The translations under genes were made by a program, and so were the position numbers. Of a DNA stretch of 64,000 nt, positions 1 to 64,000 are shown in pieces. Where the stretch lies: the NCBI GenBank assembly GCA_040954595.2, contig CM082596.2, positions 8,383,124 through 8,447,123 of the forward strand. Reading direction: 5' to 3'. The notes beneath the pieces are model-generated. The model searched no databases. It was not told where the DNA came from and was given only the letters and a program-made list of their open reading frames with translations. How positions within the stretch are numbered: the stretch's first letter is position 1; every line of letters begins with the position of its first letter. The stretch is from Balanoglossus misakiensis. Lineage: Eukaryota; Animalia; Hemichordata.

Positions 1-1000
1 GCATTGTCAATAAGCACGTGTATTTAGGGTGGTACTGCAGTTTCTAGGGCGATTTTTGGCCAAATCTGACATTGTGACCAATGTGAGACATGTTGGTTTG
101 TCTCATGCTGAAAATTATGATACGACACATCCTGTTGAAAAATGTGACTAAGTAAAATGCAAGTACAGTGCTGATGGTGAATCCAATTCCAGTGGTCTCG
201 GTCTGGTAATCTGATGGGAAGAGACAAAGTCTTATTGTGTGTGCACATCTTTTAAGATGCAAGATTCCCTTTCATGTTTCCTAGGCTTTCATCTTAAGCA
301 AAATCAAATTAATGACTTAATGATGTATAGTATGCCCTAGATTTTATGCCATTGCATTTACAATTATATTTCACTGCTTGTTCAAAGATTTCTGCATAAT
401 TAACTTTGCGCTTAAACTGAGTTTTTGTTTGTTAATTTAGGCGGCAGTTTCATTCTTTTTTCTCACAATTTTCCACAAAATTCCTCCAGTAATGTATAAA
501 ACCACATGATGTATCAAAGGCCCATGAGTTGAAACTTTTTGTATTATTTTTGTTATTTTACCTTCAACAGTTGATGCAAGCTACGTACTGATGGGGTGTA
601 TACTAGTATATTGAGCAGGGATCAATCTGCAATAATGAATACTCTGATCTAGACTAATTAATGATAAATTAATACATATAATACAGAAAAACGTCAAGCT
701 ACACATTCAGCAAGACTACACTTAGGATAAGCAGCTCCGAAAATGCATTTTTCAAACACAATCTGACCATCTAACCTAGAAACAGAATGGTAGTCTACAT
801 TACTTATTGGCCTTGGATTTTGTGAACATGTTTGAGGTCAGAATTGTACAAAGTCTCATTAACTGTGAATTATCCACCATTATCAATAATCTCTTGTCGT
901 TTTTGTTGCATTGAAAGCTCACACTACTCAATTAAGCAGGATATTTATTGCTATTATAGAATAATGTGATTACCAAGGCTGCTTGACTTGTAACCAAAGT

Positions 1001-1405
1001 AACAAGTCATTGTCAATGACACAGTCCCTGTTGGATCAAAACATTTCAAAGGCACTGGTAGAAGTCAAGTTGAACAATATATATGTTGCTTGTGAGGTTC
1101 ACATGGGCATTTCATTTTTAAAAAATTAAAAGAAATACTTTTTTTCACACCTACCATTCTCTTTTCATAGTATTTACAGGTGACAATTCATCAACAATGA
1201 AAAAGGCACTGAAATGACCATATTGGATTACATCACAAAACGAACCAACATGCATATCTCCCAATACAGTACATGTATGTTGTCCTACCAAGTTTGAATG
1301 AATGTCCAAGTTCTCTTTCAGGACAGACAGACAGACAGACATACAGGCAGAGAACAGGGCCATAACTAAGCTATTCTTGTGCTTGTCCCATAAAGCCTGA
1401 GGCTA
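1001..1405 (+). repeat. Interspersed repeat with a 5' hairpin and (ACAG)n tract, DINE/HINE (Helentron-associated)-like; second 5' end at 11189, related segment ~18250-18630
   Basis: Identical 30-mer AACAAGTCATTGTCAATGACACAGTCCCTG at 1001 and 11189 (stem GTCATTG/CAATGAC). (ACAG)n at ~1323-1342 and ~18550. gccaaggacactgtg is shared by ~11557 and ~18268. Confidence 0.5.
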
Positions 1406-1926
1406 TCATGGTGGCAGTGTCATTGTTTAGCTAGGCTACAACAGCAATGGTGTCAATTCTAAGCCAGGCTCCCACAGCAGCAGTCCAACTGCTAGCTATT
1501 AGGGACTGGTCAGCTTCTTCGGCATGGGGGGGGGATTCTTTTTTGTGTGGATTTGTGGATATCAAACAGTGACTGACCCCCCCCCCCCAATGAATATGGA
1601 AAACTGGGTGATCCCCCCCCCCCCCCCCCCCCCCCCAATTCCAAGAGAGGGTGACCTCTCCCATGAATCCACTGATGGGTATATGTATTAATGTAAATTA
1701 AGAGTTATTGTACAGCCTTAACCCTTACACCCCAAGAAAACTCTGTAGACGTCCAACTTTACCATAGCAAATGATTGATTTGGACCAAACCATGGTGGTG
1801 AAAGGAATGTTTCAAGCGATGATGCCTACAAACAGTGAAGCACCTGTATGTATATTCTGTAGTCTCTGGCTCCATGGATTACTGGTGTGTCTTGATGGAA
1901 TTTTACTTTCTAAATTTCAAACTTAC

Positions 1927-2054
1927 CTCTGGAGCTCTGTACATGAGTGTTGTCAGATCAAAGTCATCATGAAAGATGGACATTTCTGAGTCAGAAAACC
2001 GGATGGCATTCCCAAAGTCAATCATCTTTGTTGTAATGCTGTCTTTCTTCAATT
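1927..2054 (-). CDS. CMGC-group protein kinase exon 6 (DFG to APE); gene continues beyond the window start
   Basis: ttcacag|AA...GAG|gtaagt, 128 nt, phase 1/0. Encodes (E)LKKDSITTKMIDFGNAIRFSDSEMSIFHDDFDLTTLMYRAPE. Confidence 0.93.
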
Positions 2055-5000
2055 CTGTGAAGACACAAACAACAGAAAAACCATGCATGTAAAAACTGAG
2101 TAAATCATAAAGTATTGACGTTATCTCACTTTGAATGACCATTGTAACAGTGTTTCGGGCTGAAGGATTGTGAGATTTTGGCCAACTATCCTAACTTACG
2201 GTCAAGGCAACAGATGTCAATCCACTTTCTGTTCTGTGCAGTGGGTATGAGAGAGCAGAAATATTCGTAACATCATACCATTGACAGTGACTATCGTAGT
2301 CTGATATTAGAAGTTGCCTTCCTTATGGCCGTCAAATTAGAGTGGAGGTTTTTTTGTTCCTCATGGTCTGACCACCCTTAATCTCTAGCAAAACAATGGA
2401 CAAAAAAACTTTAATTTTTGGGTCAAATTACATCACGCCAAATTTGGTATGAACCTCACCCTGTTGAACTTCTAACCAAATAGTAAATACTGAGGCTTCA
2501 GCTGGTTTACTTGTGTATGATCACATTCGACATGCTACAACGTCAAGAGTGTCCATATATTATGTGGGGCTAAGGCATAAAAAGACATTATATGCTACAT
2601 GGCATTTCAAACAGAACATGGACAGTAAGTAATGTAATGATATTCTTTAATGTGTAGATTATTACAATCTCATCAGCAGAGACTAAAAACCACAGTACTT
2701 TTCATTTAGAACGAATAAAAAGGATGATATTGTGGATAATTTGGTGTGATATCTTTATGGAAAATCTGTTGACCCTACAGATCAAAACAGCAACAGACGA
2801 GAATAAAAAATTCGCATGAAAGCCTCCAATTTTGACGATCCATGACCCTTAAATTTAGATAAGGAGCTACAAATTAATGTTCTGGAAAAATACCTACAGC
2901 GATAAGCGTTTGGAGGGAAATGTTCACAATACCCTCTCTTGACTAATATGTGCTCTCATTTGATAAAATAAGGACCCTGGGAATTCTGTCATTATTCTGA
3001 GCTATCCTGCAAGTTAGTCAGACAATCAATAATCATAAGCTGGCGTTCAAGGCCTCGCTCTTTAACCTTTAAAATGTCAAAAGATGTATGAAAAGCTGAA
3101 TATGGAATGGTTGCATTACGTTGAACTGAATCATCCAAACCCACTGTAATTTTTAGATAATATACCCCATGTTGTGAAGCTCTGTGGTACGGAACCCTTT
3201 GGGTTTTTTTTTTAGCCTTTAAATATCTTCCTATTGTCTTCGACATTCTTTGGGTTTCCTCTGCTAGGTCATTTTGGGGCATAGTTTGACCAACAAGGCT
3301 TTTGATTGCAACGCATTGGGCACAACATTTGAAGCCATCATGCCTCTTTTGTGTAGTTTGCAACCTGTAAAATTTTTATTTCTTCAAACATTTATTTGTA
3401 TGTTTCCACCAATGTTTGATAGCCAGCTGAAACTCAGCCCTCTGTAAGCCCAGTTGCGTGCTATACTTTTCATTAAAATTGTGTAAAATAATTGCGCAAA
3501 AAGTTTTTTTTCTTCACTTTCACATGATAATTGATATGATTCCAATTTCACGTTCTCTAAATTCCCCCTTTAGCGACATAACCTGTCTAAATAGTTTGAA
3601 ACTAAAATCACAAATACATTGTATATGAAAGCACCGAGCCCTACTGAATTATACCTCAGTACTCCACACTCAATTTTTCCCCTCAAATGTTGTGAAGTGT
3701 CTCATCAGCCCAACTTGGCTAACAAAATATCTACATTTGGGTTTTTGGAACTCATTGGCAGATTGACCCTCAAAAAATGACAAGTTGGATACCGTGTGAC
3801 CTATCTAGTTTATTATGTGAATAATAAAACTGAACAATGTCTGCATCAGTTACGGCCACCTGTACCTATACCAAAATAAATTAGGAAATCCATTGTCCAG
3901 AAAATTGGCAAAATTGTTGTATAGAAGAAATTTCCAGAGGAGAAAAGGCATCAGGTAAATGGGCCACCTGTGTGCACTCACCAACATAAATTGAAAAGTC
4001 AAGTTCACATACAATGCGGAAGTCACAGGGGAATTGAACCAACACAATGATCACCTGTAGGCTTACTATAGTGTATTGCAAAGCCTGCATCGAACAAAGA
4101 GAGAATCTTCATCAAAATAGGCCACCTACATGCGTGCTGATGAAATTGGAAAGTCAAGTTTATTGTGCGGTCGACAAAAAGACTTTCACTTTTTGAGATG
4201 AATCTGCGGAATGGGCACCTGAACTGTGCAGAAAGAATAGGAACAGGACAACATGCAGCTGTTGCTCAAAAAAACGACCTGTTTATTGCAGATTACCACT
4301 GTGCGGGTTGTGGGCCACATCTCAATCATCTTCAACCCCAGAACCACACTTGTAGCACAACACAACAAACAGGTGATACAGAGTGATAACCTCATATCAT
4401 ATGCCCCTGACATGTTACTCTTAAAAATAAATAGGTATAAATTGGATTACAATAGGTGTACTTTTGTGCACTGAAAGCGGGTGGGGCCATCAACAGTTTG
4501 TAAATAATATTGGCTATGTCCTAGCCAATATTATTGGGTAAAATTTGTGTGTTATTTTCAATAGATGATGTCATAAATATAACGTCATCAGAATTTTTAC
4601 GGGGCAAATATGGATTTCTCCTTCTCAACAGCCATCTGCACTGAGGCACTCACAAGAAACCTTGACTTCAACATCTTACAAATGTAGACTCTCAACTTTA
4701 TATCACCTACTACATGTAGTATATATCATGAACTGGTTCATTCTTAATTAGCTTTCTAACTCAAATCAACTTATTAAAATGAATAAACATTTACTTGTAT
4801 CATGTGTCATAATCATATCCAGAAAACACAGATAAAACATATTTCACTTTGCATATCAATTTATTTTCTATGCATGTACATGTCCATCGTTCCAATTTCA
4901 TCAAATGTGAATGAACATGTAAGTTTGGGTATTACAATGACATTTCTCATTCTGAATTGTCATCTGAATATGAGTAATGAATCTAGTAATGGACTCACAG

Positions 5001-5104
5001 CTCTGGAAGAGTCTGCTACCATATTTGCATTTGATAGAGATCAATTAATGGTATATGCGTACACAAGCGACCCCTCACAGCCCTGTAACAAATTGAGTGC
5101 ATAC

Positions 5105-5403
5105 CAATCTGATTAAAATCAGATGTAGTGTACGGTATTTTTATGCTGCCATAGAAGCTCCTGTTCAAAATCTCTGGCTTTACTTGGCCAGTAAACCAAT
5201 CAGAAGGCGCCTTATAGTGAGCAATAGGCATCCTTTAGTACAGATCAACGTAACATGCAATCTGATTGGCCGGGCTAAACAGGAGGTTGAACGGGAGCTT
5301 CTATGGGAGTTGGTCAGATGTAGAGTGAGGGCGACATCATAAGAACATCGTACCGCAAAGTAAAATACGTCACCTTCCCCTACATCTGATTTTAATCAGA
5401 TCG
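5105..5403. mobile_element. TIR element CAATCTGATTAAAATCAGATGTAG; shorter copy 11014-11168
   Basis: 24-bp inverted termini at both loci with a shared interior (gacatcataagaa / gacagcataagag). Confidence 0.7.
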
Positions 5404-8400
5404 AGTGCATGCATACCCGCATACGGAGACAATTAATGGATAATGCTATTAAAAAAAGTATTATATATTGTGGTGCATCAATGTAGTCTTATTAGAAAAG
5501 GAGAATGCAATTAAAAATTGAAAGAACATCAATGAAAGAGGACACAAGTGCCTGGGACCGAGGGCTTCGCAATAAAAGGGACAAATCACACACACATGCA
5601 ACAAAGAATGCGCACACATCGAGTCTATATCATAAATTCTATTGATGCTGTTCTCTATAATACAAAAGCCAACTTGTCAAATAATTTTAGAATTAGCACA
5701 GGTCAAGGGGTCAACCACACAATTCAATTGCAATACAGTCAAAAATCTGTTTTTTCAATTTACATGAAAAGAATAAAATCATGATACTTTTTCCGGCGGT
5801 CAAGCTAACCTTGGCTTCTATCACTCATCAGGACATTCTGTATATAGCATAAACTGTATTAATAGAGAGAGGTCTTAATGACTCTTTTTTGTGGATAATT
5901 CATATATGTTAAAGGTGTAAATTCTTTATCACCTTTCTCTGAAAGCAAATGGGTCAACTCAATAAATATGTCATTAGCAAACAAAGGCTATACCATCACA
6001 TAAACCATTCAATGTCCGCAACCAGGAATTGAAAAATTACCCCCTTAAGGTAGTAGACCCTCGATGACAAATTTTCAGAAAAACGATAGCTCTAAAAACC
6101 TTTCAATTCATTGCTATATCAAAGTGTAGGATGTTCATCTTCTTTTCATAAAAATCAACAACTTTTCTCCATAGAGTTAATTTGTATAGAGACTGGCGGC
6201 CATTTTGAATTCCAAATTTCAGACAATTTGGCACGCTCAATCTAAATTTTCAATCAAAGTTTTTATTTTGTATTGAGCAAAATAAGCGAAAGAGTTGGTG
6301 ACTGATTTTCAAGGTGCAATATACTAATAGGAGCAAAAACATGCTTTTGAAATATAAACTCAGAAGTAGAGTATCACTGGAAACTGAACTCTGCATTTGC
6401 ACCATATACATGTACATGATTCAGCATGGGTGTCAGTGTGATTCAAGGACCTGGGATAAAGTTCCTCACAGAGTTAGCGATATTATCTCACACGAGCCGA
6501 ATATCCCGGAGAGTGTGAGAAATCGTATCTCAGGTTCTCGGTGTGTGAGACTCTTTTTCTCACTTGACCACAAAATGCCTTAAATTTGCACTAGAAACAA
6601 TTACTTTTGCCTCCATCACTATCATCTGGCACGTTGCACTTCTATACTACTCATCATGCTATTGGATAACAGTTTGTGTGTGCATGTTTTTTATCCAATC
6701 AATGCTCGTGTCATATAGCGCTTGATTCTACCCAAGTGGGGGGTCAATTTGATCTCACCATTGTCAATCTCACACTCCTAGCGGCTAGCAATGTAAGCAT
6801 GTTCATGTTCACTGTTGCCGACCTTGACTTGTGCATGTACTTTGAAAGGAACTTCATGAGATTCTATTGGTCCATGGCCCACGTGACACAAGTGTGGTAA
6901 AATGACACATACTCTTAGAATTCAACAAGATTTTTTTTCACATCTTACCAGAATTTTCCCTGCAGCAGTAAATGCTATCCCCTTCTAATATAATGTTTTC
7001 TACATTAAAGCTCCAGTAACTCAGACTTGAAATTTGTTTGTCTACAATATTGGCCATTACTCACAAACAGACTTTCTTAAGAAGCTACAGACAGAAGTTC
7101 AAGACTAAACACTTCATAAAGCTATCTCAAGTAGAACAAGATACAAGGGAGAAAAATACTGAAAAAAATAGTCAAAAGTGAGAATTATTGGGACTTTCAC
7201 CCTTAGCTGCTACCGGTAGTTCAGGGGCCAATTTCATTCCAGTCGGAACACTGCATGGTAGTCTGACATAAATAATTATACTCTTCAAATTTCTTCATGT
7301 GATTGAATTTTAGAGGCCAATATTAAACAGTTTAAAACTCAAAGTCAACAGTTCAAGAAAGGCATTAGCAAGTATTGAGTAAAATGACTCATAGGTAAAG
7401 CCCACCTGATCTTAGTAGTTCATGATCGGGATGTCATCATGTTATCATTTTCATATCCACCTATTCCTCCCATACAACAACACAATAACAAAATTCACTT
7501 ACATTCTGAAGAAGTTAACGATAAAATTGTCTAAGATTGTACGAAACGAGCCACCTGTGTACATCCATCGGAGTGAAATTGGAAAATTTGGGTATTTGGG
7601 TTCATTATACAACAAAGATGCTATGGCAAAGTAGTATCAACATAATGGCCAATTATATACATACATGTACAAGTCCTACTGGAGTGTATAGGACAGAATA
7701 AGTATCATGACAAAAAATGTATTGATCAGCAAAATAGGCCACTTATACATCCGCTGATGAGAGAGCGAAGGCAGAAGTTGAATGCACAGTTGCAATTCAA
7801 TTCTGTTACAATGATATACTAGTACAAGTAGTAGTAAAGTCGATTGGAACTGTTTTGAAATCTAAACCCGTCTTGCCCTTGAACTAATGATATATGTACT
7901 TGGTTTTTCCATACATTTTGACACAGTATGCATTACATTGTTTGCACTTTGATGTCATCCTGGAATTTCTCCTTTTGATCAAAGAGCAAAGACAAACATA
8001 GGAAGTGATAAAGGGAAGATATGTAGATGGTTATTGAGATCATAACTTGAATTCAAAACTTTTTGCTCTTTAAACAAATGTAGGATGATAAATTAGACAC
8101 CATTTCATAATATTGTTGTTCACATTTGTCAGTCCGACTGACATTGTGGGCGAATAGAATAGAGCCGTGTCCGCACTATACCCGTCTCAAAATTGGGCAG
8201 ACTCAGATTTTGTCTCCACCATACTCCAGTTACCCAGAAACTGCCATTTTACACGCTGTCCCATCGCATACTGTAAATTATTTTCTCGAGCAATATATTT
8301 TCGCGAAATACGCGAGAGCCAAAATAGCGTGAAAAAAAGTCGCGTAAATTTGTTTTGAAGATAACGATGCAGTGAATGAAATAAGAGAACGCGAAAAGTA

Positions 8401-9110
8401 ATACTCGCGAAACAGTGGCCTCTCTCGATATCACGAAAATTTCAACTTGCGAAAATAAAGTGTTTTACAGTATGACCATGTGAAGGTTCAACTAGGCCAA
8501 AGTAATAACCAAACTGTTTGTATATACAAACAAAAATCCCTGTCCCCCAAGAGGTTTGGATGATCTACATGCTATCATAGAAAGTTACACTGCAACTGTG
8601 CCAAGAAGAAAATGGATAAGACAGTTAAATGCAGAATATTCCTGACAATCTGCTGTAAGAGAATGGAGAGTAGATTGTACAGACGACATGTGGGTAGCAT
8701 CACCAATAGACTATTCTGTCAACTGACATTTTGGAAACTTCCAGGAAACAACTCATGAGAAATTTCACCCTTCCACCCCAGTTTCCTCTTCTATCCATCT
8801 TTAATACCATAGACACAATGGATTCAGACCAAACCATTATGGTGAAAGGGTTAACAGAAGAAGGTCAGTCATCCAGCAAGCATGTACAGGAACTGACTCC
8901 TAAAGTGGTGTTGTGTAAAATATTCCTGGGTCTTTTGTAAGCCAAAAGAATCATCAGTACAAACCAAGAGGCCCAGATCAGTTTGGCAATGCATGTGTGT
9001 GTTCCTGGTTTTTGTTGCCCTATTTCTTGGCAACTGATGCGACTGCCTTTTTGTTTCATGTCACTGCCGGAGGATGGCTTTGAAACGCCTGAGTTTGTAA
9101 CCATTAAAAA

Positions 9111-9460
9111 AGGGACAAAGTCTCTCTCTCGCTGCCCTTTTTCCATTAATTAAGTTTGATACAAGACACCGTTTATGTTATTCTACATGTGGAAATATAG
9201 TGAATCAATGTTTGACCACACACAACTTCAATCTCACTTGTATACAAGAGAGTGAAAAAACTCGCCCAAATGAATATTCAGTCTCTACCGTTTATTCATT
9301 TTGGCGAGATTTTTACTCTTATATCCTACAAACGGGATGGATGTTGTGTGTGGTCAAACGTTGATTCTCTATATATCCACATGTAGAATAACATAAACGG
9401 TGTCTTGTATCAAACATAATAATTGGAAAAATGGCAGCGAGAGAGAGAGACTTTGTCCCT
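9111..9460. mobile_element. Kolobok-type palindromic MITE, family A, copy 1
   Basis: AGGGACAAAGTCTCTC...GAGAGACTTTGTCCCT|TTAA; the ~350-bp element is one imperfect hairpin. TTAA flanks with RR..YY ends fit Kolobok. Confidence 0.85.
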
Positions 9461-9513
9461 TTAAACATGTTAAATCAAATCAGATCATGTATTGAACCCA
9501 CAAATGAATTTAC

Positions 9514-9628
9514 CTGTTAAAGCCAAGATATTCTCTGGTTTAATATCAGTATGGATGATGTTGACTTGACGAAGCAACCCTATTGCATGAAGCATCTGAA
9601 CAGCAACTTTACGTACCATACCAAGTCT
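9514..9628 (-). CDS. CMGC-group protein kinase exon 5 (catalytic loop)
   Basis: ttatag|AGA...ACA G|gtaaat, 115 nt, phase 0/1. Encodes RLGMVRKVAVQMLHAIGLLRQVNIIHTDIKPENILALT. Not in the ORF track. Confidence 0.93.
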
Positions 9629-10181
9629 CTATAATAAAAAAAGAAGAAATAAAAGCAATGCTCAATTCATGTCATATGCATTTTTTCTAGCGATGCATAA
9701 TTGCATATGTTACACGCAATGAGAAGTAAGCCCACCCCAGCCCCCATACACAAAGGATGTTAGAGAAATAGAGACAGAAATGCATACTGTACATTTGGAC
9801 TGCTAAAAGACCAAACAGCAATTTATTGCACAAATGTGTGGGCACTTGTTCCCATACCGTTAGTTATACAGAATTTCATTCGAGGTATATGAAAAAGGAT
9901 GAAAATTATGTTCCCCACTAAATTTTCTATTACTCATGACCATGTAACATCAGTAATGACCCTGCGTTAAGTATATAGTCACCTCCAATTTACATACGCC
10001 CATATATGGCTGAAATGGAGTATTTGAGCGTTCTAAAGAACAGATGGTGGCGCTCTTTTTTTCGCGTGTGCCACCCACTGAAAATCTGTCATTGGCTAGA
10101 TCTCATTGTGCAATGGTAACTATAGATAATTTTCTATAGGTGACCGTTTACCTTTAAACTAGGGCTATACTAAACATATAA

Positions 10182-10355
10182 CAGTAAATCCTGTCTATAC
10201 CGAACACTACAGGGACTGGCAAGATTGTTCAGTTTACAGGTGTCCAGTTTACAGAGGTTCTTTCAATACATTTTTTATGTGGAAGGGACTGGAAAGGTGT
10301 TCGGTATAGACAGGTCTCCTGATTAGACAGGCTTCGGTTTAGACAGGTTTTACTG
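10182..10355. mobile_element. Tc1/mariner-like MITE (CAGTAAA...TTTACTG); second copy ~51278-51465
   Basis: TIRs cctgtcta.accgaa / ttcggtttagacagg shared by both copies. Confidence 0.7.
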
Positions 10356-11772
10356 TACATGTAATAAAAAGAATTTGGGTTATTGCAATAAAAGTGTAGT
10401 TTACACGAAATTTGAAGTTTCTACAAATAACAGTTCATTATTTTGCAGTCTATGTTAATCTCATTTGAAGGCGACTGAGTTTCGCAGCACTAACTTGTGA
10501 CAGGAGGAAAATATACGGCCGGTACTTAGTGGTAACTACCTGATGAATTCTGTAAGTCTGTAATTGATAGGGTGGAGCTGTAGTGTACAAGGAGGTTCAG
10601 AGCTGACCTCACTTTATAGGGGTCAGTCTGGACTGTGAATGGACAAGTGGTCGTCAATAAACTGTGACAAATGGGTGTCAGCACCTTGGCTACGTAAATC
10701 ATGTTTCGTTCAGATGGTGGAAAGTTACTCAAGTACAGTGGCAGGAACCGTCTGGCAGAGACCCTGTGATTCGCCTTCTTCCTTTCTATCACAGCTGGAA
10801 CACACGCGCGCGCGCCCCCTAGAGAAGCGACGCGGATCTCAGGGTCTGCACATTCTTGCAAGCGACCAGCAGAGATTTTGACAGATCCTGGAACTTTATA
10901 GAACTTGAGGCATCCGCCAATCAGAAATAAATTTTACACTCGCTGAATCACAGACCGTATTATGGACAATGTCACTGTTGTACCATGTGACCTGGTCTGA
11001 ACCACTGTAGTTCCAATCTGATTAAAATCAGATGTAGAGTACAGCGACGTCTTTTACTTCACAAAGTACGGTATTATTTGCCTTAGTGTGAGGTGACAGC
11101 ATAAGAGAATACAGAGCAGTGCAAGTGCAATACGTCGCCGTACCTTACTTCTGATGTCAATCAGATTGTACAGGTTCATAAATAAGGAAACAAGTCATTG
11201 TCAATGACACAGTCCCTGCCGCATGTAGATAGGAAATCATGGTGGAATGAACTCCACCAGGGCATGTGTGCGAAACGGCTCTGAAAAGTAGTGAAAAAAG
11301 TATGAACCTGGTACTAATGAGGAGTACCACAAAACAATCATCAATAAATACTTGACATCACCATGCAAATGTACGTCTTAACAAATTCTTCTTTTGTCAT
11401 GGTGAAGAACGTCAGTTACAACACCTGACATGAAAACCTCACAATACACCAGCTGACAGCCATTACTGGAAAAGTCCTAAGGTCTTTAATGAATCCAGTC
11501 AGGCATATTTGAAGCATTAACTCTTGACATCCTCAAATGTATATAATAAAAATTGTGCCAAGGACACTGTGTTCTCATTTGACCACAATTGCTACATTCA
11601 AAAATGACATATATCGGTTATACATGCTGATCTATTTCCCATTCAAACCCACAAAGTCACCTTGAAACTTATGAGATAATAGATGAATACATTCTGAAGG
11701 AGAAGATGACCTGGCAAATCAAAGTTCAAGGTAGCAACCGGATGAGCAGTTTCTGAAAAGTAGATTTTATTT

Positions 11773-12000
11773 TACCAAAATGACAAAAATTGCCAACAGT
11801 ACTGTTTTTGTCATAATTTTTTGGACAAGCCAATTTGAGGCAATGCTTCTAGTCCAAAAATGTCAAAAATTGCTCAAAAATCTTTTCTTTTTTTTACCAC
11901 AATGACAAAAATTGCCAACAATACTGTTTTTGTCATAATTTTTTTGGAAAAGCCACTTTGGGGCAATGTGTCTAGTCCAAAAATTCAAAAATTGCTCAAA
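11773..12000. repeat. Two-copy ~120-bp tandem duplication
   Basis: ttacca.aatgacaaaaattgccaaca.tactgtttttgtcataatttttt...aattgctcaaa repeated at ~11773 and ~11894. Confidence 0.85.
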
Positions 12001-12073
12001 TATCCAATGGGTTCATCAAGATGACAACCCTAGAACCCAGCAACCAAATATCTTAAATGCTCTCTTCGAACAG

Positions 12074-12334
12074 GCATCACCATCGAATACGAGTCGGGCC
12101 CGGTAAGCTACACACTGGCCTGTGACATTACAGATGGCGCCACCTCGGTGCAGCCAGTGGTCACTGTCAACATTGACCCAGTAAACGAACACATCCCAAC
12201 GTTCATGCCAGCAGCGTGGACTGTGTCCCACGGCGAGAATACCGCAGTCGGTTCTCTCATCGTGGACGCCTCGTCGAACGTGGCTGACGATGATGATCCA
12301 CCTCATGCAATCACCGCTTATTCTTTGAATTCAG
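12074..12334 (+). other. Isolated cadherin-repeat exon (nested gene exon or captured gene fragment) inside kinase intron 4
   Basis: gaacag|GC...TCA G|gtataa, 261 nt, stop-free, phase 1/1. Encodes ITIEYESGPVSYTLACDITDGATSVQPVVTVNIDPVNEHIPTFMPAAWTVSHGENTAVGSLIVDASSNVADDDDPPHAITAYSLNS. Cadherin motifs: IEYE (LDYE), PVNEHIPTF (DxNDNxPxF), ENTAVGS, ADDD. Confidence 0.8.
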
Positions 12335-15300
12335 GTATAATATTCAACTGTTCATCATGTTTCGTCATATACGAGCCATACAACATACACGCTTGCTTCC
12401 CTCAGTTTGGTTGCTGAACTTCATCATGCAAGAATACCACTCACTGCAGTAGTTGCCTCAGTTTTGTCTGACATCAACACAACAACTACCAAAACAGAAC
12501 AATCGGTATACAGAGTACAGTTTCTATCTGACACAAAAGAATACTAGTATGCTACCAATAAGACATCAAATCAGGTCCGATAAACCAATATCATTCAAAG
12601 AAAGCTAATTACCAGGTCCAAGACAGAAATAAGAGAAAAAATGACAATTTCATCAAATCAGGCGTAACCACAGATTTTACTACGACCTATTTTGTCAAAG
12701 TTGTCTTCGTGAAACTTCGCTCGCTGTTCGAACATCACAGAAACGTTGTGATTTCATCACATGTTACTCAGCTCATCGTGGTTTTGAGGGCAATTTCTAC
12801 GATCGATAAAGCATTCAGAGAGACAATGGGGTTGCAATGAATGGAAACGACTGTCGATTTCTTGCCACGCACGCACATATTAACCGCGCTTTATTGTAAA
12901 TCATAATGACATTTTATATTCCCTTGTCTGGCCGGGTGTGGTGTTCAATGCCACGAGAAACGCCATCGTTGAATGAGTCATTAAATAGAGTTTCCAATGG
13001 CCACGGTCCATCAAGCGACTATTAGAAAACTGACTGTAGGCCGGTCATTAACAATGATGGAGGTGTCCTATTCTACTTAACAACAGCAACAGTTACAGCT
13101 TTATTAGCTGTAACTTTTTTAGCTGTGTTTTAAGTATTTTTGTTTTGTGTATCTACTGCAGTTTCTTGTTGTTTCTGAATCATGACGAAATGCCCAACAT
13201 TTAGCTTATCAACACAACATATATGTGTATGGTCAGCATTATTTTTGTGCAAAATTTGTCCGGACTAGAATTTATTTGTCAACAATAACAACGGTCGTTA
13301 CACATATACAGGCTTTGTTGACAAGCAGTATACTGGGTATATTAGCATGTTGTTCGGAGTAGAACACAAAATCGCATTTTATTATACACGGAACAAAAAT
13401 ACTGAAGATACAGCCAAATGTTACAGCTGATACTGTCAACCAGGTACTATTTTCTCAGAATGCTGTTGCTCTTTTCTTGAGGTCACTCCCTTGCATGAGA
13501 AGTGGACGTGAGTAGCCCCTTCATTGTCAAGTGCTTCAAGAGCAACACTTGTGATGATCAACCCACTGCATTGCCAATTCTGTTACAGGCTGCCACTATT
13601 TCTTCAACTGCCTTGGACAACCAGAGAAAAAACATGCAATTTTCCATATTATCAAACATATACTGCTGTAACTTATTGAGTCCTGTCATACAATACGTTT
13701 CTGTATGTGTACAGTATGCTGATTCACCAATCACGTCATGTGCACACGTCATGTGTACACGTACAGATGTACTGAGTGACTGAAGCATTCTATATTTGGC
13801 TAGATCAGCCTAGATGCCAAAAAGTTGTATTAATTTTGTAACAATTTCATTCAGTTCTCCTCTGCATTGATTTCATGGTGGAAGGCATTATTATCAATAT
13901 TTATAATAGCATAATCATAAGGTTATACACAAAATATCGCCATGTTTGGACTTGAGCTTCATACACGAGGAATTGGACTTGTGTACGACTGGTCCATGGG
14001 GCCTTCATCCGCATTTTGTGAATATCCCTATATCATTGGTACTTAAGACATCTAAGTATGTATGCCAGATATTTAACACAATAATTTAACCTTTATTTCT
14101 TTAATACCAGGTAGGATACCAGGATTTACCAATACAATCACAGTTCTGGATACAATGGTAAAGAGTCCAAGACATACTGCCACAACACTGGATACACCAA
14201 TGCTGGGGGAAAAACCCACTGTATGGCATTGCATATCATAGCATAGTCTAGTAACCAGCCATGTTTTAAAACACGCTAGACACTAGGCTAGATATACCAT
14301 AGAAGGATGCCAAGACAAACTGATGCAGCACGCTTGATTATCTTTTTACAACGTGTTGACTTTTTTCCAAAGATTGCTCAATCATTATGAATGTACACAA
14401 AAAGTCATTCACACTTTTGGATTACAACTAATACGTAAAATACAGGATTGCGGTTTTTGCCTGTCTATAGAAGTCCACTACCGCCAGCCATGCAATACAC
14501 TTTCATTCAATTTGTCAAGTGCTAATGTAGGGCCCAATGGTTGATCAGAAATGTCATTGTTCAATCAATAATTTAGTTATCACAAAAAAACTTTTTTTCA
14601 TAAAAAGAACTTAGGAAGTATGCACCTGAAGTTATTCTGATAATTAGAACTTGTGTCAGAAGTACTGAGTTCTTGATGTATCAACTGCAATCATGCACTT
14701 ACAATAGGGGACTTTCGAGTTGGGGAGTTCTCGCATCCCTGCAGTTGGCGCACTTGTGTACCTCATGATTGACATACGGTGGGACAACCCCAAAAGTTGC
14801 GCCATTGAATTAAACAATGGCAATGCACTTACAATTCTGCCTGCCTTAATAGGTTTTGACTTTGTGCTAGGGGGTCAAATCACATTACAATAATTGCATT
14901 CTGGGTAAGAAGTTGACAACTCTCTTTAGTAAGAGATAGAAGAAATGATATGTTTACTGTATTGCATGACTTCCTTTGGTCAAACATGTCGGTTTTTGTA
15001 GTCAGCATATTAAAATATTTCATGAGCAATGTTAAGTAGACTTAAATTTTGTCCCTTCTTACCAAATCTGTTGTCTTTTCCCAATCTCCGAAACAGACTA
15101 TGGTGGCCACTGTCGTGACTGTTGTTATCACAGCACACTGCCTTATGGCATTGACTGTATACAATTTTTGTAACCAGAGTCTCTGGTTTGACTCATGCAT
15201 GCACATAAGACGATCCTCCTTTAACATTTCTACAAGTTCAATCTACTACATTTTCACAGAAGCAATGTAAATTTAGACAAATATGTCACTGTTTTTCGCA

Positions 15301-15569
15301 AATGTTTAATACTGTGCAGTGATCACCTCTCTAATAATGGCAAGCAGACACTCAACAGCTTCGATACATCAACCAGAGTTCAACTGCTTAAAGTCACTGA
15401 CTCCAAATTCCAAGAATTTCCAGGGCAAGGGGTTTTTCCAGGAATTATAAGAAGTCACACGGTGTCATTTTACAGAAATAAGTAAAAAATTGTTCATGAC
15501 ATTCAACGTTTCACGGAATTGTGCACGTGCTTGGGTGAATCAATTTTCAAGGACTCAAGAAGTAGTAAA

Positions 15570-16291
15570 GGTAGATTGTGCCTCGGGGACAGATTTTCAG
15601 AAAAAATGGGTCGTCCAAAACTTCCAATTCTGTGCTACATCGCAGGAGTGACTGTGGCTATATTAAAGGGACAAAGTCTCTCTCTTGCTGCCCTTTCCCC
15701 ATGAATTGTTTGATACAAGACACCGTTCATGTTGTACATGTGGATATAAAGAGAATCAACGTTCGACCACACACAACTTCTATCCCGTTTGTAGAATATG
15801 AGAGTAAAAATCCCACAAAATGAGTAAAATGGTAAACACCGATTATTCATTTTGGGCGAGTTTTACTCACATATCATACAAGTGGGATGGAAGTTGTGTG
15901 TGGTTAAACGTTCCTTCACTACATATACACATGTACATTACCATAAATATTGTCTTGTATCAAACAAAATTAATGGAAAAAGGGCAGCAAGAGAGAGACT
16001 TTGTCCCTTTAAAGCGTGTGGGGAGACTTTTTGAAAGCAATGAATAAATAAACTGGATGTTCAACTTCTTGTTTTCATGCAAATCGCTACTTTAAATTTC
16101 CTCAAGAGACATAACGCAGAGACTGGTGGCCATTTTGAATTTCAAATTTGAAATAATTTTGCTCTTTCATTCATAATTTTGCACAGTGACCCCTAAATTT
16201 TATCTCATTTTCAAGAGAAAATAATCAAAAGCTGCCTTAAGCAAAATATGAGAAAAAGTTTGAGACTTTGATTCTCGAGGCGCATTCTACC
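15570..16291. mobile_element. Older TTAA-type TIR element hosting MITE copy 2; related partial copy from 6049
   Basis: Left end GGTAGATTGTGCCTCG, right end CGAGGCGCATTCTACC|TTAA. The interior (ggatgttca.cttct...gagactgg.ggccattttgaat) is shared with 6049-6230. Confidence 0.6.
15667..16008. mobile_element. Kolobok-type MITE family A, copy 2 (nested)
   Basis: TTAA|AGGGACAAAG...CTTTGTCCCT|TTAA with the same internal sequence as copy 1. Confidence 0.85.
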
Positions 16292-19200
16292 TTAAAATCA
16301 AGGACTTTCAAGGCACATTAGCCCAGATAATGTTATTGATTGGGTCACTTGAGATGGAACAAAAGTAATGAACTACAACTTTGCATAAAAAGTCCATACT
16401 TGGCAATTTAAAAATGTTTACAGAAACTATTCACACAGGGCATTTGCAACTTTCACCCATTTGTTGCTACAAGATTGTATTTGGACAGCATCTGATTTTA
16501 ATTTCTTCTTTTGAACCATGTCCTAGTTTTTTAAGTGGTATTTGCTAAATGTGGTAGTTTGTTATTGCCATACTAATGGTTTTCACCCTGGATAACGATG
16601 TGTATGTCTAAAGGTTATGTACAGATTGGCCACCTATATTTCCCAGACCCCTAGTTGTCTGCACAGGTTATTCACATGCACGTGTAAAGTTGACTCTTGT
16701 AATCAATACTGTAAAACGGGAAATTTTCATGACAGGAAATTTTTCGCGATATCAAAAGGAGGAACTGTTACGGTACGATTAATTTTCGTGTTCACAGCAT
16801 CGTTATCTCCGAAAAACATTTTTCCCTGATTATTTTATTTTTGCGTTTTTGGCTCTCACGTAGTTCGTGAAAAATTATCGTTCGCAAAAAAATTCCCCAT
16901 TTAACAGAAAATCCCACAAGGAAAATCTTGCAAGTCCTTGTGTACTGTGATTTCATGGTTATTTTTTCGGATACACGTCGGTTCATAACGATAAGTAGTG
17001 GAATTGTGATTAAGAGTGTATGAGGATTGCCTGGAGGGTCGGCCGTTCACTTCTCATCATGTCAGAAATGGTGAAAGTCCAATAAAAGATATCCTGCCAG
17101 TGAATTATGTGCCCTAGTCTGAAGATCTTGAAGGTCATTTCAACATTGACAGGAGAACTGACTCATCATATACTGTGTATTGGTCACTTTGAATCCATTA
17201 ACTGGCTTGACTTGTACAGATGCTTGCTGAGTATCACCTTGGCTCCTCATTTAACCTTTGACCCCTTCATCAAATGTGATGCAGGTTATAGTCCATAGCA
17301 ACCTATTAGCATTAAATAAAGCACTTTCTGTCTGCAACCTGCTGGGCCAGAATCGGCATCACATCCATTTATGTATTGGTCATAACAATATCTACAAGTC
17401 CATTTACATTAAATTTTCCTTCATCTGTCAAACCCTTCCTAAATAAAAAAGAATGCCGATTTGATATCATTGTTGAAATTAGCCTTGTTCATTTTCCATT
17501 CTTCTGAGTACATCAAATATGTAAATACTACCAAATATGCAAATGCCAAGTTTTGATTTTAAGTGAAATGTTTCCAAATTTTTACATTTCCCAGAAACAG
17601 AACTTCTTTGTTGTTTTATCTTTACATTCAGAAGAAATAGACATTTTCATAAAGAAACAGCACAAAAACATACCTTGACCGATGTCACACATATCACAGA
17701 TGCATCATACGGGTCAGTCAAGATGGTTGTCATTTTGAAAGTTGATTTTTCCTACATGAAAATCCGTCAGCAGATTTTCAAATGTGGTTCAAAATGACAA
17801 GATATGGTATCTAGTTTGGAAGCTTTGTTAGCAATAGCTCCTTTTTTGAATAGAAATTATATATGCTATGACCCTGACATGTTTTTTTTATTTTTTGCTA
17901 TTACATAACAGCTGGCCTTGACAACATCCAGTAGGCACTGTCATGGAAACACAAAAGATCATTTTCAATAAAACCTTCCATAAAAGCAGAAACAGATAAA
18001 CTTCCATAACTCAATATGTCAACTTATATTTGCGGAGGAAACTGTACGCAAGTTTTGTGGGAAATGAATGATTCATTTAGATAGATATTGGAGTGAATTC
18101 ATTTAAAGTTGACCAGATTGGCCATCATATTGGGTTCTCTACAACTGCGCGTGATATTCATGAGATTGATTGTACATGTACCATAGTTTACAATTTATAT
18201 CCAAATTAGACTCAAGCGCTGAAAGGAACCAATTAAAAATCCTCAATGGTCATTTTTTTAAAGTAGCGCCAAGGACACTGTGCACCCATTTGATTAGATT
18301 TTCACATTCAAGTCCCTTTTCCAATACAGGGAGCTTTACATGTTAGATATGTAAACAGTTTATGAAATAACACTAAAAATTTTTAGCTGTTTTGTTTTAA
18401 TTTGATTATATCTATTGGGGAACATTCCTAGGACTCTACAAACCAAAGTTCAAAGGAATCAGAATTTTTTTACAAAAAATACCAAATATTACATACTCAT
18501 GAATATTAATGAGTTTGACTAAATTGGACAAGGGTGTCTGATAAAAAATACAGACAGACAGACACTGATCCCATATGTTCCAGCTGATATCAACTCATTA
18601 TTAGACATACATGTACACTATGGGAGCTAAACCAGCAGTTATCCACCAACTATATAGGCACAAAAATGACAAACCTATATTAACAATACTTGCATTTACA
18701 CATGTAAGCATATTCCTTTTAACATCAAACGTACTGACCACAACGTGATGACCCTTCCACAACGTAAAGTAAGATGTACAACAGAGAAACTGATGGGTTA
18801 TCACCGGATGGCATTTGGACTTTGATGACTGGAATCAGATCACCATATTGTGATAACTGTGCAAAGTAAAATACCACTTAATATACATGTACTGGATTTT
18901 GTGGACAACCTCTTCAGGATGTAGATAAGAACTTTTGATGCACAGATGCGAGTACCTGTCTTCTATAAACTAACCCAGTTTCACATTTGATGCCAGATAC
19001 CAATTATGTTACAAACACATTGTCATCAGTAAAATATAACATTTTGAAAACAGGTCAGTATTTTTATTCAGTCTGATGTATGAATGTTTGAGAACCAGTT
19101 CCACTTACCGGACATATCAGAGGGGCAACGAGGAACTACGCATCATCATATGTCTTTAGAACTTTCCCCCTTTGTGAGACAGCCCTGGTGGTGCGCGTGT

Positions 19201-20271
19201 GGTTGATATGCATGTGAATGTGCATCAGAGACAAAAGTGGACAAAAAACTACATCTGCCCGCTCGTTGTTGTCACAGTATCATTGTTTTGTCATCTGCAG
19301 CGAGACTTGCTCGCTCGCTCGGCCCGTGCGGACCAAACATAGTGGTGTCTTCACTACAATGAAAGCAGAATCTGCATTTAAAAGGAGCTGTACAGCCAAT
19401 TAGCCAAGAAAAAAAGGTGGGGGGGGGGGGGTGGCGGCCGTGTAAGACAGCTTTGTCTATTCAAAACAGATGTGTCTGTCTCTATCAATCATTGTTAGAT
19501 TTTTCTTTGAGAATGGTACGTGGGAGAACCCTGCTACACTTAGGAGATTTCTCAATCAACCCCAAAAAACTACAGTCTTGGTAGAAACAAACTGATAACT
19601 ATCTTTTCATTCCCAGTTTATTTTCCTGGATGTTTCGTACAATCATGTAAATTAGACATGACTAGCTCATTACAATATTTCAATTAATGCTTGAAGGTTT
19701 CCGTGAGTAGGGACCAAGGCCACACTGCAAACTGGACTGTGTTTGCTCAACAAATGTTATCGGAATGGAAAACCAACAAGCTTCAATAATTGTTCCAAAG
19801 AAGACCAGATGCAAAAAGGATGAGGGAGGGCCAAGGGAGGGAGGGTGGTGGAGTGAGCACCTTTGGCGTATTAGGGAAAGTCCAGATCATTTTTTCAACC
19901 CTTTCACCACCATGGTTCAGTCCAAACCTTTTGGTTTCCATGGTAAGATTGGACCTATAAGGAGAGAACTGGGGGTGAAAAGGATCATAAAAATGACAAC
20001 ATTTTGGTTTTATTTTAGGGAAATTGAACTTGAGCATTACAGAAATACAGCGCTTGCAGCTCTGTCTGGATGGGATTATTTATCAAAGTCAACATAACCT
20101 TGGCTTTTAAACCTTGACTTCATACTTTTCACCATTTCATCATGGAAAGAATTCTTGAAAAATACACTGCCAGGTAAAATGACAGACGATAGCGTTCAAA
20201 GACTAGAGCTGGTTCTTAGTCACACAGACATGGCCTTGCACCTGCTAACCAGAAACAGGAGATGTTTTCAT

Positions 20272-20463
20272 CAGATAACTGGCATAAAACAATACTACAT
20301 TTGCATAACAATGACATGCAACAGATAACCAGCATACAACAATACTACATTTGCATAACAATGACATGCATCAGATAACTGGCATAAAACAATACCACAT
20401 TTGCATAACAATGACATGCAACAGATAACCAGCATAAAACAATACTACATTTGCATAACAATA
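20272..20463. repeat. 50-bp minisatellite, about 4 units
   Basis: Units start at 20272, 20322, 20372 and 20422 (cagataac..gcata.aacaatac.acatttgcataacaatgacatgca). Confidence 0.95.
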
Positions 20464-23400
20464 ACAGACAAGTAATATCACTTGCCAATGAATTATTCTA
20501 AAGCTGAGGATTATGTTTGTTTCAGTAATCATAAAGGTACACACACACAAAAGTACCCATTAGGAAATTAAGTAGCTGACAAGGAAATGTATCAAAATCG
20601 GGTTGGCTGGTCATTGACTAATAAATGGCTTTACTTTCACCCTTGACCTAATCACAACACCTACTGGAAAATCCGGGAATTCACACCCAAGGATGACCAG
20701 ACTGTCTTTCCAGAACTGAAGGATATTCCAGTACAAATTTATTCTTACAGATTTTTTGACACTCGATTAGGGAAAACATGGCCCATTTCATTTGGTTATT
20801 TTGACAAGGAAAGAGGGATATTGCTACTGTTCACAGATAAAAAAAAAAAAATTCAAATTGGGAAGACACTTGGATTTTCTGAACTTCAATAGTATCCTAC
20901 TTTGTACTGCAATATAGATTTTAAAATTGTCACCACTGAAATCATTGTTTGATTTTGCTAAAACAAATAAATAAAAGACAAAAAGTGATAATTGTGAAAT
21001 TATGAAAGAGTAATGATGCTGTTTGGGAGAGGGAGAGCTGGATGATGTTATATACAGAGGAGGGATTCTAACTCTGCATGCTCAGAATAACAGTTTTTAA
21101 GTGTCATAATTTAGCATCATCTAAAAACATGCTCATCACAGCTTATTTTCTCAGTACTGAAATCTAAAAGTTGCTCAAGTGCAGTCGTTTTTACTCAGTA
21201 CAACTTTGCTGTCAAATTTGTACTGTGCATGGACCCAAAATAAAAATCCACAAGCACACCACTCTTATTTAGAAGCAGAACTCTTCTGGATTTTCTTGGC
21301 CTTTAATACTGAAACGTCCCCACCCAAATTCTCAGCACAGAATCTCCATTGTCAAATGACTTTGATTCAAGTGAGGAAAAAAAATTCCAGTGATGAAAAC
21401 AGAATAATAATTCCAAGGTAGTTATTTATATTTAGTGAATTGCCAGAGGGCTGGCAAACGTGAGCTTCAGTCATTACTTGGCAATGAAAATGAACAAGAT
21501 ATCGCCATCCCTCATGTTAACTCTTTTGGACAACTAATTATTTTAATCTTTCTTGAGCTACACACACTAATTTGAATAAAAATCTTCCTAATTTTTTCGG
21601 CTGGCTATTTTTCTACCCCGTGAAGCATGGGCGTCTGCCCTGAGCAGAGACAACGACATAACGGCCAGTTACGTGATGGCAAGTCATGTGACCAAAATTA
21701 TGACCAATTGTGGGTATCACTTGGAGCTAGTCCATTCATAAAAAGTACAATGGTGGTAGAGTGAGTGTCACACTTAATTTAACCACTAAATCACGCAGGA
21801 TACAAAGTAGTGACTCTGGATCATCTTTTGTTGGACGCTAGTCGCACAGGTAGTTTTTTGGCCCCGTTCACAGGTGGTATCCACTGCCATATATCTTTCT
21901 CTGCTCTTGTCAAACCAGTTGTATCATGAGAGAAACACATCACACATGGTCTGGACAAAAAAAAAAATTGCCCTCCATACACAAACTGACCGCACGGAAA
22001 CACGGAATTAACAATAATGCTGGATCGGGACTGGATGAAGAAGATGCCATTTGGAAGGAAGCGCAAAGAAGATGAATGGGACAACTGTGGGTGAGTGAAA
22101 ATGCCTAAGTAAGAGACTGCTATATGCGCGCACAGAGAATCTCAAGGTCGCATACAATACACAGTTGTACAAACTCAGCATTATAAATGATCTGTCAGGA
22201 GTCAATTCATCAATGTCAGCACTTCACTAAAGACATACTTCTGGGCTTTGATTTACGCCGTGGTCGCTAAGTCAATCAAATATGGACACCAAAAATCTGT
22301 CAAGACATCATGTCTGACTTACATAACATTGTGAATTTTTTTTGCGGGAGATTAAAGTCAGTGTAAACTTCCAGGTTGGAAATGGAAAAAGCTGTTCAGA
22401 GGCTATTGTCCATTTCTGAAATAATCTCCATTTTTTTTTACATGACTGTTCATTTTTATTTGATGCAATCAACTTCTATTGCATGTCTAAATAGTAAATG
22501 CGAACTATAAAAAATATGTCATGGGGCCCGGACATGTGACATAGAATTAAAAATAAAATGAAGATAAAAACGGAACCTCGTAACTGGTACCAGACCAAAC
22601 ATCAATCTCAAAACTAACGAATTTCACTTGTTTGTGTTTTTTGTTATGAAAATGAGTTTTTTCCTTCAAAATATGTAGGTCAAGAAAGCAATTACTGTAG
22701 GCAATACATAACGCTTTATACGACGTGAAAAAATCAAGTTACGTAACGTTAAGGATGAAAGAAGAAGTGATCTGCCATCTGGCTATGGTAATTAATTATT
22801 GGATTTAAGTACAAAGAATACTCATGGAAAGCAGAAACAAATTCATGACCTTTTTAATTTTTATCCAACTTTTCTACTAAATGGCTCAAACATGATGACA
22901 CTTTAAACATCATTAAATCATATTGTATTCTGCAGGCGACCATATTTTAAATCTTATAAACGACAATCTCACAAATTACATCTTGTCAATAAAATCAGCA
23001 AAATACATGTAAAACACTGACATCTCACATGTAGGGCAAGACACCAATTTTCTTTCCAGTTTTCAATGTCACAACACAAACACGGTCGACTGGAGCAGTC
23101 ACAGCCACACAAACCCATGTCAAACACCCAGAGGCCTCAATAAACTACATCTCTGTACTGGAATAACTGTTTTCCAGATTAATTATACACTTAGATTATT
23201 CCAAATGTAATGTGATTTGATTATGTTGATGTAGTACCTCATTTAAAATGGAAAATATGGAAGGAAATGATGACATTCGTTGAATAATCACAGAAATTGC
23301 AAAAATTATTAACACGGCTACAACAGTTCCATTCAGTGGACTGATCAAACATTTGGGCGAATGAAATGCATGGCCAGGTTCGGTGTCCTTGAATACGGAA

Positions 23401-23540
23401 ATATTTGCTAATATCCAGGAAACCATTGCAACTCTAGTCACACTGCTAATACCCAATGCAAACATACACACACATATGCTGAGTACTTCCTGGTTCAACG
23501 ACCTCCAGAAACTTGACCAACACGGGTACATATACATTAC

Positions 23541-23639
23541 CTTGTTATCATCCTTCCACCTGGTGAACACCTGTGTCAGCAGCTTGTACTGCAGCAACTC
23601 AAAGACAATGCAGAAATGGCCGTCAAACGTGAAGATATT
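23541..23639 (-). CDS. CMGC-group protein kinase exon 4 (subdomain V, hinge)
   Basis: ttccag|AAT...AAG|gtaatg, 99 nt. Encodes NIFTFDGHFCIVFELLQYKLLTQVFTRWKDDNK; H.CIVFELL is typical of DYRK/CLK kinases. Confidence 0.92.
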
Positions 23640-24022
23640 CTGGAAAAGGAGAACCAAATGGAAACTAGATCAGGGCAGCAATCATTATATTAGAAACATT
23701 AGGTTCACCTGCAGCAATGTGAACGTGGGTCTTACTCTTAAATCACAAAGGTGTAATTAGCGGGGAAATCTGTCATCATTGCTGTTGCTCTGTGGTTATT
23801 GGTGGCGGCCTTGACGACTTTCAAGGCTACGGCAGGCCACCAAAGGTCAATACAATACATGGGAAGTCGACTCCACTGCCGCTGGCACATGGACAAAGAT
23901 ATATGGAAGTTGTAATAGATGATTAAGTAGCCCTGTCATGCCCTGCAAACTGTTGGAAATAATGCCTTACCACCATCTTGGGGCCACACAGACACGCACA
24001 TGGATTTGGGACACGAGTTTAA

Positions 24023-24367
24023 AGGGACAAAGTCTCTCTCTCGCTGCCCTTTTCCCATTAATTATGTTTGATACAAGACACCATGTATAATGTTCTACAT
24101 GTGGGTATATAGTGAATCAATGTTTGACCACACACAACTTCCATCCAACTTGTAGACACGAAAGTGAAATTCGCCCAAATGAATAATCGGTCTTTACCAT
24201 TCATTCATTTTGGCGGGATTTTTACTCTCATATCCTACAAACGGGATGGAAGTTGTGTGTCGTTTAATGTTGATTCTCTATATATCCACAAGTAGAATAA
24301 TATAACTGGTGTCTTGTATCAAACATAATTAATGGAAAAAGGCCAGCAAGAGATAGACTTTGTCCCT
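24023..24367. mobile_element. Kolobok-type MITE family A, copy 3
   Basis: TTAA|AGGGACAAAG...CTTTGTCCCT|TTAA. Confidence 0.85.
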
Positions 24368-24391
24368 TTAACAAGCGGGACAGGGCCTTAC

Positions 24392-24460
24392 CAGCAGTTT
24401 GACAATGTGTGAAGTGTCGTAAGGATCTTCTCGGTTCAATTTTTGGAGATTGTCCACTTC
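24392..24460 (-). CDS. CMGC-group protein kinase exon 3 (alphaC Glu, subdomain IV)
   Basis: aacag|GAA...CTG|gtaagg, 69 nt, phase 0/0. Encodes EVDNLQKLNREDPYDTSHIVKLL, resembling the DYRK/PRP4-type 'DP.D..HIV.L'. Not in the ORF track. Confidence 0.9.
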
Positions 24461-25466
24461 CTGTTCAAATAAAAGATGACAAATGTGTTTAATTTCATCA
24501 ATAATGCAGTAAACACCATTAATGTCGACTAACGCTGTTAGATAGTTTACACAAATTCTGGCATTGCAAAGTCACTCATTTATTGAAAAAAAAATTATGC
24601 AAATTCAGGCAGATTTACCGTCTAAATTGATATCAAACACTGAAGTCAAACATGCTGTACATTTTTACAATCTGAATTAAATTGATATTCCCCATTCATC
24701 ACTTTTTAACTGTCTTTGGCATTTTTTTGAGCTTTTCCATTTTAACTTTCAACCCAGACTGGCGTTTTTGAGTTACAAACGGGAGCCAACACACAAAGCA
24801 TAGATCACAATAATTGAACATCAGTATCTACATGGAAATGAACATGCGGCCTTTGTTAACGCTAATCAGACAGCCATGTTCAAAGCCAAGTCCAACTGTC
24901 TGTAACACATTCACATTTAAATTTTAATTCCAAGAATACTAATTGGATACATTTGCATGACAAAGACGGACCAGTGTCCTATCCGCAACAAAGACTAGAA
25001 TGAAAAAAAAAAATGTTTGAGACCCACTGCACTGTCAGTGACGGCCGTGCTACACACGTATTCACCACATCTTTTTTTCAGTCCATTGCCCTTTTCACTT
25101 GGCAATCAATAAATGCCTTGATCACTTCCGATGAAATGCAACTTAATCAGAAAAGTGAAATTGAACTTGCAATCAAATCTGCTGTAACACATATAAGGTT
25201 GTAAGAGAAGTTCTGTTTTAATCATGTGCTACTCATAACCTAGTTCCCAGACCAACAAGATTTCTGCATCATTATTAAAAACTAGTGGCAATCTGGCAAA
25301 ACCCTAGCGGAAACTGCACTTCCTATAATGTGACTTCTGAATCAAAGTGGGTAGGTTGAGAATTGATTATGGTCTGTAGCCAAGGGAAAGTGCTGAATTT
25401 ATCCAAATTCCCTATTTCACGGGACTTTGCTGGCACATAGAAAAGTGTTTAGAGTGAGCAATTTAA

Positions 25467-25556
25467 CCCTTTAACCACCATGGTTCAGTCTAAATTCATT
25501 GTTTTCTATGGTATACATGTAGTTGGACTGCTCAAGAGGGAACTGGGATGAAAGGG
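25467..25556. mobile_element. ~90-bp piggyBac-like mini element; relatives at ~1720-1805, ~8765-8850, ~19898-19982, ~51152-51200
   Basis: TTAA|CCCTTT...AAAGGG|TTAA with the shared core caccatggtt..gtc.aa. Confidence 0.7.
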
Positions 25557-28500
25557 TTAAAATAAGGTGCTTAGTTTTAATACTCCTACAAATGTTTTCT
25601 TAGCTTCAGTACAGGCAAAAAGAAAAACGGTTGCTTATGATTCTGTCAACAACGGTGAGCTTAAAGTAACATGATGTATAAGATATTTCTATCCTTTTTA
25701 CGAACTCACTACAATTTTGCATTGGGGAGGGGGGGGTCAGTATTACAAATATAGTATCATAAAAACAAAGTGCTGTGCATATATTTGACAGTGTTTCATT
25801 TCATTCTTGTGGCAGTTTAAGGGGCGACAATCATCTTATGCGTATGTGCCAAACCAGAGACTCTGGTTACAAAATACAGACAATGCCATAAGGTAGTGTG
25901 CTGTCCTGACAACAGACAAGATGGCAGCGACCATAGTGTGTTGGAGATCGGGAAAAGACAGCAAATTTGGTGAAAAGAGACAAAACTAAAGTTTGCTAGA
26001 TACGGTGTGCATGCAATATGGAAGGAAGCGAAGGCAGTCCACTATTTCAATGTGTCAAACGCAAAATTTTCAGAACATTTGGATCGGCCGTAATGTTTGT
26101 ACACACGAAATTACACACATGCACATAGACGATTGTCGGCCCTTAATTAAGATGTCTGAGAGTTGGCAGATCATTTGAAGAGACACAGGTACAAGGTTAG
26201 ATAGGCAGGCAGCAGTCTATTTGCACGAATTTCAGACTTGCCATGACTTTATCCACTTTGGTTGAAATGAAAAACGCACGGAAGTTATCAATATTTACAG
26301 GGAGTTCACCTGTAACGTTGGAAACAACCTTCAAGAGACAAGCTACTTGGGAAACACATTCACATTTCAATTTAATAGCAATCATCTGTAGTATAAGTCA
26401 CACACATTGGCTGCAATGAATCCTTGGCTTTTCTGCAGTTGTGATGTCAACAGCACTGTGGCAACTATTTTGAAAGAATGATTAGAAATACGACAACGTA
26501 GCAACGGTCAGGGTAAAGAATGTGACAATGACACTCAAATTTTGTGAGCAGTTCAGAGCCTAAGGATAGTTAGGAACTCCAGTCACAAGTAAATATGTTT
26601 TGTGAATCACCGCAGTTGCTTGTAAAATACATGTGTAGTGACAAACTTGCAGGTTATGTTAGAATAAGAATGATTACTCTATCGTATCAGAGACCTCCAA
26701 AATCTTTGTTTTAAAAAACTGAAACCATGAATGATGATGGATACTGATAATCCCCAGCACATATTCTGCATGTTATTTTACTGTTCATTTTGATAAACAG
26801 GTTGTCACAGAGCTGAATTTTCTGTGCATAAAATCTAGTTATATGTAGACAGTCCATAAACAGACATGTACTGGACATTTTGACCAAACTGCTGTACTGC
26901 TAACACAGAATGTAGTAAATGGTCAATGGCGCATCTTCCAATAATTCTGTCTTCAAACTAAACCATCCCTAATCATGCACTGCTATCTTTTATTTAATCA
27001 CAAAACTATAATCCAGATGTTCATCTTTTTTGCTCGCCAAGGTTACGGCAAATGAATTTTACTGTTACAGTGAAGAACTTCCACTTGGCCAAAACACGAT
27101 AGTACAAGCACTGCACGATGAGATTACAATTTGTTACCTGCTGAATTTTTAAAAGTCCTATATATCTGTGAGGTCAAAAGTGTCATGTCTAATGTACTGT
27201 TTAGATCGTGTGTTTAGGTTTTAAGATTTTTGTCTCCTAACAGGGAGAGTTCCTCCCTGTCAAGAGAATACATGTATCATAATCTGTAAGTTTGAAGTGT
27301 GCCTTGTTTGTCCATTAGAACTTGTTATCAACCTTCATTGCATTCTGTCAACTTTATGATATCACTTTCTAAAAACTGACCATAATTCACACAAAGGTAG
27401 AGGTCATTTCGTGAGAATTCTCCATGTGTTGCTAATCTCTACATAGCTGAACACACACTGGACACAATTTGGCAGGCCACAATCGTATCTGTTCACCTGT
27501 AAACCCCTTCCTCTTTCACACATATTTCTTCGGAGAGAGTGACCACAAAACAACTTTTGATTGTTTTTATCACCCTCAAATCATTCTGAAGGGCACTGTA
27601 AGTAGGTTTGTATCAGGCAGCACTGGGATTTGGGTCAGCTGCTTTTCACCAAGCCTGGTCATAGTCTTGAATCTTACCACACAAAATTACAGAATTCATG
27701 CACAATGGATTGGATTTCTCAACATGGCAGTGGTCCATATTCATAGATTCTAAGTTGTATGCACAACTAGGACTGAAAGATTATTAGGGTCAGAGGTTGT
27801 GGAGTGCCTGCACACAACTAATCCTTTCAGTCTACTGAGTATCTACCTTGACACTGCTGTAACCAAGAGGTGCTGTCTATTTATCCAAAACTCGCCTCTA
27901 ATATTTCAAATTTAAGTTTGAAACGTACATTACTTTCTCATTCAATTGCCAAAAACTGGTACATGGACAAATCATTGTATGTTAACACTGTGACATGGTA
28001 GAAGGATCTTTAAGTGGAATTGTGATCAACAGATTTCAACAAAATTTGGCAAAAAAACACATTTGATTTAGTCAATATGCAATTGATTTTCCACTATTTC
28101 CTTTGTCCAATTGAAAAACTATATTTCGTAGGAAATGTTAAAATAAACCTTGAAAACGATGATTTTTTGATGTAAAACCAGACCATCATCATACCTGATG
28201 GTGTTACATTGACACGACACATATTCATTTGTATTTGTTGTGAGACAGCGCCCTCACACGACCAAAATGTACTGCAATAGTGGCTACCAACAACACAAAT
28301 CATACATACTCGAAAGCCAACTGTGGTCTTCAAAATTGAAATTTTTGTAGTCAACCGATAACCCCACAATGACAATGGATAAAAGATGAACTTTTTTAAA
28401 CAAATATTATAACCTTCAGTCTTAGTATCTATGACTTCTTCACTTACTTCTTACTAGTACATGTATTATGACTTTATGACTGTGAGTAAAGAACTAGAAT

Positions 28501-28761
28501 CAAATACAGTACATGTATGACTAAGTATGATCAGGGTTGCCTCAGTCCAAAAATGGCGTGTATTAGTACAGAGTTGTTGTTTTTCATGTTATGTTGCTAT
28601 ATGACCCTGGTCCATCTCAGGCCAAAACACTAGATTTTCACATAATCCAATAAAGCTGTCATAATTAAACAATACTTGGCTGATAATTTTACCACCTACT
28701 GTTTACGTTTGGCACCAGAAAGGAAACCTCAATCGAAAACTAAGAAGTCTGATTTATTTAC

Positions 28762-28916
28762 CTGGTAACCAATTTCGTAATACGCTGTATGAAGTATTTT
28801 GACTGCAACCATCTGATTTGGGGATTTCTGAAATGTGTCTTCTGCTTGGACGAGTACAGCCGAGATGCCTTCCCCCAGGAGTTTGACAAATCTGTAACGC
28901 TTGGCGAGCAATGGCA
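28762..28916 (-). CDS. CMGC-group protein kinase exon 2 (subdomains I-III)
   Basis: acag|TG CCA...TAC CAG|gtaaat, 155 nt. Encodes (V)PLLAKRYRFVKLLGEGISAVLVQAEDTFQKSPNQMVAVKILHTAYYEIGYQ, with the Gly loop GEGISA and the VAVK lysine. Confidence 0.92.
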
Positions 28917-31237
28917 CTGTTCAAAGTAAATCATACATTGGATGTTAGTGCAAAGGTGTTTTGAATGGACAGCATGAATGGAGTGTGATCAGACAGATTC
29001 AGGAAAATAATTCAAAGCTGCTGGAATGAGTATTTTAACTGCAATGAAACCATAATTCCCCCCAATGATCCATCCAACCAAAACAAATCCACTGTCAGTA
29101 AAAGAAAATGCTCACAATGATTGACAAAAATTAATATTTTGTTTATCAATTAGTCAAACCTGTGCTAGTAGCCACCTCTATATAGTGGAAAATTGTCCAT
29201 AGTGGCAACTTTATAAAACTCCTTAAGCAATTTACATATGCATTGGCTGACCTGTCTAAAAAGGCCAATGGTCTATAAAAGACAGTTGAGGAAAGCCTCT
29301 TGATAGGCCACTATAGAAATTTTTGACTTTAATTTTCCCATAAAAACAATGAATATGATGGCTACAAAAATGAAACTACTGTAACTGATGTGGTTTTCGG
29401 ATTTACATGTATTTCTGCAAAATACAGGCATTGCATATTCAAAGCTACCGGTATTTAAAAATTCCATGATTTTTCAAAGTTTTTGCAATGATTTTTCAGC
29501 AAGTATTTGTTTAATATTCAGGAGTAATAGTGCAAGTAATAATTGCGTGACACAATTTCCATGACCATGACCGTTTCGCGACACGCTGGTTCGTTGAATC
29601 GATTTCCCAGGGATTTCCAGGCATGAAAGTTCATGTTTCCAGGACTTTCAAGGTTTTTTCCAAGAGTGGTGGTACAATGTCCCGGCCTATTTCAAGGAAT
29701 ACACGAACCCTGGATCTGTGCAATGACGCGATATCCAGCGTTTGTACGGCATCGCAACCGTCATACATATCAGTGTTATGGCAACCAATGGGCCATTCTT
29801 TTGTTCGTTGACATTCTAATCAACAGAGAGATACAAGGTCACAGTTCCATCGTTCCTGGTTGCCATTCTCGGCCATATATGGATGCTGTGTCACCCTTGA
29901 TTGTCTGATCTGCGAGTCGTGACTGTTACAATATCGCGCAATGACTTCAAACAAAGTCTCATGTTGACCACATGATTTTGAAACAGCCATGGTGATTGGC
30001 TAAAACCTGGAGTGGGTCGAGGCGTGCCATGCTTTAGGGTGTCCAATCCAAACACTCAATTCACTCTGCCATGTCTGGTATGAGCCAATGAAGTTTGACC
30101 AGGAGGGAGGAGTCTCTGTTCCGCGTTATCATACACTCTATGCCTGGATTGGTTTGAAAGCACATATCCTACTGATGTTTCAAAGCATCCCACATGCATG
30201 TAGAAACATTTGAAGCCAAATTGACACATTGACTTTGATGGTTACAATGTACGTCATGTAGGTTATCATGGCAAGCTGCACTTCTGACCTACATGTCATG
30301 AGCTGCTGTGAAAATTGTCAAAAATGGAAATGACCTATTGGCAGATCGATGTATTAACCTATTTGTATTTAGAGCACGCACCCGGTGTCCTGTCGCTAAG
30401 GGAACAGCTGGTGTAGGTTGCAATTTCTCTTGGTCTAAGATTGACACAAGGCATGTGATGCCTGAACAGTGCAATTTCTACAACTTTGCAGAGGACGTGT
30501 AAATCCTCAAATCAGGCCAATATGGATGGCTCTAACCGAACTTTTGAACTCAAAACTGCCAAATCCTGCAATTATGTTCAGTGTGCCTTACCACTATTTG
30601 GACAGGGGCATGGTACTGTTCACCAGGATATTTTTGGTCCCCGGTTATTTTCACATTTTTGTGCCTACTGTAAGCAAATAATTTTCAGTGGTAAATGTTT
30701 GCGTTTTTACACCACACGCGACTGTCCTTCTGTGTTTGATGCTTTGACAGCTGTATCCACCCTCACAGTGTGATAAGTTTATCAAGTAAAGTGAGAGTGA
30801 AGAACGTCAGCTGACAAATACACTTGCAACATTGTTTACTCTTTCGTTAACACGTGCAGACATTGAGTGGTGACTTTTGCTACTGATTTAAGGGTCGATT
30901 GAAAACTTTTGAGTTGGAAATGGTTGCATTTTGTTGGTGTTTTAAGCTTGAAAGTCACAAAAATATCCAGCACGTTATGAAATCCCAGATTTCAGAACAT
31001 ATACCATATGGTATATAAGAAAGGTATTATCAATACATGTAGGTCTGTATTTTGAAACCTTAGTGGTACTACAAACATCAACGGTTTGATACTAATTGCA
31101 ACAATTGCCACAATGTTTCACTCATCTTAATCCACACTGTATGAAACTTTTTGCCTCAAAACATCATCCGATCCTAGTCTACACCATGCTATTTATCCAT
31201 AGCTACGGCAGAAGCCCATCCAAGTCTCATTGTGCTA

Positions 31238-31975
31238 GTCTCTCTCTCTCTCGCTGCCCTTTTTCCATAAATTATGTTTGATACAAAACACCGTTTATGT
31301 AATTCTTCATGTGGATATATAGTGAATCAATGTTCAACCACACACAACTTCCATACAACTTGTAGACACGAGAGGGAAAAACTCGCCAAAATGAATAATC
31401 AGTCTCTACCATTTATTCATTCTGGCGAGACTTTTACTCTCATATCCTACAAACGGGATGGAAGGTGTGTGTGGTTGAATGTTGATTCACTATATATCCA
31501 CATGTAGAATAACATGAACAGTGTCTTGTGTCAAACATAATTTATAGAAAAGGGGCAGTGAGAGAGACTTCGTCCCTTTAATGCATGCTGTGGGCCCATC
31601 GAACACATGTACATTTGAACCTGTCTACATGTATAGCGGCCAGTCAAGGGATTTTCTCTTTCTCGTTACCTTTTCCATTAATTATGTTTGATACAAGACA
31701 CCGTTTATGTAATTCTACTTGTGGATATATAGTGAACAACTTCCATCCCGCTTGTAGACACGAGAGTGAAAAAAAAATCACCAAAATGAATAATCGTTCT
31801 CTACCATTTATTCATTTTGGGCGAGTTTTTACTCTCATATCATAGAAACGGGATGGAAGTTGTGTGTGGTTGAACATTCTGTCACTACATATACACATGT
31901 ACATTAACATAAACTAAAACAGTGTCTTGTATCAAACATAATTAATGGAATAAAGGGTAGCGAGAGAGAGACTTT
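31238..31975. mobile_element. Two adjacent, partly truncated family-A MITE copies (31238-31577 and ~31647-31975)
   Basis: Same internal sequence (tgtttgatacaagacaccgtttatg...) with degenerate termini. Confidence 0.8.
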
Positions 31976-33682
31976 AGTCTGGACTTGAATACATCTGCAA
32001 TAATAACAATGATTGGTACACATACAGGACCTGTTGACAACCAGAAAAACAGTTGATACGCAAATAAAATACTGAATAGCCAGAAGTTACAAATAGTGAC
32101 CCTTTACATATTTTATGTATGCCACATATTTTACATATATTATTTTCCTGACTGTCACGAACATGCTTATAGTGAATTAAAATGTGTTTTTCCAGGAATT
32201 TCTGAAATGTGTATACATCTAAGCACGCACTGTATACAGTTGCAGTACTTTTAACATACAATTGGTCTGAATTTCTCAGAACTGTTTACAGAAAAAGTGC
32301 GAAAGTATATACCGGTAGTTTGGTTTAACCCATCAGTTTCATGCAAACAAATTGGAAGTAGAGTACAAACCTGGAGCTTTGGGGCAAAACCGTCCATGAT
32401 CGTCAGTATGACAGCCAGGTTCTGTAGAGAAATGACACCATACAGACTATAAATGTGAATGCTTTTACAAAGACTTTCTCTAGATCATAGATGGACACTC
32501 ACAGTAATTTATTTCATGCATCAGAAGATGCTGTGGTTGTTACGAATATGATTTGAAAGTATCTTTTTTTGTCTCTTTCCTGATGAGTGGCAATTCCCAT
32601 CATACCCCATTTTGTGTTCTGGAAGCAACTTGCAACAAATTCAACCATACAGATAATAGTTTACCCTGACCTATTTCTCAAAATAAAGACCTCATACGCA
32701 GTGTGTGGAGGCAATCTGTATTTTTGTTGTCTATCCTATCACTGTAAACACAGAATCAGTAGCATGCAGTTTGGAAGGGACAAGTAGCAACCTATTAACA
32801 AAACTTGTTGTTTTTTTGTCAAATAAACAGCGTTCTCATAATTCCCTTTATTTAGGTCACTGTGGTTTCAATGATTGTATACAGGTAATGTGAATCTCCT
32901 GAGAACATGCTGAAGGATAAACGTGAACACCTCGCTTGCATAATGCACAAGGCCAATGGCCATCTGATGTAACCTTAACCTTCTCTCAGATTCAACAGCA
33001 AGGGTTTCTTTGTCCATGAAACATGTAATAAGGGCTATAATTTATATTCCCCTTGACCCCCAGATTCCATGCCTGTAAACAGATCTTACACTCATCTGTG
33101 TAGAATATGAAATCAACAGATTGCTTACTTCAGGTATTGTGATCAAAACACTCTGTCCAAACAAGATTGTAGATATTATTCCACAACAACAAATATCATG
33201 ACTGTTTTCTATATCTTTCAGTGTCATCAATTTCTTTATCGTTGGTACATTGAGGTACTGGCCCCAGGAACTCTGACTTCTGGCTAGTTTTCAGAATTTT
33301 TCTCTCATGTATCTACTCTGGTTTCTTGTTCTACTCTGGATAGATTTATTATTGTCATTATTAACGTTTATACAGATGTTACGTCCATAGCAACAACTTT
33401 GAAATGCTCAGTTTTTAACCTCTCAAAAAAGCCTGTCTATGAGTAACAGCCATTGTTATTGTTGACAAATGCATTCAAGTCCGGACTTGAATTTATTGTT
33501 CAACAATAACAATGCTGATTACTACACAAACGGGCTGCGTTGAAAATACAAAACACTTCTACAGCAAGGAATATAGCAAGGAACCACGGTTGAAATCCAG
33601 ACAAACCTGAGAAAATAGCCCAAAAGTTAGAGTTACTGGAGCTTTAAAGTTAAACAGTAAGCTATTCTGGTGGAAAGGCATA

Positions 33683-33888
33683 CTGTAAAACACTTTATTT
33701 TCGTGAGCAATAAATTTTCGCGAAATACGCTAGAGCCAAAATAGCGTGAAAATAAAAAGTCTCGTAATTTTTTTGAGGATAACGATGCAGTGAATGAAAT
33801 AAGAGAATGCGAAAATTAATACTCGCAAAACAGTGGCCTCTCTCGATATCGCGAAAAATTCAACTCGCGAAAATACAGTGTTTTACAG
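33683..33888. mobile_element. TA-flanked MITE (Tc1/mariner-like); second copy 8271-8470, diverged relative ~16709-16905
   Basis: TA|CTGTAAAACACT...AGTGTTTTACAG|TA; near-identical interior at 8271-8470. Confidence 0.8.
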
Positions 33889-34169
33889 TATAATACAAAT
33901 ATTGAACACAAACTGGATGGATGGATACACTTAGTATGAAATCTACTGATTTACCAATCATCACGCTCTCGTAGCAGATCTCATTTTTTCCATACTTGTG
34001 TAACTTACCATGCTCCAAGATATCCCTATTTTGTTCATGTGACTGATAGAGATAAGGTACTTTGACAATGCCGAAAGTAGCAGCATGGAATCTTGGAGGT
34101 TCAGAGGTTAGACATTGTGAATTCCTAAATGATAAAAAAACACAAAATGATTATCATTCTATATTAAAC

Positions 34170-34390
34170 GGGCGACAATCGTCTTATGCACATGTGCCAA
34201 ACCTGAGAGACTCTGGTTACAAAAAATTGTATACAGTCAATGCCATAAGGCAGTGTGCTGTCCTAACAACAAAGTTGGTGGCGACCATAGTCTTGGTCGG
34301 AGATTGGGAAGACAGCAAATTGGGTGAAAAGAAGAGACAAAACTTAAGTCTACTGGTTACTTAGTTATACGGTGAACATTAAATATGGAA
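34170..34390 (+). repeat. Interspersed repeat; other copies ~25820-26030 (+) and ~15040-15220 (-)
   Basis: Shared gggcgacaatc.tcttatgc...gagactctggttacaaaa...aatgccataagg in three places. Confidence 0.7.
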
Positions 34391-37300
34391 GGAAAAAAGA
34401 GCGCCACCATATGTTTTTTAGAACACTCAAATACTCCATTTCAGCCATATATGGGCATATGTAAACAGGAGGTGACTGTATACCTTTAACATGTAGCTCA
34501 TAACTCATGCGCTATGTATGTGGGACGAGGGACTTCTAGAACGTCACACACCTAAGGACCTGGGACTAGATTTCTCACACAAGTTCATGATATTATGTCT
34601 CACATGAGCCGGTGGCTCGTGAGATCCCCCAAAATATCCCTAAATGAGTGAAAGAAATCTTATCCCAGGTCCTGGGTGTGTGAGATTCTATTTTCTTACA
34701 TGACCACAAATTTCTTAATTAAATTTGCATACTTAATAACTGTCCCTCAGGGTAATAAACAGGTGCTATAGCCCCCTCATGGACAGGCAGTATATGAATG
34801 TATAGTATTGTATACCCCCATCAGTTCCCCCCATAAAATCCTCTGGTAGTTAAAGTTGAATACAGCTCTATTCAACTATACTATGTAAGTACAGGTTGCC
34901 ATAAATAGTGACTCTATTGAAGGCTGGTCACAAGCAAACATTTGACTGCTCTTCCCTCAACAAAGTGTATTATTTTAAAACCTATTTAAGTAAAAGCATA
35001 TTTTCTTCATTATTTTTAGGACTATTTCAAGCTACAGTTAAGTTGTTTCATGTACTTCATGAGAAATGAGTAAATTTGAGTGTCAATTGTAGATTTCTAA
35101 GGGTGCACTCCAAAACTAGCTGCTGACATACAGATCATAGAAACCAGGACATCATGTGCATACCAAGCATAGCAAGATAATACTAGTACATGTATGTATG
35201 TATACCAGAACTCTATGGCTTCTGCATGTGATTTGTGGCCATACAGAAGCATTCTTTTCACGACTGATGACTCTGCAGCATGCAGTATGACAGGTGAAAA
35301 TAACTTCTGTACGACACAGACTGCACATATAGGCCATGGAGTTCTGTTGAAGAAAATCAAAGTTTAGTCACGGAGTCTTTAAATGTGCCAGTGATGATGA
35401 ACTCTTAGAAGGTTGCCGATTGGCTAATAAGCTAAATGCTAGAAGCTATTGTTATGCAAATAAGGTCATGTTCAGTCAATTGCTCAGCTGTTTGAGTCAA
35501 GGTCATCTCAAGGTCACATCACTAATACAAGAACTCTTTGATGAAAGAGAAAATTATTTTAAAGAAATTTGGAGATCCAACTTTTACTGACAGACACTAA
35601 GTATTTTGTTCTGATGACAGCTGGGAAGAATAAAGAAAAAGAGCCCAAATGGTCAATAATCGCCAAGTTTCAATGATCATAACAGTTACAAGTACCTCTA
35701 AAATTGTATATCCATGTTGTTTATATTGGCATACATATTCATGAAAATACACAAAATTACAATCAATGACTACATGACCAGTTTACAAATAACCATACTG
35801 AAACTGGGTTTATTGCAGGCTAGGTACATGTGATGAATGATTGTAATTTTATGAGTATTGATTGTGACAACAAAGGGAATTTAAAATAGCTGGTTTTTAT
35901 TTTAAACACATATTCAATAGGGACTGTTTTATGAACACACCAGTTTTATTTTGCTGCAAGAAACAAATAATAGGTAGTACACAGGCAATATGCCAAGAAA
36001 CTTTATGTATTTAACAACAAACACTGTTATAAAATTTACTATTGTGGGAAGAAGTTATGTAACGTCTACAATTTAAAGACTATTAGGGGGTTCAGACTGG
36101 ACAACTTATGGCGGTGAAGCATTGGTGCTGGGTCTGGGCTGGCATAAAATAACCAATATGGACACACTGCATCGGCCTAGGGGTGACTCAGTTTGGTCCC
36201 AGTAGGAAGGGGGGGGGGGGGGTCAGGCTAAACTATTCAGTTCATCATCTCAATTTTTGATAATTTTTTTCCACTGAAAATGGAAATTGCTATTCTTTCA
36301 TTCTTGAAAAGTTGTTATAAACATTGTTCCCATTCTCAAATCCATATGTAGGTTACTTGTTCTTGATAGAAAAACATGAAAATAATTAATGGTGACCTAA
36401 GGGAAAAATACACTTTCATAGGTTATGTCACAACGCAGACAAAGAAGTATCAGCACAAAATTAAACTTTTGGTAACACTTAACTAAAATTTGCTGTACCC
36501 CCTTTATAATAAATTAACACTACACAGATACTACTAATAAAGCAAAGGGTAAATTTAGCAAAATTCTGCCGAGTTAGCATTTTAATTTTAAAAAGCAACG
36601 ATCAAATACTTGAAATAAGGAAACTTTCTGGAGTTTATTGATAAACCTAATTTCAAGGAGTGCAATTAAAAAAAGATTAAATTTCATAATGTTTCACATT
36701 CAGGAAAGCAGTGGGAAATTTGCTACAAAGGCCATTACCAGTTCAGGGTTTCAATGCAGCAATATGCTGAGTCAGCATTTACGAACATGGTCACCTTTCA
36801 TATATCAACTGGCTTGAACTTTGAAAAGCGATGCATTGCAAGTGCTTTACATGTGTTGAAATACTTCGCTTTTTTCAAGTGCGGCAGCAACGCTGACTAA
36901 ACAACAACGCACACATGTTAACTTTTAAACTCAATCAAGTTACAAAACTTATCCCGTTTCCGTACGGCTTCCTGTGGGGTGGTTGACAACCTATACAATG
37001 TATACAGGTCACACTAGGGTCAGTGTTTATAAAGACGGTAACCTCGTTATCTAGCAATAAAATGTGTCCGAAGACCGTGATCAACCCTTACTATTGCATC
37101 AACCATAATAAAACAGTAACACCAATGTGTTCAAAACACAACAGACTTCAGGAATCGTAGAGATCCCAGAGTCAACACTTGGACAGAAGTCAATCTACGT
37201 CCCAACACATTAATGCGCCTACTTATTATGGTCAACGCAACTTAGATATCTTAAGATCAATCCATGTACTATTTTGATAAAAAACGTGAAGAGATTTTAA

Positions 37301-37496
37301 CAAATTATATGTAAATATTGTCATGTGTGTCGAGGCAGACTACAAAAACAAAACATAAGAAGTATGGGACAACATCCAATCCAACGGAAGACTTCGACTC
37401 GACACACGGTATGATCTTCAATTCGACGCAACATCTGGCCTCGGTAACAGGAATTACAGATTACATAACAAAAATTACACAAAACAATAAACTTAC

Positions 37497-37500
37497 CCAT
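37497..37500 (-). CDS. CMGC-group protein kinase, putative first coding exon (ATG G|gtaagt)
   Basis: The minus strand reads ...CAGAACCAG ATG G|GTAAGT, a perfect donor next to the CpG-rich promoter. The phase-1 G joins the TG at the start of the 28916 exon to give M-V-P-L-L. Confidence 0.7.
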
Positions 37501-38100
37501 CTGGTTCTGTAAATGCACTACTAGAAGGCATTTTCTCGGGTCTCGTACAACTTTGTTTCAAATAACCGCGTTATGGTGGGAACTACCCAGCATTCCTTCC
37601 GATCTCAGCAATGTCCGCTAAAATCTCGCGAGATCAGGTACTGACCGTAATGAATATTTCATGTGGCTACCTTGAATTCAGAGGCCAAGCGAGGACACAC
37701 ACCTGTTTATTTGGGCGTGGACTACTATTGTCCACGAATAATAATGACACCCCTGTGAAGAGCGCTGAAGCGGCGAACGACGCGTGCCAAAATCTACAGG
37801 ACAAAGGAGGACTCGTGCCAAGAAACTGTCAAAGACGAGGGAGACGTCATGGGCTTTGCGACATGCCCAAACTTGTTCCGTCAGCAAATACATACCGTGA
37901 TTTGATTGGTCCCGTGGAACGATTGACAGCTGTGAATTGGTGCCGTTACAACCATATTTGGTGATTTTGTTTCCAAATTTAGTTGTCCAATTGCATCACC
38001 AAACTAAACAACATCACCACGTAAACATTCCGGGGTCCGAAAAGTTCGCGGGAAATCTCTGTTGCTAATCAGACACCGACTTCGTTCTGCATACGCCGGG
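37501..38100. promoter_or_regulatory. CpG-rich promoter of the kinase gene, possibly bidirectional
   Basis: CpG density rises sharply over ~37.3-39.8 kb. Motifs: palindrome ATCTCGCGAGAT (37623-37634, BANP/'CGCG'-type), ZNF143/Staf-like TACCCAGCATTCC (~37584), inverted CCAAT (~37905), GTAAACA (38021-38027), E2F-like TTCGCGGGAAA (~38045). Confidence 0.6.
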
Positions 38101-41100
38101 TAGGTAGATACTTTTATGCTGTGATATTCCCTGTTTTTCTTTTGGTCTTGTATAATTGAATCGCCGACGAGATAAATGCCCAGACGTTTTCAGCCGTCGA
38201 TGCTGCATTGGTAGTAGTAGGCAACCCATAGGCGCTCATAGACATAACTTTTACCCAACACTTCCTGCGGAAATCTGCGTGGGCGTGCAGAAAACAACAA
38301 CAACAACATCTCCACATGCTATCAATATGACCTCAAATGACTCCTCCACTGCAAATTATGCATATATCATGTAAATATGGGCATTTTAGGCGCACATTGT
38401 ATGTATAATTTCGCCGCCATGTCGCAGCGTTCCGCAGCCTTTGCTCGTGTTTTCTCGACGACTGTCGGCATAAAATGCTGGAAACTGTTTATATTCAACG
38501 GTTGCTGATATCACTGTTACATGTTATATTAGCTGGCTGCAAGCCAGATGTACAGAGGAACCGGTGGACTTCGCAATGTCCTTGGCAATTTGTATGAAAT
38601 GGGTAGTAGTCGGTATCCGGGGCTGAAAACGAAAACACAACACATAAAAACATTTTGTAGATTTTTAACATGGTAGAAATCAGAGAAAAACCCAATGCAT
38701 GGCCTCAATATGTCTACAACATGGCCAGTACGTTGTATTGTCTAATGCGGTGGCCACTTTCGCAGCGACTCGTTTTGTAGCGTGTTTTACTGAACGGTTG
38801 ACCACGAAAACGTCGCACACGGAGTCTTTTCTCCGTTTTGGGAGCGGGCCACCGTCATTTTGAAACGTTTGAATATCATTTTCCGTTCATGATCGACTGT
38901 ACTACGAGGTTTGGGTGGCTTTCCGTGGCTATTTTTACCTGCGTCATCACGTGTGTATTGAACGCGCACCTGAATCGGCGCGAGTTAATTTCACTGTATG
39001 CTTGCTACATTGTCACAAATTTCAGAACAACAAGCATACTTCCAAATATTGCTACTTTTTAGCGGGAAAACGTTTTAAATTGGTAATAAACTTCGACCGT
39101 AAATTCCTGTTAGGTATTTCTCGACATATTGGTAAAGTTTGTTGCAAACGCGCGTTCGTCTAACGCCGTAAAATGTGATTTTTAGTAGCGTACTAGGTCT
39201 AGGGAAACTGTAGACTAGGCATTGCAGCCAGACATGAAAAGCCCTGTCCGTTTTCTTTGTAAACGTTTTATTTTTCCTTCGCCTGACACTTTTCGCTGCT
39301 TCCTTCCGACCAGCACAACTGTCATGGTGATTTGCAGTTTATGTAAGTACACGAACAGTCATATCGTAACCTCACATCTGCCCGATTTCTTTGTTTTTTT
39401 GGCCCGTTTATCTCACCATTTGCAGGCTACGCTAGAAATTCACGAGGTATCTCTTCCTTTGTTACTCATCAGAGAAACACGGCTTTGAAAACGAAACAAA
39501 ATTTTCCAAAGGCGGCGACTTAATGAGGAACTTTAAGTCTGAATAAGTTCTTGGGGACTGTGGGCAGTATATGGCACAAGAACTTTGAGGATTTTTCAGA
39601 ACAAAGGACTTTTTTACCCGGAGAATAATAAATGAGATGAAACTAGGCAAACCAAACAAGCGTAGTATCGCGGCTGCCCTGAATATAGCGCGTTCGAAGC
39701 GCTTCTCTATGGTGGCCCCACGTTCGTATCTCGTCATCGCCGATCGGAGCGCTCCGGTTTACTCGATTCGCCCTTTATCATTTCTTGTAAAATATGATGA
39801 AACTAACCTGATTTTTAATTTATATGCGTTAATTTTGTCAAAATTTAGCCAGAAACATATTTTACCGAAGCCTGATCGTTTTATGCTAATACATACACCA
39901 TTGTGTGGTCGTTTCAGTTAATTTATGCAGAAAATTTTGACACAAGTATTTCTATTGACTGGGGATGTTTCGCTTAAATTTTTGAATTTGCTTTTTTTCA
40001 GTAAATTTACAGACAAGGAGGTATTTTTTCTTGCATTGGCCACTGTGTTAAACATCCGAATTTCTGAAATATAGCCAGCAAAATACAAAGTGATTGGAAT
40101 ACCCAAGCCTTAGCATATGCTTTTGCAGTGTAAAGTTGTCATGGTAACTGACTGAGTAGATTGTGTAAAATGTCTTGAAAGATTTGCCTCCTTGACCGCA
40201 GTGTGATCTCATATTGGATATTAGAGGTCAATTAGTAATGACTTTTCTATCGGTAGTGTCCTGGTTTATCCATCTTTCGCCAGTCTAACCTTTGGCTTAA
40301 ACCCAAGTATTCTAATTACTTTTTATTTTGGTTGTACACACATCAGCTGAGGGGATGGTCTTTCCATATGGGTAGCATTGCTTCTCCTCTTCCATTGATT
40401 TCTACAAATATTTTATGAATTTTCATTATGCTCGTCACCGTGAGTGTGGGTGTGTCTTCGGGGGGAAACTTGACTCTTTCGCACACCATGTGGGTTTCGG
40501 CTGCCAACGTAACAAGGCCGTTCAAGGTGAGGTCACTGGTTCACCTGCCAAGAGAGTGCAAACAGAGAAAAATAAAAGAAAATTATGCTAATGTACTTGA
40601 TGAGGTGTAGATGGCAAGCTGACCACAGCTATATATAGTCAGTGTGTGTGGCAGAGCACAGAACAGATCTAGTATTATCAATATAGATTTCAGCTGCCTG
40701 GATTTACATCCAAAGTACGGGAATACTACAGCAGTTGACCACACACGGCAACATTACACTGGCAAGTGACGTTTTCTATTTTGGGGGAGAAGGATACTGG
40801 GGGCATCAACATTGTACGTTGACATTGTTTTTGCTTTATTTCATCGTGTGATTTTCATGTGGGTTTTTTTTGGATTTCTTTTCATTTATTCTTCAAGGTC
40901 CTTTGCGTGAGAGTTAATTGGTGTCTCTCCCAAATTGAGTAGTGTGCCGCGTGTAAGCACCATTTGTTAGTTGCTTGCAAAGATGACACGTACGTGAAGG
41001 GGGGAATGCTGCCAACTGTTGTCACCGTTGCGCAGTGCTTGGCTGTTTTTGGCCAACCCTGGAGCCACTCACCATTGTTTTATGAGTCGTACGACAGCAA

Positions 41101-43714
41101 GCGCGGCTACATAGTCCTCTACAATGTATAACATGTTATCTTGTGAGCAAAATCGGAGATGCAGATAACAACATTGCAACTCATTGACAAGTATATTTTT
41201 TAACAAATATTATTGAAGATTTAATGCAGTGACTGCGTTTTGAAGACAGAATCTTCAAGATACGACAGTGGCTCACCTCATTATCTGTTACTGAAATCAA
41301 TATCGAATTAACAGCTGGTGGTTTATTTTCAGTGTGTGCCAAAGAGGCATATCTGTTATTATTTGTTTACTAAAACATTTTGATGATAATTAATGTTAAT
41401 TTTACCGTACCAGTTGACATATTTTCCAATGTATATTTCAGGGATTGCATATTTAAATGTGAAGCATGTATTTACCACCAATTCCAATCCTTCGTGTGTT
41501 TCTTTCATGTTTGCTGTTCTTTTCAGTACAGCGATCGCTTCAAATATTTCCAAGATGGTTTCCAGACTCAAAGATTTGATGTTTTATCCTCAAAAATGGT
41601 GTTTTGTCAATCTTTCCAAGTCAAGTAGTGTCAACACAAAAATTCAAAGTGCTTTGATCGACTCATGTTCTGTGACGATGTTATGTTTTGTATGCATACA
41701 CTCGTGTTGTGTAACTCTTATTTGCTACGATTGACAGTGTTTGCGGCAGTTTTCAAGGTCAGTCAATTCTAAAAGTTTCAAAGGCCATTTTTCTGGTAAC
41801 CATTGATTTCATAATTCATCATTTTTCTTTCATGTTTATTTTTATTTTATTTTATCTTAATTTTTTTTAACATTTTGGCGGGAAAGTGATTGTGATGTAA
41901 TTGCTTGGTATCTCGATATTGGCCACAGAATGTAAGTGAAATAAAGTTATCTTTTTGTAGTGTTGATGTGGTGACCTTTACCTAAAGTCAAGGTCATTTG
42001 TGTTATTGACAGGCAAGTTGCATCAATAAATGTATACTAATGTGTTGCATGTTCTGTACTGTTACAGTACACCGTTGTGTGCTACAGTGTTTGGGGCAAT
42101 TTGTTCTCCTCACCGTCTTGAGCCCATTGTCTCTTAAAATTGGTCCATTTCTTCAGAATTGTAAACATTGCCTCAGGTATTTAGTTGCTGGAAATGTATT
42201 TCTATGCTTTGTTTAATTTTTGATACATTTCACAACAAGTTGTTGATCCAGTGAAACCCATTAATTAGTCAACAAATCTATTTTTATCCTGTGTGTGGTA
42301 TGTTTGAAGATGGTTATTGATGGAAATTTGCTAAGTATCGGATTTACAATTTTGTATATCGCTGTGTTTTTTACTAGCCTATTGGATTCCATTTCACTGT
42401 TGTGTATACATGTGTAGCCCTGCATCTTAAAACATGCATCGTTGCCATCGTTCGCACATCTTCTCATTTGTACTTCAAAATAATATATCTCGATACTAAT
42501 CCTACAAATTTAAGGACTTCCAACAGACATTTTTCCCTGTGGGAGACTTAATTTGTTACCAAATTGCTGGTATTGGCTTTCATAAGCCTAAAAGCTATTT
42601 TTAAACTGTTGGATATTTTTTAGTTCATACTTTCCTCTACACACAAATTAAGTTCACAATTTATATAAAGTACAACCGATATAGATATCAGTTGTTCAAA
42701 CAACAAATTAGAAGTATTTCTTCTTGATAAGATATGACTCGAATGACAGTGAAGTGAACTTGTATGTTTTAATGGTTCAATGAAAATCTTGTGATAAGTT
42801 CTCTCTACTACATGATTGCCAAATAGGCACAAAGCATATAGCAAGTGACTCTTGATATTGCATGCTTTGATGAATGATGTGTTAATTTCTTCCATTGTTG
42901 CATATACCATTTCAATTTTTGTCCAATCGTGTATGTTTAGCACCAGTTTGATTTTATTATCATTTCAAATATAACCAGTCTGGACTTACCAATCACCTTG
43001 TGATTGGATTTCTGGGAAAACTTATAAATTGCTTTTTTTTCTTCAAAAAGAATAGCCCAAGATCTTCAACTTTCTAGGAAAAACAATGCAAGTATTTCTG
43101 TTTTAATTTGATATAAATTCTGGAGCTTGTGGAGCTTGTTTTTTTATAGCAATGAAAACAAAAGTGGAAATAACTGACTCCATTTTAGACTTACCTGCGG
43201 CAAGGTCAGAGAGACAGTGAAAGATAAACAAATAACGTCAAATCCAAAATGGGTGAATTTCATTTTAATGCAACACTTGACACTTGGTTTCTTTGCAAAG
43301 TAAAATTTGATGTGAAATTCATAAAGTTCGATTTTTTTTTTACCTTGGTCGAGGCCTCAGACCTTGACCATACTGTGTATTTACTAACTGCGTCACAGAA
43401 TCTTCCATATGCTGACAAGTGTTTATCCTGTGTATCTTAGTGTTATTTCATTTCTTGGAATATAATATTATTTGATGTGGATAATATCTTAATATCCAAC
43501 AAAATTATGAAGGGTTTTGATGATTTCCAGGACAGATAAATTATTATTTTTTGTACGAGTAGTCTCTCATTTAGGTATCTGGTCAAGCTTTGTTGTTGAC
43601 AGAATCTTAAGAAGCCAATAGCTAAAATGGATTTCATAGTGACACTTGCAGTCTGTTTGCTAAAAAGTGAAAGATTTGTTTTTCCCAATTTGTGTGATGA
43701 GGTTGTTGTTATCC

Positions 43715-44130
43715 ATCAGAAGATGGCAGCCACATTCTGGATTTATCTGCTCGGAGGGCTCGTGCGAGGACTATTTTTTTCCTCCGTGTTTTGCATGATG
43801 TTTGAAACGCGACGTTCTCGCGGAAAACATTGAAATAAAAGTATGCGTCACTTTTGAAGAGAAAATGTCCAATCATAGCTGATTCACGTTGATTGGGATG
43901 AAAATTCGGTTGTTGGGGGGGGGGGGGAAGTAAAGGATGTGTTTGTTGGTGAGTCAGTGTGACGTGGGGATGACATTGCTTGCATCATTTGTGTTTTGTT
44001 TTGTTGGCCATTGCTGGCAAGGAATCGGGCAGCGCAGGCGGCCATTGTCGGGTACCACGGCGATAACCTTGTGGTTGTGTAATACCCAAACAACAAAAGT
44101 TCTCTTTCAAGGACAAGTCTTTCAGGTGTG
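43715..44130 (+). promoter_or_regulatory. Candidate promoter or enhancer of the BH3-only gene
   Basis: Cluster of YY1-like AAGATGGCAGCC (43720), TGCGTCA (43844), CCAAT (43869) and ATTGG (43892), a G-run, AP-1 TGAGTCA (43950-43956) and TGACGT (43960-43965), followed by a weak donor CAG|gtgtgt near 44125. Confidence 0.4.
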
Positions 44131-47100
44131 TTTGTACGTTCTCCTAATGACTTATACTGTTTTGAAATGAACTACGGGATCAATTCAGCTTCCTGGAATT
44201 GAACTTTTGGCCGACATGCTCGTTTGTAACAAGCGCTGATGCTGGCGTTTATCGTAAAAACAAAAACGTAAGATGACATTTTCGAACAAAAATCGTCTAT
44301 TTTTTTTCCAGTTAAAATTTTGTGAGCCTTCTTGAAACACTTTAGGGATTTTTTATGCAGTTTTCTAAAGTCTAATTGTTATGGCGGGAAATTTGTTCTC
44401 CTTCTGAAGATTTTGCTATGCTCTTCTGGTACGGCACCATCCATGTACAATAACAACATGGTTGTTTTCTTGTTTATTTTTCATTGAATTTGCAACTTTT
44501 TGATAGCGACCGTGATCAAAAATGTTTAATTTAACTAGCAAATAGTGTACTGCTGCTTGTTTTTTTCCTTTTATTTTACTACTCCTGGTGAAATTTACAT
44601 CGTTTTTACAATATGATGATGAACGACAGATGGGGCCAGTCATCCTTCACTTATTTTTACTACGACATGTAACACCTTTCTTTTATGTGCTTTTTTGAGA
44701 AATTAAGCATGAAGCAGTATCTTGTCTTGCCAACTTCATATATTTTAAGATTTGTTCTTGTTTTGCTGTTGTATTTTATTCAAAATCATAAAAAATGCCT
44801 TATTTCCTGTTTCTTTTGAGAAAATGTAGTGAAAAGATGGTTCGAACTATCTCGCTCGACAACACCGGTTATTCTGGGGACTGCTATTCGAAATTCTAAT
44901 TTTAACGCCAACTTTGCCTTCATGTTCCACCAATTCTTCTCCTTTTTGCTTAAAAAACAAAACAAAAAGTAATCCTCAGGCTATATGAGTATATTTTTAC
45001 ATTTCTAGTTAGTTTTGTCTTTTTTCATTCATGGAAATGACTGAAAACTCGTACTTTTTTCACAAAGATTGTCCTTTTTCGGCAGCCGCCATTTTGTATC
45101 AAAAGCGGCGATAGCTGTTGTTTTTCTTCACGTGTTTGATATTTTATCATTTCTCCTTTTCGGGTTTTTACTTTCTATCAAGAAACTTGTATCAAGGTCA
45201 CTCAAGACCAAACTTTCTTCAGTCTTTAGTCAGCGAGAACTTCAAGTTGGTATATTTACTTTTTAGTTCCTTTTTTGTGGCCAATATTGTGAAATTCATC
45301 AAACAAGATGGAGAGTTTCTTACGCTGACAAACAAGATGGCTGTTCCATGAATTACGTTGACAACACCATGTTGTACAGTCCACTTGACAATCGTATGGA
45401 CGTACATAGGAGGAATTTTGTCAGATATATTCTGACACTATTTCCGTCTTTATGTGGTCTTTTGCCAGGGCCAATTTAGTCGAGTTCTTCTCCGTAGGTA
45501 CCAATCTAGATTTTTTGGACGGTTCATTCTGCACAAATATTTTGCTTTGCACATTCAGCAGGTATGTTCGGCACATTTTTCATGTATTTTTCAAGTTCAT
45601 TAAGGATGCATAATACTGTGGATTTGCTGTTTAGTCTTTTTGCCTGTGTTGACATTTTATTTTGCTGGTAGATACAGAATCTGATTGAGTCATGGAAGCG
45701 TATCTCTAAGTTTATGAAAATCTGAACTTATTTTTAGAAATTAAACATTTTTTTCGAAAGTTATTTATTTGAATGTTCATTTATAATCAAAATTAATTAG
45801 TGTAGTGTAATTCAAGTGTAATTTCTTTACATTTATAAAGAAATGGGAAATCTTTGATGATTGTAAATTTTTGACCAGTTTCTGTGATAGGATGTGCGTT
45901 GCAGGCTCTAAGTGTTCAAAATGGCGAATGTAGACATAATGCTTGAAGAAGATACAGAAGAGGCACAAGTCAGTGTCAAACTACAAAAAATCAAACTTTT
46001 TATGTCATCAAGACAATGCTGACTGCCACACAATAACAAAAATGATAAAACAACCCAATGTGCCAATTTCAGATATTTTATCACAATACATAATATGTAT
46101 CTTTTCGATAACATGGCATGGAATCAAATTAGCTTCATATCTTTATTTTGATAGCAATAAGACTGCAAATTCAACTTTAAATGATGCAAATCAATCATTT
46201 ACCTGTTTGTTAAGTTCACTTGCCATCTCCTTGGCAAAATATTGTATTTCAATTCTCTTCATTCAAATTTAATTTAAATTTTAACTCAAATGCAAATTCT
46301 ATTCATTTGCAAAAATGTAGCATTCGAACATCTAAAAAGTAATAAATATCTCTCTTTGAATATAGTCATTTTTTTCAGTTATTTTTTTTTTTCATTTTTA
46401 TTGACTAAAATATGTAAATAAGTATTCCAAATAACTCTCTTTCTGGTGATTCTTTCTGGTAATTTCTGTAAAGCATAGACTTTCTGTAAACTTTATGATG
46501 GGATTTTGTTGGAAGGGATCTGTGATTGGAATGACTTTTCAAGTCAAGAGCTTACAATTGTAAAGTCACCAAAACATTCTTAAATTGTAGGAAATTGATT
46601 TACATTAAGAATAAAATGTATGGGGGAAAAACGCTTCAAATTAGGTTAATGTTATTGAAATGTGATAGTCAAGGTGTAGGCAAAGTCTTGTCAAAGTAGG
46701 TCCCTGGTCATGTTTATATCAAAGCCATCCTGCAAACTCATTATCATTTATGCATATATGCAGACTGCCTGGGAATTCTTGAAAGACAGAAATAGTTTGG
46801 GTTTTGTCCCCCCCCCCCCCCCCCCCCCACTCCTCTTTTATTTGCAGGAGGAGGTGTGGTCCCCAACAAAAACAGGCTGCAATTGACATTGTCAACATAT
46901 TAGAACGCATTTGCATTTCAACCAGACAATAAAGCGGCCTGATGACATCATACCACTACACAGTTTCCTAATATGGATCGTTCTTGGCTACTTTCCCAGT
47001 TTCCATAGTAACTCAGGTAGCATTTACCTCTGATAGACTTTGGGATTAATATTAACATATATCAACATGCCTAGTTATTTCCAAAGCTCCTTTGAAGCCA

Positions 47101-50100
47101 TGGGTGCTGAAAAAGGCAACTTTTTGCCAGTGACGGTTTAATTTTAAAACTTTTTCTTTGATAATATGGTGATAAACGTCAGTTTTGTTGATGTTGTGAA
47201 TGGGAGACCGCAGATTGTTTTGATTTCTTGGCATTCTGAATTTAGTCAGGGAATGCATGGTGGCTATTTTTGCCGAAATGTTAGAATTTAATAAGCAGCT
47301 TTTGTGGCTGAGGTTGGTGTAATGCACAGCTAATTGAGTATGACAGAAGATCATCCACCATTGAAATAATTATGGTGGTGTTATGATTTGATGAAATCAT
47401 TCAGAAGATCTTTGATGTATTGAAAGCCACCAAGGAATTTGACATGGGAGAGGCTGGCTGCGAGAGACACTGGGACCACTCACAATTCACACGGCGCAAC
47501 TTCTGCATTCAACAATGACGGGAATGTGAAAAAGATTTCTGAGAAACGCGGCGCCATGAAGTGTTCAGAAAATCTTCAAATAACTAGAAATACTTGTGCG
47601 GTAACCGTGGGAGAAGTGGATCTTTTTATATGACCACAGTTCATAGACAGGGCATATCATATTGTGATAGCCACTCGGAGTGCATAATGATAGCATTTTA
47701 ACGTGCGCGGCGCATAACCTGCAGTGAGGGGCATTTCCAAAGAGCCAGGGAACTCGCTGGCTGATGTGTATAGCTGTTGGGTAGACCCCCACTCACACAG
47801 TCTTTATCTCACATTTCAAAGTCAACGCACACACTATACATTTGTTAAACAGGGAAGTTGTGAAACCCAGTACAGATACTTTCATTGAAAACCACTCACC
47901 CTGACAGCTATAGGCCAGCTTGTACGGTTTTTGTTGTACATCACTATGGCCCCCATATAAACCATTGTTACATGAATGGCAAAGTTATGAATCGCTCCGT
48001 AAGACTTCAAAGGACCTGTCGCTATTGTTGCACACATATATCATTATTCGAGTAACAATGTAACACTTTATCAAGTGGCGGTAATTGACAGCAATAAAAA
48101 GCTGTCTGCAGTAATCATTGACAGTCTGGAAACAAATGTTTGCCGAAGCTAAACTTAAATCCATTCAGTGAGTTCGTACTGATCATGTCGTACCAGAAAA
48201 CTTTGATGTCAGAGTGCCGAGAGCAGCAAAATGACCTCCTTTTCCCCTTTTTTCAAAAAGAGACTCTTTTATTTACTGTTGAAAGAGGGCCCTCTTTCTT
48301 TGCCTTTGTTGTGTGTTTCAAAGAACCTATCAAATTGAGCCTTACTTGAATCAGTTAAAATCCACCATAAAAAATAACAAAGATGGCAAATTTAACAGTG
48401 TAGACAAACATACTTAGTTTTATTGTCAACTTTATTATTTTAAAAGGCAGTAAATGCACCCACTGTGTTTATCAAAGTATTTTAAAGTCCCCACAAAGTA
48501 TTTAAAAGTCCCCCACAACTATGAAATAAAAAAGTTGGGTACTTCAAGGAATAACAGGGTCAGAGGTTAGAATAGATGGGCAGCTCTCTTGCAAATAACG
48601 TTGAATAGTGGTCGCTGGGTGGTCTCAGCCTTGTGCCAATCATTATCAGGGCCTGCCAATTTAAGTCCCACAATGCATTTCAACCGTCTGGGGACAATTA
48701 CTCTTGGCCTTGACAGGAACCAGGTCAGAGTTCATAGTCCACCAACCATGCCGATAAACCAAACAATAACATGGCATATTATGGGATGTTTTTGTCTGTG
48801 TGTGATGTCATGTCTATTTTTAAGGTGAGTGTTTTGGGCTTCCCCAATCACGTCTGCAGGCCGGGCAAGGACTCACATACCAGAAAGTGTTAGGCACTCA
48901 CTCAGTTCGTTGCTTCAGATCAATTGCGTTTTCCTATCAACATATATAACAGTCACTGCCTTTTGAGTTTCCATGGATATTGTACAGATAGCCACCATGT
49001 GCAGGGAACAGCCATAGGTGTTGGAGATCTGTCTAGACTATTTTGCGGTATTCTTGAACTTGTAAGTATTCATTTTATTTGTGTGTACACAGGGTTTTGG
49101 TCATGGTATGAGATGGCAGCCTGAGCCGTTTAGGCCTGCAAAGAGCTGAGTATCTTCTAGGGCAAGAATTGTCTGGGTCTTCTGTCTGGTTATGATAGTT
49201 TTCATTTTATGTTCTTTCTGTGTTAACTTGACACCAGTCTTTCAATTTATGTGTCTGGTTTAGTTTTATTACCAGGTCAACAATATAGGAGAGAACAAGT
49301 TATGACAAGTTGCATATGGTGACGGTCATGCAAATTGGCCAATTTGGTCATCAATGGGCTCAGCCAGACTCAATGTTAGTGAGTGTCTGTGTGGCTATAG
49401 CCGTACGCAGTCAATCCCAAAATTGAAGGTCGAGTCTTTGTTCAATCACCCAATATGTGTTCAGTCGTTTAAGCAAAGAATTAGCATGGTGATAATTGTG
49501 CTGTCATTTGATCTGCAGGCAGACAGTGGTTTCTCATTCATAGCAGAGGGGGAAGGTTGATGACTTTGTTAGCCACGGATAATTGATACGAGACGCTGGC
49601 AAACCAGTCCACAATGTGTATTCATTTACAGAGTGTCTCTGTATTAAAGAGACACTACACTAGATTCTGATGTATTTTTTTTCGCAGTTTTTGTTGTTTA
49701 TGTCAAGTATCAACACAGCATGTCAAAGTTTGTCAACATATCCTTTGTTTATTATTGTTGTTAAATTGAACTGGGTTCGAACTTCAGTTTGAACAACGAG
49801 GTCATCATGGCGTCTGCAAACAGAGTTGCCTAAACAAATACCAGGCTTCAAGACAAGAAAATGTACTTGATTCGGACAATGGAGAGAGATACAAGCACTC
49901 CAGGTGTGACGGAAAAGTTTTGTAGAAATTAGATTTTTGTTGGCATAGCCTTGGATTGCGTCTGTTTTTTTTTGCTGGAAACATTCTCTTCCTGTCATTG
50001 GATATGTGTACATAGAACGTAAAGCCATTTGGTTTCAGGGTTGAGAAATATCAACACGTCAAGTTTACATCTGTACAAGTCTATTGTCTACTACAATGTA

Positions 50101-52124
50101 ATGTGTAATTGGCTGCTGAGTCAGCCAGTCCAAGCCTTTCTGCATGTCGAACACACACTCATGTGTCACTCATCCTTATGTCTTTATTATTATTCATGTC
50201 ATTCAAATAAGGAATTTCCTGCATTAATGAAGACAAATCTGAATAATAATGAAAAAGTGTAATTAGAATAAGACATATGTATTTATGCAATTACTACTGG
50301 GTAAAGCTATAGTGAAGTGTCCAGATTTTTATATTGTCCTGCATAAAGGTTTTAATCGAAATTATTACCCATGAAAATTTGGGATTAACTGCAGATATCT
50401 TCATAAGCAGAGAATACTGTGACATGTACCATAAGGTAGGTTTAAAAACAATAAGTGACATGTTATGTATTTATATATATATATATATGTATTGTTGTAA
50501 GGAATCACAGAGCAGGTCTGTTGATGCAGACGGTTGGGACATTACGCTAGTGTAGATAGGGGCCCATTTATGAAGACTTGGCTAGATAAACTGAGCCCCC
50601 TGCATGTGTTTTTGGTTGAACGACAAACATTTTATACACAAAGGTACCTGTGAAGATAAACTACAAAGTCAATAACATTGACCTTGCTTGAACTTTAACT
50701 GACTCCAATGTATTGATTGTTTTAGTTAATAAGGTTTGTTTTGAAATGTTATCTCTTTCATCCAGCCAAATCTAAATATAGACGGTTACAGGGACACTGC
50801 ATACAAGTATTACTGAACTTTACATGACCTCTCATTACTCAAGGTGACATGATCTCCATGTTTTATACAAGATAATTTCAATTCACATGTCTACTGTACA
50901 ATAAAATCACATAGCATTTGTCTGAGGGGTATGGAATTTGGGAAAATAATCTTCAGGGAAGTGAACTCAATAGACTTTGTGAAGAAAATGAAAACAAATC
51001 TATGGTCAGAGTGAATCACAAAGGAAGTGAGAATGTCTTAGAATAGAAGTATCAGTTATAGTTTAATTTAGTTGGCATAGTTACATGTATAGCCATGAAA
51101 TGGTTCAGTTTACCGGCAGTCTGTTCAGCAAAACTATTGCACTTAATTATCAACCCTTTCACCACCATGGTTTGGTCCAATTCCATTGTTTTTGGTGGCA
51201 ATGCTAGACCTAAAGTTTTGTTTCAATTTCAGGGATTTGGGCGAGCTGATAGACACCTGTTGGGTTTGTTTTATGTATAGGAAAACCTGTCTAAACCGAA
51301 CACTAAAGAGACTGAAGAAACTGGTTGATCTGTAAAGGTGTCTGGTTTATACAGGTTCTTTAACATGTGCTTCTACTGTACATGTATGTCAATGGGACAG
51401 GAACAAGTGTTCGGTATGGACAGGTTTCCAGATTAGATAAGGTTCGGTTTAGACAGGTTTTACTATACTAATACATGTATTAAAAGTAAATAAAACCGAT
51501 TTCTTGCAGAAGAAAACAAGAGACTGTATTGTTGTCACAACTTATGAAAACTTCAACCCGCTACCAAATGTGCCTGCAGTTTTCAAACAGTAATTTGTGT
51601 AAAGTTTAAAGTAACTTGCACCTCAGGAATTCTGAAGAACTGCCAACATTGGTTATGTTCAGACCATTGTACTCAAAATGAAATATATATACAATTGATC
51701 AAGCTACGATAGATCCAATAAAAATAGACAATTGTTGCAGTTCGTTAATTGCTGGGAAACAGGACATATGTTTTCTTTCATAGTGTTATCTCCGCCTATT
51801 CTCTTGTTTTGAAACATTGACCTTGGTTACTATGCTAAATCATACTTCCTTTGAGACTGTTATTGTATTTCAGCAGATGAACTTGAACATGACAATGATC
51901 AACTTATTTTTCCCGTTTGTGCTTATAGGCCCATCAGTTCAGTTGATAGTGACTATATGGTAACATTGACACTGCAATATTCTTTTCTGTTCCTACACAA
52001 GGATTCACCTGTCCAATTTGTTGTGAGCATTACTCTGTATTAAGATTGAAAACAACCCCAGTTGATCTCCTACTTATAGCTTTGTCCTTTTGTCGTAATG
52101 CTCCATCAGGTTGCAAGACCTAGG

Positions 52125-52698
52125 ATGAGTGAAGACCGAAGTGAAGTCATTGATGAACTCAGTATATTAGAAAGGAGTGAGTCGCCATCGAGCAAGCCCG
52201 CTTTGAGAGTCGAGTTTCAGATCGGTCCCGACCAGGAGCTGTGCAGCAACACCACCACCACCAGCGACAGCACAATGCAGCAGAGCCACCAAGAATTGGT
52301 CAGTATTGCCGAGCATCCGACGGATCCCAGCCAATCCAGCTCTTCACATTCCATGGGCGAGAGCGCTTTCCAGCTGCACGTGGTCACCTCGGCGCCGGTC
52401 CCCATTCCGGGGTCGGCGTCGTCGTCGAGTCGCGCCGGACCCCCTTTTGCCATTCAGACCTCGCCCGTCTACAGTTCACCGCAGTCTTTCATGATCCGCC
52501 AGAGTGTGTCGGCGCCGGCCCTGCCCTGCTATTTCTGCGGCAGCAGCCCCAAAGTGTGCCACACTGCGTCCACGCAGACCACGGCCCAGTCGGCCATGAT
52601 GGACCACAGACAACAAGCGGCAGCGGACAGTGAGGACAGTGACAGTGGTGACGAGAGCGACGATGACACCATCGAAGAAGTGCCACTCTATCTCCCCG
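52125..52698 (+). CDS. BH3-only protein (BIM/BAD-like), first coding exon: disordered Ser/Pro-rich region, LC8-binding TQT motif, acidic tract
   Basis: Acceptor ctccatcag|52110, ATG at 52125, GC-rich open frame of 191 codons, donor CCC G|gtaagt (phase 1). Contains GPPFAIQTSP...FMIRQS...CYF...SPKVCHTASTQT, collinear with BimEL as recalled. Confidence 0.85.
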
Positions 52699-55600
52699 GT
52701 AAGTCGATCCCGTCCTGTCAATATTTAAAACACAACATCTACATAACACAGTGTCAGTAACGGTCGCTTTTTTCGTATTAACTGTATTAAACTTTGTGAC
52801 ACTGGTTGAATTGTTTGTTATTTTGGAGTTAACCGTTTTCTGTGAAAATGACGTTCCAGTCCAACATCTATAGATCTCCACACATGACTTTGATTGTGTA
52901 TAATATAGAAAGTTGTCGTCTGCCTTAAACAGTGAGAGAAATATCGTCACTAATATGGGCAGCAGAGTGTGCCCCCTAAGCCAATATGACCAACCACTGA
53001 CTCGACAAACTCACTGGTGACTCAAGAAAAGTATCCACAAAACAATACATGCAAATGTACAGGGTTGACTCAGAGAAATTTCTAGAAATCCTCAAATTGG
53101 CCCAAAGCTTTCGAAAATTATATTTGTTAGAGGGCACACTGGGCATTATTGTCATTGGCTTGAGTGTGGTGTACATGTATCTTAACCAGAACAGATTTTT
53201 GTCTTGTAACCATTTAGGGTATATAGTCAGATTGGTTTACAATAGTTTGTTTTTCCCAGTCAGATGTTTCACCTGTGTTGTATTTTATTGTGACATTAAA
53301 TGCAATTGTTTGCTTTCATTCAGCGCATATAGCGTCTTAGACCTGACAAAAAGTGTTCAATTGATTGATGACACGTACCTGAGGGATGTTCAAAAGAACA
53401 GACAAAACGATTTACATGCCCTTGAACTAGGATGAAGTAAGTCACGGCCAAAAGTGCTACATATTGCCTCATTTTGGCCAGCTATCTGTGAAACTACCAT
53501 ACACGCTATGTCAAAGGTGAATGGAAAAAATCAATATGGCTTAGGTTTATTGATTGGGGTAGTAACAATGCACAGCCTTGAAGGAAAGACTTGACCCACG
53601 CAGCTGTGGTGATGGTCAAAAATCAATACATGGATAGAACATTGCCAGAGCTAAAAAACCATCATCAAGTATACGGCCATGGCCCTGTACAAACTCAAAT
53701 CCCCTGAGGACCTTGTGCCTTTCTGGACTCTGTCCCAATATCTAACACCAAGCCAATATATACAAGTTCTCATCACAATCTATTTCCTTGATAATCTGTA
53801 ATTTAAAAAAAAACCAGACATTCAATGAAACCTATCCTTTTGTGTGATCAATCTAAACCAATACAGAACCAACTATGGTAGATTTTTTTAAAAACTGTCC
53901 AAATCACATTTTCATCTATGAAATGATTGAAATAGTTAATACACTTTGGTCATGGTGTTGCCATCTGGTCGATTAAACAGCAAAATCTTCTGAGATTGAC
54001 AAATTCTTCAGAGGACAATTTGTACTCAGGAATGAGAGTAAGGTCAAAAATAGTTCAAGGTTACGGTTAAATAATTATGGATGACACTGTCAGTTGTAAT
54101 AATTGACATTTTGAGTGCTGAGAACCTCAACATCAACTAGAACCTAGCCCAAATAATCGTCTATTATTTGGTCTGTTGATCAAATAGTTGTCTTTGTGTT
54201 TTAACAGTGGGGTGAAATATAGTGTCCAGATTGGTTGTTTTGCTTTTCAGGAACTGGTAGTGTAGTACTGAAAGATAAAAATGAAAATACAAGAACCTAA
54301 TTTTGAAATTGTTATCTTTGAAATATATGTTTAATTCTGTAAATTAAAATGTGACATGACTTCCAGTATTTAAAGAACCATATCTGAATTTGCCATCAGT
54401 CACAGACAGTCACAGATACATGATCAGAATAGATACATGTACCACAATGTATGTGAGCTCTGTCACCAAAGAATTTCCACTCTTTTTGTTAAATTTGAAT
54501 TAATTTGTACCATATCATATGTTTTGACTATATGGTCTGTCATAATTTCAAGCAAGTCAAATTCAGTGTGAGTCTGCAGTCGCGCATTTGACCTCAAAAT
54601 GTTTGAATGAAACCTGAGATGAAACATGTTGAAAACCTGAGATGAAAAATGCTCATAAATATTTGAATGTTGCGTGATATTGCCCGGTATCAATGGTGAT
54701 GGTTGCATCATTAATTTACCACAATCGGTCATCGGTACCAGTTTATCCGGGACAAAAGCAGTTTTAAGTACCAGGAAAATTGGAATTGCCTGCATCATAT
54801 GTCACAGTGACATTGACTTCAAGGTCAGGGAGTACATACATGTACCTGTTGCGATTTGAGGCCATTTTGATTTTGCTAGGAAAGCCTGTGATTGGCGCGT
54901 TTACATGTACAACACAGAAGTGTTGCTTGTGAGTACTGCATACATGTAGACTAATGTGGTGACACCGATTTGAATGGCAGTGACTCAGTCCACTGTGGTT
55001 TGAGCAGTTATGTAGGTTTTGGGTTCAAGTTCAGGTCAGACCACTGGCTGTGGCATTGACACCACTGTGGTACAGTTGGTGATGGTACATGGACCACTGA
55101 TGCCAGTGGTAGTGATACCACCCTGATAACAGTATTAACACCATATATGGTTGTACCACCATCAATGGTGTACTTTTCACTAATTCAGTTCAAAAAAAGC
55201 ATGTAGGACATTCACAGCATGACACCTGATGTGTTATCATGGCCACATTTCAGTTTGGCACCTTCTGTGGTAATACCACTGTAATAACTTTCACTGATTG
55301 TGGCAAGTACATGTACAAAGCAACAGAGTTTAGCACCTTGTAAACAGAAACGAAGTGGCCCAGCTAACAGGTGGCAATTAATTCAAGAGACTCTCTCTCT
55401 CTCCATCCAGCCAGTCTTATCAGCGGTATCAGTAAAATACACAGTGAGTGTACATGTAGTTAGTCTCTCCACCCACAGCTCTGAATAGTTCTTTGTCCTC
55501 AAAAAGTAGCGACCTTTTTTTTCGAAATGAGGGGGGCGGAATAACACACTGCCTTGTGCTTTGCAATAAATCTTGTTCAGTTGGTTTTTCAGAGGTGACT

Positions 55601-56212
55601 ACAACAACATTGCTAGTCGCGGTGGAGGAGGTGTAGTCACTTCATGACTCGGAACATTGTGATTAAGACCACAGTGTCATAGACAAGACCACATGTGAAT
55701 GAATGCATCATCACAAACACGTTGGTGCAATATATTACTCACGCCCTTTGTTTGAAAAAAGTTTTTCAATAAATTAAATAAAATTAGTAAGAGTGAATAA
55801 TCAGATGAATTTGCCAGCTTTTTAATGCGTGATAAATGTGTCAATGTTAAGGTCAGGTCATGGTGACATTGGCTAATCTGTCTGTCTAGACATGGTAATT
55901 ATGAGTGTTCTGATGGACTTCTCTGTCAAGGAGTGAGAATAAGATTCAACTGTTGAAAATTAGAGTTAACAGATATCAAACGTTAGCTGAGGTGATAATC
56001 AAGCATATTACCATAAAAAGAATTAACAGAAAATGAACACTAACATAAGCAAACTATTATACCATAAAGACAACTGAAATGCTGTTTGATAACTTTTATT
56101 GTTCATATTTTTTGCAATTTTATTATAATATAAAATTGGTATTTTTCTCAGTGTAACCTTGTCCTATAAAATTTACAGCATACAGTTGTAGTCTGTAAAG
56201 TAGTCATTGAAA

Positions 56213-57065
56213 CACGGTTACTAGAAGAAGACGGTTAGGAAACTATTTTTTCTCCATTGTTAGATGCTCGCCTCGGTAAACACTTAGTGTAAACGAAAGA
56301 TATCAGGTGCTAACGAGCCTGGCCATACGAATAAACAGACAGAATAACTGACCGCTCGGTCAAAATGACGTCATTACCCCTACAATCCAAAGCAAACCAT
56401 ACTCATGTTTACGGAATTGCTTGCAGGCACAGTACGTATACCACCAGATTTGAGGAAAACAGATCAGAGAGTGGATAATTTATAAAGTCACAGCACATTT
56501 ATGACAATTTTGAACTTTCAAGGACATGATGAAGCCATACATTCTTTGTCTTGACTGTGCCCTAGAGATTCGATGCGAACCAAAACAAACAAGATGGCCG
56601 CCAAAGGCTATATCGATAATGTTAACGACTGTATCGAAATGGGTATGCAATCTCAACGAAATATTCCAATTGGAATAAACGAAATAGCCCATGCAATACA
56701 AAAAGGTGTAAAATATCTAAATATATTTAAAAAAAACAGAAATGCGACCATCAGGGTTGAATTCTAGGGGTTCAAAATTTGACGCTATTTGAGTCCGGAC
56801 TTTTAGTTAACAACCCAAGAAACAATGGTAGAGTGTCGCAAGCCCAACAGACTATGACCGTGCACTCCATAAGCCTATATGGAACTCGTACAAAAAAAAG
56901 TGGCGCTGTACTCTGACGAAAAAGGGCAGATGAAGGGGTTCAAAAATTAACACGTTCCCCAATACAACCCCACATAGCGGTTCAGACATGTACTCTCCTA
57001 GCTAACACCTCGTTCACACCTTCCGAACAATAGAGTTTCCTAACCGTCTTCTTCTAGTAACCGTG
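56213..57065. mobile_element. Non-autonomous DNA transposon with 32-bp perfect TIRs and a 7-bp TSD (P-superfamily-like)
   Basis: TIR CACGGTTACTAGAAGAAGACGGTTAGGAAACT at both ends, direct repeat ATTGAAA at 56206-56212 and 57066-57072, no transposase ORF. Confidence 0.88.
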
Positions 57066-59572
57066 ATTGAAACAATAAATTTTTTTTCAACAAACAAATT
57101 GATAATTTATGTACAAGAATTTACAACTGTTCATTATGTTAATGAAAGTTTTAAAGAGTTTTTTTATCATCTATAGCCAAAATTTATTGAAATCTATGGC
57201 CTGTCAGATTGAATGTGATCACGCACTTATAGGCGGACACTGTTGCAAGACTCAACTGGATGACATCATTTGAGTTGTCATGGTAGCATTTCCTCATTAG
57301 CATAGTCTACCACAGCAGGATTTTGTCCTATGATGGCATAGTAAGTTCTGTGTTTATGGTTTGGATGTACAGTAATAGAGGGACTGTGTTTGGATGGATG
57401 TTGTACATGATCAGCGACTGTGAAGTACTTGCCCCTGAGTACAGTTTACTTTTTCAGTGCAACAGAGACATGCTTTTTGTTTCACTGTTTCTATGGCAGT
57501 AAATCAAATTGTGTGAATCACGCGCTTGATGACCTTGGTAATCATGACTTCACTCTTACTAACTCCAGGCACTCAGCCAACAATGTGAAGTTGCCCTCAT
57601 TAAAGTTGCCACCAGTTCAAATTTAAATAACACCAACGTCATTAGAACGATCCTTCATCGGTCACCCGCTGACATTTGACCTCTGACATTTCACCCTTGA
57701 CGTTTATCCATGAATCTTAAATAGTGGCGTACCTGGGCGCAAGCAGAGAACTGGGCAACATTTCCATGGTTACCGCTGTGCAATCATTGCGGTACACCGT
57801 ACACTTTAGCAGAAGACGTGGTGGTCAATATTAACTTGCAGTTTTTCAAAGTTCACCCCCATCCCTTGCATTGTAGGCGGTCGTGTCGATTTAGACTTTT
57901 TAAAGGTACATCACCAATACATGAATACAGAAATAACCGCACAGCTTGAAGTAAAGTGGTCATTTCACTCGGAAAGGGGTCTTCCAAAGACCATAAGTAA
58001 CAAGCTGTTTCAGTTGCCATGGCTATCTATTTTTATACTTCATAACAATTAAAAGTAAACTCATTTTTAATGTGATTGTCATACTTGTAACTGGCAGGAA
58101 TGTGACTGGTTGATTCATAGGGGAGAGAACTGAAGAGGAAGTGTTTTTTGTTCAGTATTTCTTTTCTTTTTTTGGTTCTGTGTGTCAAGAAGTTTTTTTC
58201 TGCTTACAGCACGCTTGTATGAGACAGTTGTTAACAGACAAATGATTCAACCGATTGTACACATACTGGTTTATAGGATGATAATTTTGTATATATGGGA
58301 TTTTTATCATCAGAAAAACAAGTCAATACATTAAAGTTATACAGTCACCTATGTATGGTCACAAGGGCATGTCTTAGTCTTCAAATGACTGTGTGGTGGC
58401 GCACTTTTTTTTTCGTGTGCCACCCATTGAAAATCTCTGATTGGCCATATTTGAATTTTCCATGGTAAAAGTAGCTGAATTTGCATATATATAGGTGACT
58501 GTGTACCTGTCAAAATACTAACAAGATGGCCAAGAGTTATTATAGCTTTCTTTATTGGAGATTTCAAGAAAGTAGCATTCACCAAACAGTACTGTGTGTA
58601 TGGTGGTTATGAAGAACTTGTTAAATGTTTCAGATGGAAAGGGTGTTATGATTGAATAAATTCTACAAGGATTTAAAGAAACTGGTCGAGTTGTGTTTTA
58701 TCAACAAAACTTAATTGGGTGCCAATCTGATGACCAGCTCACTCATTCTACTTTTACATTGTAGAGTTTCTGACTAATAAAGTTAAAATAATTTAACAGT
58801 GTAGTACTCTGCAGTCCTTTGAAAACAGGACAGTTTTGTTTCGACAAGAAAGGATGACTTATCAACAACAATAAAACAATATGACAAACAAGTAAAACAG
58901 CATGCAGTATTATTAAAAAAAACTAGATTTGCAGCATGCAGTGGATAGACACAGTGCCCTATTGGCATGGTCAACTTTGAAGGCCACAAATATTTCTGTG
59001 GTTTTGTAAATGTTATGTATGAGTTGCAAGCAGTGATGTATGGTTATAAAGTTTTAGCAGTTTCTCAAGTAATGACATCACATAACAACAAGTCTGCTGT
59101 GACGATTGCCTGTTCATTCTGCAACTTCAAATAAAAACGTTGTCTTTGGACATCAGTGAGTGGTTTACTGGTTACATGTAGTTGTCAAAGTGCCTTGGAG
59201 AACTACAAAATGATGAATGTTAAAAAGGGCATACGTTATAAATATGGATGTGATGTGATTGTTTTATATGTACTCTTACAATAATGTGTTTGTCTTCCAG
59301 GGATATAGTCAACAGATCAAATTGGTCTCAAATAAAAGAAAGACTGCAAAAAATAAAAGTTGTCATGTCAAAATTTGTGAAACGTCAACTTTTCATCAAA
59401 AAGTTAGAAATTAATGGATGATTTTACATCTGAGCTATGCTCTCAAAGAGATTTTTTTGAATGGCGGAATATTTGAAGACATGGTTTATCAATATTTTAG
59501 TCAGGCCTTGATACATATAGAGGTTGCAGAGTTAGAAACAGCATGTTTTTTTTCATGTTGAATTGCTTTTAA

Positions 59573-59917
59573 AGGGACAAAGTCTCTCTCATGCTGCCCA
59601 ATTTTCATTAATTTTGTTTGATGCAAGACACTGTTTATGTATGTACATGTGGATATATAGTGAATCAACGTTCATCCACACACAACTTCCATCCCACTTG
59701 TAGACACTAGAGTGAAAAACTCACCAAAATGAATAATCGGTGTTTACCATTTGTTTATTTGGGCGAGATTTTTACCCTCATATCCTACAAACGGGATGGA
59801 AGGTGTGTGTGGTTGAATGTTGATTCACAATATATCCACATGTAGAATAACATAAACGGTGTCTTGTATCAAACAAAATTAATGGAAAAAGGGCAGCAAG
59901 AGAGAGACTTTGTTCCT
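59573..59917. mobile_element. Kolobok-type MITE family A, copy 6
   Basis: TTAA|AGGGACAAAGT...ACTTTGTTCCT|TTAA. Confidence 0.85.
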
Positions 59918-59963
59918 TTAATACTGTGTAATTGACGCTGTTTCTGTGTCGTTTGGCAATTAG

Positions 59964-60163
59964 GGAATGGTAATAACCGTTGGCGATCCCGGTCTGAGTC
60001 GGACGACCCTGGCAGCCGCACTCGATGCCACCCGTTGCCGGACTTGTTGGAATTCCGCAACCGATCCCACTCGGAGCCAGCAGATATACGACCTGAGATT
60101 GAGGTTGGCCGGGAATTACGCCGGATTAGCGATGAATTCCACCTGTCTTATCAGGAATGCAGG
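59964..60163 (+). CDS. BH3-only protein (BIM/BAD-like), BH3 exon
   Basis: caattag|GG...AGG|gtcagt, 200 nt, phase 1/0, in phase with the 52698 donor. Encodes (G)NGNNRWRSRSESDDPGSRTRCHPLPDLLEFRNRSHSEPADIRPEIEVGRELRRISDEFHLSYQECR; the BH3 core L-x-x-I-S-D-E-F is at 60116-60139. The downstream terminal exon was not identified. Confidence 0.9.
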
Positions 60164-60358
60164 GTCAGTCAACAATTTATTTAAACTATATTCATAATTA
60201 TTATCATATCATATCATTTCTTGCTTTTATATCCCCTCTGATGAAGTCTTGTATGTATAAAAAAACAAAAGCAAAATGTGGTGATGTTGGTGACGGCATT
60301 GTCATTTATGTATTGCTGGGTTTGATCAATGTTCAAGTTAATTTTTGTGAGTGTTTAA

Positions 60359-60705
60359 AGGGACAATTTTGACATTATTTTGGTTATTTTATTTTCATAG
60401 GCTATTTGATGTTGTTGTCTACTCACTGAAACATGCCCGTTGACCGGTTGTCAAGGCCTCAATTCACAAGCCATGCATGGAATATCACAAATGATTACTT
60501 CCATCATTTAATTTTTGGTCTTCACCAAAAATGATTTGGCAGGCATATTCTCAGGATGGTGTTCATATACCTGATGTACAGGCTGCAGGTTGAATTGTGA
60601 CAACTGTTCATTTAGCATGTTTCAGTGAGCAGAATAAGATAAATAGCTCATCAAGTAAAATTTGAATCACCAAAAAAATGTCAAAAAATGAGCAACTTTG
60701 TCCCT
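60359..60705. mobile_element. Kolobok-type MITE family B (same termini, different interior)
   Basis: TTAA|AGGGACAA...TTGTCCCT|TTAA with internal inverted arms (ctcactgaaacatgc / gcatgtttcagtgag). Confidence 0.7.
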
Positions 60706-63700
60706 TTAACATGGTAGATTTATGGAGGCTGCTTCTTTGAACTGAACACCGTGTGACTTGACCTTATTGTTTGCAAAATATTGTAATTGAAAGGAGGGAT
60801 GTTCAAATGAAATGAGGGAGTGAAGAACAGTAACACTGCCGCAGTGTCATCGCGAGAACATGTGACAGAAGAACCAAAGCCAATCTCTGCAAAAGTGTTA
60901 TTTCATCAAAATCAGAAATTAGGTCGCTTGCTTCCTTTGTCTGCACAGCCAGTCAGCGGAAATAAGTATGACTGTGCGATCTGTTACCAAGGAAACAGAA
61001 AACAAACAAATATCTGAACACCCCCGAAGAGACAATGAACCCTGGGAAAAAACTTGTCCAATTTTTATGGATTTTTATCTGTAGATAAATGGGCTTGTGT
61101 TTGCTGTTTCAATAGGCCGTCGCATGTTTTTATGCTCACTGGCAAACCCGTCTCGAGGGAAATCATCCATATTTAACATAATGAGAAATATTATTTTGTT
61201 TTGTTTATAGTCAGATTCTATATACAGCAGAATCTCAGTTTTGTTGTATTAAGTAATAATGTTTAACAACATCAAGGTAATGGGGGAAAAACAAAGGAAA
61301 AACAACAACAGACTAATTAGATACAAATTGCCAATGTTATATCGCCTTTCTGACCACAAGTGGCAGATTGACTGAAAGTGTTCCCTGTAAAAATTCGTGG
61401 CCAATTTCATGAAAGGTAACAACCCATACACAGTTGTTAAACACTGAATTATTAGAGATAGTCATCGGATCATTATGTCACCCCACATGTGAACATCTGA
61501 AAATCTGAATTCAAAGTAAAGACAACCAATTTGGGCAGATCAAGCTTCTTAAGTCATCATATTCAAATATGAAATAATCCAATATGGGGCAGAGAGAGAA
61601 AGAGGCCGGGAGGAATTATGTAAAACTGTAAATGGAATGATGAGATGTGTCCTTCATGGCAAACTACAGCACAAGGTCACCTTAAGTCTGTTTGAGTAAC
61701 CTTGCCCGGGTGAAGCAACCACCGAGATAAATTGTGGGACCTGACTGCTGGAAAAGTGGTCCAAATTGAACACAACTTCTTATTTATTCAAAATCATGAC
61801 ACTGAGACAAACATGAAATTATGTTGCAACCTTGAAGCATTGTATTGAGTGTTTACATCAATAACATACATGCTTTTTATTTATAAGTTTTCTCAGTTTA
61901 TCATTTTAACTTAAGTTATTTCACTCTTGAGACATGTGGTTTTGATTTTCATTTGCCTGTTAATAATTTCTAGGGAATATTATCAGTACTTGTAATATTT
62001 TCAGGTGTGTGTTATTTTTGATTTCTGTTTTCTGAAATATGCAAACGTAAATAATAAGTGTCAGTATGTATGGTAACCAATGTGCCTTTGTGGATTGTGA
62101 ATGGAGGAGAGATGAATTTCTTGGTGTGTCGACTTGTGCAGAGCTGCCGTCCTAACATTGATAAAATACATTATGTTAATGAGATTGTTCAATATTAACA
62201 AGCCGTGTGGTGGTCCCTAAGTTGTCTAACCATGAACTTGACTGCACCCTGTCTATTGATTCAGATTGGACAGGGCAGAAGTTACTCACACAAGTCTGCC
62301 ATGCTTGTTCGCAACTCAGAACTGCTCGATTTTGATGCCAGTCGTTCCTGGTTCAGTTTCAAATGATTTTAAAATTTTCTTGATTTTAAATTATTACTGG
62401 TTCTCTGTATTTAAAGTAAATTTCGATAATCCTTTTGTGGAAACAGTGAAAGATACAAATGTATATTTCTGAGTTAAAGGCTTGAGTGTTTGATCGAGTG
62501 ATATTGTTTAATGTGTGGCTGTTGTTGGTAGTCTTGTTCTAATGATGTCAAGGCCAATCACCTGCCATATTGGGTTTTTCTCCACAAATTTCACAACTGT
62601 TTACCAATTTCTTTGCGTTTTTATTACAAACCACACCTTCTGTTGAAAAACACCATTGTTTGGTCCATTATTTATTTACAATTTGTTTTGTTTTTGTTTG
62701 TTGTTTTATTTTTAGATCTGGTCATGCTGATTATCATAATTTATGTGGCATGTCATGTAATGTATTGTAATGTATGACGGCTGGTTGGAGAATGGATGTG
62801 GGCATTCAAAAAATTTGTTTACTATCATCTTCGACACTATAAACACAAATATCGGGTGACATGACTGGATTGATCAAGATCTTCGCAAGATTCTGTTTCA
62901 AAAATCATTGATTTCTGAAATCTCACAGGATCTCCAGATCCGACCAAGCAACAGTAGTCTCGAACTCTGAGTAAAATCTTAAAATGACAGGAAAGTCCAG
63001 AATATGCAAATGTCAACACTCCACGCTAAAACAGATTAAAATTAAAAGATGTTTTTGAAGCCAAAGAAGATCTAATTTTATAAATGGTGGTGATTTTTTT
63101 GTATGAATTGCTGATGACTATGGGCTGATTCAGCATTTTATGCGCAGACCTTGAAATATTCTAAATGGTAAAAGAAGGTTCATTGACTGGCCTACTTAGC
63201 TTACATTGATATATTTAGATTCTGGAAACCATTACTGCAAGTTTGTGTTGACATTCTTGTTATATTTTAGCCAAGGTCACCAAAATACTTCCATATAATT
63301 TTTGTTCCAGAATTTTTTTGTTTAATATTTTACAACAGCCCATTTTAATGATTAGCAAAATTACTCAAAATTTCATTGTCAATATTTTACCAATATGATT
63401 ATAATGACATTTACATAAAGCTACATATGTACATAATATTTTAAAAACTAAAGTCGGTTTATCACATAAATGATTATATGTCCACATACATGCATCTAAC
63501 AATGGTAGTTTTTGCAGAATTTTGAATGAAAGTAATTTAGATGGTTTCTTGGAAGAAACAGTTAGCCATGATGCATAATTTTATATACATGTGTTTACAA
63601 GCAGTAATCAGATTTTGTTTGACTCAACATTGATAAATTATTTGATTTCTGGTCTGTTTTCACCAATGCCGGAATATTGCACTCTTCCGGAGTGAATTTC

Positions 63701-64000
63701 CTGAACGATTTGAACTTGATACATGAGAATATTGCCTTTATTCTTCCAGTTTCTGGAAAAATTATCGAAAGTTGAAATATTGGACTGCGTGCAAAACCTA
63801 CTGCTTTCAATTACGTGTATGTTTCTATGTTAATTGGTCCTAATATGGGTCACAGGCAGTGACATTGAATTATTAACTTTGGCCTGATCTGTCTGTCTCT
63901 GTGAATAAAGAATCAATTCCTAATCTTCATGGGGGAAATGTCCGAATGACTCCCAACATGGTATGTTTACATTTTGCCTGTGGATTCGATGTTGTTATGT

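Follow-up and report, generated by a model that had tools for sequence, protein, structure and literature searches.

BH3-only proteins are usually regarded as unrelated to one another outside the BH3 motif. The human genes of four of them, BIM, BAD, BMF and PUMA, lie in the paralogous segments 2q13, 11q13, 15q15 and 19q13. For BAD, roles have been described for Ser112 and Ser136 (PMC3156807); BIM phosphorylated by Akt binds 14-3-3, and the dynein-light-chain consensus has been published as (K/R)xTQT (both PMC2871139). Putative invertebrate BH3-only proteins, with Bim, Bad and Bmf as seeds, appear in the available passages of Suraweera et al. 2022 (PMC8998228, Fig. 5) for Saccoglossus, Acanthaster, Apostichopus/Stichopus, Branchiostoma, Lingula and bivalves, so that an earlier reading of the present locus from its sequence only (the sequence-only reading) was right only in part in calling such proteins poorly catalogued. 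Those passages align the BH3 region alone and make no claim of orthology, of a partition of motifs or of a common ancestor of BIM and BAD; judged from them, the candidates very probably belong to the same family as the gene described here. A full-text literature search, with the work of Aouacheria on BH-motif evolution lying outside its scope, found no paper proposing pro-orthology to BIM and BAD. The gene of the hemichordate Balanoglossus misakiensis considered below encodes a predicted disordered BH3-only apoptosis trigger and is probably an unduplicated pro-orthologue of the bilaterian gene ancestral to vertebrate BIM and BAD.

Gene structure and protein class

The window, that is, the whole stretch of 64,000 nucleotides that was analysed (GCA_040954595.2 CM082596.2:8383124-8447123), carries the features described below on its plus strand. 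The first coding exon (52110..52698), with its ATG at 52125, encodes residues 1-191 plus one base and is predicted to be disordered; the AG at 52108-52109, which follows a pyrimidine tract upstream of the ATG, is acceptor-like, and a non-coding exon probably lies further upstream. The donor GTAAGT directly after 52698 opens a phase-1 GT...AG intron of 7,265 nt (52699..59963), which ends in a pyrimidine-rich acceptor at 59963. The BH3 exon (59964..60163, residues 192-258) carries, besides the BH3 helix, LPD, PADxRPE and the two basophilic serine sites of BAD type. Directly after it the donor GTCAGT begins a phase-0 intron, the start of which takes up 60164..64000, with the third coding exon past the window end. 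The GC content is 0.59 and 0.56 in the two exons versus 0.37 in the intron between them. Its neighbours in the window are a kinase and a cadherin exon.

Joining 52125-52698 to 59964-60163 across canonical splice sites gives 774 nt, or 258 codons, without a stop. The sequence-only reading had proposed this splice and open frame, and its coordinates were right, the orthologues joining the same pieces. Three of them span the junction without any gap that would point to a missing exon: P. flava XP_070571390 (63% identity, 155/245 aligned), G. talaboti XP_077997413 (57%) and protein P0005 (51%). The 52698/59964 junction is thus predicted from its splice signals and supported by orthologue gene models and protein P0005. 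The first coding exon is 51% identical to the P. flava orthologue over residues 1-180 (tblastn, E 3e-51), and the BH3 exon 84-92% identical to the orthologues. Since the orthologues run 35-36 residues beyond it, the 258-aa frame that had been taken for the protein stands as a frame but is not the whole protein; within the window, tblastn and a tail profile (best 7.4 bits, E 0.83) did not find the third coding exon.

The encoded protein is predicted to be disordered and of the BH3-only type. The BCL-2 domain of Pfam has no match in the window pieces or in the three orthologues, and when 3,523 six-frame ORF pieces from the window were scanned with a loose BH3 pattern, the BH3 exon gave the single match. 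In the AlphaFold2 prediction for the P. flava orthologue, which used a 13-sequence alignment, 156 of 281 residues have a pLDDT below 50 and helices occur only at 224-253 and 261-274. The Atlas structure search returned nothing above TM 0.31, and the first coding exon has no PDB match and only a chance match in Pfam.

Distribution of the family

An invertebrate-only profile searched against 1.84 billion proteins gave 197 matches at E<=1e-3. The family has members in hemichordates, echinoderms, amphioxus and lophotrochozoans, and the BH3 motif is conserved in relatives, as the sequence-only reading required. The 150 of these 197 matches that were listed supplied at least 19 BAD-type and at least 11 BIM-type sequences; all vertebrate sequences were retrieved by similarity, which biases the counts below toward positives. 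Each named invertebrate species, and also B. floridae, has one locus in protein searches of limited sensitivity. In amphioxus a single protein combines nearly all motifs of the set, and two full-length relatives (P0117, P0121) are without TQT.

Motifs of the BH3 exon

Reading from the start of the exon, the first feature is an overlapping pair of RxRxxS motifs (site 1; Ser202 and Ser204; 59978..60001) in register with BAD Ser112 (mouse numbering). Its serines precede the leucine of the BH3 (hereafter L) by 41 and 39 residues, a distance that is 36-40 in 15 of the 19 BADs among the matches listed. The LPD motif (residues 216-218; 60035..60043) is invariant in the 13-sequence alignment and occurs in 3/19 BAD and 0/11 BIM among the matches listed, with LPE in the BAD of cartilaginous fish. 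Site 2, RxRSxSxP (Ser228; 60056..60079), is a predicted Akt/14-3-3 site in register with BAD Ser136. Its serine stands at L-15 in the window, in amphioxus, in 18/19 BAD among the matches listed and in all ten fish BIMs measured, and RxRxxSxP is found in 15/20 fish and shark BIM versus 0/98 amniote BIM. The sequence-only reading had assigned this FR.RS.S.P motif to BAD. The motif is there, but it is not specific to BAD, because BIM of sturgeon, gar, eel, tarpon, bonytongue and horn shark keeps it in the same register.

Overlapping the end of site 2 is PADxRPEI (residues 230-237; 60077..60100), a linker of the BIM type, whose RPE occurs in 78/98 amniote BIM, 4/6 echinoderm proteins and 0/19 BAD among the matches listed. 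The likeness had been extended to a preceding glutamate, as in EPAD.RPEI; this part of the match is probably coincidental, since the residue before PAD is Glu in primate BIM, Met or Leu in basal fish and Val in horn shark. The BH3 motif itself (Val239, Leu243, Ile246, Asp248, Phe250; 60104..60139) has four hydrophobic positions with the conserved Leu and Asp, and aligns without gaps to the BIM and BAD BH3 peptides of the PDB, its best matches there being BIM peptides and then BAD. It carries the BAD-type Gly240 and Ser247, the latter in an RRxS site that we take to be the equivalent of BAD Ser155. Among the matches listed, Gly at L-3 with Ser at L+4 is found in 19/19 BAD, and Ala and Gly at these positions in 10/11 BIM each.

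When the exon was checked against Pfam, both models scored above their cut-offs: the BIM BH3 model (PF08945, Bclx_interact) gave 50.2 bits against a cut-off of 25, with 42-47 bits for the orthologues, and Bcl-2_BAD (PF10514) gave 29.9 bits, and 29.7 for P. flava, against 28.2; the scores of G. talaboti (21.0) and P0005 (20.8) fall below this cut-off. The central observation of the sequence-only reading, that BIM-like and BAD-like features share one ungapped segment of a BH3-only-type protein, is borne out.

Motifs of the N-terminal half

The first coding exon contains a motif kept in the invertebrate family, S-x-P-[IV]-x-I-P (residues 89-95; 52389..52409), present in 4/4 hemichordate, 1/1 amphioxus, 6/6 echinoderm and 9/11 named lophotrochozoan proteins and absent from the BIMs (0/11) and BADs (0/19) among the matches listed. 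A link of SxPIxIP to Raptor binding found no support in the available passages of PMC9852543. A CxxC motif (residues 135-138; 52527..52538) is shared with P. flava, G. talaboti and amphioxus.

STQT (residues 149-152; 52569..52580) occupies a position homologous to the dynein-light-chain motif of BIM, and its TQT is invariant in the 13-sequence alignment and present in 4/4 hemichordates. The upstream TQT motif that the sequence-only reading had reported therefore exists, but with Ala in the window where the consensus has K/R. Hemichordates lack the K/R and also the extension PSPxxQ, which is found in amphioxus, in 11/11 BIM among the matches listed and in 97/98 BIM. The degron-like SGY/DSG motif, carried by BIM and by other invertebrate groups, occurs in 0/4 hemichordates. 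The idea of a candidate ancestral state fits the comparative data, but, as hemichordates are without SGY/DSG, the window protein is not the complete ancestral state. Bim_N (PF06773) has no match in the window pieces or in the three orthologues, and fish BIMs are likewise without a match.

Homology outside the BH3 core

Comparisons outside the core were made on anchored blocks, because MAFFT set the TQT block of BIM against the LPD motif. With the BH3 core removed, the invertebrate TQT-block profile gave 15-31 bits for 11/11 BIMs among the matches listed and no more than 3.7 bits for any of the 19 BADs; the maximum of 3,000 shuffles was 11.7 bits, which 85 of 98 further amniote BIMs exceed. The strong link to BIM runs through amphioxus, molluscs and Owenia and not through the window's own N-terminal half, to which a BIM-only profile gives only 1.3 bits. 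With a profile built from BAD alone and lacking the BH3, the window reached 18.5 bits (proteome-scale E 0.0024), against at most 10.3 bits in 2,700 shuffles. The invertebrate pre-BH3 profile placed 13/19 BADs among the matches listed above the 99.9th shuffle percentile and 3/19 at E<0.05 at proteome scale, while one shuffle reached 19.3 bits and RxRxxS motifs arise easily, for which shuffle nulls give no control. These profiles suggest that the family is homologous to both genes outside BH3, strongly for BIM (TQT block) and moderately for BAD (pre-BH3 block), and that the window protein itself is significant on the BAD side only.

Exon boundaries can be compared as well. The end of the BH3 exon, at L+15, agrees with starfish and with platypus BIM, and the exon starts 51 codons before L, as it would in rodent-type BAD according to a comparison of spliced with read-through forms.

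Evolutionary origin

A tree of 36 rows and 47 columns gave a basal polytomy with an unresolved base. For AU tests, ten long-branch or redundant rows were dropped (P0132, P0047, P0122, P0123, P0158, P0196, P0004, P0189, P0008, P0015); with the 26 rows left, six of six topologies were not rejected (p 0.16-0.38), including a BIM+BAD clade excluding the invertebrate genes (p-AU 0.359). The date of the duplication is not readable from these trees, and we infer its timing.

The first alternative to an unduplicated ancestor of BIM and BAD is that the two split before the bilaterians, the present gene being a BIM-lineage orthologue with primitive phosphosites and the invertebrate BAD-lineage gene having been lost or missed. 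The topology uniting BIM with deuterostome invertebrates (p 0.378), the lead of the BIM over the BAD model (50.2 vs 29.9 bits), the presence of TQT and RPE in the window and the existence of TQT-less relatives would all suit it. It is nevertheless rather unlikely: a gene would have to have been lost repeatedly, in hemichordates, echinoderms, amphioxus and lophotrochozoans, and site 1, Gly at L-3, Ser at L+4 and the L-51 exon start are common to the window and BAD, not BIM.

A plain BAD orthologue that gained its TQT and RPE independently is a very improbable reading. Tyr at L-4 and Met at L+3, found in all 19 BADs among the matches listed, are absent from the window; the TQT block of the family has a strong match in BIM, where its order relative to the SGY motif also agrees, TQT-P-S-P-x-C-Q is common to amphioxus, molluscs and BIM, and basal BIM has site 2 too. 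These points outweigh the three BAD serines in register, the equal exon start and the window's score on the BAD-only but not the BIM-only profile. Convergence of short linear motifs on unrelated disordered proteins is equally improbable. BH3-only proteins are polyphyletic according to PMC11463336, every motif concerned is short, and outside BH3 neither the BIM-only nor the BAD-only profile picks up the other (mutual maximum 5.5 bits); against this, several motifs occur in identical order and exact spacing, 32 residues align without a gap and exon boundaries agree.

In these 32 residues the window matches gar BIM at 19 and reedfish BAD at 18, versus 11-14 for BIM against BAD, and identity along the segment alternates (BAD-like left, BIM-like middle, BAD-like core), as might follow if hemichordates had once had a BIM and a BAD gene that fused or underwent gene conversion. 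That origin is scarcely credible and largely refuted by distribution, since echinoderms, amphioxus and lophotrochozoans show this arrangement as well and the left-hand motif is also in basal BIM. The mosaic of the sequence-only reading is thus not peculiar to this animal but family-wide across bilaterians; with the BAD-type motif in fish and shark BIM and block matches across the family, it most likely reflects a shared ancestral state of which BIM and BAD each lost part.

Under descent from one unduplicated gene, survival kinases would phosphorylate Ser202/204 and Ser228, leading to capture by 14-3-3, and also Ser247 inside the BH3, so silencing a protein whose BH3 would otherwise bind and kill, and the TQT motif would tether it to dynein light chain. 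Once the gene had duplicated in the line to vertebrates, the TQT half would have disappeared from BAD, which retained the exon with the phosphosites. BIM, by contrast, would have retained the TQT block together with the SGY degron, its basophilic sites being lost step by step: site 2 survives in sharks and basal ray-finned fish and is missing in amniotes. The clean vertebrate split that the sequence-only reading had envisaged, with tethering in BIM/BMF and kinase/14-3-3 silencing in BAD, does not hold, because Akt-phosphorylated BIM also binds 14-3-3.

A wider scheme is possible, though not quite probable: one bilaterian gene, still single in hemichordates, echinoderms, amphioxus and lophotrochozoans, would have united every regulatory element, namely a degron for beta-TrCP, an anchor for dynein light chain and three sites for kinases and 14-3-3, with the BH3. 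Through the vertebrate genome duplications it would have given rise to BIM, BAD, BMF and PUMA, so that the main BH3-only sensors of mammals would be one ohnologue family dividing ancestral inputs and not a polyphyletic set. The extension to BMF and PUMA draws on the paralogous human segments and on sub-threshold matches. The BMF model of Pfam gives 14.6 bits for the window against a cut-off of 27 (hemichordates 12-16.9, all sub-threshold), and a language model forms BMF/PUMA look-alike clusters at 0.81-0.88, below the tool threshold. No BMF, PUMA or cyclostome protein stands among the best 120 of 331 matches listed in a BIM-crowded profile search, and kinship to BMF and PUMA is a lead only.

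If pro-orthology is correct, BIM and BAD, two drug-relevant death sensors, would be paralogues dividing one ancestral control set, and a natural protein would be at hand for studying the ancestor: its binding could have covered the pro-survival proteins in full, as in BIM, or only some of them, as in BAD, and it may or may not have activated BAX/BAK directly. On this view the 14-3-3 site in the BIM of sharks and basal fish is predicted to be functional. The family, whose database entries read 'uncharacterized', would then likely provide the apoptosis trigger so far missing for molluscs, echinoderms and amphioxus.

Comparison with BIM and BAD

With BIM (BCL2L11; PF08945, PF06773) the window protein shares the PADxRPE N-flank, Ile at L+3, TQT and the exon end at L+14/15, and with shark and basal ray-finned-fish BIM also RxRxxSxP at L-15. 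It has Gly/Ser at L-3/L+4 where BIM has Ala/Gly. Four features of BIM have no counterpart in it, namely Bim_N, a Lys ahead of xTQT, the extended TQTPSPxxQ and the degron SSGY, and its site 1, LPD and SxPIxIP are in turn absent from BIM. BAD (PF10514) differs in being about 100 residues shorter, in having no TQT half (0/19 among the matches listed) and in Tyr and Met at L-4 and L+3, where the window has Val and Ile. It shares with the window three basophilic serines in register (Ser112, Ser136 and the RRxS within BH3), Gly at L-3 and an exon start at L-51. Around site 2 reedfish BAD differs from the window at one residue in nine, and in chimaera and sawfish the BAD protein still has LPE and SEP.

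Gene structure and genomic context

The predicted BH3-only gene lies on the plus strand, and the two exons assigned to it by the sequence-only reading (52125-52698 and 59964-60163) are placed correctly, with canonical splice signals at both. Joined in phase 1, they give the proposed 258-aa frame, with 258 codons and zero stops; the frame is open throughout and incomplete, in that it runs into a second donor, beyond which the orthologues continue for 35-36 residues. The GC content of the exons is 0.59 and 0.56, versus 0.37 for the intron. With exon 2, which encodes the BH3, as query, three longer proteins were retrieved: those of Ptychodera flava (XP_070571390, 281 aa) and Glandiceps talaboti (XP_077997413, 286 aa), both annotated as 'uncharacterized', and a third orthologue of 240 aa, likewise matched by exon 2. 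The 52698/59964 junction is backed by gene models, since both exon products are colinear in the two named orthologues and an extra exon would not fit. On the same grounds the source is probably an enteropneust hemichordate. The exon 3 that supplies the additional 35-36 residues in the orthologues was sought within the 64-kb window and is absent from it.

At about 43900-44260 the GC content is locally higher and the sequence is non-coding in appearance; this segment may act as the gene's promoter or be its first, non-coding exon. One P. flava protein sequence carries four accessions, which is consistent with alternative 5' exons. A dispersed repeat with near-identical translated stretches occurs at 8865-9149, 23939-24061, 31548-31688 and about 59860-59925, and one copy stops a short way ahead of the acceptor of the BH3 exon. 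The minus strand between 1903 and 28920 carries protein kinase exons (28732-28920, within 23196-23669 and within 1903-2190). These are weak fragment matches (Pfam Pkinase E 0.07; PDB kinases E 0.2-1.6), and their motifs indicate that the kinase is probably of CMGC type. Between them, on the opposite (plus) strand, sits a cadherin-repeat exon (12034-12339), the best PDB match of which is CELSR1 (E 3e-10).

Kind of protein and putative regulation

In the Pfam comparison that had been proposed for the spliced protein, exon 2 passed the BIM BH3 model at 50.2 bits and the BAD model only narrowly, at 29.9, and fell below the cut-off of the BMF model. BIM BH3 peptides rank top in a PDB sequence search, with BAD next, and no Bcl-2 domain was detected by Pfam in the window pieces or the orthologues. 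The AlphaFold2 model of the P. flava orthologue is of low confidence throughout, and its only two helices cover the BH3 and a stretch close to the C-terminus, a prediction that fits a disordered BH3-only protein. The gene is real and of a known class, and the existence of its family is already on record.

Basophilic kinases would silence the protein through the overlapping RxRxxS of site 1 (Ser202 and Ser204), the RxRSxSxP of site 2 (Ser228) and the BH3 serine (Ser247), the last of which we take to correspond to BAD Ser155. A dynein light chain might tether it through TQT. The TQT described as BIM/BMF-type is present, and in the window comes without the K/R called for by the (K/R)xTQT consensus given in a section of PMC2871139. 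The same part of that source has Akt-phosphorylated BIM also binding 14-3-3; the proposed division in vertebrates between tethering (BIM/BMF) and 14-3-3 silencing (BAD) is therefore not absolute.

Distribution of the family

A profile from three sequences matched 27 proteins among 4,984 candidates; starfish, sea cucumber, crinoid, nemertean, brachiopod, Owenia, bivalve and snail proteins are among them. An invertebrate-only profile (13 sequences) gave 197 matches at E<=1e-3 among 1.84 billion representatives, and the 150 matches listed include amphioxus, brittle star, bryozoan and at least 19 BAD-type and at least 11 BIM-type vertebrate proteins, classes assigned from Pfam scores and source names (the Pfam scan covered 17 of the 19 and 11 of the 11; P0160 and P0164 were classed by motif). 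The order of motifs is fixed: SxPIxIP, TQT, RxRxxS (site 1), LPD, RxRxxSxP (site 2) and BH3; a DSG/SGY motif precedes TQT.

Several other features of the family were observed. SxPIxIP (52389-52409) is kept from molluscs to amphioxus and is missing in BIM and in BAD. The C-termini of hemichordate and starfish proteins (P0003-P0008), encoded by the exon 3 outside the window, read G-S-x-V, which resembles a class I PDZ ligand; in the hemichordate proteins an RRxS site stands immediately ahead of it. Some relatives (P0117, P0121, P0027, P0099 and similar) have sites 1 and 2 and the BH3, lack LPD and could represent a second invertebrate paralogue; the two that are full-length are without TQT. One Amphiura filiformis gene model (XP_072051574) joins a family member to a death-effector-domain-like region (32.3 bits versus a cut-off of 35.9), which could reflect a genuine fusion or an error of annotation. 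ESM Atlas queries with P0003 (the P. flava orthologue) and P0052 returned the same top look-alike, a 247-aa cluster whose 119 proteins are mostly from arthropods, which scores 0.87-0.88, under the 0.9 bar, and is a lead to an arthropod family member. A link between SxPIxIP and Raptor was considered and is unsupported by the accessible portion of PMC9852543.

Relationship to BIM and BAD

Block profiles were built from 26 invertebrate proteins with the BH3 core excised. Against the TQT block all 11 BIMs scored 15-31 bits (shuffle maximum 11.7, n=3,000) and none of 19 BADs scored above 3.7; among 98 further amniote-type BIMs, 85 scored higher than any shuffle and 82 passed E<0.05 on the proteome scale, as did 12 of 14 BIMs from fish and sharks. 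With the pre-BH3 block, 13 of the 19 BADs and one BIM of 11 lay over the 99.9th shuffle percentile; this is the weaker side, with E<0.05 for 3 of 19 BADs and one shuffle at 19.3. A BAD-only profile scored the window at 18.5 bits (shuffle maximum 10.3, n=2,700) and a BIM-only profile at 1.3 bits, the latter scoring 10-26 for amphioxus, Owenia, nemertean and nine mollusc-type proteins. With the BH3 core excised, the BIM-only and BAD-only profiles did not pick each other up; the invertebrate family is, on this sequence evidence, the bridge between BIM and BAD.

The SGY/DSG motif, a region described for BIM as an RSK/beta-TrCP degron in part of bioRxiv 10.1101/2025.08.14.670414, is found in 10/10 BIMs, 3/3 amphioxus, 6/6 echinoderms and all 10 named lophotrochozoans examined, and in 0/4 hemichordates and 0/10 BADs. 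With this motif absent and TQT without its K/R, the BH3 exon is where the hemichordate protein would be nearest the ancestral state, and in the N-terminal half amphioxus would be nearer.

In the tree, the BAD clade (99/100) and, with the long Mobula branch left out, the BIM clade (97/94) are supported. The hemichordate sequences fall in a basal polytomy with near-zero branches, and the six constrained topologies all went unrejected, so that the duplication is dated from distribution and parsimony. BIM and BAD are each named in cartilaginous fish, so the split is older than jawed vertebrates. No family member from lamprey or hagfish is among the matches listed here, and the relevant part of PMC8998228 likewise reports no BH3-only protein from either.

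For its invertebrate candidates, the same portion of PMC8998228 displays the BH3 region alone and draws no common-ancestor conclusion; BH3-only proteins are termed polyphyletic in a passage of PMC11463336, and the available text of PMC7022251 holds nothing further on a common origin. No proposal of an unduplicated descendant of one bilaterian gene giving both BIM and BAD was found among the listed results of full-text literature searches, a scope outside which most subscription journals fall, so that novelty is uncertain. What would be new, judged from sequence comparison, is the evidence for bridging and the retention of a BAD-type site by basal-fish BIM.

Comparison with vertebrate BIM and BAD

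Counted from the BH3 leucine (L, Leu243 in the window), the site-2 serine lies at L-15 in the window, two of three orthologues, amphioxus and 18/19 BADs, and at L-14 in the remaining orthologue and the remaining BAD. Among BIM sequences of fish and sharks, 15 of 20 carry the site-2 motif (those of sturgeon, gar, tarpon, eels, bonytongues and horn shark), with its serine at L-15 in 10 of the 10 measured; among 98 amniote BIMs none does. The window has its site-1 serines at L-41 and L-39, and in 15/19 BADs they stand 36-40 residues before the leucine; BAD Ser112 and Ser136 are described in a section of PMC3156807 as inhibitory 14-3-3 sites. Exon boundaries of relatives were taken as the points where spliced and intron-read-through database proteins diverge rather than from genomes, and about half of 25 pairs were uninformative on one side. 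In rodent-type BAD the exon by this measure starts at L-51 (two pairs), as in the window; in bivalve-type proteins it starts at L-53 (two pairs) and in fish BIM at about L-30. Its end falls at L+15 in starfish and platypus BIM, as in the window, and at L+12 in BAD. Over 32 ungapped residues, BIM and BAD compared directly share 11-14. At 25 of these positions the window residue is found in BIM or BAD (12 in both, seven in BIM only and six in BAD only), and the window is identical to gar BIM at 19 of the 32 and to reedfish BAD at 18.

Follow-up and report, generated by a model that had tools for sequence, protein, structure and literature searches.

The window analysed here is a 64,000-nucleotide stretch of the genome of the hemichordate Balanoglossus misakiensis (contig CM082596.2, positions 8,383,124 to 8,447,123). 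Its forward strand carries two coding exons of a predicted BH3-only gene, with the following features:

52125..52698, + strand: first coding exon; ATG at 52125, 191 codons plus one base, Ser/Thr-rich and predicted to be disordered
52108-52109 and 52699, + strand: first-exon splice signals read from the sequence, an inferred acceptor AG and a donor GT in phase 1
52389..52409, + strand: S-x-P-[IVM]-x-[IV]-P motif, present in 12 of 17 invertebrate sequences (hemichordates to Lottia) and in 0 of 14 BIM/BAD sequences
52497..52517, + strand: RQSVSAP, with R, serine and proline invariant in 4 of 4 hemichordate-type sequences
52542..52550, + strand: SSP before the TQT, invariant in 4 of 4 and gap-free against the SSP before the fish BIM TQT (in a 17-column profile match)
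52560..52583, + strand: HTASTQTT, candidate LC8 (DYNLL) binding motif with Ala at -3 and Thr at +2; TQT at 52572-52580
59964..60163, + strand: BH3 exon, phase 1 in and phase 0 out, donor GT at 60164; 85% identical over 66 residues to the Ptychodera flava protein P0002
59978..60001, + strand: first RxRxxS site (Ser202/Ser204), placed like BAD Ser112
60056..60079, + strand: second site, RxRxxSxP, reading RNRSHSEP (Ser228), 19 residues before the BH3 serine, as is BAD Ser136
60098..60139, + strand: single BH3 motif with the conserved Leu and Asp and four hydrophobic positions; contains Ser247 (RRIS)

The original prediction had described a BimEL-like motif string at 52431-52583 (+) that ends in a dynein light chain motif at 52557-52580, and both the 51-residue translation and the position of the motif were reproduced exactly. 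CHTASTQT occupies 52557-52580, the TQT anchor 52572-52580 and the usual eight-residue LC8 window (-5 to +2) 52560-52583. The segment sits within the 191-codon exon, in a GC-rich open frame (52080-52760) amid AT-rich, intron-like DNA. The exon is taken to be coding because it is 55% identical over 162 columns to the annotated P. flava protein P0002, in an alignment that begins at Met1 of P0002; tblastn gives a match at 52125-52700. Against Pfam and PDB the first exon returned nothing relevant, the sole Pfam match being VC2046, below its cut-off.

A scan for BH3-like motifs gave a strong match at 60107, in an exon that lies 7.3 kb downstream. Joined at 52698/59964, the two exons read in frame through 258 codons without a stop. 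P0002 matches both in the same order, and the joined form is also found in the annotated Glandiceps talaboti protein P0003, which, with the contig protein P0004, comes after P0002 among the matches. The terminal ∼35 residues of the orthologues, past the BH3 exon, had no tblastn match anywhere within the window; the last exon would then fall outside it, with the BH3 exon as the second-to-last coding exon. No multi-motif Bcl-2 fold was matched in Pfam or PDB, consistent with the BH3-only class. The ESM Atlas model of the Ptychodera orthologue has a pLDDT of 0.46, and the ESM Atlas clusters named PUMA, BMF and BIM, at 0.79-0.88 and all under the 0.9 bar, are a lead only. As judged from its exons and orthologues, this part of the window belongs to a real, spliced gene whose predicted product is a BH3-only protein.

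The surroundings of the gene were surveyed with a Pfam scan of 150 of 222 selected frames (1-41 kb), drawn from 565 frames of 45 or more codons; beyond 41 kb the scan covered the two exons. It returned one weak match below cut-off and no neighbour gene. Between 37001 and 40000 the observed/expected CpG ratio is 1.0-1.3, compared with mostly 0.2-0.7 elsewhere, and the AT skew switches; this is perhaps an unmethylated promoter 12-15 kb upstream, with a possible non-coding first exon of the gene. An isolated GC- and CpG-rich frame at 12034-12417 (+) resembles, by eye, part of a cadherin repeat and had no Pfam match at E 0.01. Tandem repeats lie at 11766-12004 (122 bp, two copies) and 20269-20466 (50 bp, 3.9 copies).

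The BH3 is, by its sequence, BIM-type. The BH3 exon scores 49.5 bits against Pfam Bclx_interact (cut-off 25), 30.2 against Bcl-2_BAD (28.2) and 13.1 against BMF (27), and the 17 best PDB matches are all BIM BH3 peptides, with a best E of 4e-4 compared with 0.35 for the first BAD peptide. With vertebrate BIM (BCL2L11; PF08945) the protein shares the BH3 sequence, a TQT upstream of it and a BH3 on its own second-to-last coding exon, the layout described in PMC7022251. Unlike BIM, it has Ser for Gly within the BH3 and an acidic linker, and its TQT and BH3 are 93 residues apart, compared with 38-58 in BIM.

The serines of the BH3 exon follow a different model. BAD is silenced via phosphorylation at Ser112, Ser136 (the main 14-3-3 site) and Ser155, according to PMC1368972. 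The window protein carries Ser202 or Ser204, Ser228 and Ser247 in the order of these three sites, and Ser247 occupies the position of BAD Ser155, where BIM has Gly. Ser228 is predicted to be the main 14-3-3 site. The gap-free 19-residue spacing between the last two sites is found in the window, in 3/3 BAD sequences and in 15/46 fish-type BIM sequences, whose BH3 residue is Gly, but in 0/70 tetrapod-type sequences. Because fish BIM has kept this pre-BH3 RxRxxS at the 19-residue spacing, it bridges BIM and BAD. Vertebrate BAD (PF10514) also shares with the window the GRELRR.SDEF core and, with the orthologues, a Trp-bearing C-terminal segment.

The likeness to BAD has limits. The residues ahead of the BH3 core are BIM-like, TQT occurs in 0/5 BAD sequences and the BAD N-terminus is much shorter. 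Against the Bcl-2_BAD model (cut-off 28.2) the window exon lies only 2 bits above the cut-off and P0002 (29.7) is also above it, whereas P0003 (21.0) and P0004 (20.8) fall below; true BADs score 51-87. BMF (PF15185), compared by its Pfam model alone, has a TQT upstream of the BH3 in common with the window and is a listed LC8 binder in PMC6607443, but the proteins score 13-17 bits against a cut-off of 27, and a weak match in P0002 (E 0.0044) runs over the BH3 and C-terminus, with the TQT region unmatched. Outside the BH3 helix, the sequence of the protein is as BAD-like as it is BIM-like, a point that the original prediction had missed.

As a lone motif the TQT is weak, because 5.9% of 100,000 shuffled versions of the exon contain one (1.3% for STQT), and conservation carries the case. 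STQT is invariant in 4/4 hemichordate-type sequences, and those are only 38-56% identical to the window's exon. With a profile built from the hemichordate-type proteins P0002, P0003 and P0004 we searched 1.84 billion representatives and obtained 38 at E<=1e-3, comprising 13 full-length (>=240 aa) invertebrate proteins, six vertebrate proteins and 19 short ones (75-196 aa). All 13 full-length invertebrate relatives, 11 of them from outside the query, have a TQT 76-104 residues before the BH3, where the chance per protein is 0.2-2.3%. They are two query proteins and proteins of a sea urchin, starfish, crinoid, amphioxus, brachiopod, annelid, limpet and three bivalves, together with one echinoid-like protein. 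For P0011, P0036, P0037 and P0040 the match was confined to one stretch, in the BH3 exon, so the search cannot have selected these for their TQT. The vertebrate matches are three BADs (E 4.5e-6 to 5.5e-5) and three BIM-type proteins (E 1.1e-4 to 7.6e-4). Among the short matches, which were not named as vertebrate (names were checked for 20 proteins), 18/19 are without TQT; these include an annotated Tubulanus protein of 148 aa, but most have the look of gene calls made from a single exon.

Sequence conservation thus supports the TQT as a real, conserved motif in a BH3-only gene related to BIM. The window and the echinoderm, amphioxus, brachiopod, annelid and mollusc proteins have in common the order PIxIP, TQT, RxRxxS, LPD, RxRxxSxP and a BH3 with an internal serine. 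The LPD, at 60035-60043 just before the second RxRxxS, is present in 17/17 invertebrate sequences and 0/14 BIM/BAD sequences. Several further features of the first exon and its counterparts were noted. RQSVSAP is a possible basophilic-kinase/14-3-3 site (R at -4, P at +2); the original prediction had likewise suggested a 14-3-3 site there. A cysteine pair at 52527-52541 (C135, C138) is invariant in the hemichordate-type sequences where echinoderms and BIM have SSGYxS, and amphioxus has a comparable CxxC further upstream. DSGDES at 52641-52658 fits DSGxxS, but is absent from the three orthologues and was not taken as a degron. Near the N-terminus of 7/7 full-length lophotrochozoan-type relatives (P0011, P0027, P0034, P0036, P0037, P0040 and P0181) there is a DSGYx[ST], a candidate beta-TrCP degron by its sequence and placed differently from that of BIM.

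That this TQT binds LC8, as the original prediction proposed, we consider quite probable from its sequence. The anchor lies in a region predicted to be disordered, with at least five preceding non-proline residues. Of the original interpretation, the conserved TQT, its probable use as an LC8 site and the relation of the gene to BIM are supported. None of the four hemichordate-type sequences fits the textbook motif (K/R)xTQT (PMC2871139), but by our hand count of the PMC6607443 table, K/R stands at -3 in only 28/79 verified binders, Ala at -3 in 6/79 binders and 0/32 non-binders, and Thr at -4 in 8/79 and 0/32. STQT by itself does not discriminate (17/79 binders and 5/32 non-binders in the same count). 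CAPRIN2, an ITC-verified binder in that table, is identical to the window at -4 to +1. Among BIM proteins, 119/120 have TQT, of which 15 are without K at -3 and four have Ala there.

The complex predicted for the TQT with LC8 scored 0.47 (runs 0.04, 0.64 and 0.47), compared with 0.03 for the best of three controls, which is weak support; the score is uncalibrated for peptides and disordered chains. Contact agreement was at least 25% and partner pLDDT at least 44 across the runs; the LC8 partner was a metagenomic stand-in with 150 bits to Pfam Dynein_light. The mark is passed by 51/78 solved complexes and 2/108 mismatches, but scores past the mark and at or below 0.60 account for only 5/78 solved complexes, yet for all four passing mismatches (of 180). 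The passing score may also reflect memory, LC8–TQT complexes being already solved. Viral contigs yielded no instance of the LC8 pattern.

The alternative that survives best accepts that the family uses its TQT for LC8 and holds that the window copy has decayed, with Ala at -3 and Thr at +2, to binding that is weak or needs an already dimeric chain, leaving 14-3-3 control. PMC6607443 describes a small residue at -3 as disfavoured, prefers Pro, Asp or Glu at +2 and notes that many TQT peptides do not bind LC8. Pro stands at +2 in 119/119 BIM sequences with TQT and in 9/11 independent full-length relatives, but not in the window, and the prediction itself is unstable, with runs from 0.04 to 0.64. 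Against a decayed site, STQT is invariant among these divergent hemichordate-type sequences, and the near-identical CAPRIN2 motif binds, as do the 4/79 binders in the hand count of PMC6607443 that have Thr at +2. We therefore regard decay as unlikely, and a functional LC8 site as the better reading.

The same segment has been read as evidence for a one-to-one BIM orthologue in which the whole BimEL string, with its ERK/JNK sites, degron and LC8 site, was conserved as a block. The BimEL sequence given in the original prediction matches that of a macaque BimEL (P0099 in our search), and the short motifs PFA..SP, FM.R.S, YF, SP and STQT do occur in the claimed order. As homology to BIM independent of the BH3, however, the string does not stand, and the comparison with shuffled sequence that the original prediction named as its refutation goes against it. 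A pattern of the full string was found in 0/100,000 shuffles, which is no test because the pattern was written from the very sequence tested. In pairwise comparisons with BIMs cut before the BH3, 142-862 of 2000 shuffles did as well for four tetrapod BIMs and 24-321 for five fish BIMs; with the last nine residues removed, the range became 116-1918 across all nine and 412-1918 for the five fish BIMs. We also built a BIM profile from 37 distinct segments, taken from the 84/120 BIM sequences having KSTQT and a BH3 match. It gave the window segment 7.6 bits (reached by 23/500 shuffles) and the whole exon 7.0 bits (99/500); 12/17 other invertebrate sequences score better (<=5/500 shuffles), and three BADs had no match.

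Profile-profile comparison around the TQT gave probabilities of 1% for tetrapod BIM, 23% for fish BIM (17 columns) and 96% for echinoderms (64 columns). When STQT was masked, the score was reached by 34/60 shuffled profiles for tetrapod BIM and 42/60 for fish BIM, but by 0/60 for echinoderms, a match that is carried by the S-x-P-[IVM]-x-[IV]-P motif. Only the 12 residues directly before STQT match fish BIM modestly (36/2000 shuffles, compared with 1226/2000 for tetrapod BIM), in one of 32 uncorrected tests. The SSP within them is a possible proline-directed phosphosite, judging from its sequence. PFA..SP is present in 1/4 hemichordate-type sequences and 66/120 BIM sequences, and FM.R.S in 2/4 hemichordate-type sequences. 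The window YF corresponds at best to the SSGYFS of BIM, the Ser93/94/98 beta-TrCP degron (PMC4695108), with the degron serines and glycine missing. SSGYxS is found in 116/120 BIM sequences and SSGYGS precedes the TQT in 6/6 echinoderm-type sequences, and both are replaced in the window. The JNK site, BIM Thr116-Pro in PMC4695108, is absent because the proline at +2 is missing after the TQT, as is K at -3, and Pfam Bim_N had no match in the window's exons or in the orthologues.

A one-to-one BIM orthologue would account for the BIM-type BH3, for the TQT and for the 17 aligned columns from SSP to STQT, and on 80 columns the tree test stops short of formally rejecting a branch that joins the hemichordates to BIM (p-AU 0.069). 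It does not account for the BAD-type serines, for the BAD-like C-terminus of the orthologues, for a family profile that ranks BAD over BIM or for an upstream string at shuffle level, and we judge it distinctly improbable. The opposite reading takes the gene for a TQT-bearing BAD orthologue, or a member of a BAD-like lineage, and gives BIM a separate origin. It draws on the three-serine layout with its spacing of 19 and on reedfish BAD, which differs from the window at one of the eight residues around Ser228. When the tree is rooted at its midpoint, BAD falls among the invertebrates and BIM lies on a long branch. The absence of TQT from the BAD sequences and the nearer BIM match of the BH3 speak against this reading, as do the degron or TQTPSP that echinoderm and amphioxus relatives have in common with BIM and the pre-BH3 site that fish BIM retains; this origin appears less probable still. 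Convergence, in which unrelated disordered BH3-only genes each acquired TQT and RxRxxS, fares worst: the motifs are short and could converge, ∼45 residues align to vertebrates, the upstream profile matches to BIM disappear once STQT is masked and BH3-only proteins have been called polyphyletic (PMC11463336), but several motifs in the same order, a fixed spacing common to window, BAD and fish BIM, and E-values down to 4.5e-6 among 1.84 billion proteins make it very improbable.

Invertebrate BH3-only candidates are already in print. Suraweera et al. 2022 (PMC8998228) describe them from echinoderms, Saccoglossus, amphioxus and lophotrochozoans, found with BIM/BAD/BMF seeds, and call for experimental confirmation. 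Like the window gene, they have the BH3 on one exon and are predicted to be disordered, with 350-373 aa in echinoderms, and they very probably belong to the same family. The alignment in PMC8998228 covers the BH3 only, and its main text nowhere uses 'dynein', 'DLC', '14-3-3' or 'phosphoryl'. In the open full-text literature searched, no report of the layout of an LC8 TQT, BAD-type serines and a BH3 turned up. The conservation of the TQT and the BIM/BAD mosaic layout are the main result, and the BimEL motif string of the original prediction carries less weight.

The presence of BIM and BAD signatures in one protein suggests that the two descend from one gene. In a tree of 80 columns from the BH3-exon region, BIM and BAD form separate supported groups and the invertebrate backbone is unresolved; the two fall on one branch in 1% of bootstrap trees, an arrangement that is not rejected (p-AU 0.31). 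BUB1/BUB1B paralogues lie beside BIM and BMF, and PLCB2/PLCB3 paralogues beside BMF and BAD. If both BIM and BAD come from one bilaterian gene, the window gene is a co-orthologue of the two rather than a one-to-one BIM. We think it likely, though with slightly less assurance than LC8 binding itself, that it is an unduplicated bilaterian BH3-only gene of this kind, predicted to be regulated by LC8 and 14-3-3. The wider proposal, which we favour more cautiously, makes BIM, BAD and probably BMF paralogues of one bilaterian gene that stayed unduplicated in hemichordates, echinoderms, amphioxus, brachiopods, annelids and molluscs. Its ancestor would have had LC8 docking, a beta-TrCP degron, two Akt/14-3-3 sites and a PKA serine within the BH3, and the vertebrate duplicates would have divided these controls: BIM would have retained the TQT and degron and lost the pre-BH3 site in tetrapods, and BAD would have retained the three serines and lost the TQT.

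By analogy with these proteins, the gene product may work as follows. The TQT would add a beta-strand to an LC8 dimer, which would thereby join two chains in complexes with dampened killing activity; LC8 is described to pair BIM into such activity-damping complexes (PMC5666674). Survival kinases of the Akt/RSK/PKA type would phosphorylate Ser202/204, Ser228 and Ser247, allowing 14-3-3 to sequester the protein from its targets, as in BAD. Once released, the BH3 helix would fill the groove of pro-survival Bcl-2 proteins, so that Bax/Bak might be freed or activated. Lacking the degron and the JNK site, the window copy may lean more on BAD-type control. The LC8, 14-3-3 and Bcl-2 binding steps are all inferred.

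The usual view of BH3-only proteins is that they share a short motif but no common descent, and comparisons of the invertebrate candidates have so far been confined to the BH3. If our reading is correct, LC8 control of apoptosis would be older than the protostome–deuterostome split, and BH3-only proteins, although called 'polyphyletic', would have a genuine gene family at their core. A single protein that combines BIM/BMF-type LC8 control with BAD-type 14-3-3 control would offer a testable explanation for the origin of the vertebrate death triggers and for the division of regulation among them. It would also provide a concrete death-trigger candidate for knock-down in sea urchin, amphioxus, oyster and acorn worm embryos.

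Follow-up and report, generated by a model that had tools for sequence, protein, structure and literature searches.

A BH3-only gene of the acorn worm Balanoglossus misakiensis combines control motifs of BAD and BIM

In 64,000 nucleotides of the genome of the acorn worm Balanoglossus misakiensis (contig CM082596.2 of GCA_040954595.2, positions 8,383,124 to 8,447,123; hereafter, the window), we identified two in-frame exons of a gene for a BH3-only protein. The gene carries three serine motifs like those of BAD, its motifs are conserved over bilaterian phyla, and its similarity to vertebrate proteins is a mosaic of BAD and BIM. We propose, with a probability of roughly two in three, that it is the undivided bilaterian pro-orthologue of BIM and BAD, and that its product is likely silenced by growth-factor kinases (phosphorylation by AKT, RSK, and PKA) and by 14-3-3. 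Because relatives from starfish to mussels share this layout, the growth-factor off-switch is likely to be older than the vertebrates.

The BH3 exon is most similar to proteins from Ptychodera flava (85% identity) and Glandiceps talaboti (87% identity), and its features are listed in Table 1 together with those of the upstream exon. The upstream exon is low in complexity, acidic, and rich in serine and proline; tblastn with residues 1-180 of the Ptychodera protein (P0001) aligned to it with 51% identity (E = 1e-41). Together the two exons account for residues 1-248 of that protein without interruption, with no need for another coding exon between them, and we infer that they are spliced to each other. 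The acorn-worm homology and the two-exon match rule out a chance open reading frame or an artefact of reading through an intron. The BH3 exon ends at a splice donor, and the relatives extend for 35 more residues; an exon for these residues of the Ptychodera relative was not found in the rest of the window (60164-64000). The BH3 of BH3-only proteins is reported to lie on the second-to-last exon (PMC7022251).

Table 1. Features of the BH3-only gene, by position in the window.
Feature	Position	Strand	Evidence
Upstream coding exon	52125..52698	+	ATG at 52125; phase-1 donor GT at 52699; reading frame continues into the BH3 exon
BIM-like TQT motif, a predicted anchor for dynein light chain LC8	52572..52580	+	motif scan; profile score
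Intron (GT...AG, phase 1, 7265 nt)	52699..59963	+	residues 1-180 and 175-248 of Ptychodera P0001 covered by the two exons
BH3 exon with all three serine motifs	59964..60163	+	translation; bounds AG 59962-63 and GT 60164-65; acorn-worm homology
Site 1, overlapping RxRxxS (Ser 59993, Ser 59999), equivalent to mouse BAD S112	59978..60001	+	motif scan; aligns with RxRxxS of lizard BAD
Conserved PLPD motif	60032..60043	+	invariant in alignment A3; lizard BAD has PLPE/PLPD
Site 2, RxRxxSxP (Ser 60071), predicted AKT/S6K and mode-I 14-3-3 site, equivalent to mouse BAD S136	60056..60079	+	motif scan
BH3 motif whose small residue is Ser (AGC, 60128-60130) in an RRxS context, equivalent to mouse BAD S155	60098..60151	+	Pfam; PDB

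The predicted protein has a BH3 motif (Leu ... small residue-Asp) and no Bcl-2 fold (BH1/BH2), as expected for a BH3-only protein; Pfam finds no Bcl-2 domain in the full-length relatives P0001-P0003. The Atlas model of P0001 has a mean pLDDT of 0.46, and the acorn-worm-type protein is predicted to be largely disordered.

The three serines of the BH3 exon have their codons at 59999 (RSRSES), 60071 (RNRSHSEP), and 60128 (RRISDEF), which places them at intervals of 24 and 19 residues. A sequence-only reading of the window had pointed out these serines, an extra RxRxxS that overlaps the first (RWRSRS, Ser 59993), and an RSxSxP match; our motif scan recovered the extra RxRxxS and a single RSxSxP, at site 2. 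That reading had also stated that S112, S136, and S155 of mouse BAD are 24 and 19 residues apart, which agrees with the literature (PMC3916415), and the register that it assumed is supported by Pfam: positions 62-125 of Bcl-2_BAD align to residues 1-64 of the exon, which are equal spans. In mouse BAD, S112 is phosphorylated by RSK or PKA, S136 by AKT or S6K, and S155 by PKA or RSK (PMC3916415). Judging by the motifs, site 2 and the BH3 serine are the strongest candidates for a switch; site 1 has an acidic context and lacks the proline at +2 that is a feature of mode-I 14-3-3 sites. The stretch that separates sites 1 and 2 contains the PLPD motif, which could be an uncharacterised docking motif. 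When the 50-residue stretch that precedes the BH3 core was shuffled 200,000 times, RxRxxS/T appeared at both exact offsets with a frequency of 2e-5, and two separated RxRxxS/T sites appeared anywhere with a frequency of 0.006 (both patterns were defined post hoc).

Only three acorn-worm-type proteins (P0001-P0003) came up in word searches with single sequences. A search with the single exon led to 16 representatives, and a profile of 11 BH3-exon stretches (alignment A3) led to 87 proteins. The profile matched proteins from starfish, a brittle star, a crinoid, a sea cucumber, sea urchins, amphioxus, many molluscs, and Lingula, as well as from two nemerteans, two annelids, and one crustacean; it also matched two lizard BADs, eel BIM, and hamster BIM. 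We tabulated the window's exon with 93 proteins, dropped P0097 (which does not match the BH3 pattern), and set aside five named vertebrate rows. This left 88 relatives, which include isoforms, near-copies, and unnamed records.

All three sites are present in 65 of the 88 relatives, although the search profile itself contains the three sites, so counts among the 88 are inflated. Named examples with all three come from seven phyla: hemichordates, echinoderms, amphioxus, molluscs, a brachiopod, a nemertean, and annelids. Site 2 in its strict form (RxRxxS/TxP) is kept in 84/88, and in lizard BAD and eel BIM as well. The BH3 serine is kept in 81/88 and is glycine in the other 7. RxRxxS/T at site 1 is found in 73/88 and is missing from the acorn-worm-like P0003. 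The earlier claim that the three-serine module predates vertebrates is supported, and the module is older than was claimed, as it reaches the protostomes.

The serine motifs are conserved among the relatives, but the exact spacing, which had been put forward as the signal, is not. The 24/19 pair is found in just 2/88 relatives (the window and Ptychodera), and we rejected it as a conserved signal. The distance from site 1 to site 2 ranges from 16 to 40 residues, with 24 as the commonest single value (12/73). The distance from site 2 to the BH3 serine ranges from 17 to 25 and is 19 in 11/87; the named proteins among these 11 are all from deuterostomes. The spacing is 22/19 in Glandiceps, and 22/19 and 23/19 in the lizard BADs; zebrafish Bad is reported to lack site 1 and to have 19 residues between site 2 and the BH3 position (PMC3916415). 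Overall, the motifs are what is conserved, and 24 lies within a drifting range. The 19-residue distance is probably conserved, and it recurs in deuterostomes, BAD, and eel BIM.

The replacement of the BH3 serine by glycine, as in BIM, is seen in proteins of the sea urchin type (P0071, P0072, P0074, P0076, and P0081) and of the scallop type (P0043 and P0044), apparently as independent events. The AGC codon in the window is one transition away from a glycine codon. At least three losses of a PKA-type switch seem to have occurred.

The sequence-only reading implied that the gene is BAD. Our results do not support this: the BH3 is nearer to that of BIM, there is a TQT motif upstream, and eel BIM shares site 2 at 19 residues. 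In Pfam, the BH3 exon reaches 49.4 bits against Bclx_interact (PF08945, the BIM BH3; cut-off 25) and 31.6 bits against Bcl-2_BAD (PF10514; cut-off 28.2). Glandiceps and P0003 are below the Bcl-2_BAD cut-off. When the exon is compared to the PDB, matches 1-17 are BIM peptides and BAD is 18th. Also, the N-terminal half of the BH3 and the isoleucine before the serine are BIM-like.

A one-to-one orthologue of BAD, with BIM derived from another gene and a convergent TQT, would explain why the exon clears Pfam's BAD cut-off over equal spans and why 11/11 members of A3 match Bcl-2_BAD, versus 10/11 that match the BIM family. It would also explain why site 1, PLPD/E, and the BH3 serine are common to lizard BAD and not to BIM. 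We nevertheless consider it quite unlikely, given the higher score of the BH3 as BIM, the TQT module with its flanks, which matches only eel BIM, and the presence of site 2 in eel BIM at the 19-residue offset. The neighbours of the Ptychodera protein in the Atlas also argue against it, if only as leads: the top cluster is from arthropods (119 members, score 0.88) and is followed by PUMA, BMF, and BIM clusters, and since all of these scores are below 0.9, we treat them as leads only.

The site 2 of eel BIM was seen in two Conger proteins (P0095 and P0109), where RxRxxSxP lies 19 residues before the BH3 glycine; hamster BIM lacks it. Its presence in eel BIM implies that site 2 predates the split of BIM and BAD and is not a mark of BAD. 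Fish BIM may still be a target of AKT and 14-3-3 at the position equivalent to BAD S136.

To score the modules of the protein separately, we compared module profiles, all built without the named vertebrates, to vertebrate BAD and BIM from two species each. (The crustacean P0099 is in the training set of these profiles, so its own scores are circular.) The pre-BH3 module matches the lizard BADs at 10.4 and 9.6 bits (reached by 0/300 and 1/300 shuffles) across site 1, PLPE, and site 2, and it matches eel BIM at 7.4 bits (0/300 shuffles) by site 2 alone. The BH3 module profile scores BAD and BIM alike as matches. The TQT module gives eel BIM 22.5 bits (0/300 shuffles as high) and puts the lizard BADs at chance level (-3.4 and -2.1 bits; 148/300 and 150/300 shuffles as high). 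The hamster BIM in our set is isoform X4, in which the TQT region is missing, and its negative result for this module hence carries no information. With a TQT profile trained without acorn worms, the window's upstream exon scores 14.1 bits (0/300 shuffles as high) and eel BIM scores 21.2. As the TQT region was outside the search query, the match to BIM is independent of how the hits were found.

BIM carries DKSTQT as its dynein light chain motif and a beta-TrCP degron at Ser93/94/98 (PMC4695108). TQT is present in 55/61 relatives that have at least 120 upstream residues. In the window TQT is followed by threonine, versus proline in 51/58. A motif resembling the degron (DSG/SSGxxS/T) is present in 49/61 relatives and absent from the acorn-worm proteins. 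It lies 15 residues before TQT in echinoderms (18 in one), 23 in eel BIM, and at least 120 in lophotrochozoans; by these distances, only the echinoderm motif is BIM-like in position. The echinoderm motif is SSGYGS and that of eel BIM is SSGYFS. Bim_N (PF06773) has no match in the window's exon or in the full-length relatives P0001-P0003.

These BIM features, along with the top matches in Pfam and the PDB, raise the converse explanation: the gene could be a one-to-one orthologue of BIM, with BAD having originated separately and the basic serine motifs having evolved twice. But site 1, PLPD/E, site 2, and the BH3 serine align in order with lizard BAD, and fourfold convergence is improbable, which makes this explanation very unlikely.

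The gene resembles each vertebrate protein in part. Like BAD, it has serines whose contexts follow the order RxRxxS, RxRxxSxP, RRxS, and its site 2 precedes the BH3 serine by 19 residues; it also shares the PLPD/E motif with lizard BAD and a splice junction shortly after the BH3. (Isoform pairs suggest that in lizard BAD and eel BIM this junction follows the small residue of the BH3 by 8-10 residues, versus 11 in the window.) Unlike BAD, the protein has a long upstream exon with TQT, and its relatives have about 280 amino acids, whereas lizard BAD has 145; the N-terminal half of its BH3 is BIM-like, and the spacing of sites 1 and 2 varies among its relatives. BIM (BCL2L11) offers the best BH3 match, a TQT upstream, site 2 at the 19-residue offset (in eel), and nine residues before the BH3 that are identical in hamster BIM and the window, and the echinoderm relatives have the BIM-like SSGYxS. 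BIM differs in having glycine in place of the BH3 serine (as in the BIM peptides in the PDB); the window has site 1 and PLPD and no match to Bim_N, and acorn worms lack the degron-like motif. For BMF, a dynein light chain motif is reported, and both BMF and PUMA show weak similarity in Pfam and the Atlas, with all Pfam scores under the cut-off. A tree of the BH3-exon region (78 columns, 40 rows) did not place BAD and BIM relative to the invertebrate rows.

If the protein works as the BAD pathway does, AKT, S6K, or RSK would phosphorylate Ser 60071 and Ser 59999 or 59993, and a 14-3-3 dimer would then bind and sequester the disordered chain. Ser 60128, within the BH3, would next be phosphorylated by PKA, which would block docking in the groove of Bcl-2 or Bcl-xL. 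Dephosphorylation would free the BH3. By analogy with BIM and BMF, LC8 would bind the TQT motif. After the vertebrate duplications, TQT would have disappeared from BAD, with the three-serine module retained there; BIM would have retained TQT and the degron and changed its BH3 serine to glycine.

The ancestry could be as we propose and the serines could still serve something other than a growth-factor/14-3-3 survival switch in these animals, such as other kinases, control of stability, or a non-apoptotic role. The acidic, non-mode-I context of site 1 is consistent with this. So is the change of the BH3 serine to glycine in 7/88, which indicates that the serine is dispensable in some lineages, and BH3 motifs in general admit serine as the small residue (PMC6124574). 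However, arginine at -5 and -3, serine or threonine, and proline at +2 are kept jointly in 84/88 relatives amid a variable region, as recognition by AGC kinases and 14-3-3 predicts, and fish Bad is reported to be controlled via the same two sites (PMC3916415). We therefore consider another use of the serines unlikely.

More broadly, we lean slightly towards a protostome-deuterostome ancestor that had one BH3-only protein in which a BIM-like BH3 was joined to the three-serine/14-3-3 switch of BAD, a tether for LC8, and a degron of the beta-TrCP type. Its duplicates, vertebrate BIM and BAD and probably also BMF and PUMA, would have divided these controls among themselves. This would give a single origin to that core of the "polyphyletic" BH3-only class and make growth-factor control of apoptosis through BH3 proteins as old as bilaterians. 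Short linear motifs can arise by convergence, which is a caveat to our proposal on BIM and BAD.

BH3-only proteins are usually termed polyphyletic (PMC11463336). Suraweera et al. 2022 (PMC8998228) used human Bim, Bad, and Bmf as seeds and reported candidate BH3-only proteins from Saccoglossus, echinoderms, amphioxus, and lophotrochozoans. Their Strongylocentrotus purpuratus protein has 373 amino acids, which is the length of P0074, with the BH3 on one exon and predicted disorder. Unlike our analysis, section 2.4 and other passages of that paper deal with the BH3 region and disorder, and not with phosphosites, 14-3-3, TQT, or a BIM/BAD composite. The relevant passages of PMC7022251, PMC4715348, PMC11463336, PMC12811263, PMC6124574, and PMC3634015 likewise contain no conserved invertebrate phosphosites or BIM/BAD composite. 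So, invertebrate BH3-only candidates are already published, and we found no account of the conserved switch or of the composite in the open-licence full-text literature.

If our proposal is true, at least two vertebrate death triggers have a single origin, in one gene with the control modules of both BAD and BIM, and the AKT/14-3-3 survival switch dates to early bilaterians. There would also be a concrete apoptosis target in the eggs of starfish and sea urchins and in oysters and mussels. A question that becomes testable is whether the ancestral BH3 joined the broad binding of BIM to the phospho-off switch of BAD.

Oysters, mussels, and clams have clear members of the family (P0039, P0048, P0051, P0062, and other bivalve proteins); as of 2013, no BH3-only homologues had been detected in bivalves, according to PMC3634015. 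Venerid clams have two copies, and the tree indicates that this duplication was a bivalve event. The crustacean protein P0099, from Oratosquilla, has the same BH3 core with serine, and an RxRxxS upstream. Drosophila is reported to lack BH3-only proteins. The BH3-exon profile also hit the phage protein PHIKZ062 (PDB 9xqs chain a; E from 2e-4 to 1e-2) via a stretch with RxRxxSxP and LRRI, which we judged to be chance.

As for neighbouring genes, we compared 249 of the window's 565 stop-to-stop open reading frames of at least 45 amino acids, picked mainly by a GC content of at least 0.40, to Pfam, and none had a match above the cut-off. In the human genome, BUB1/BUB1B and PLCB2/PLCB3 paralogues probably neighbour BCL2L11, BMF, BAD, and BBC3. 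A GC-rich reading frame at 12034-12414 (+), which has no Pfam match, looks by eye like what we take to be a cadherin-repeat exon. Another at 23199-23669 (-), also with no Pfam match, has a short stretch that, judged by eye, resembles a CMGC kinase subdomain. Beyond the window, the acorn-worm and sea urchin proteins (P0001-P0003 and P0074) end in Ser-Ser-Val, which we take to be similar to a class I PDZ ligand, and the C-terminal tail of the acorn-worm proteins contains an additional RRxS motif.
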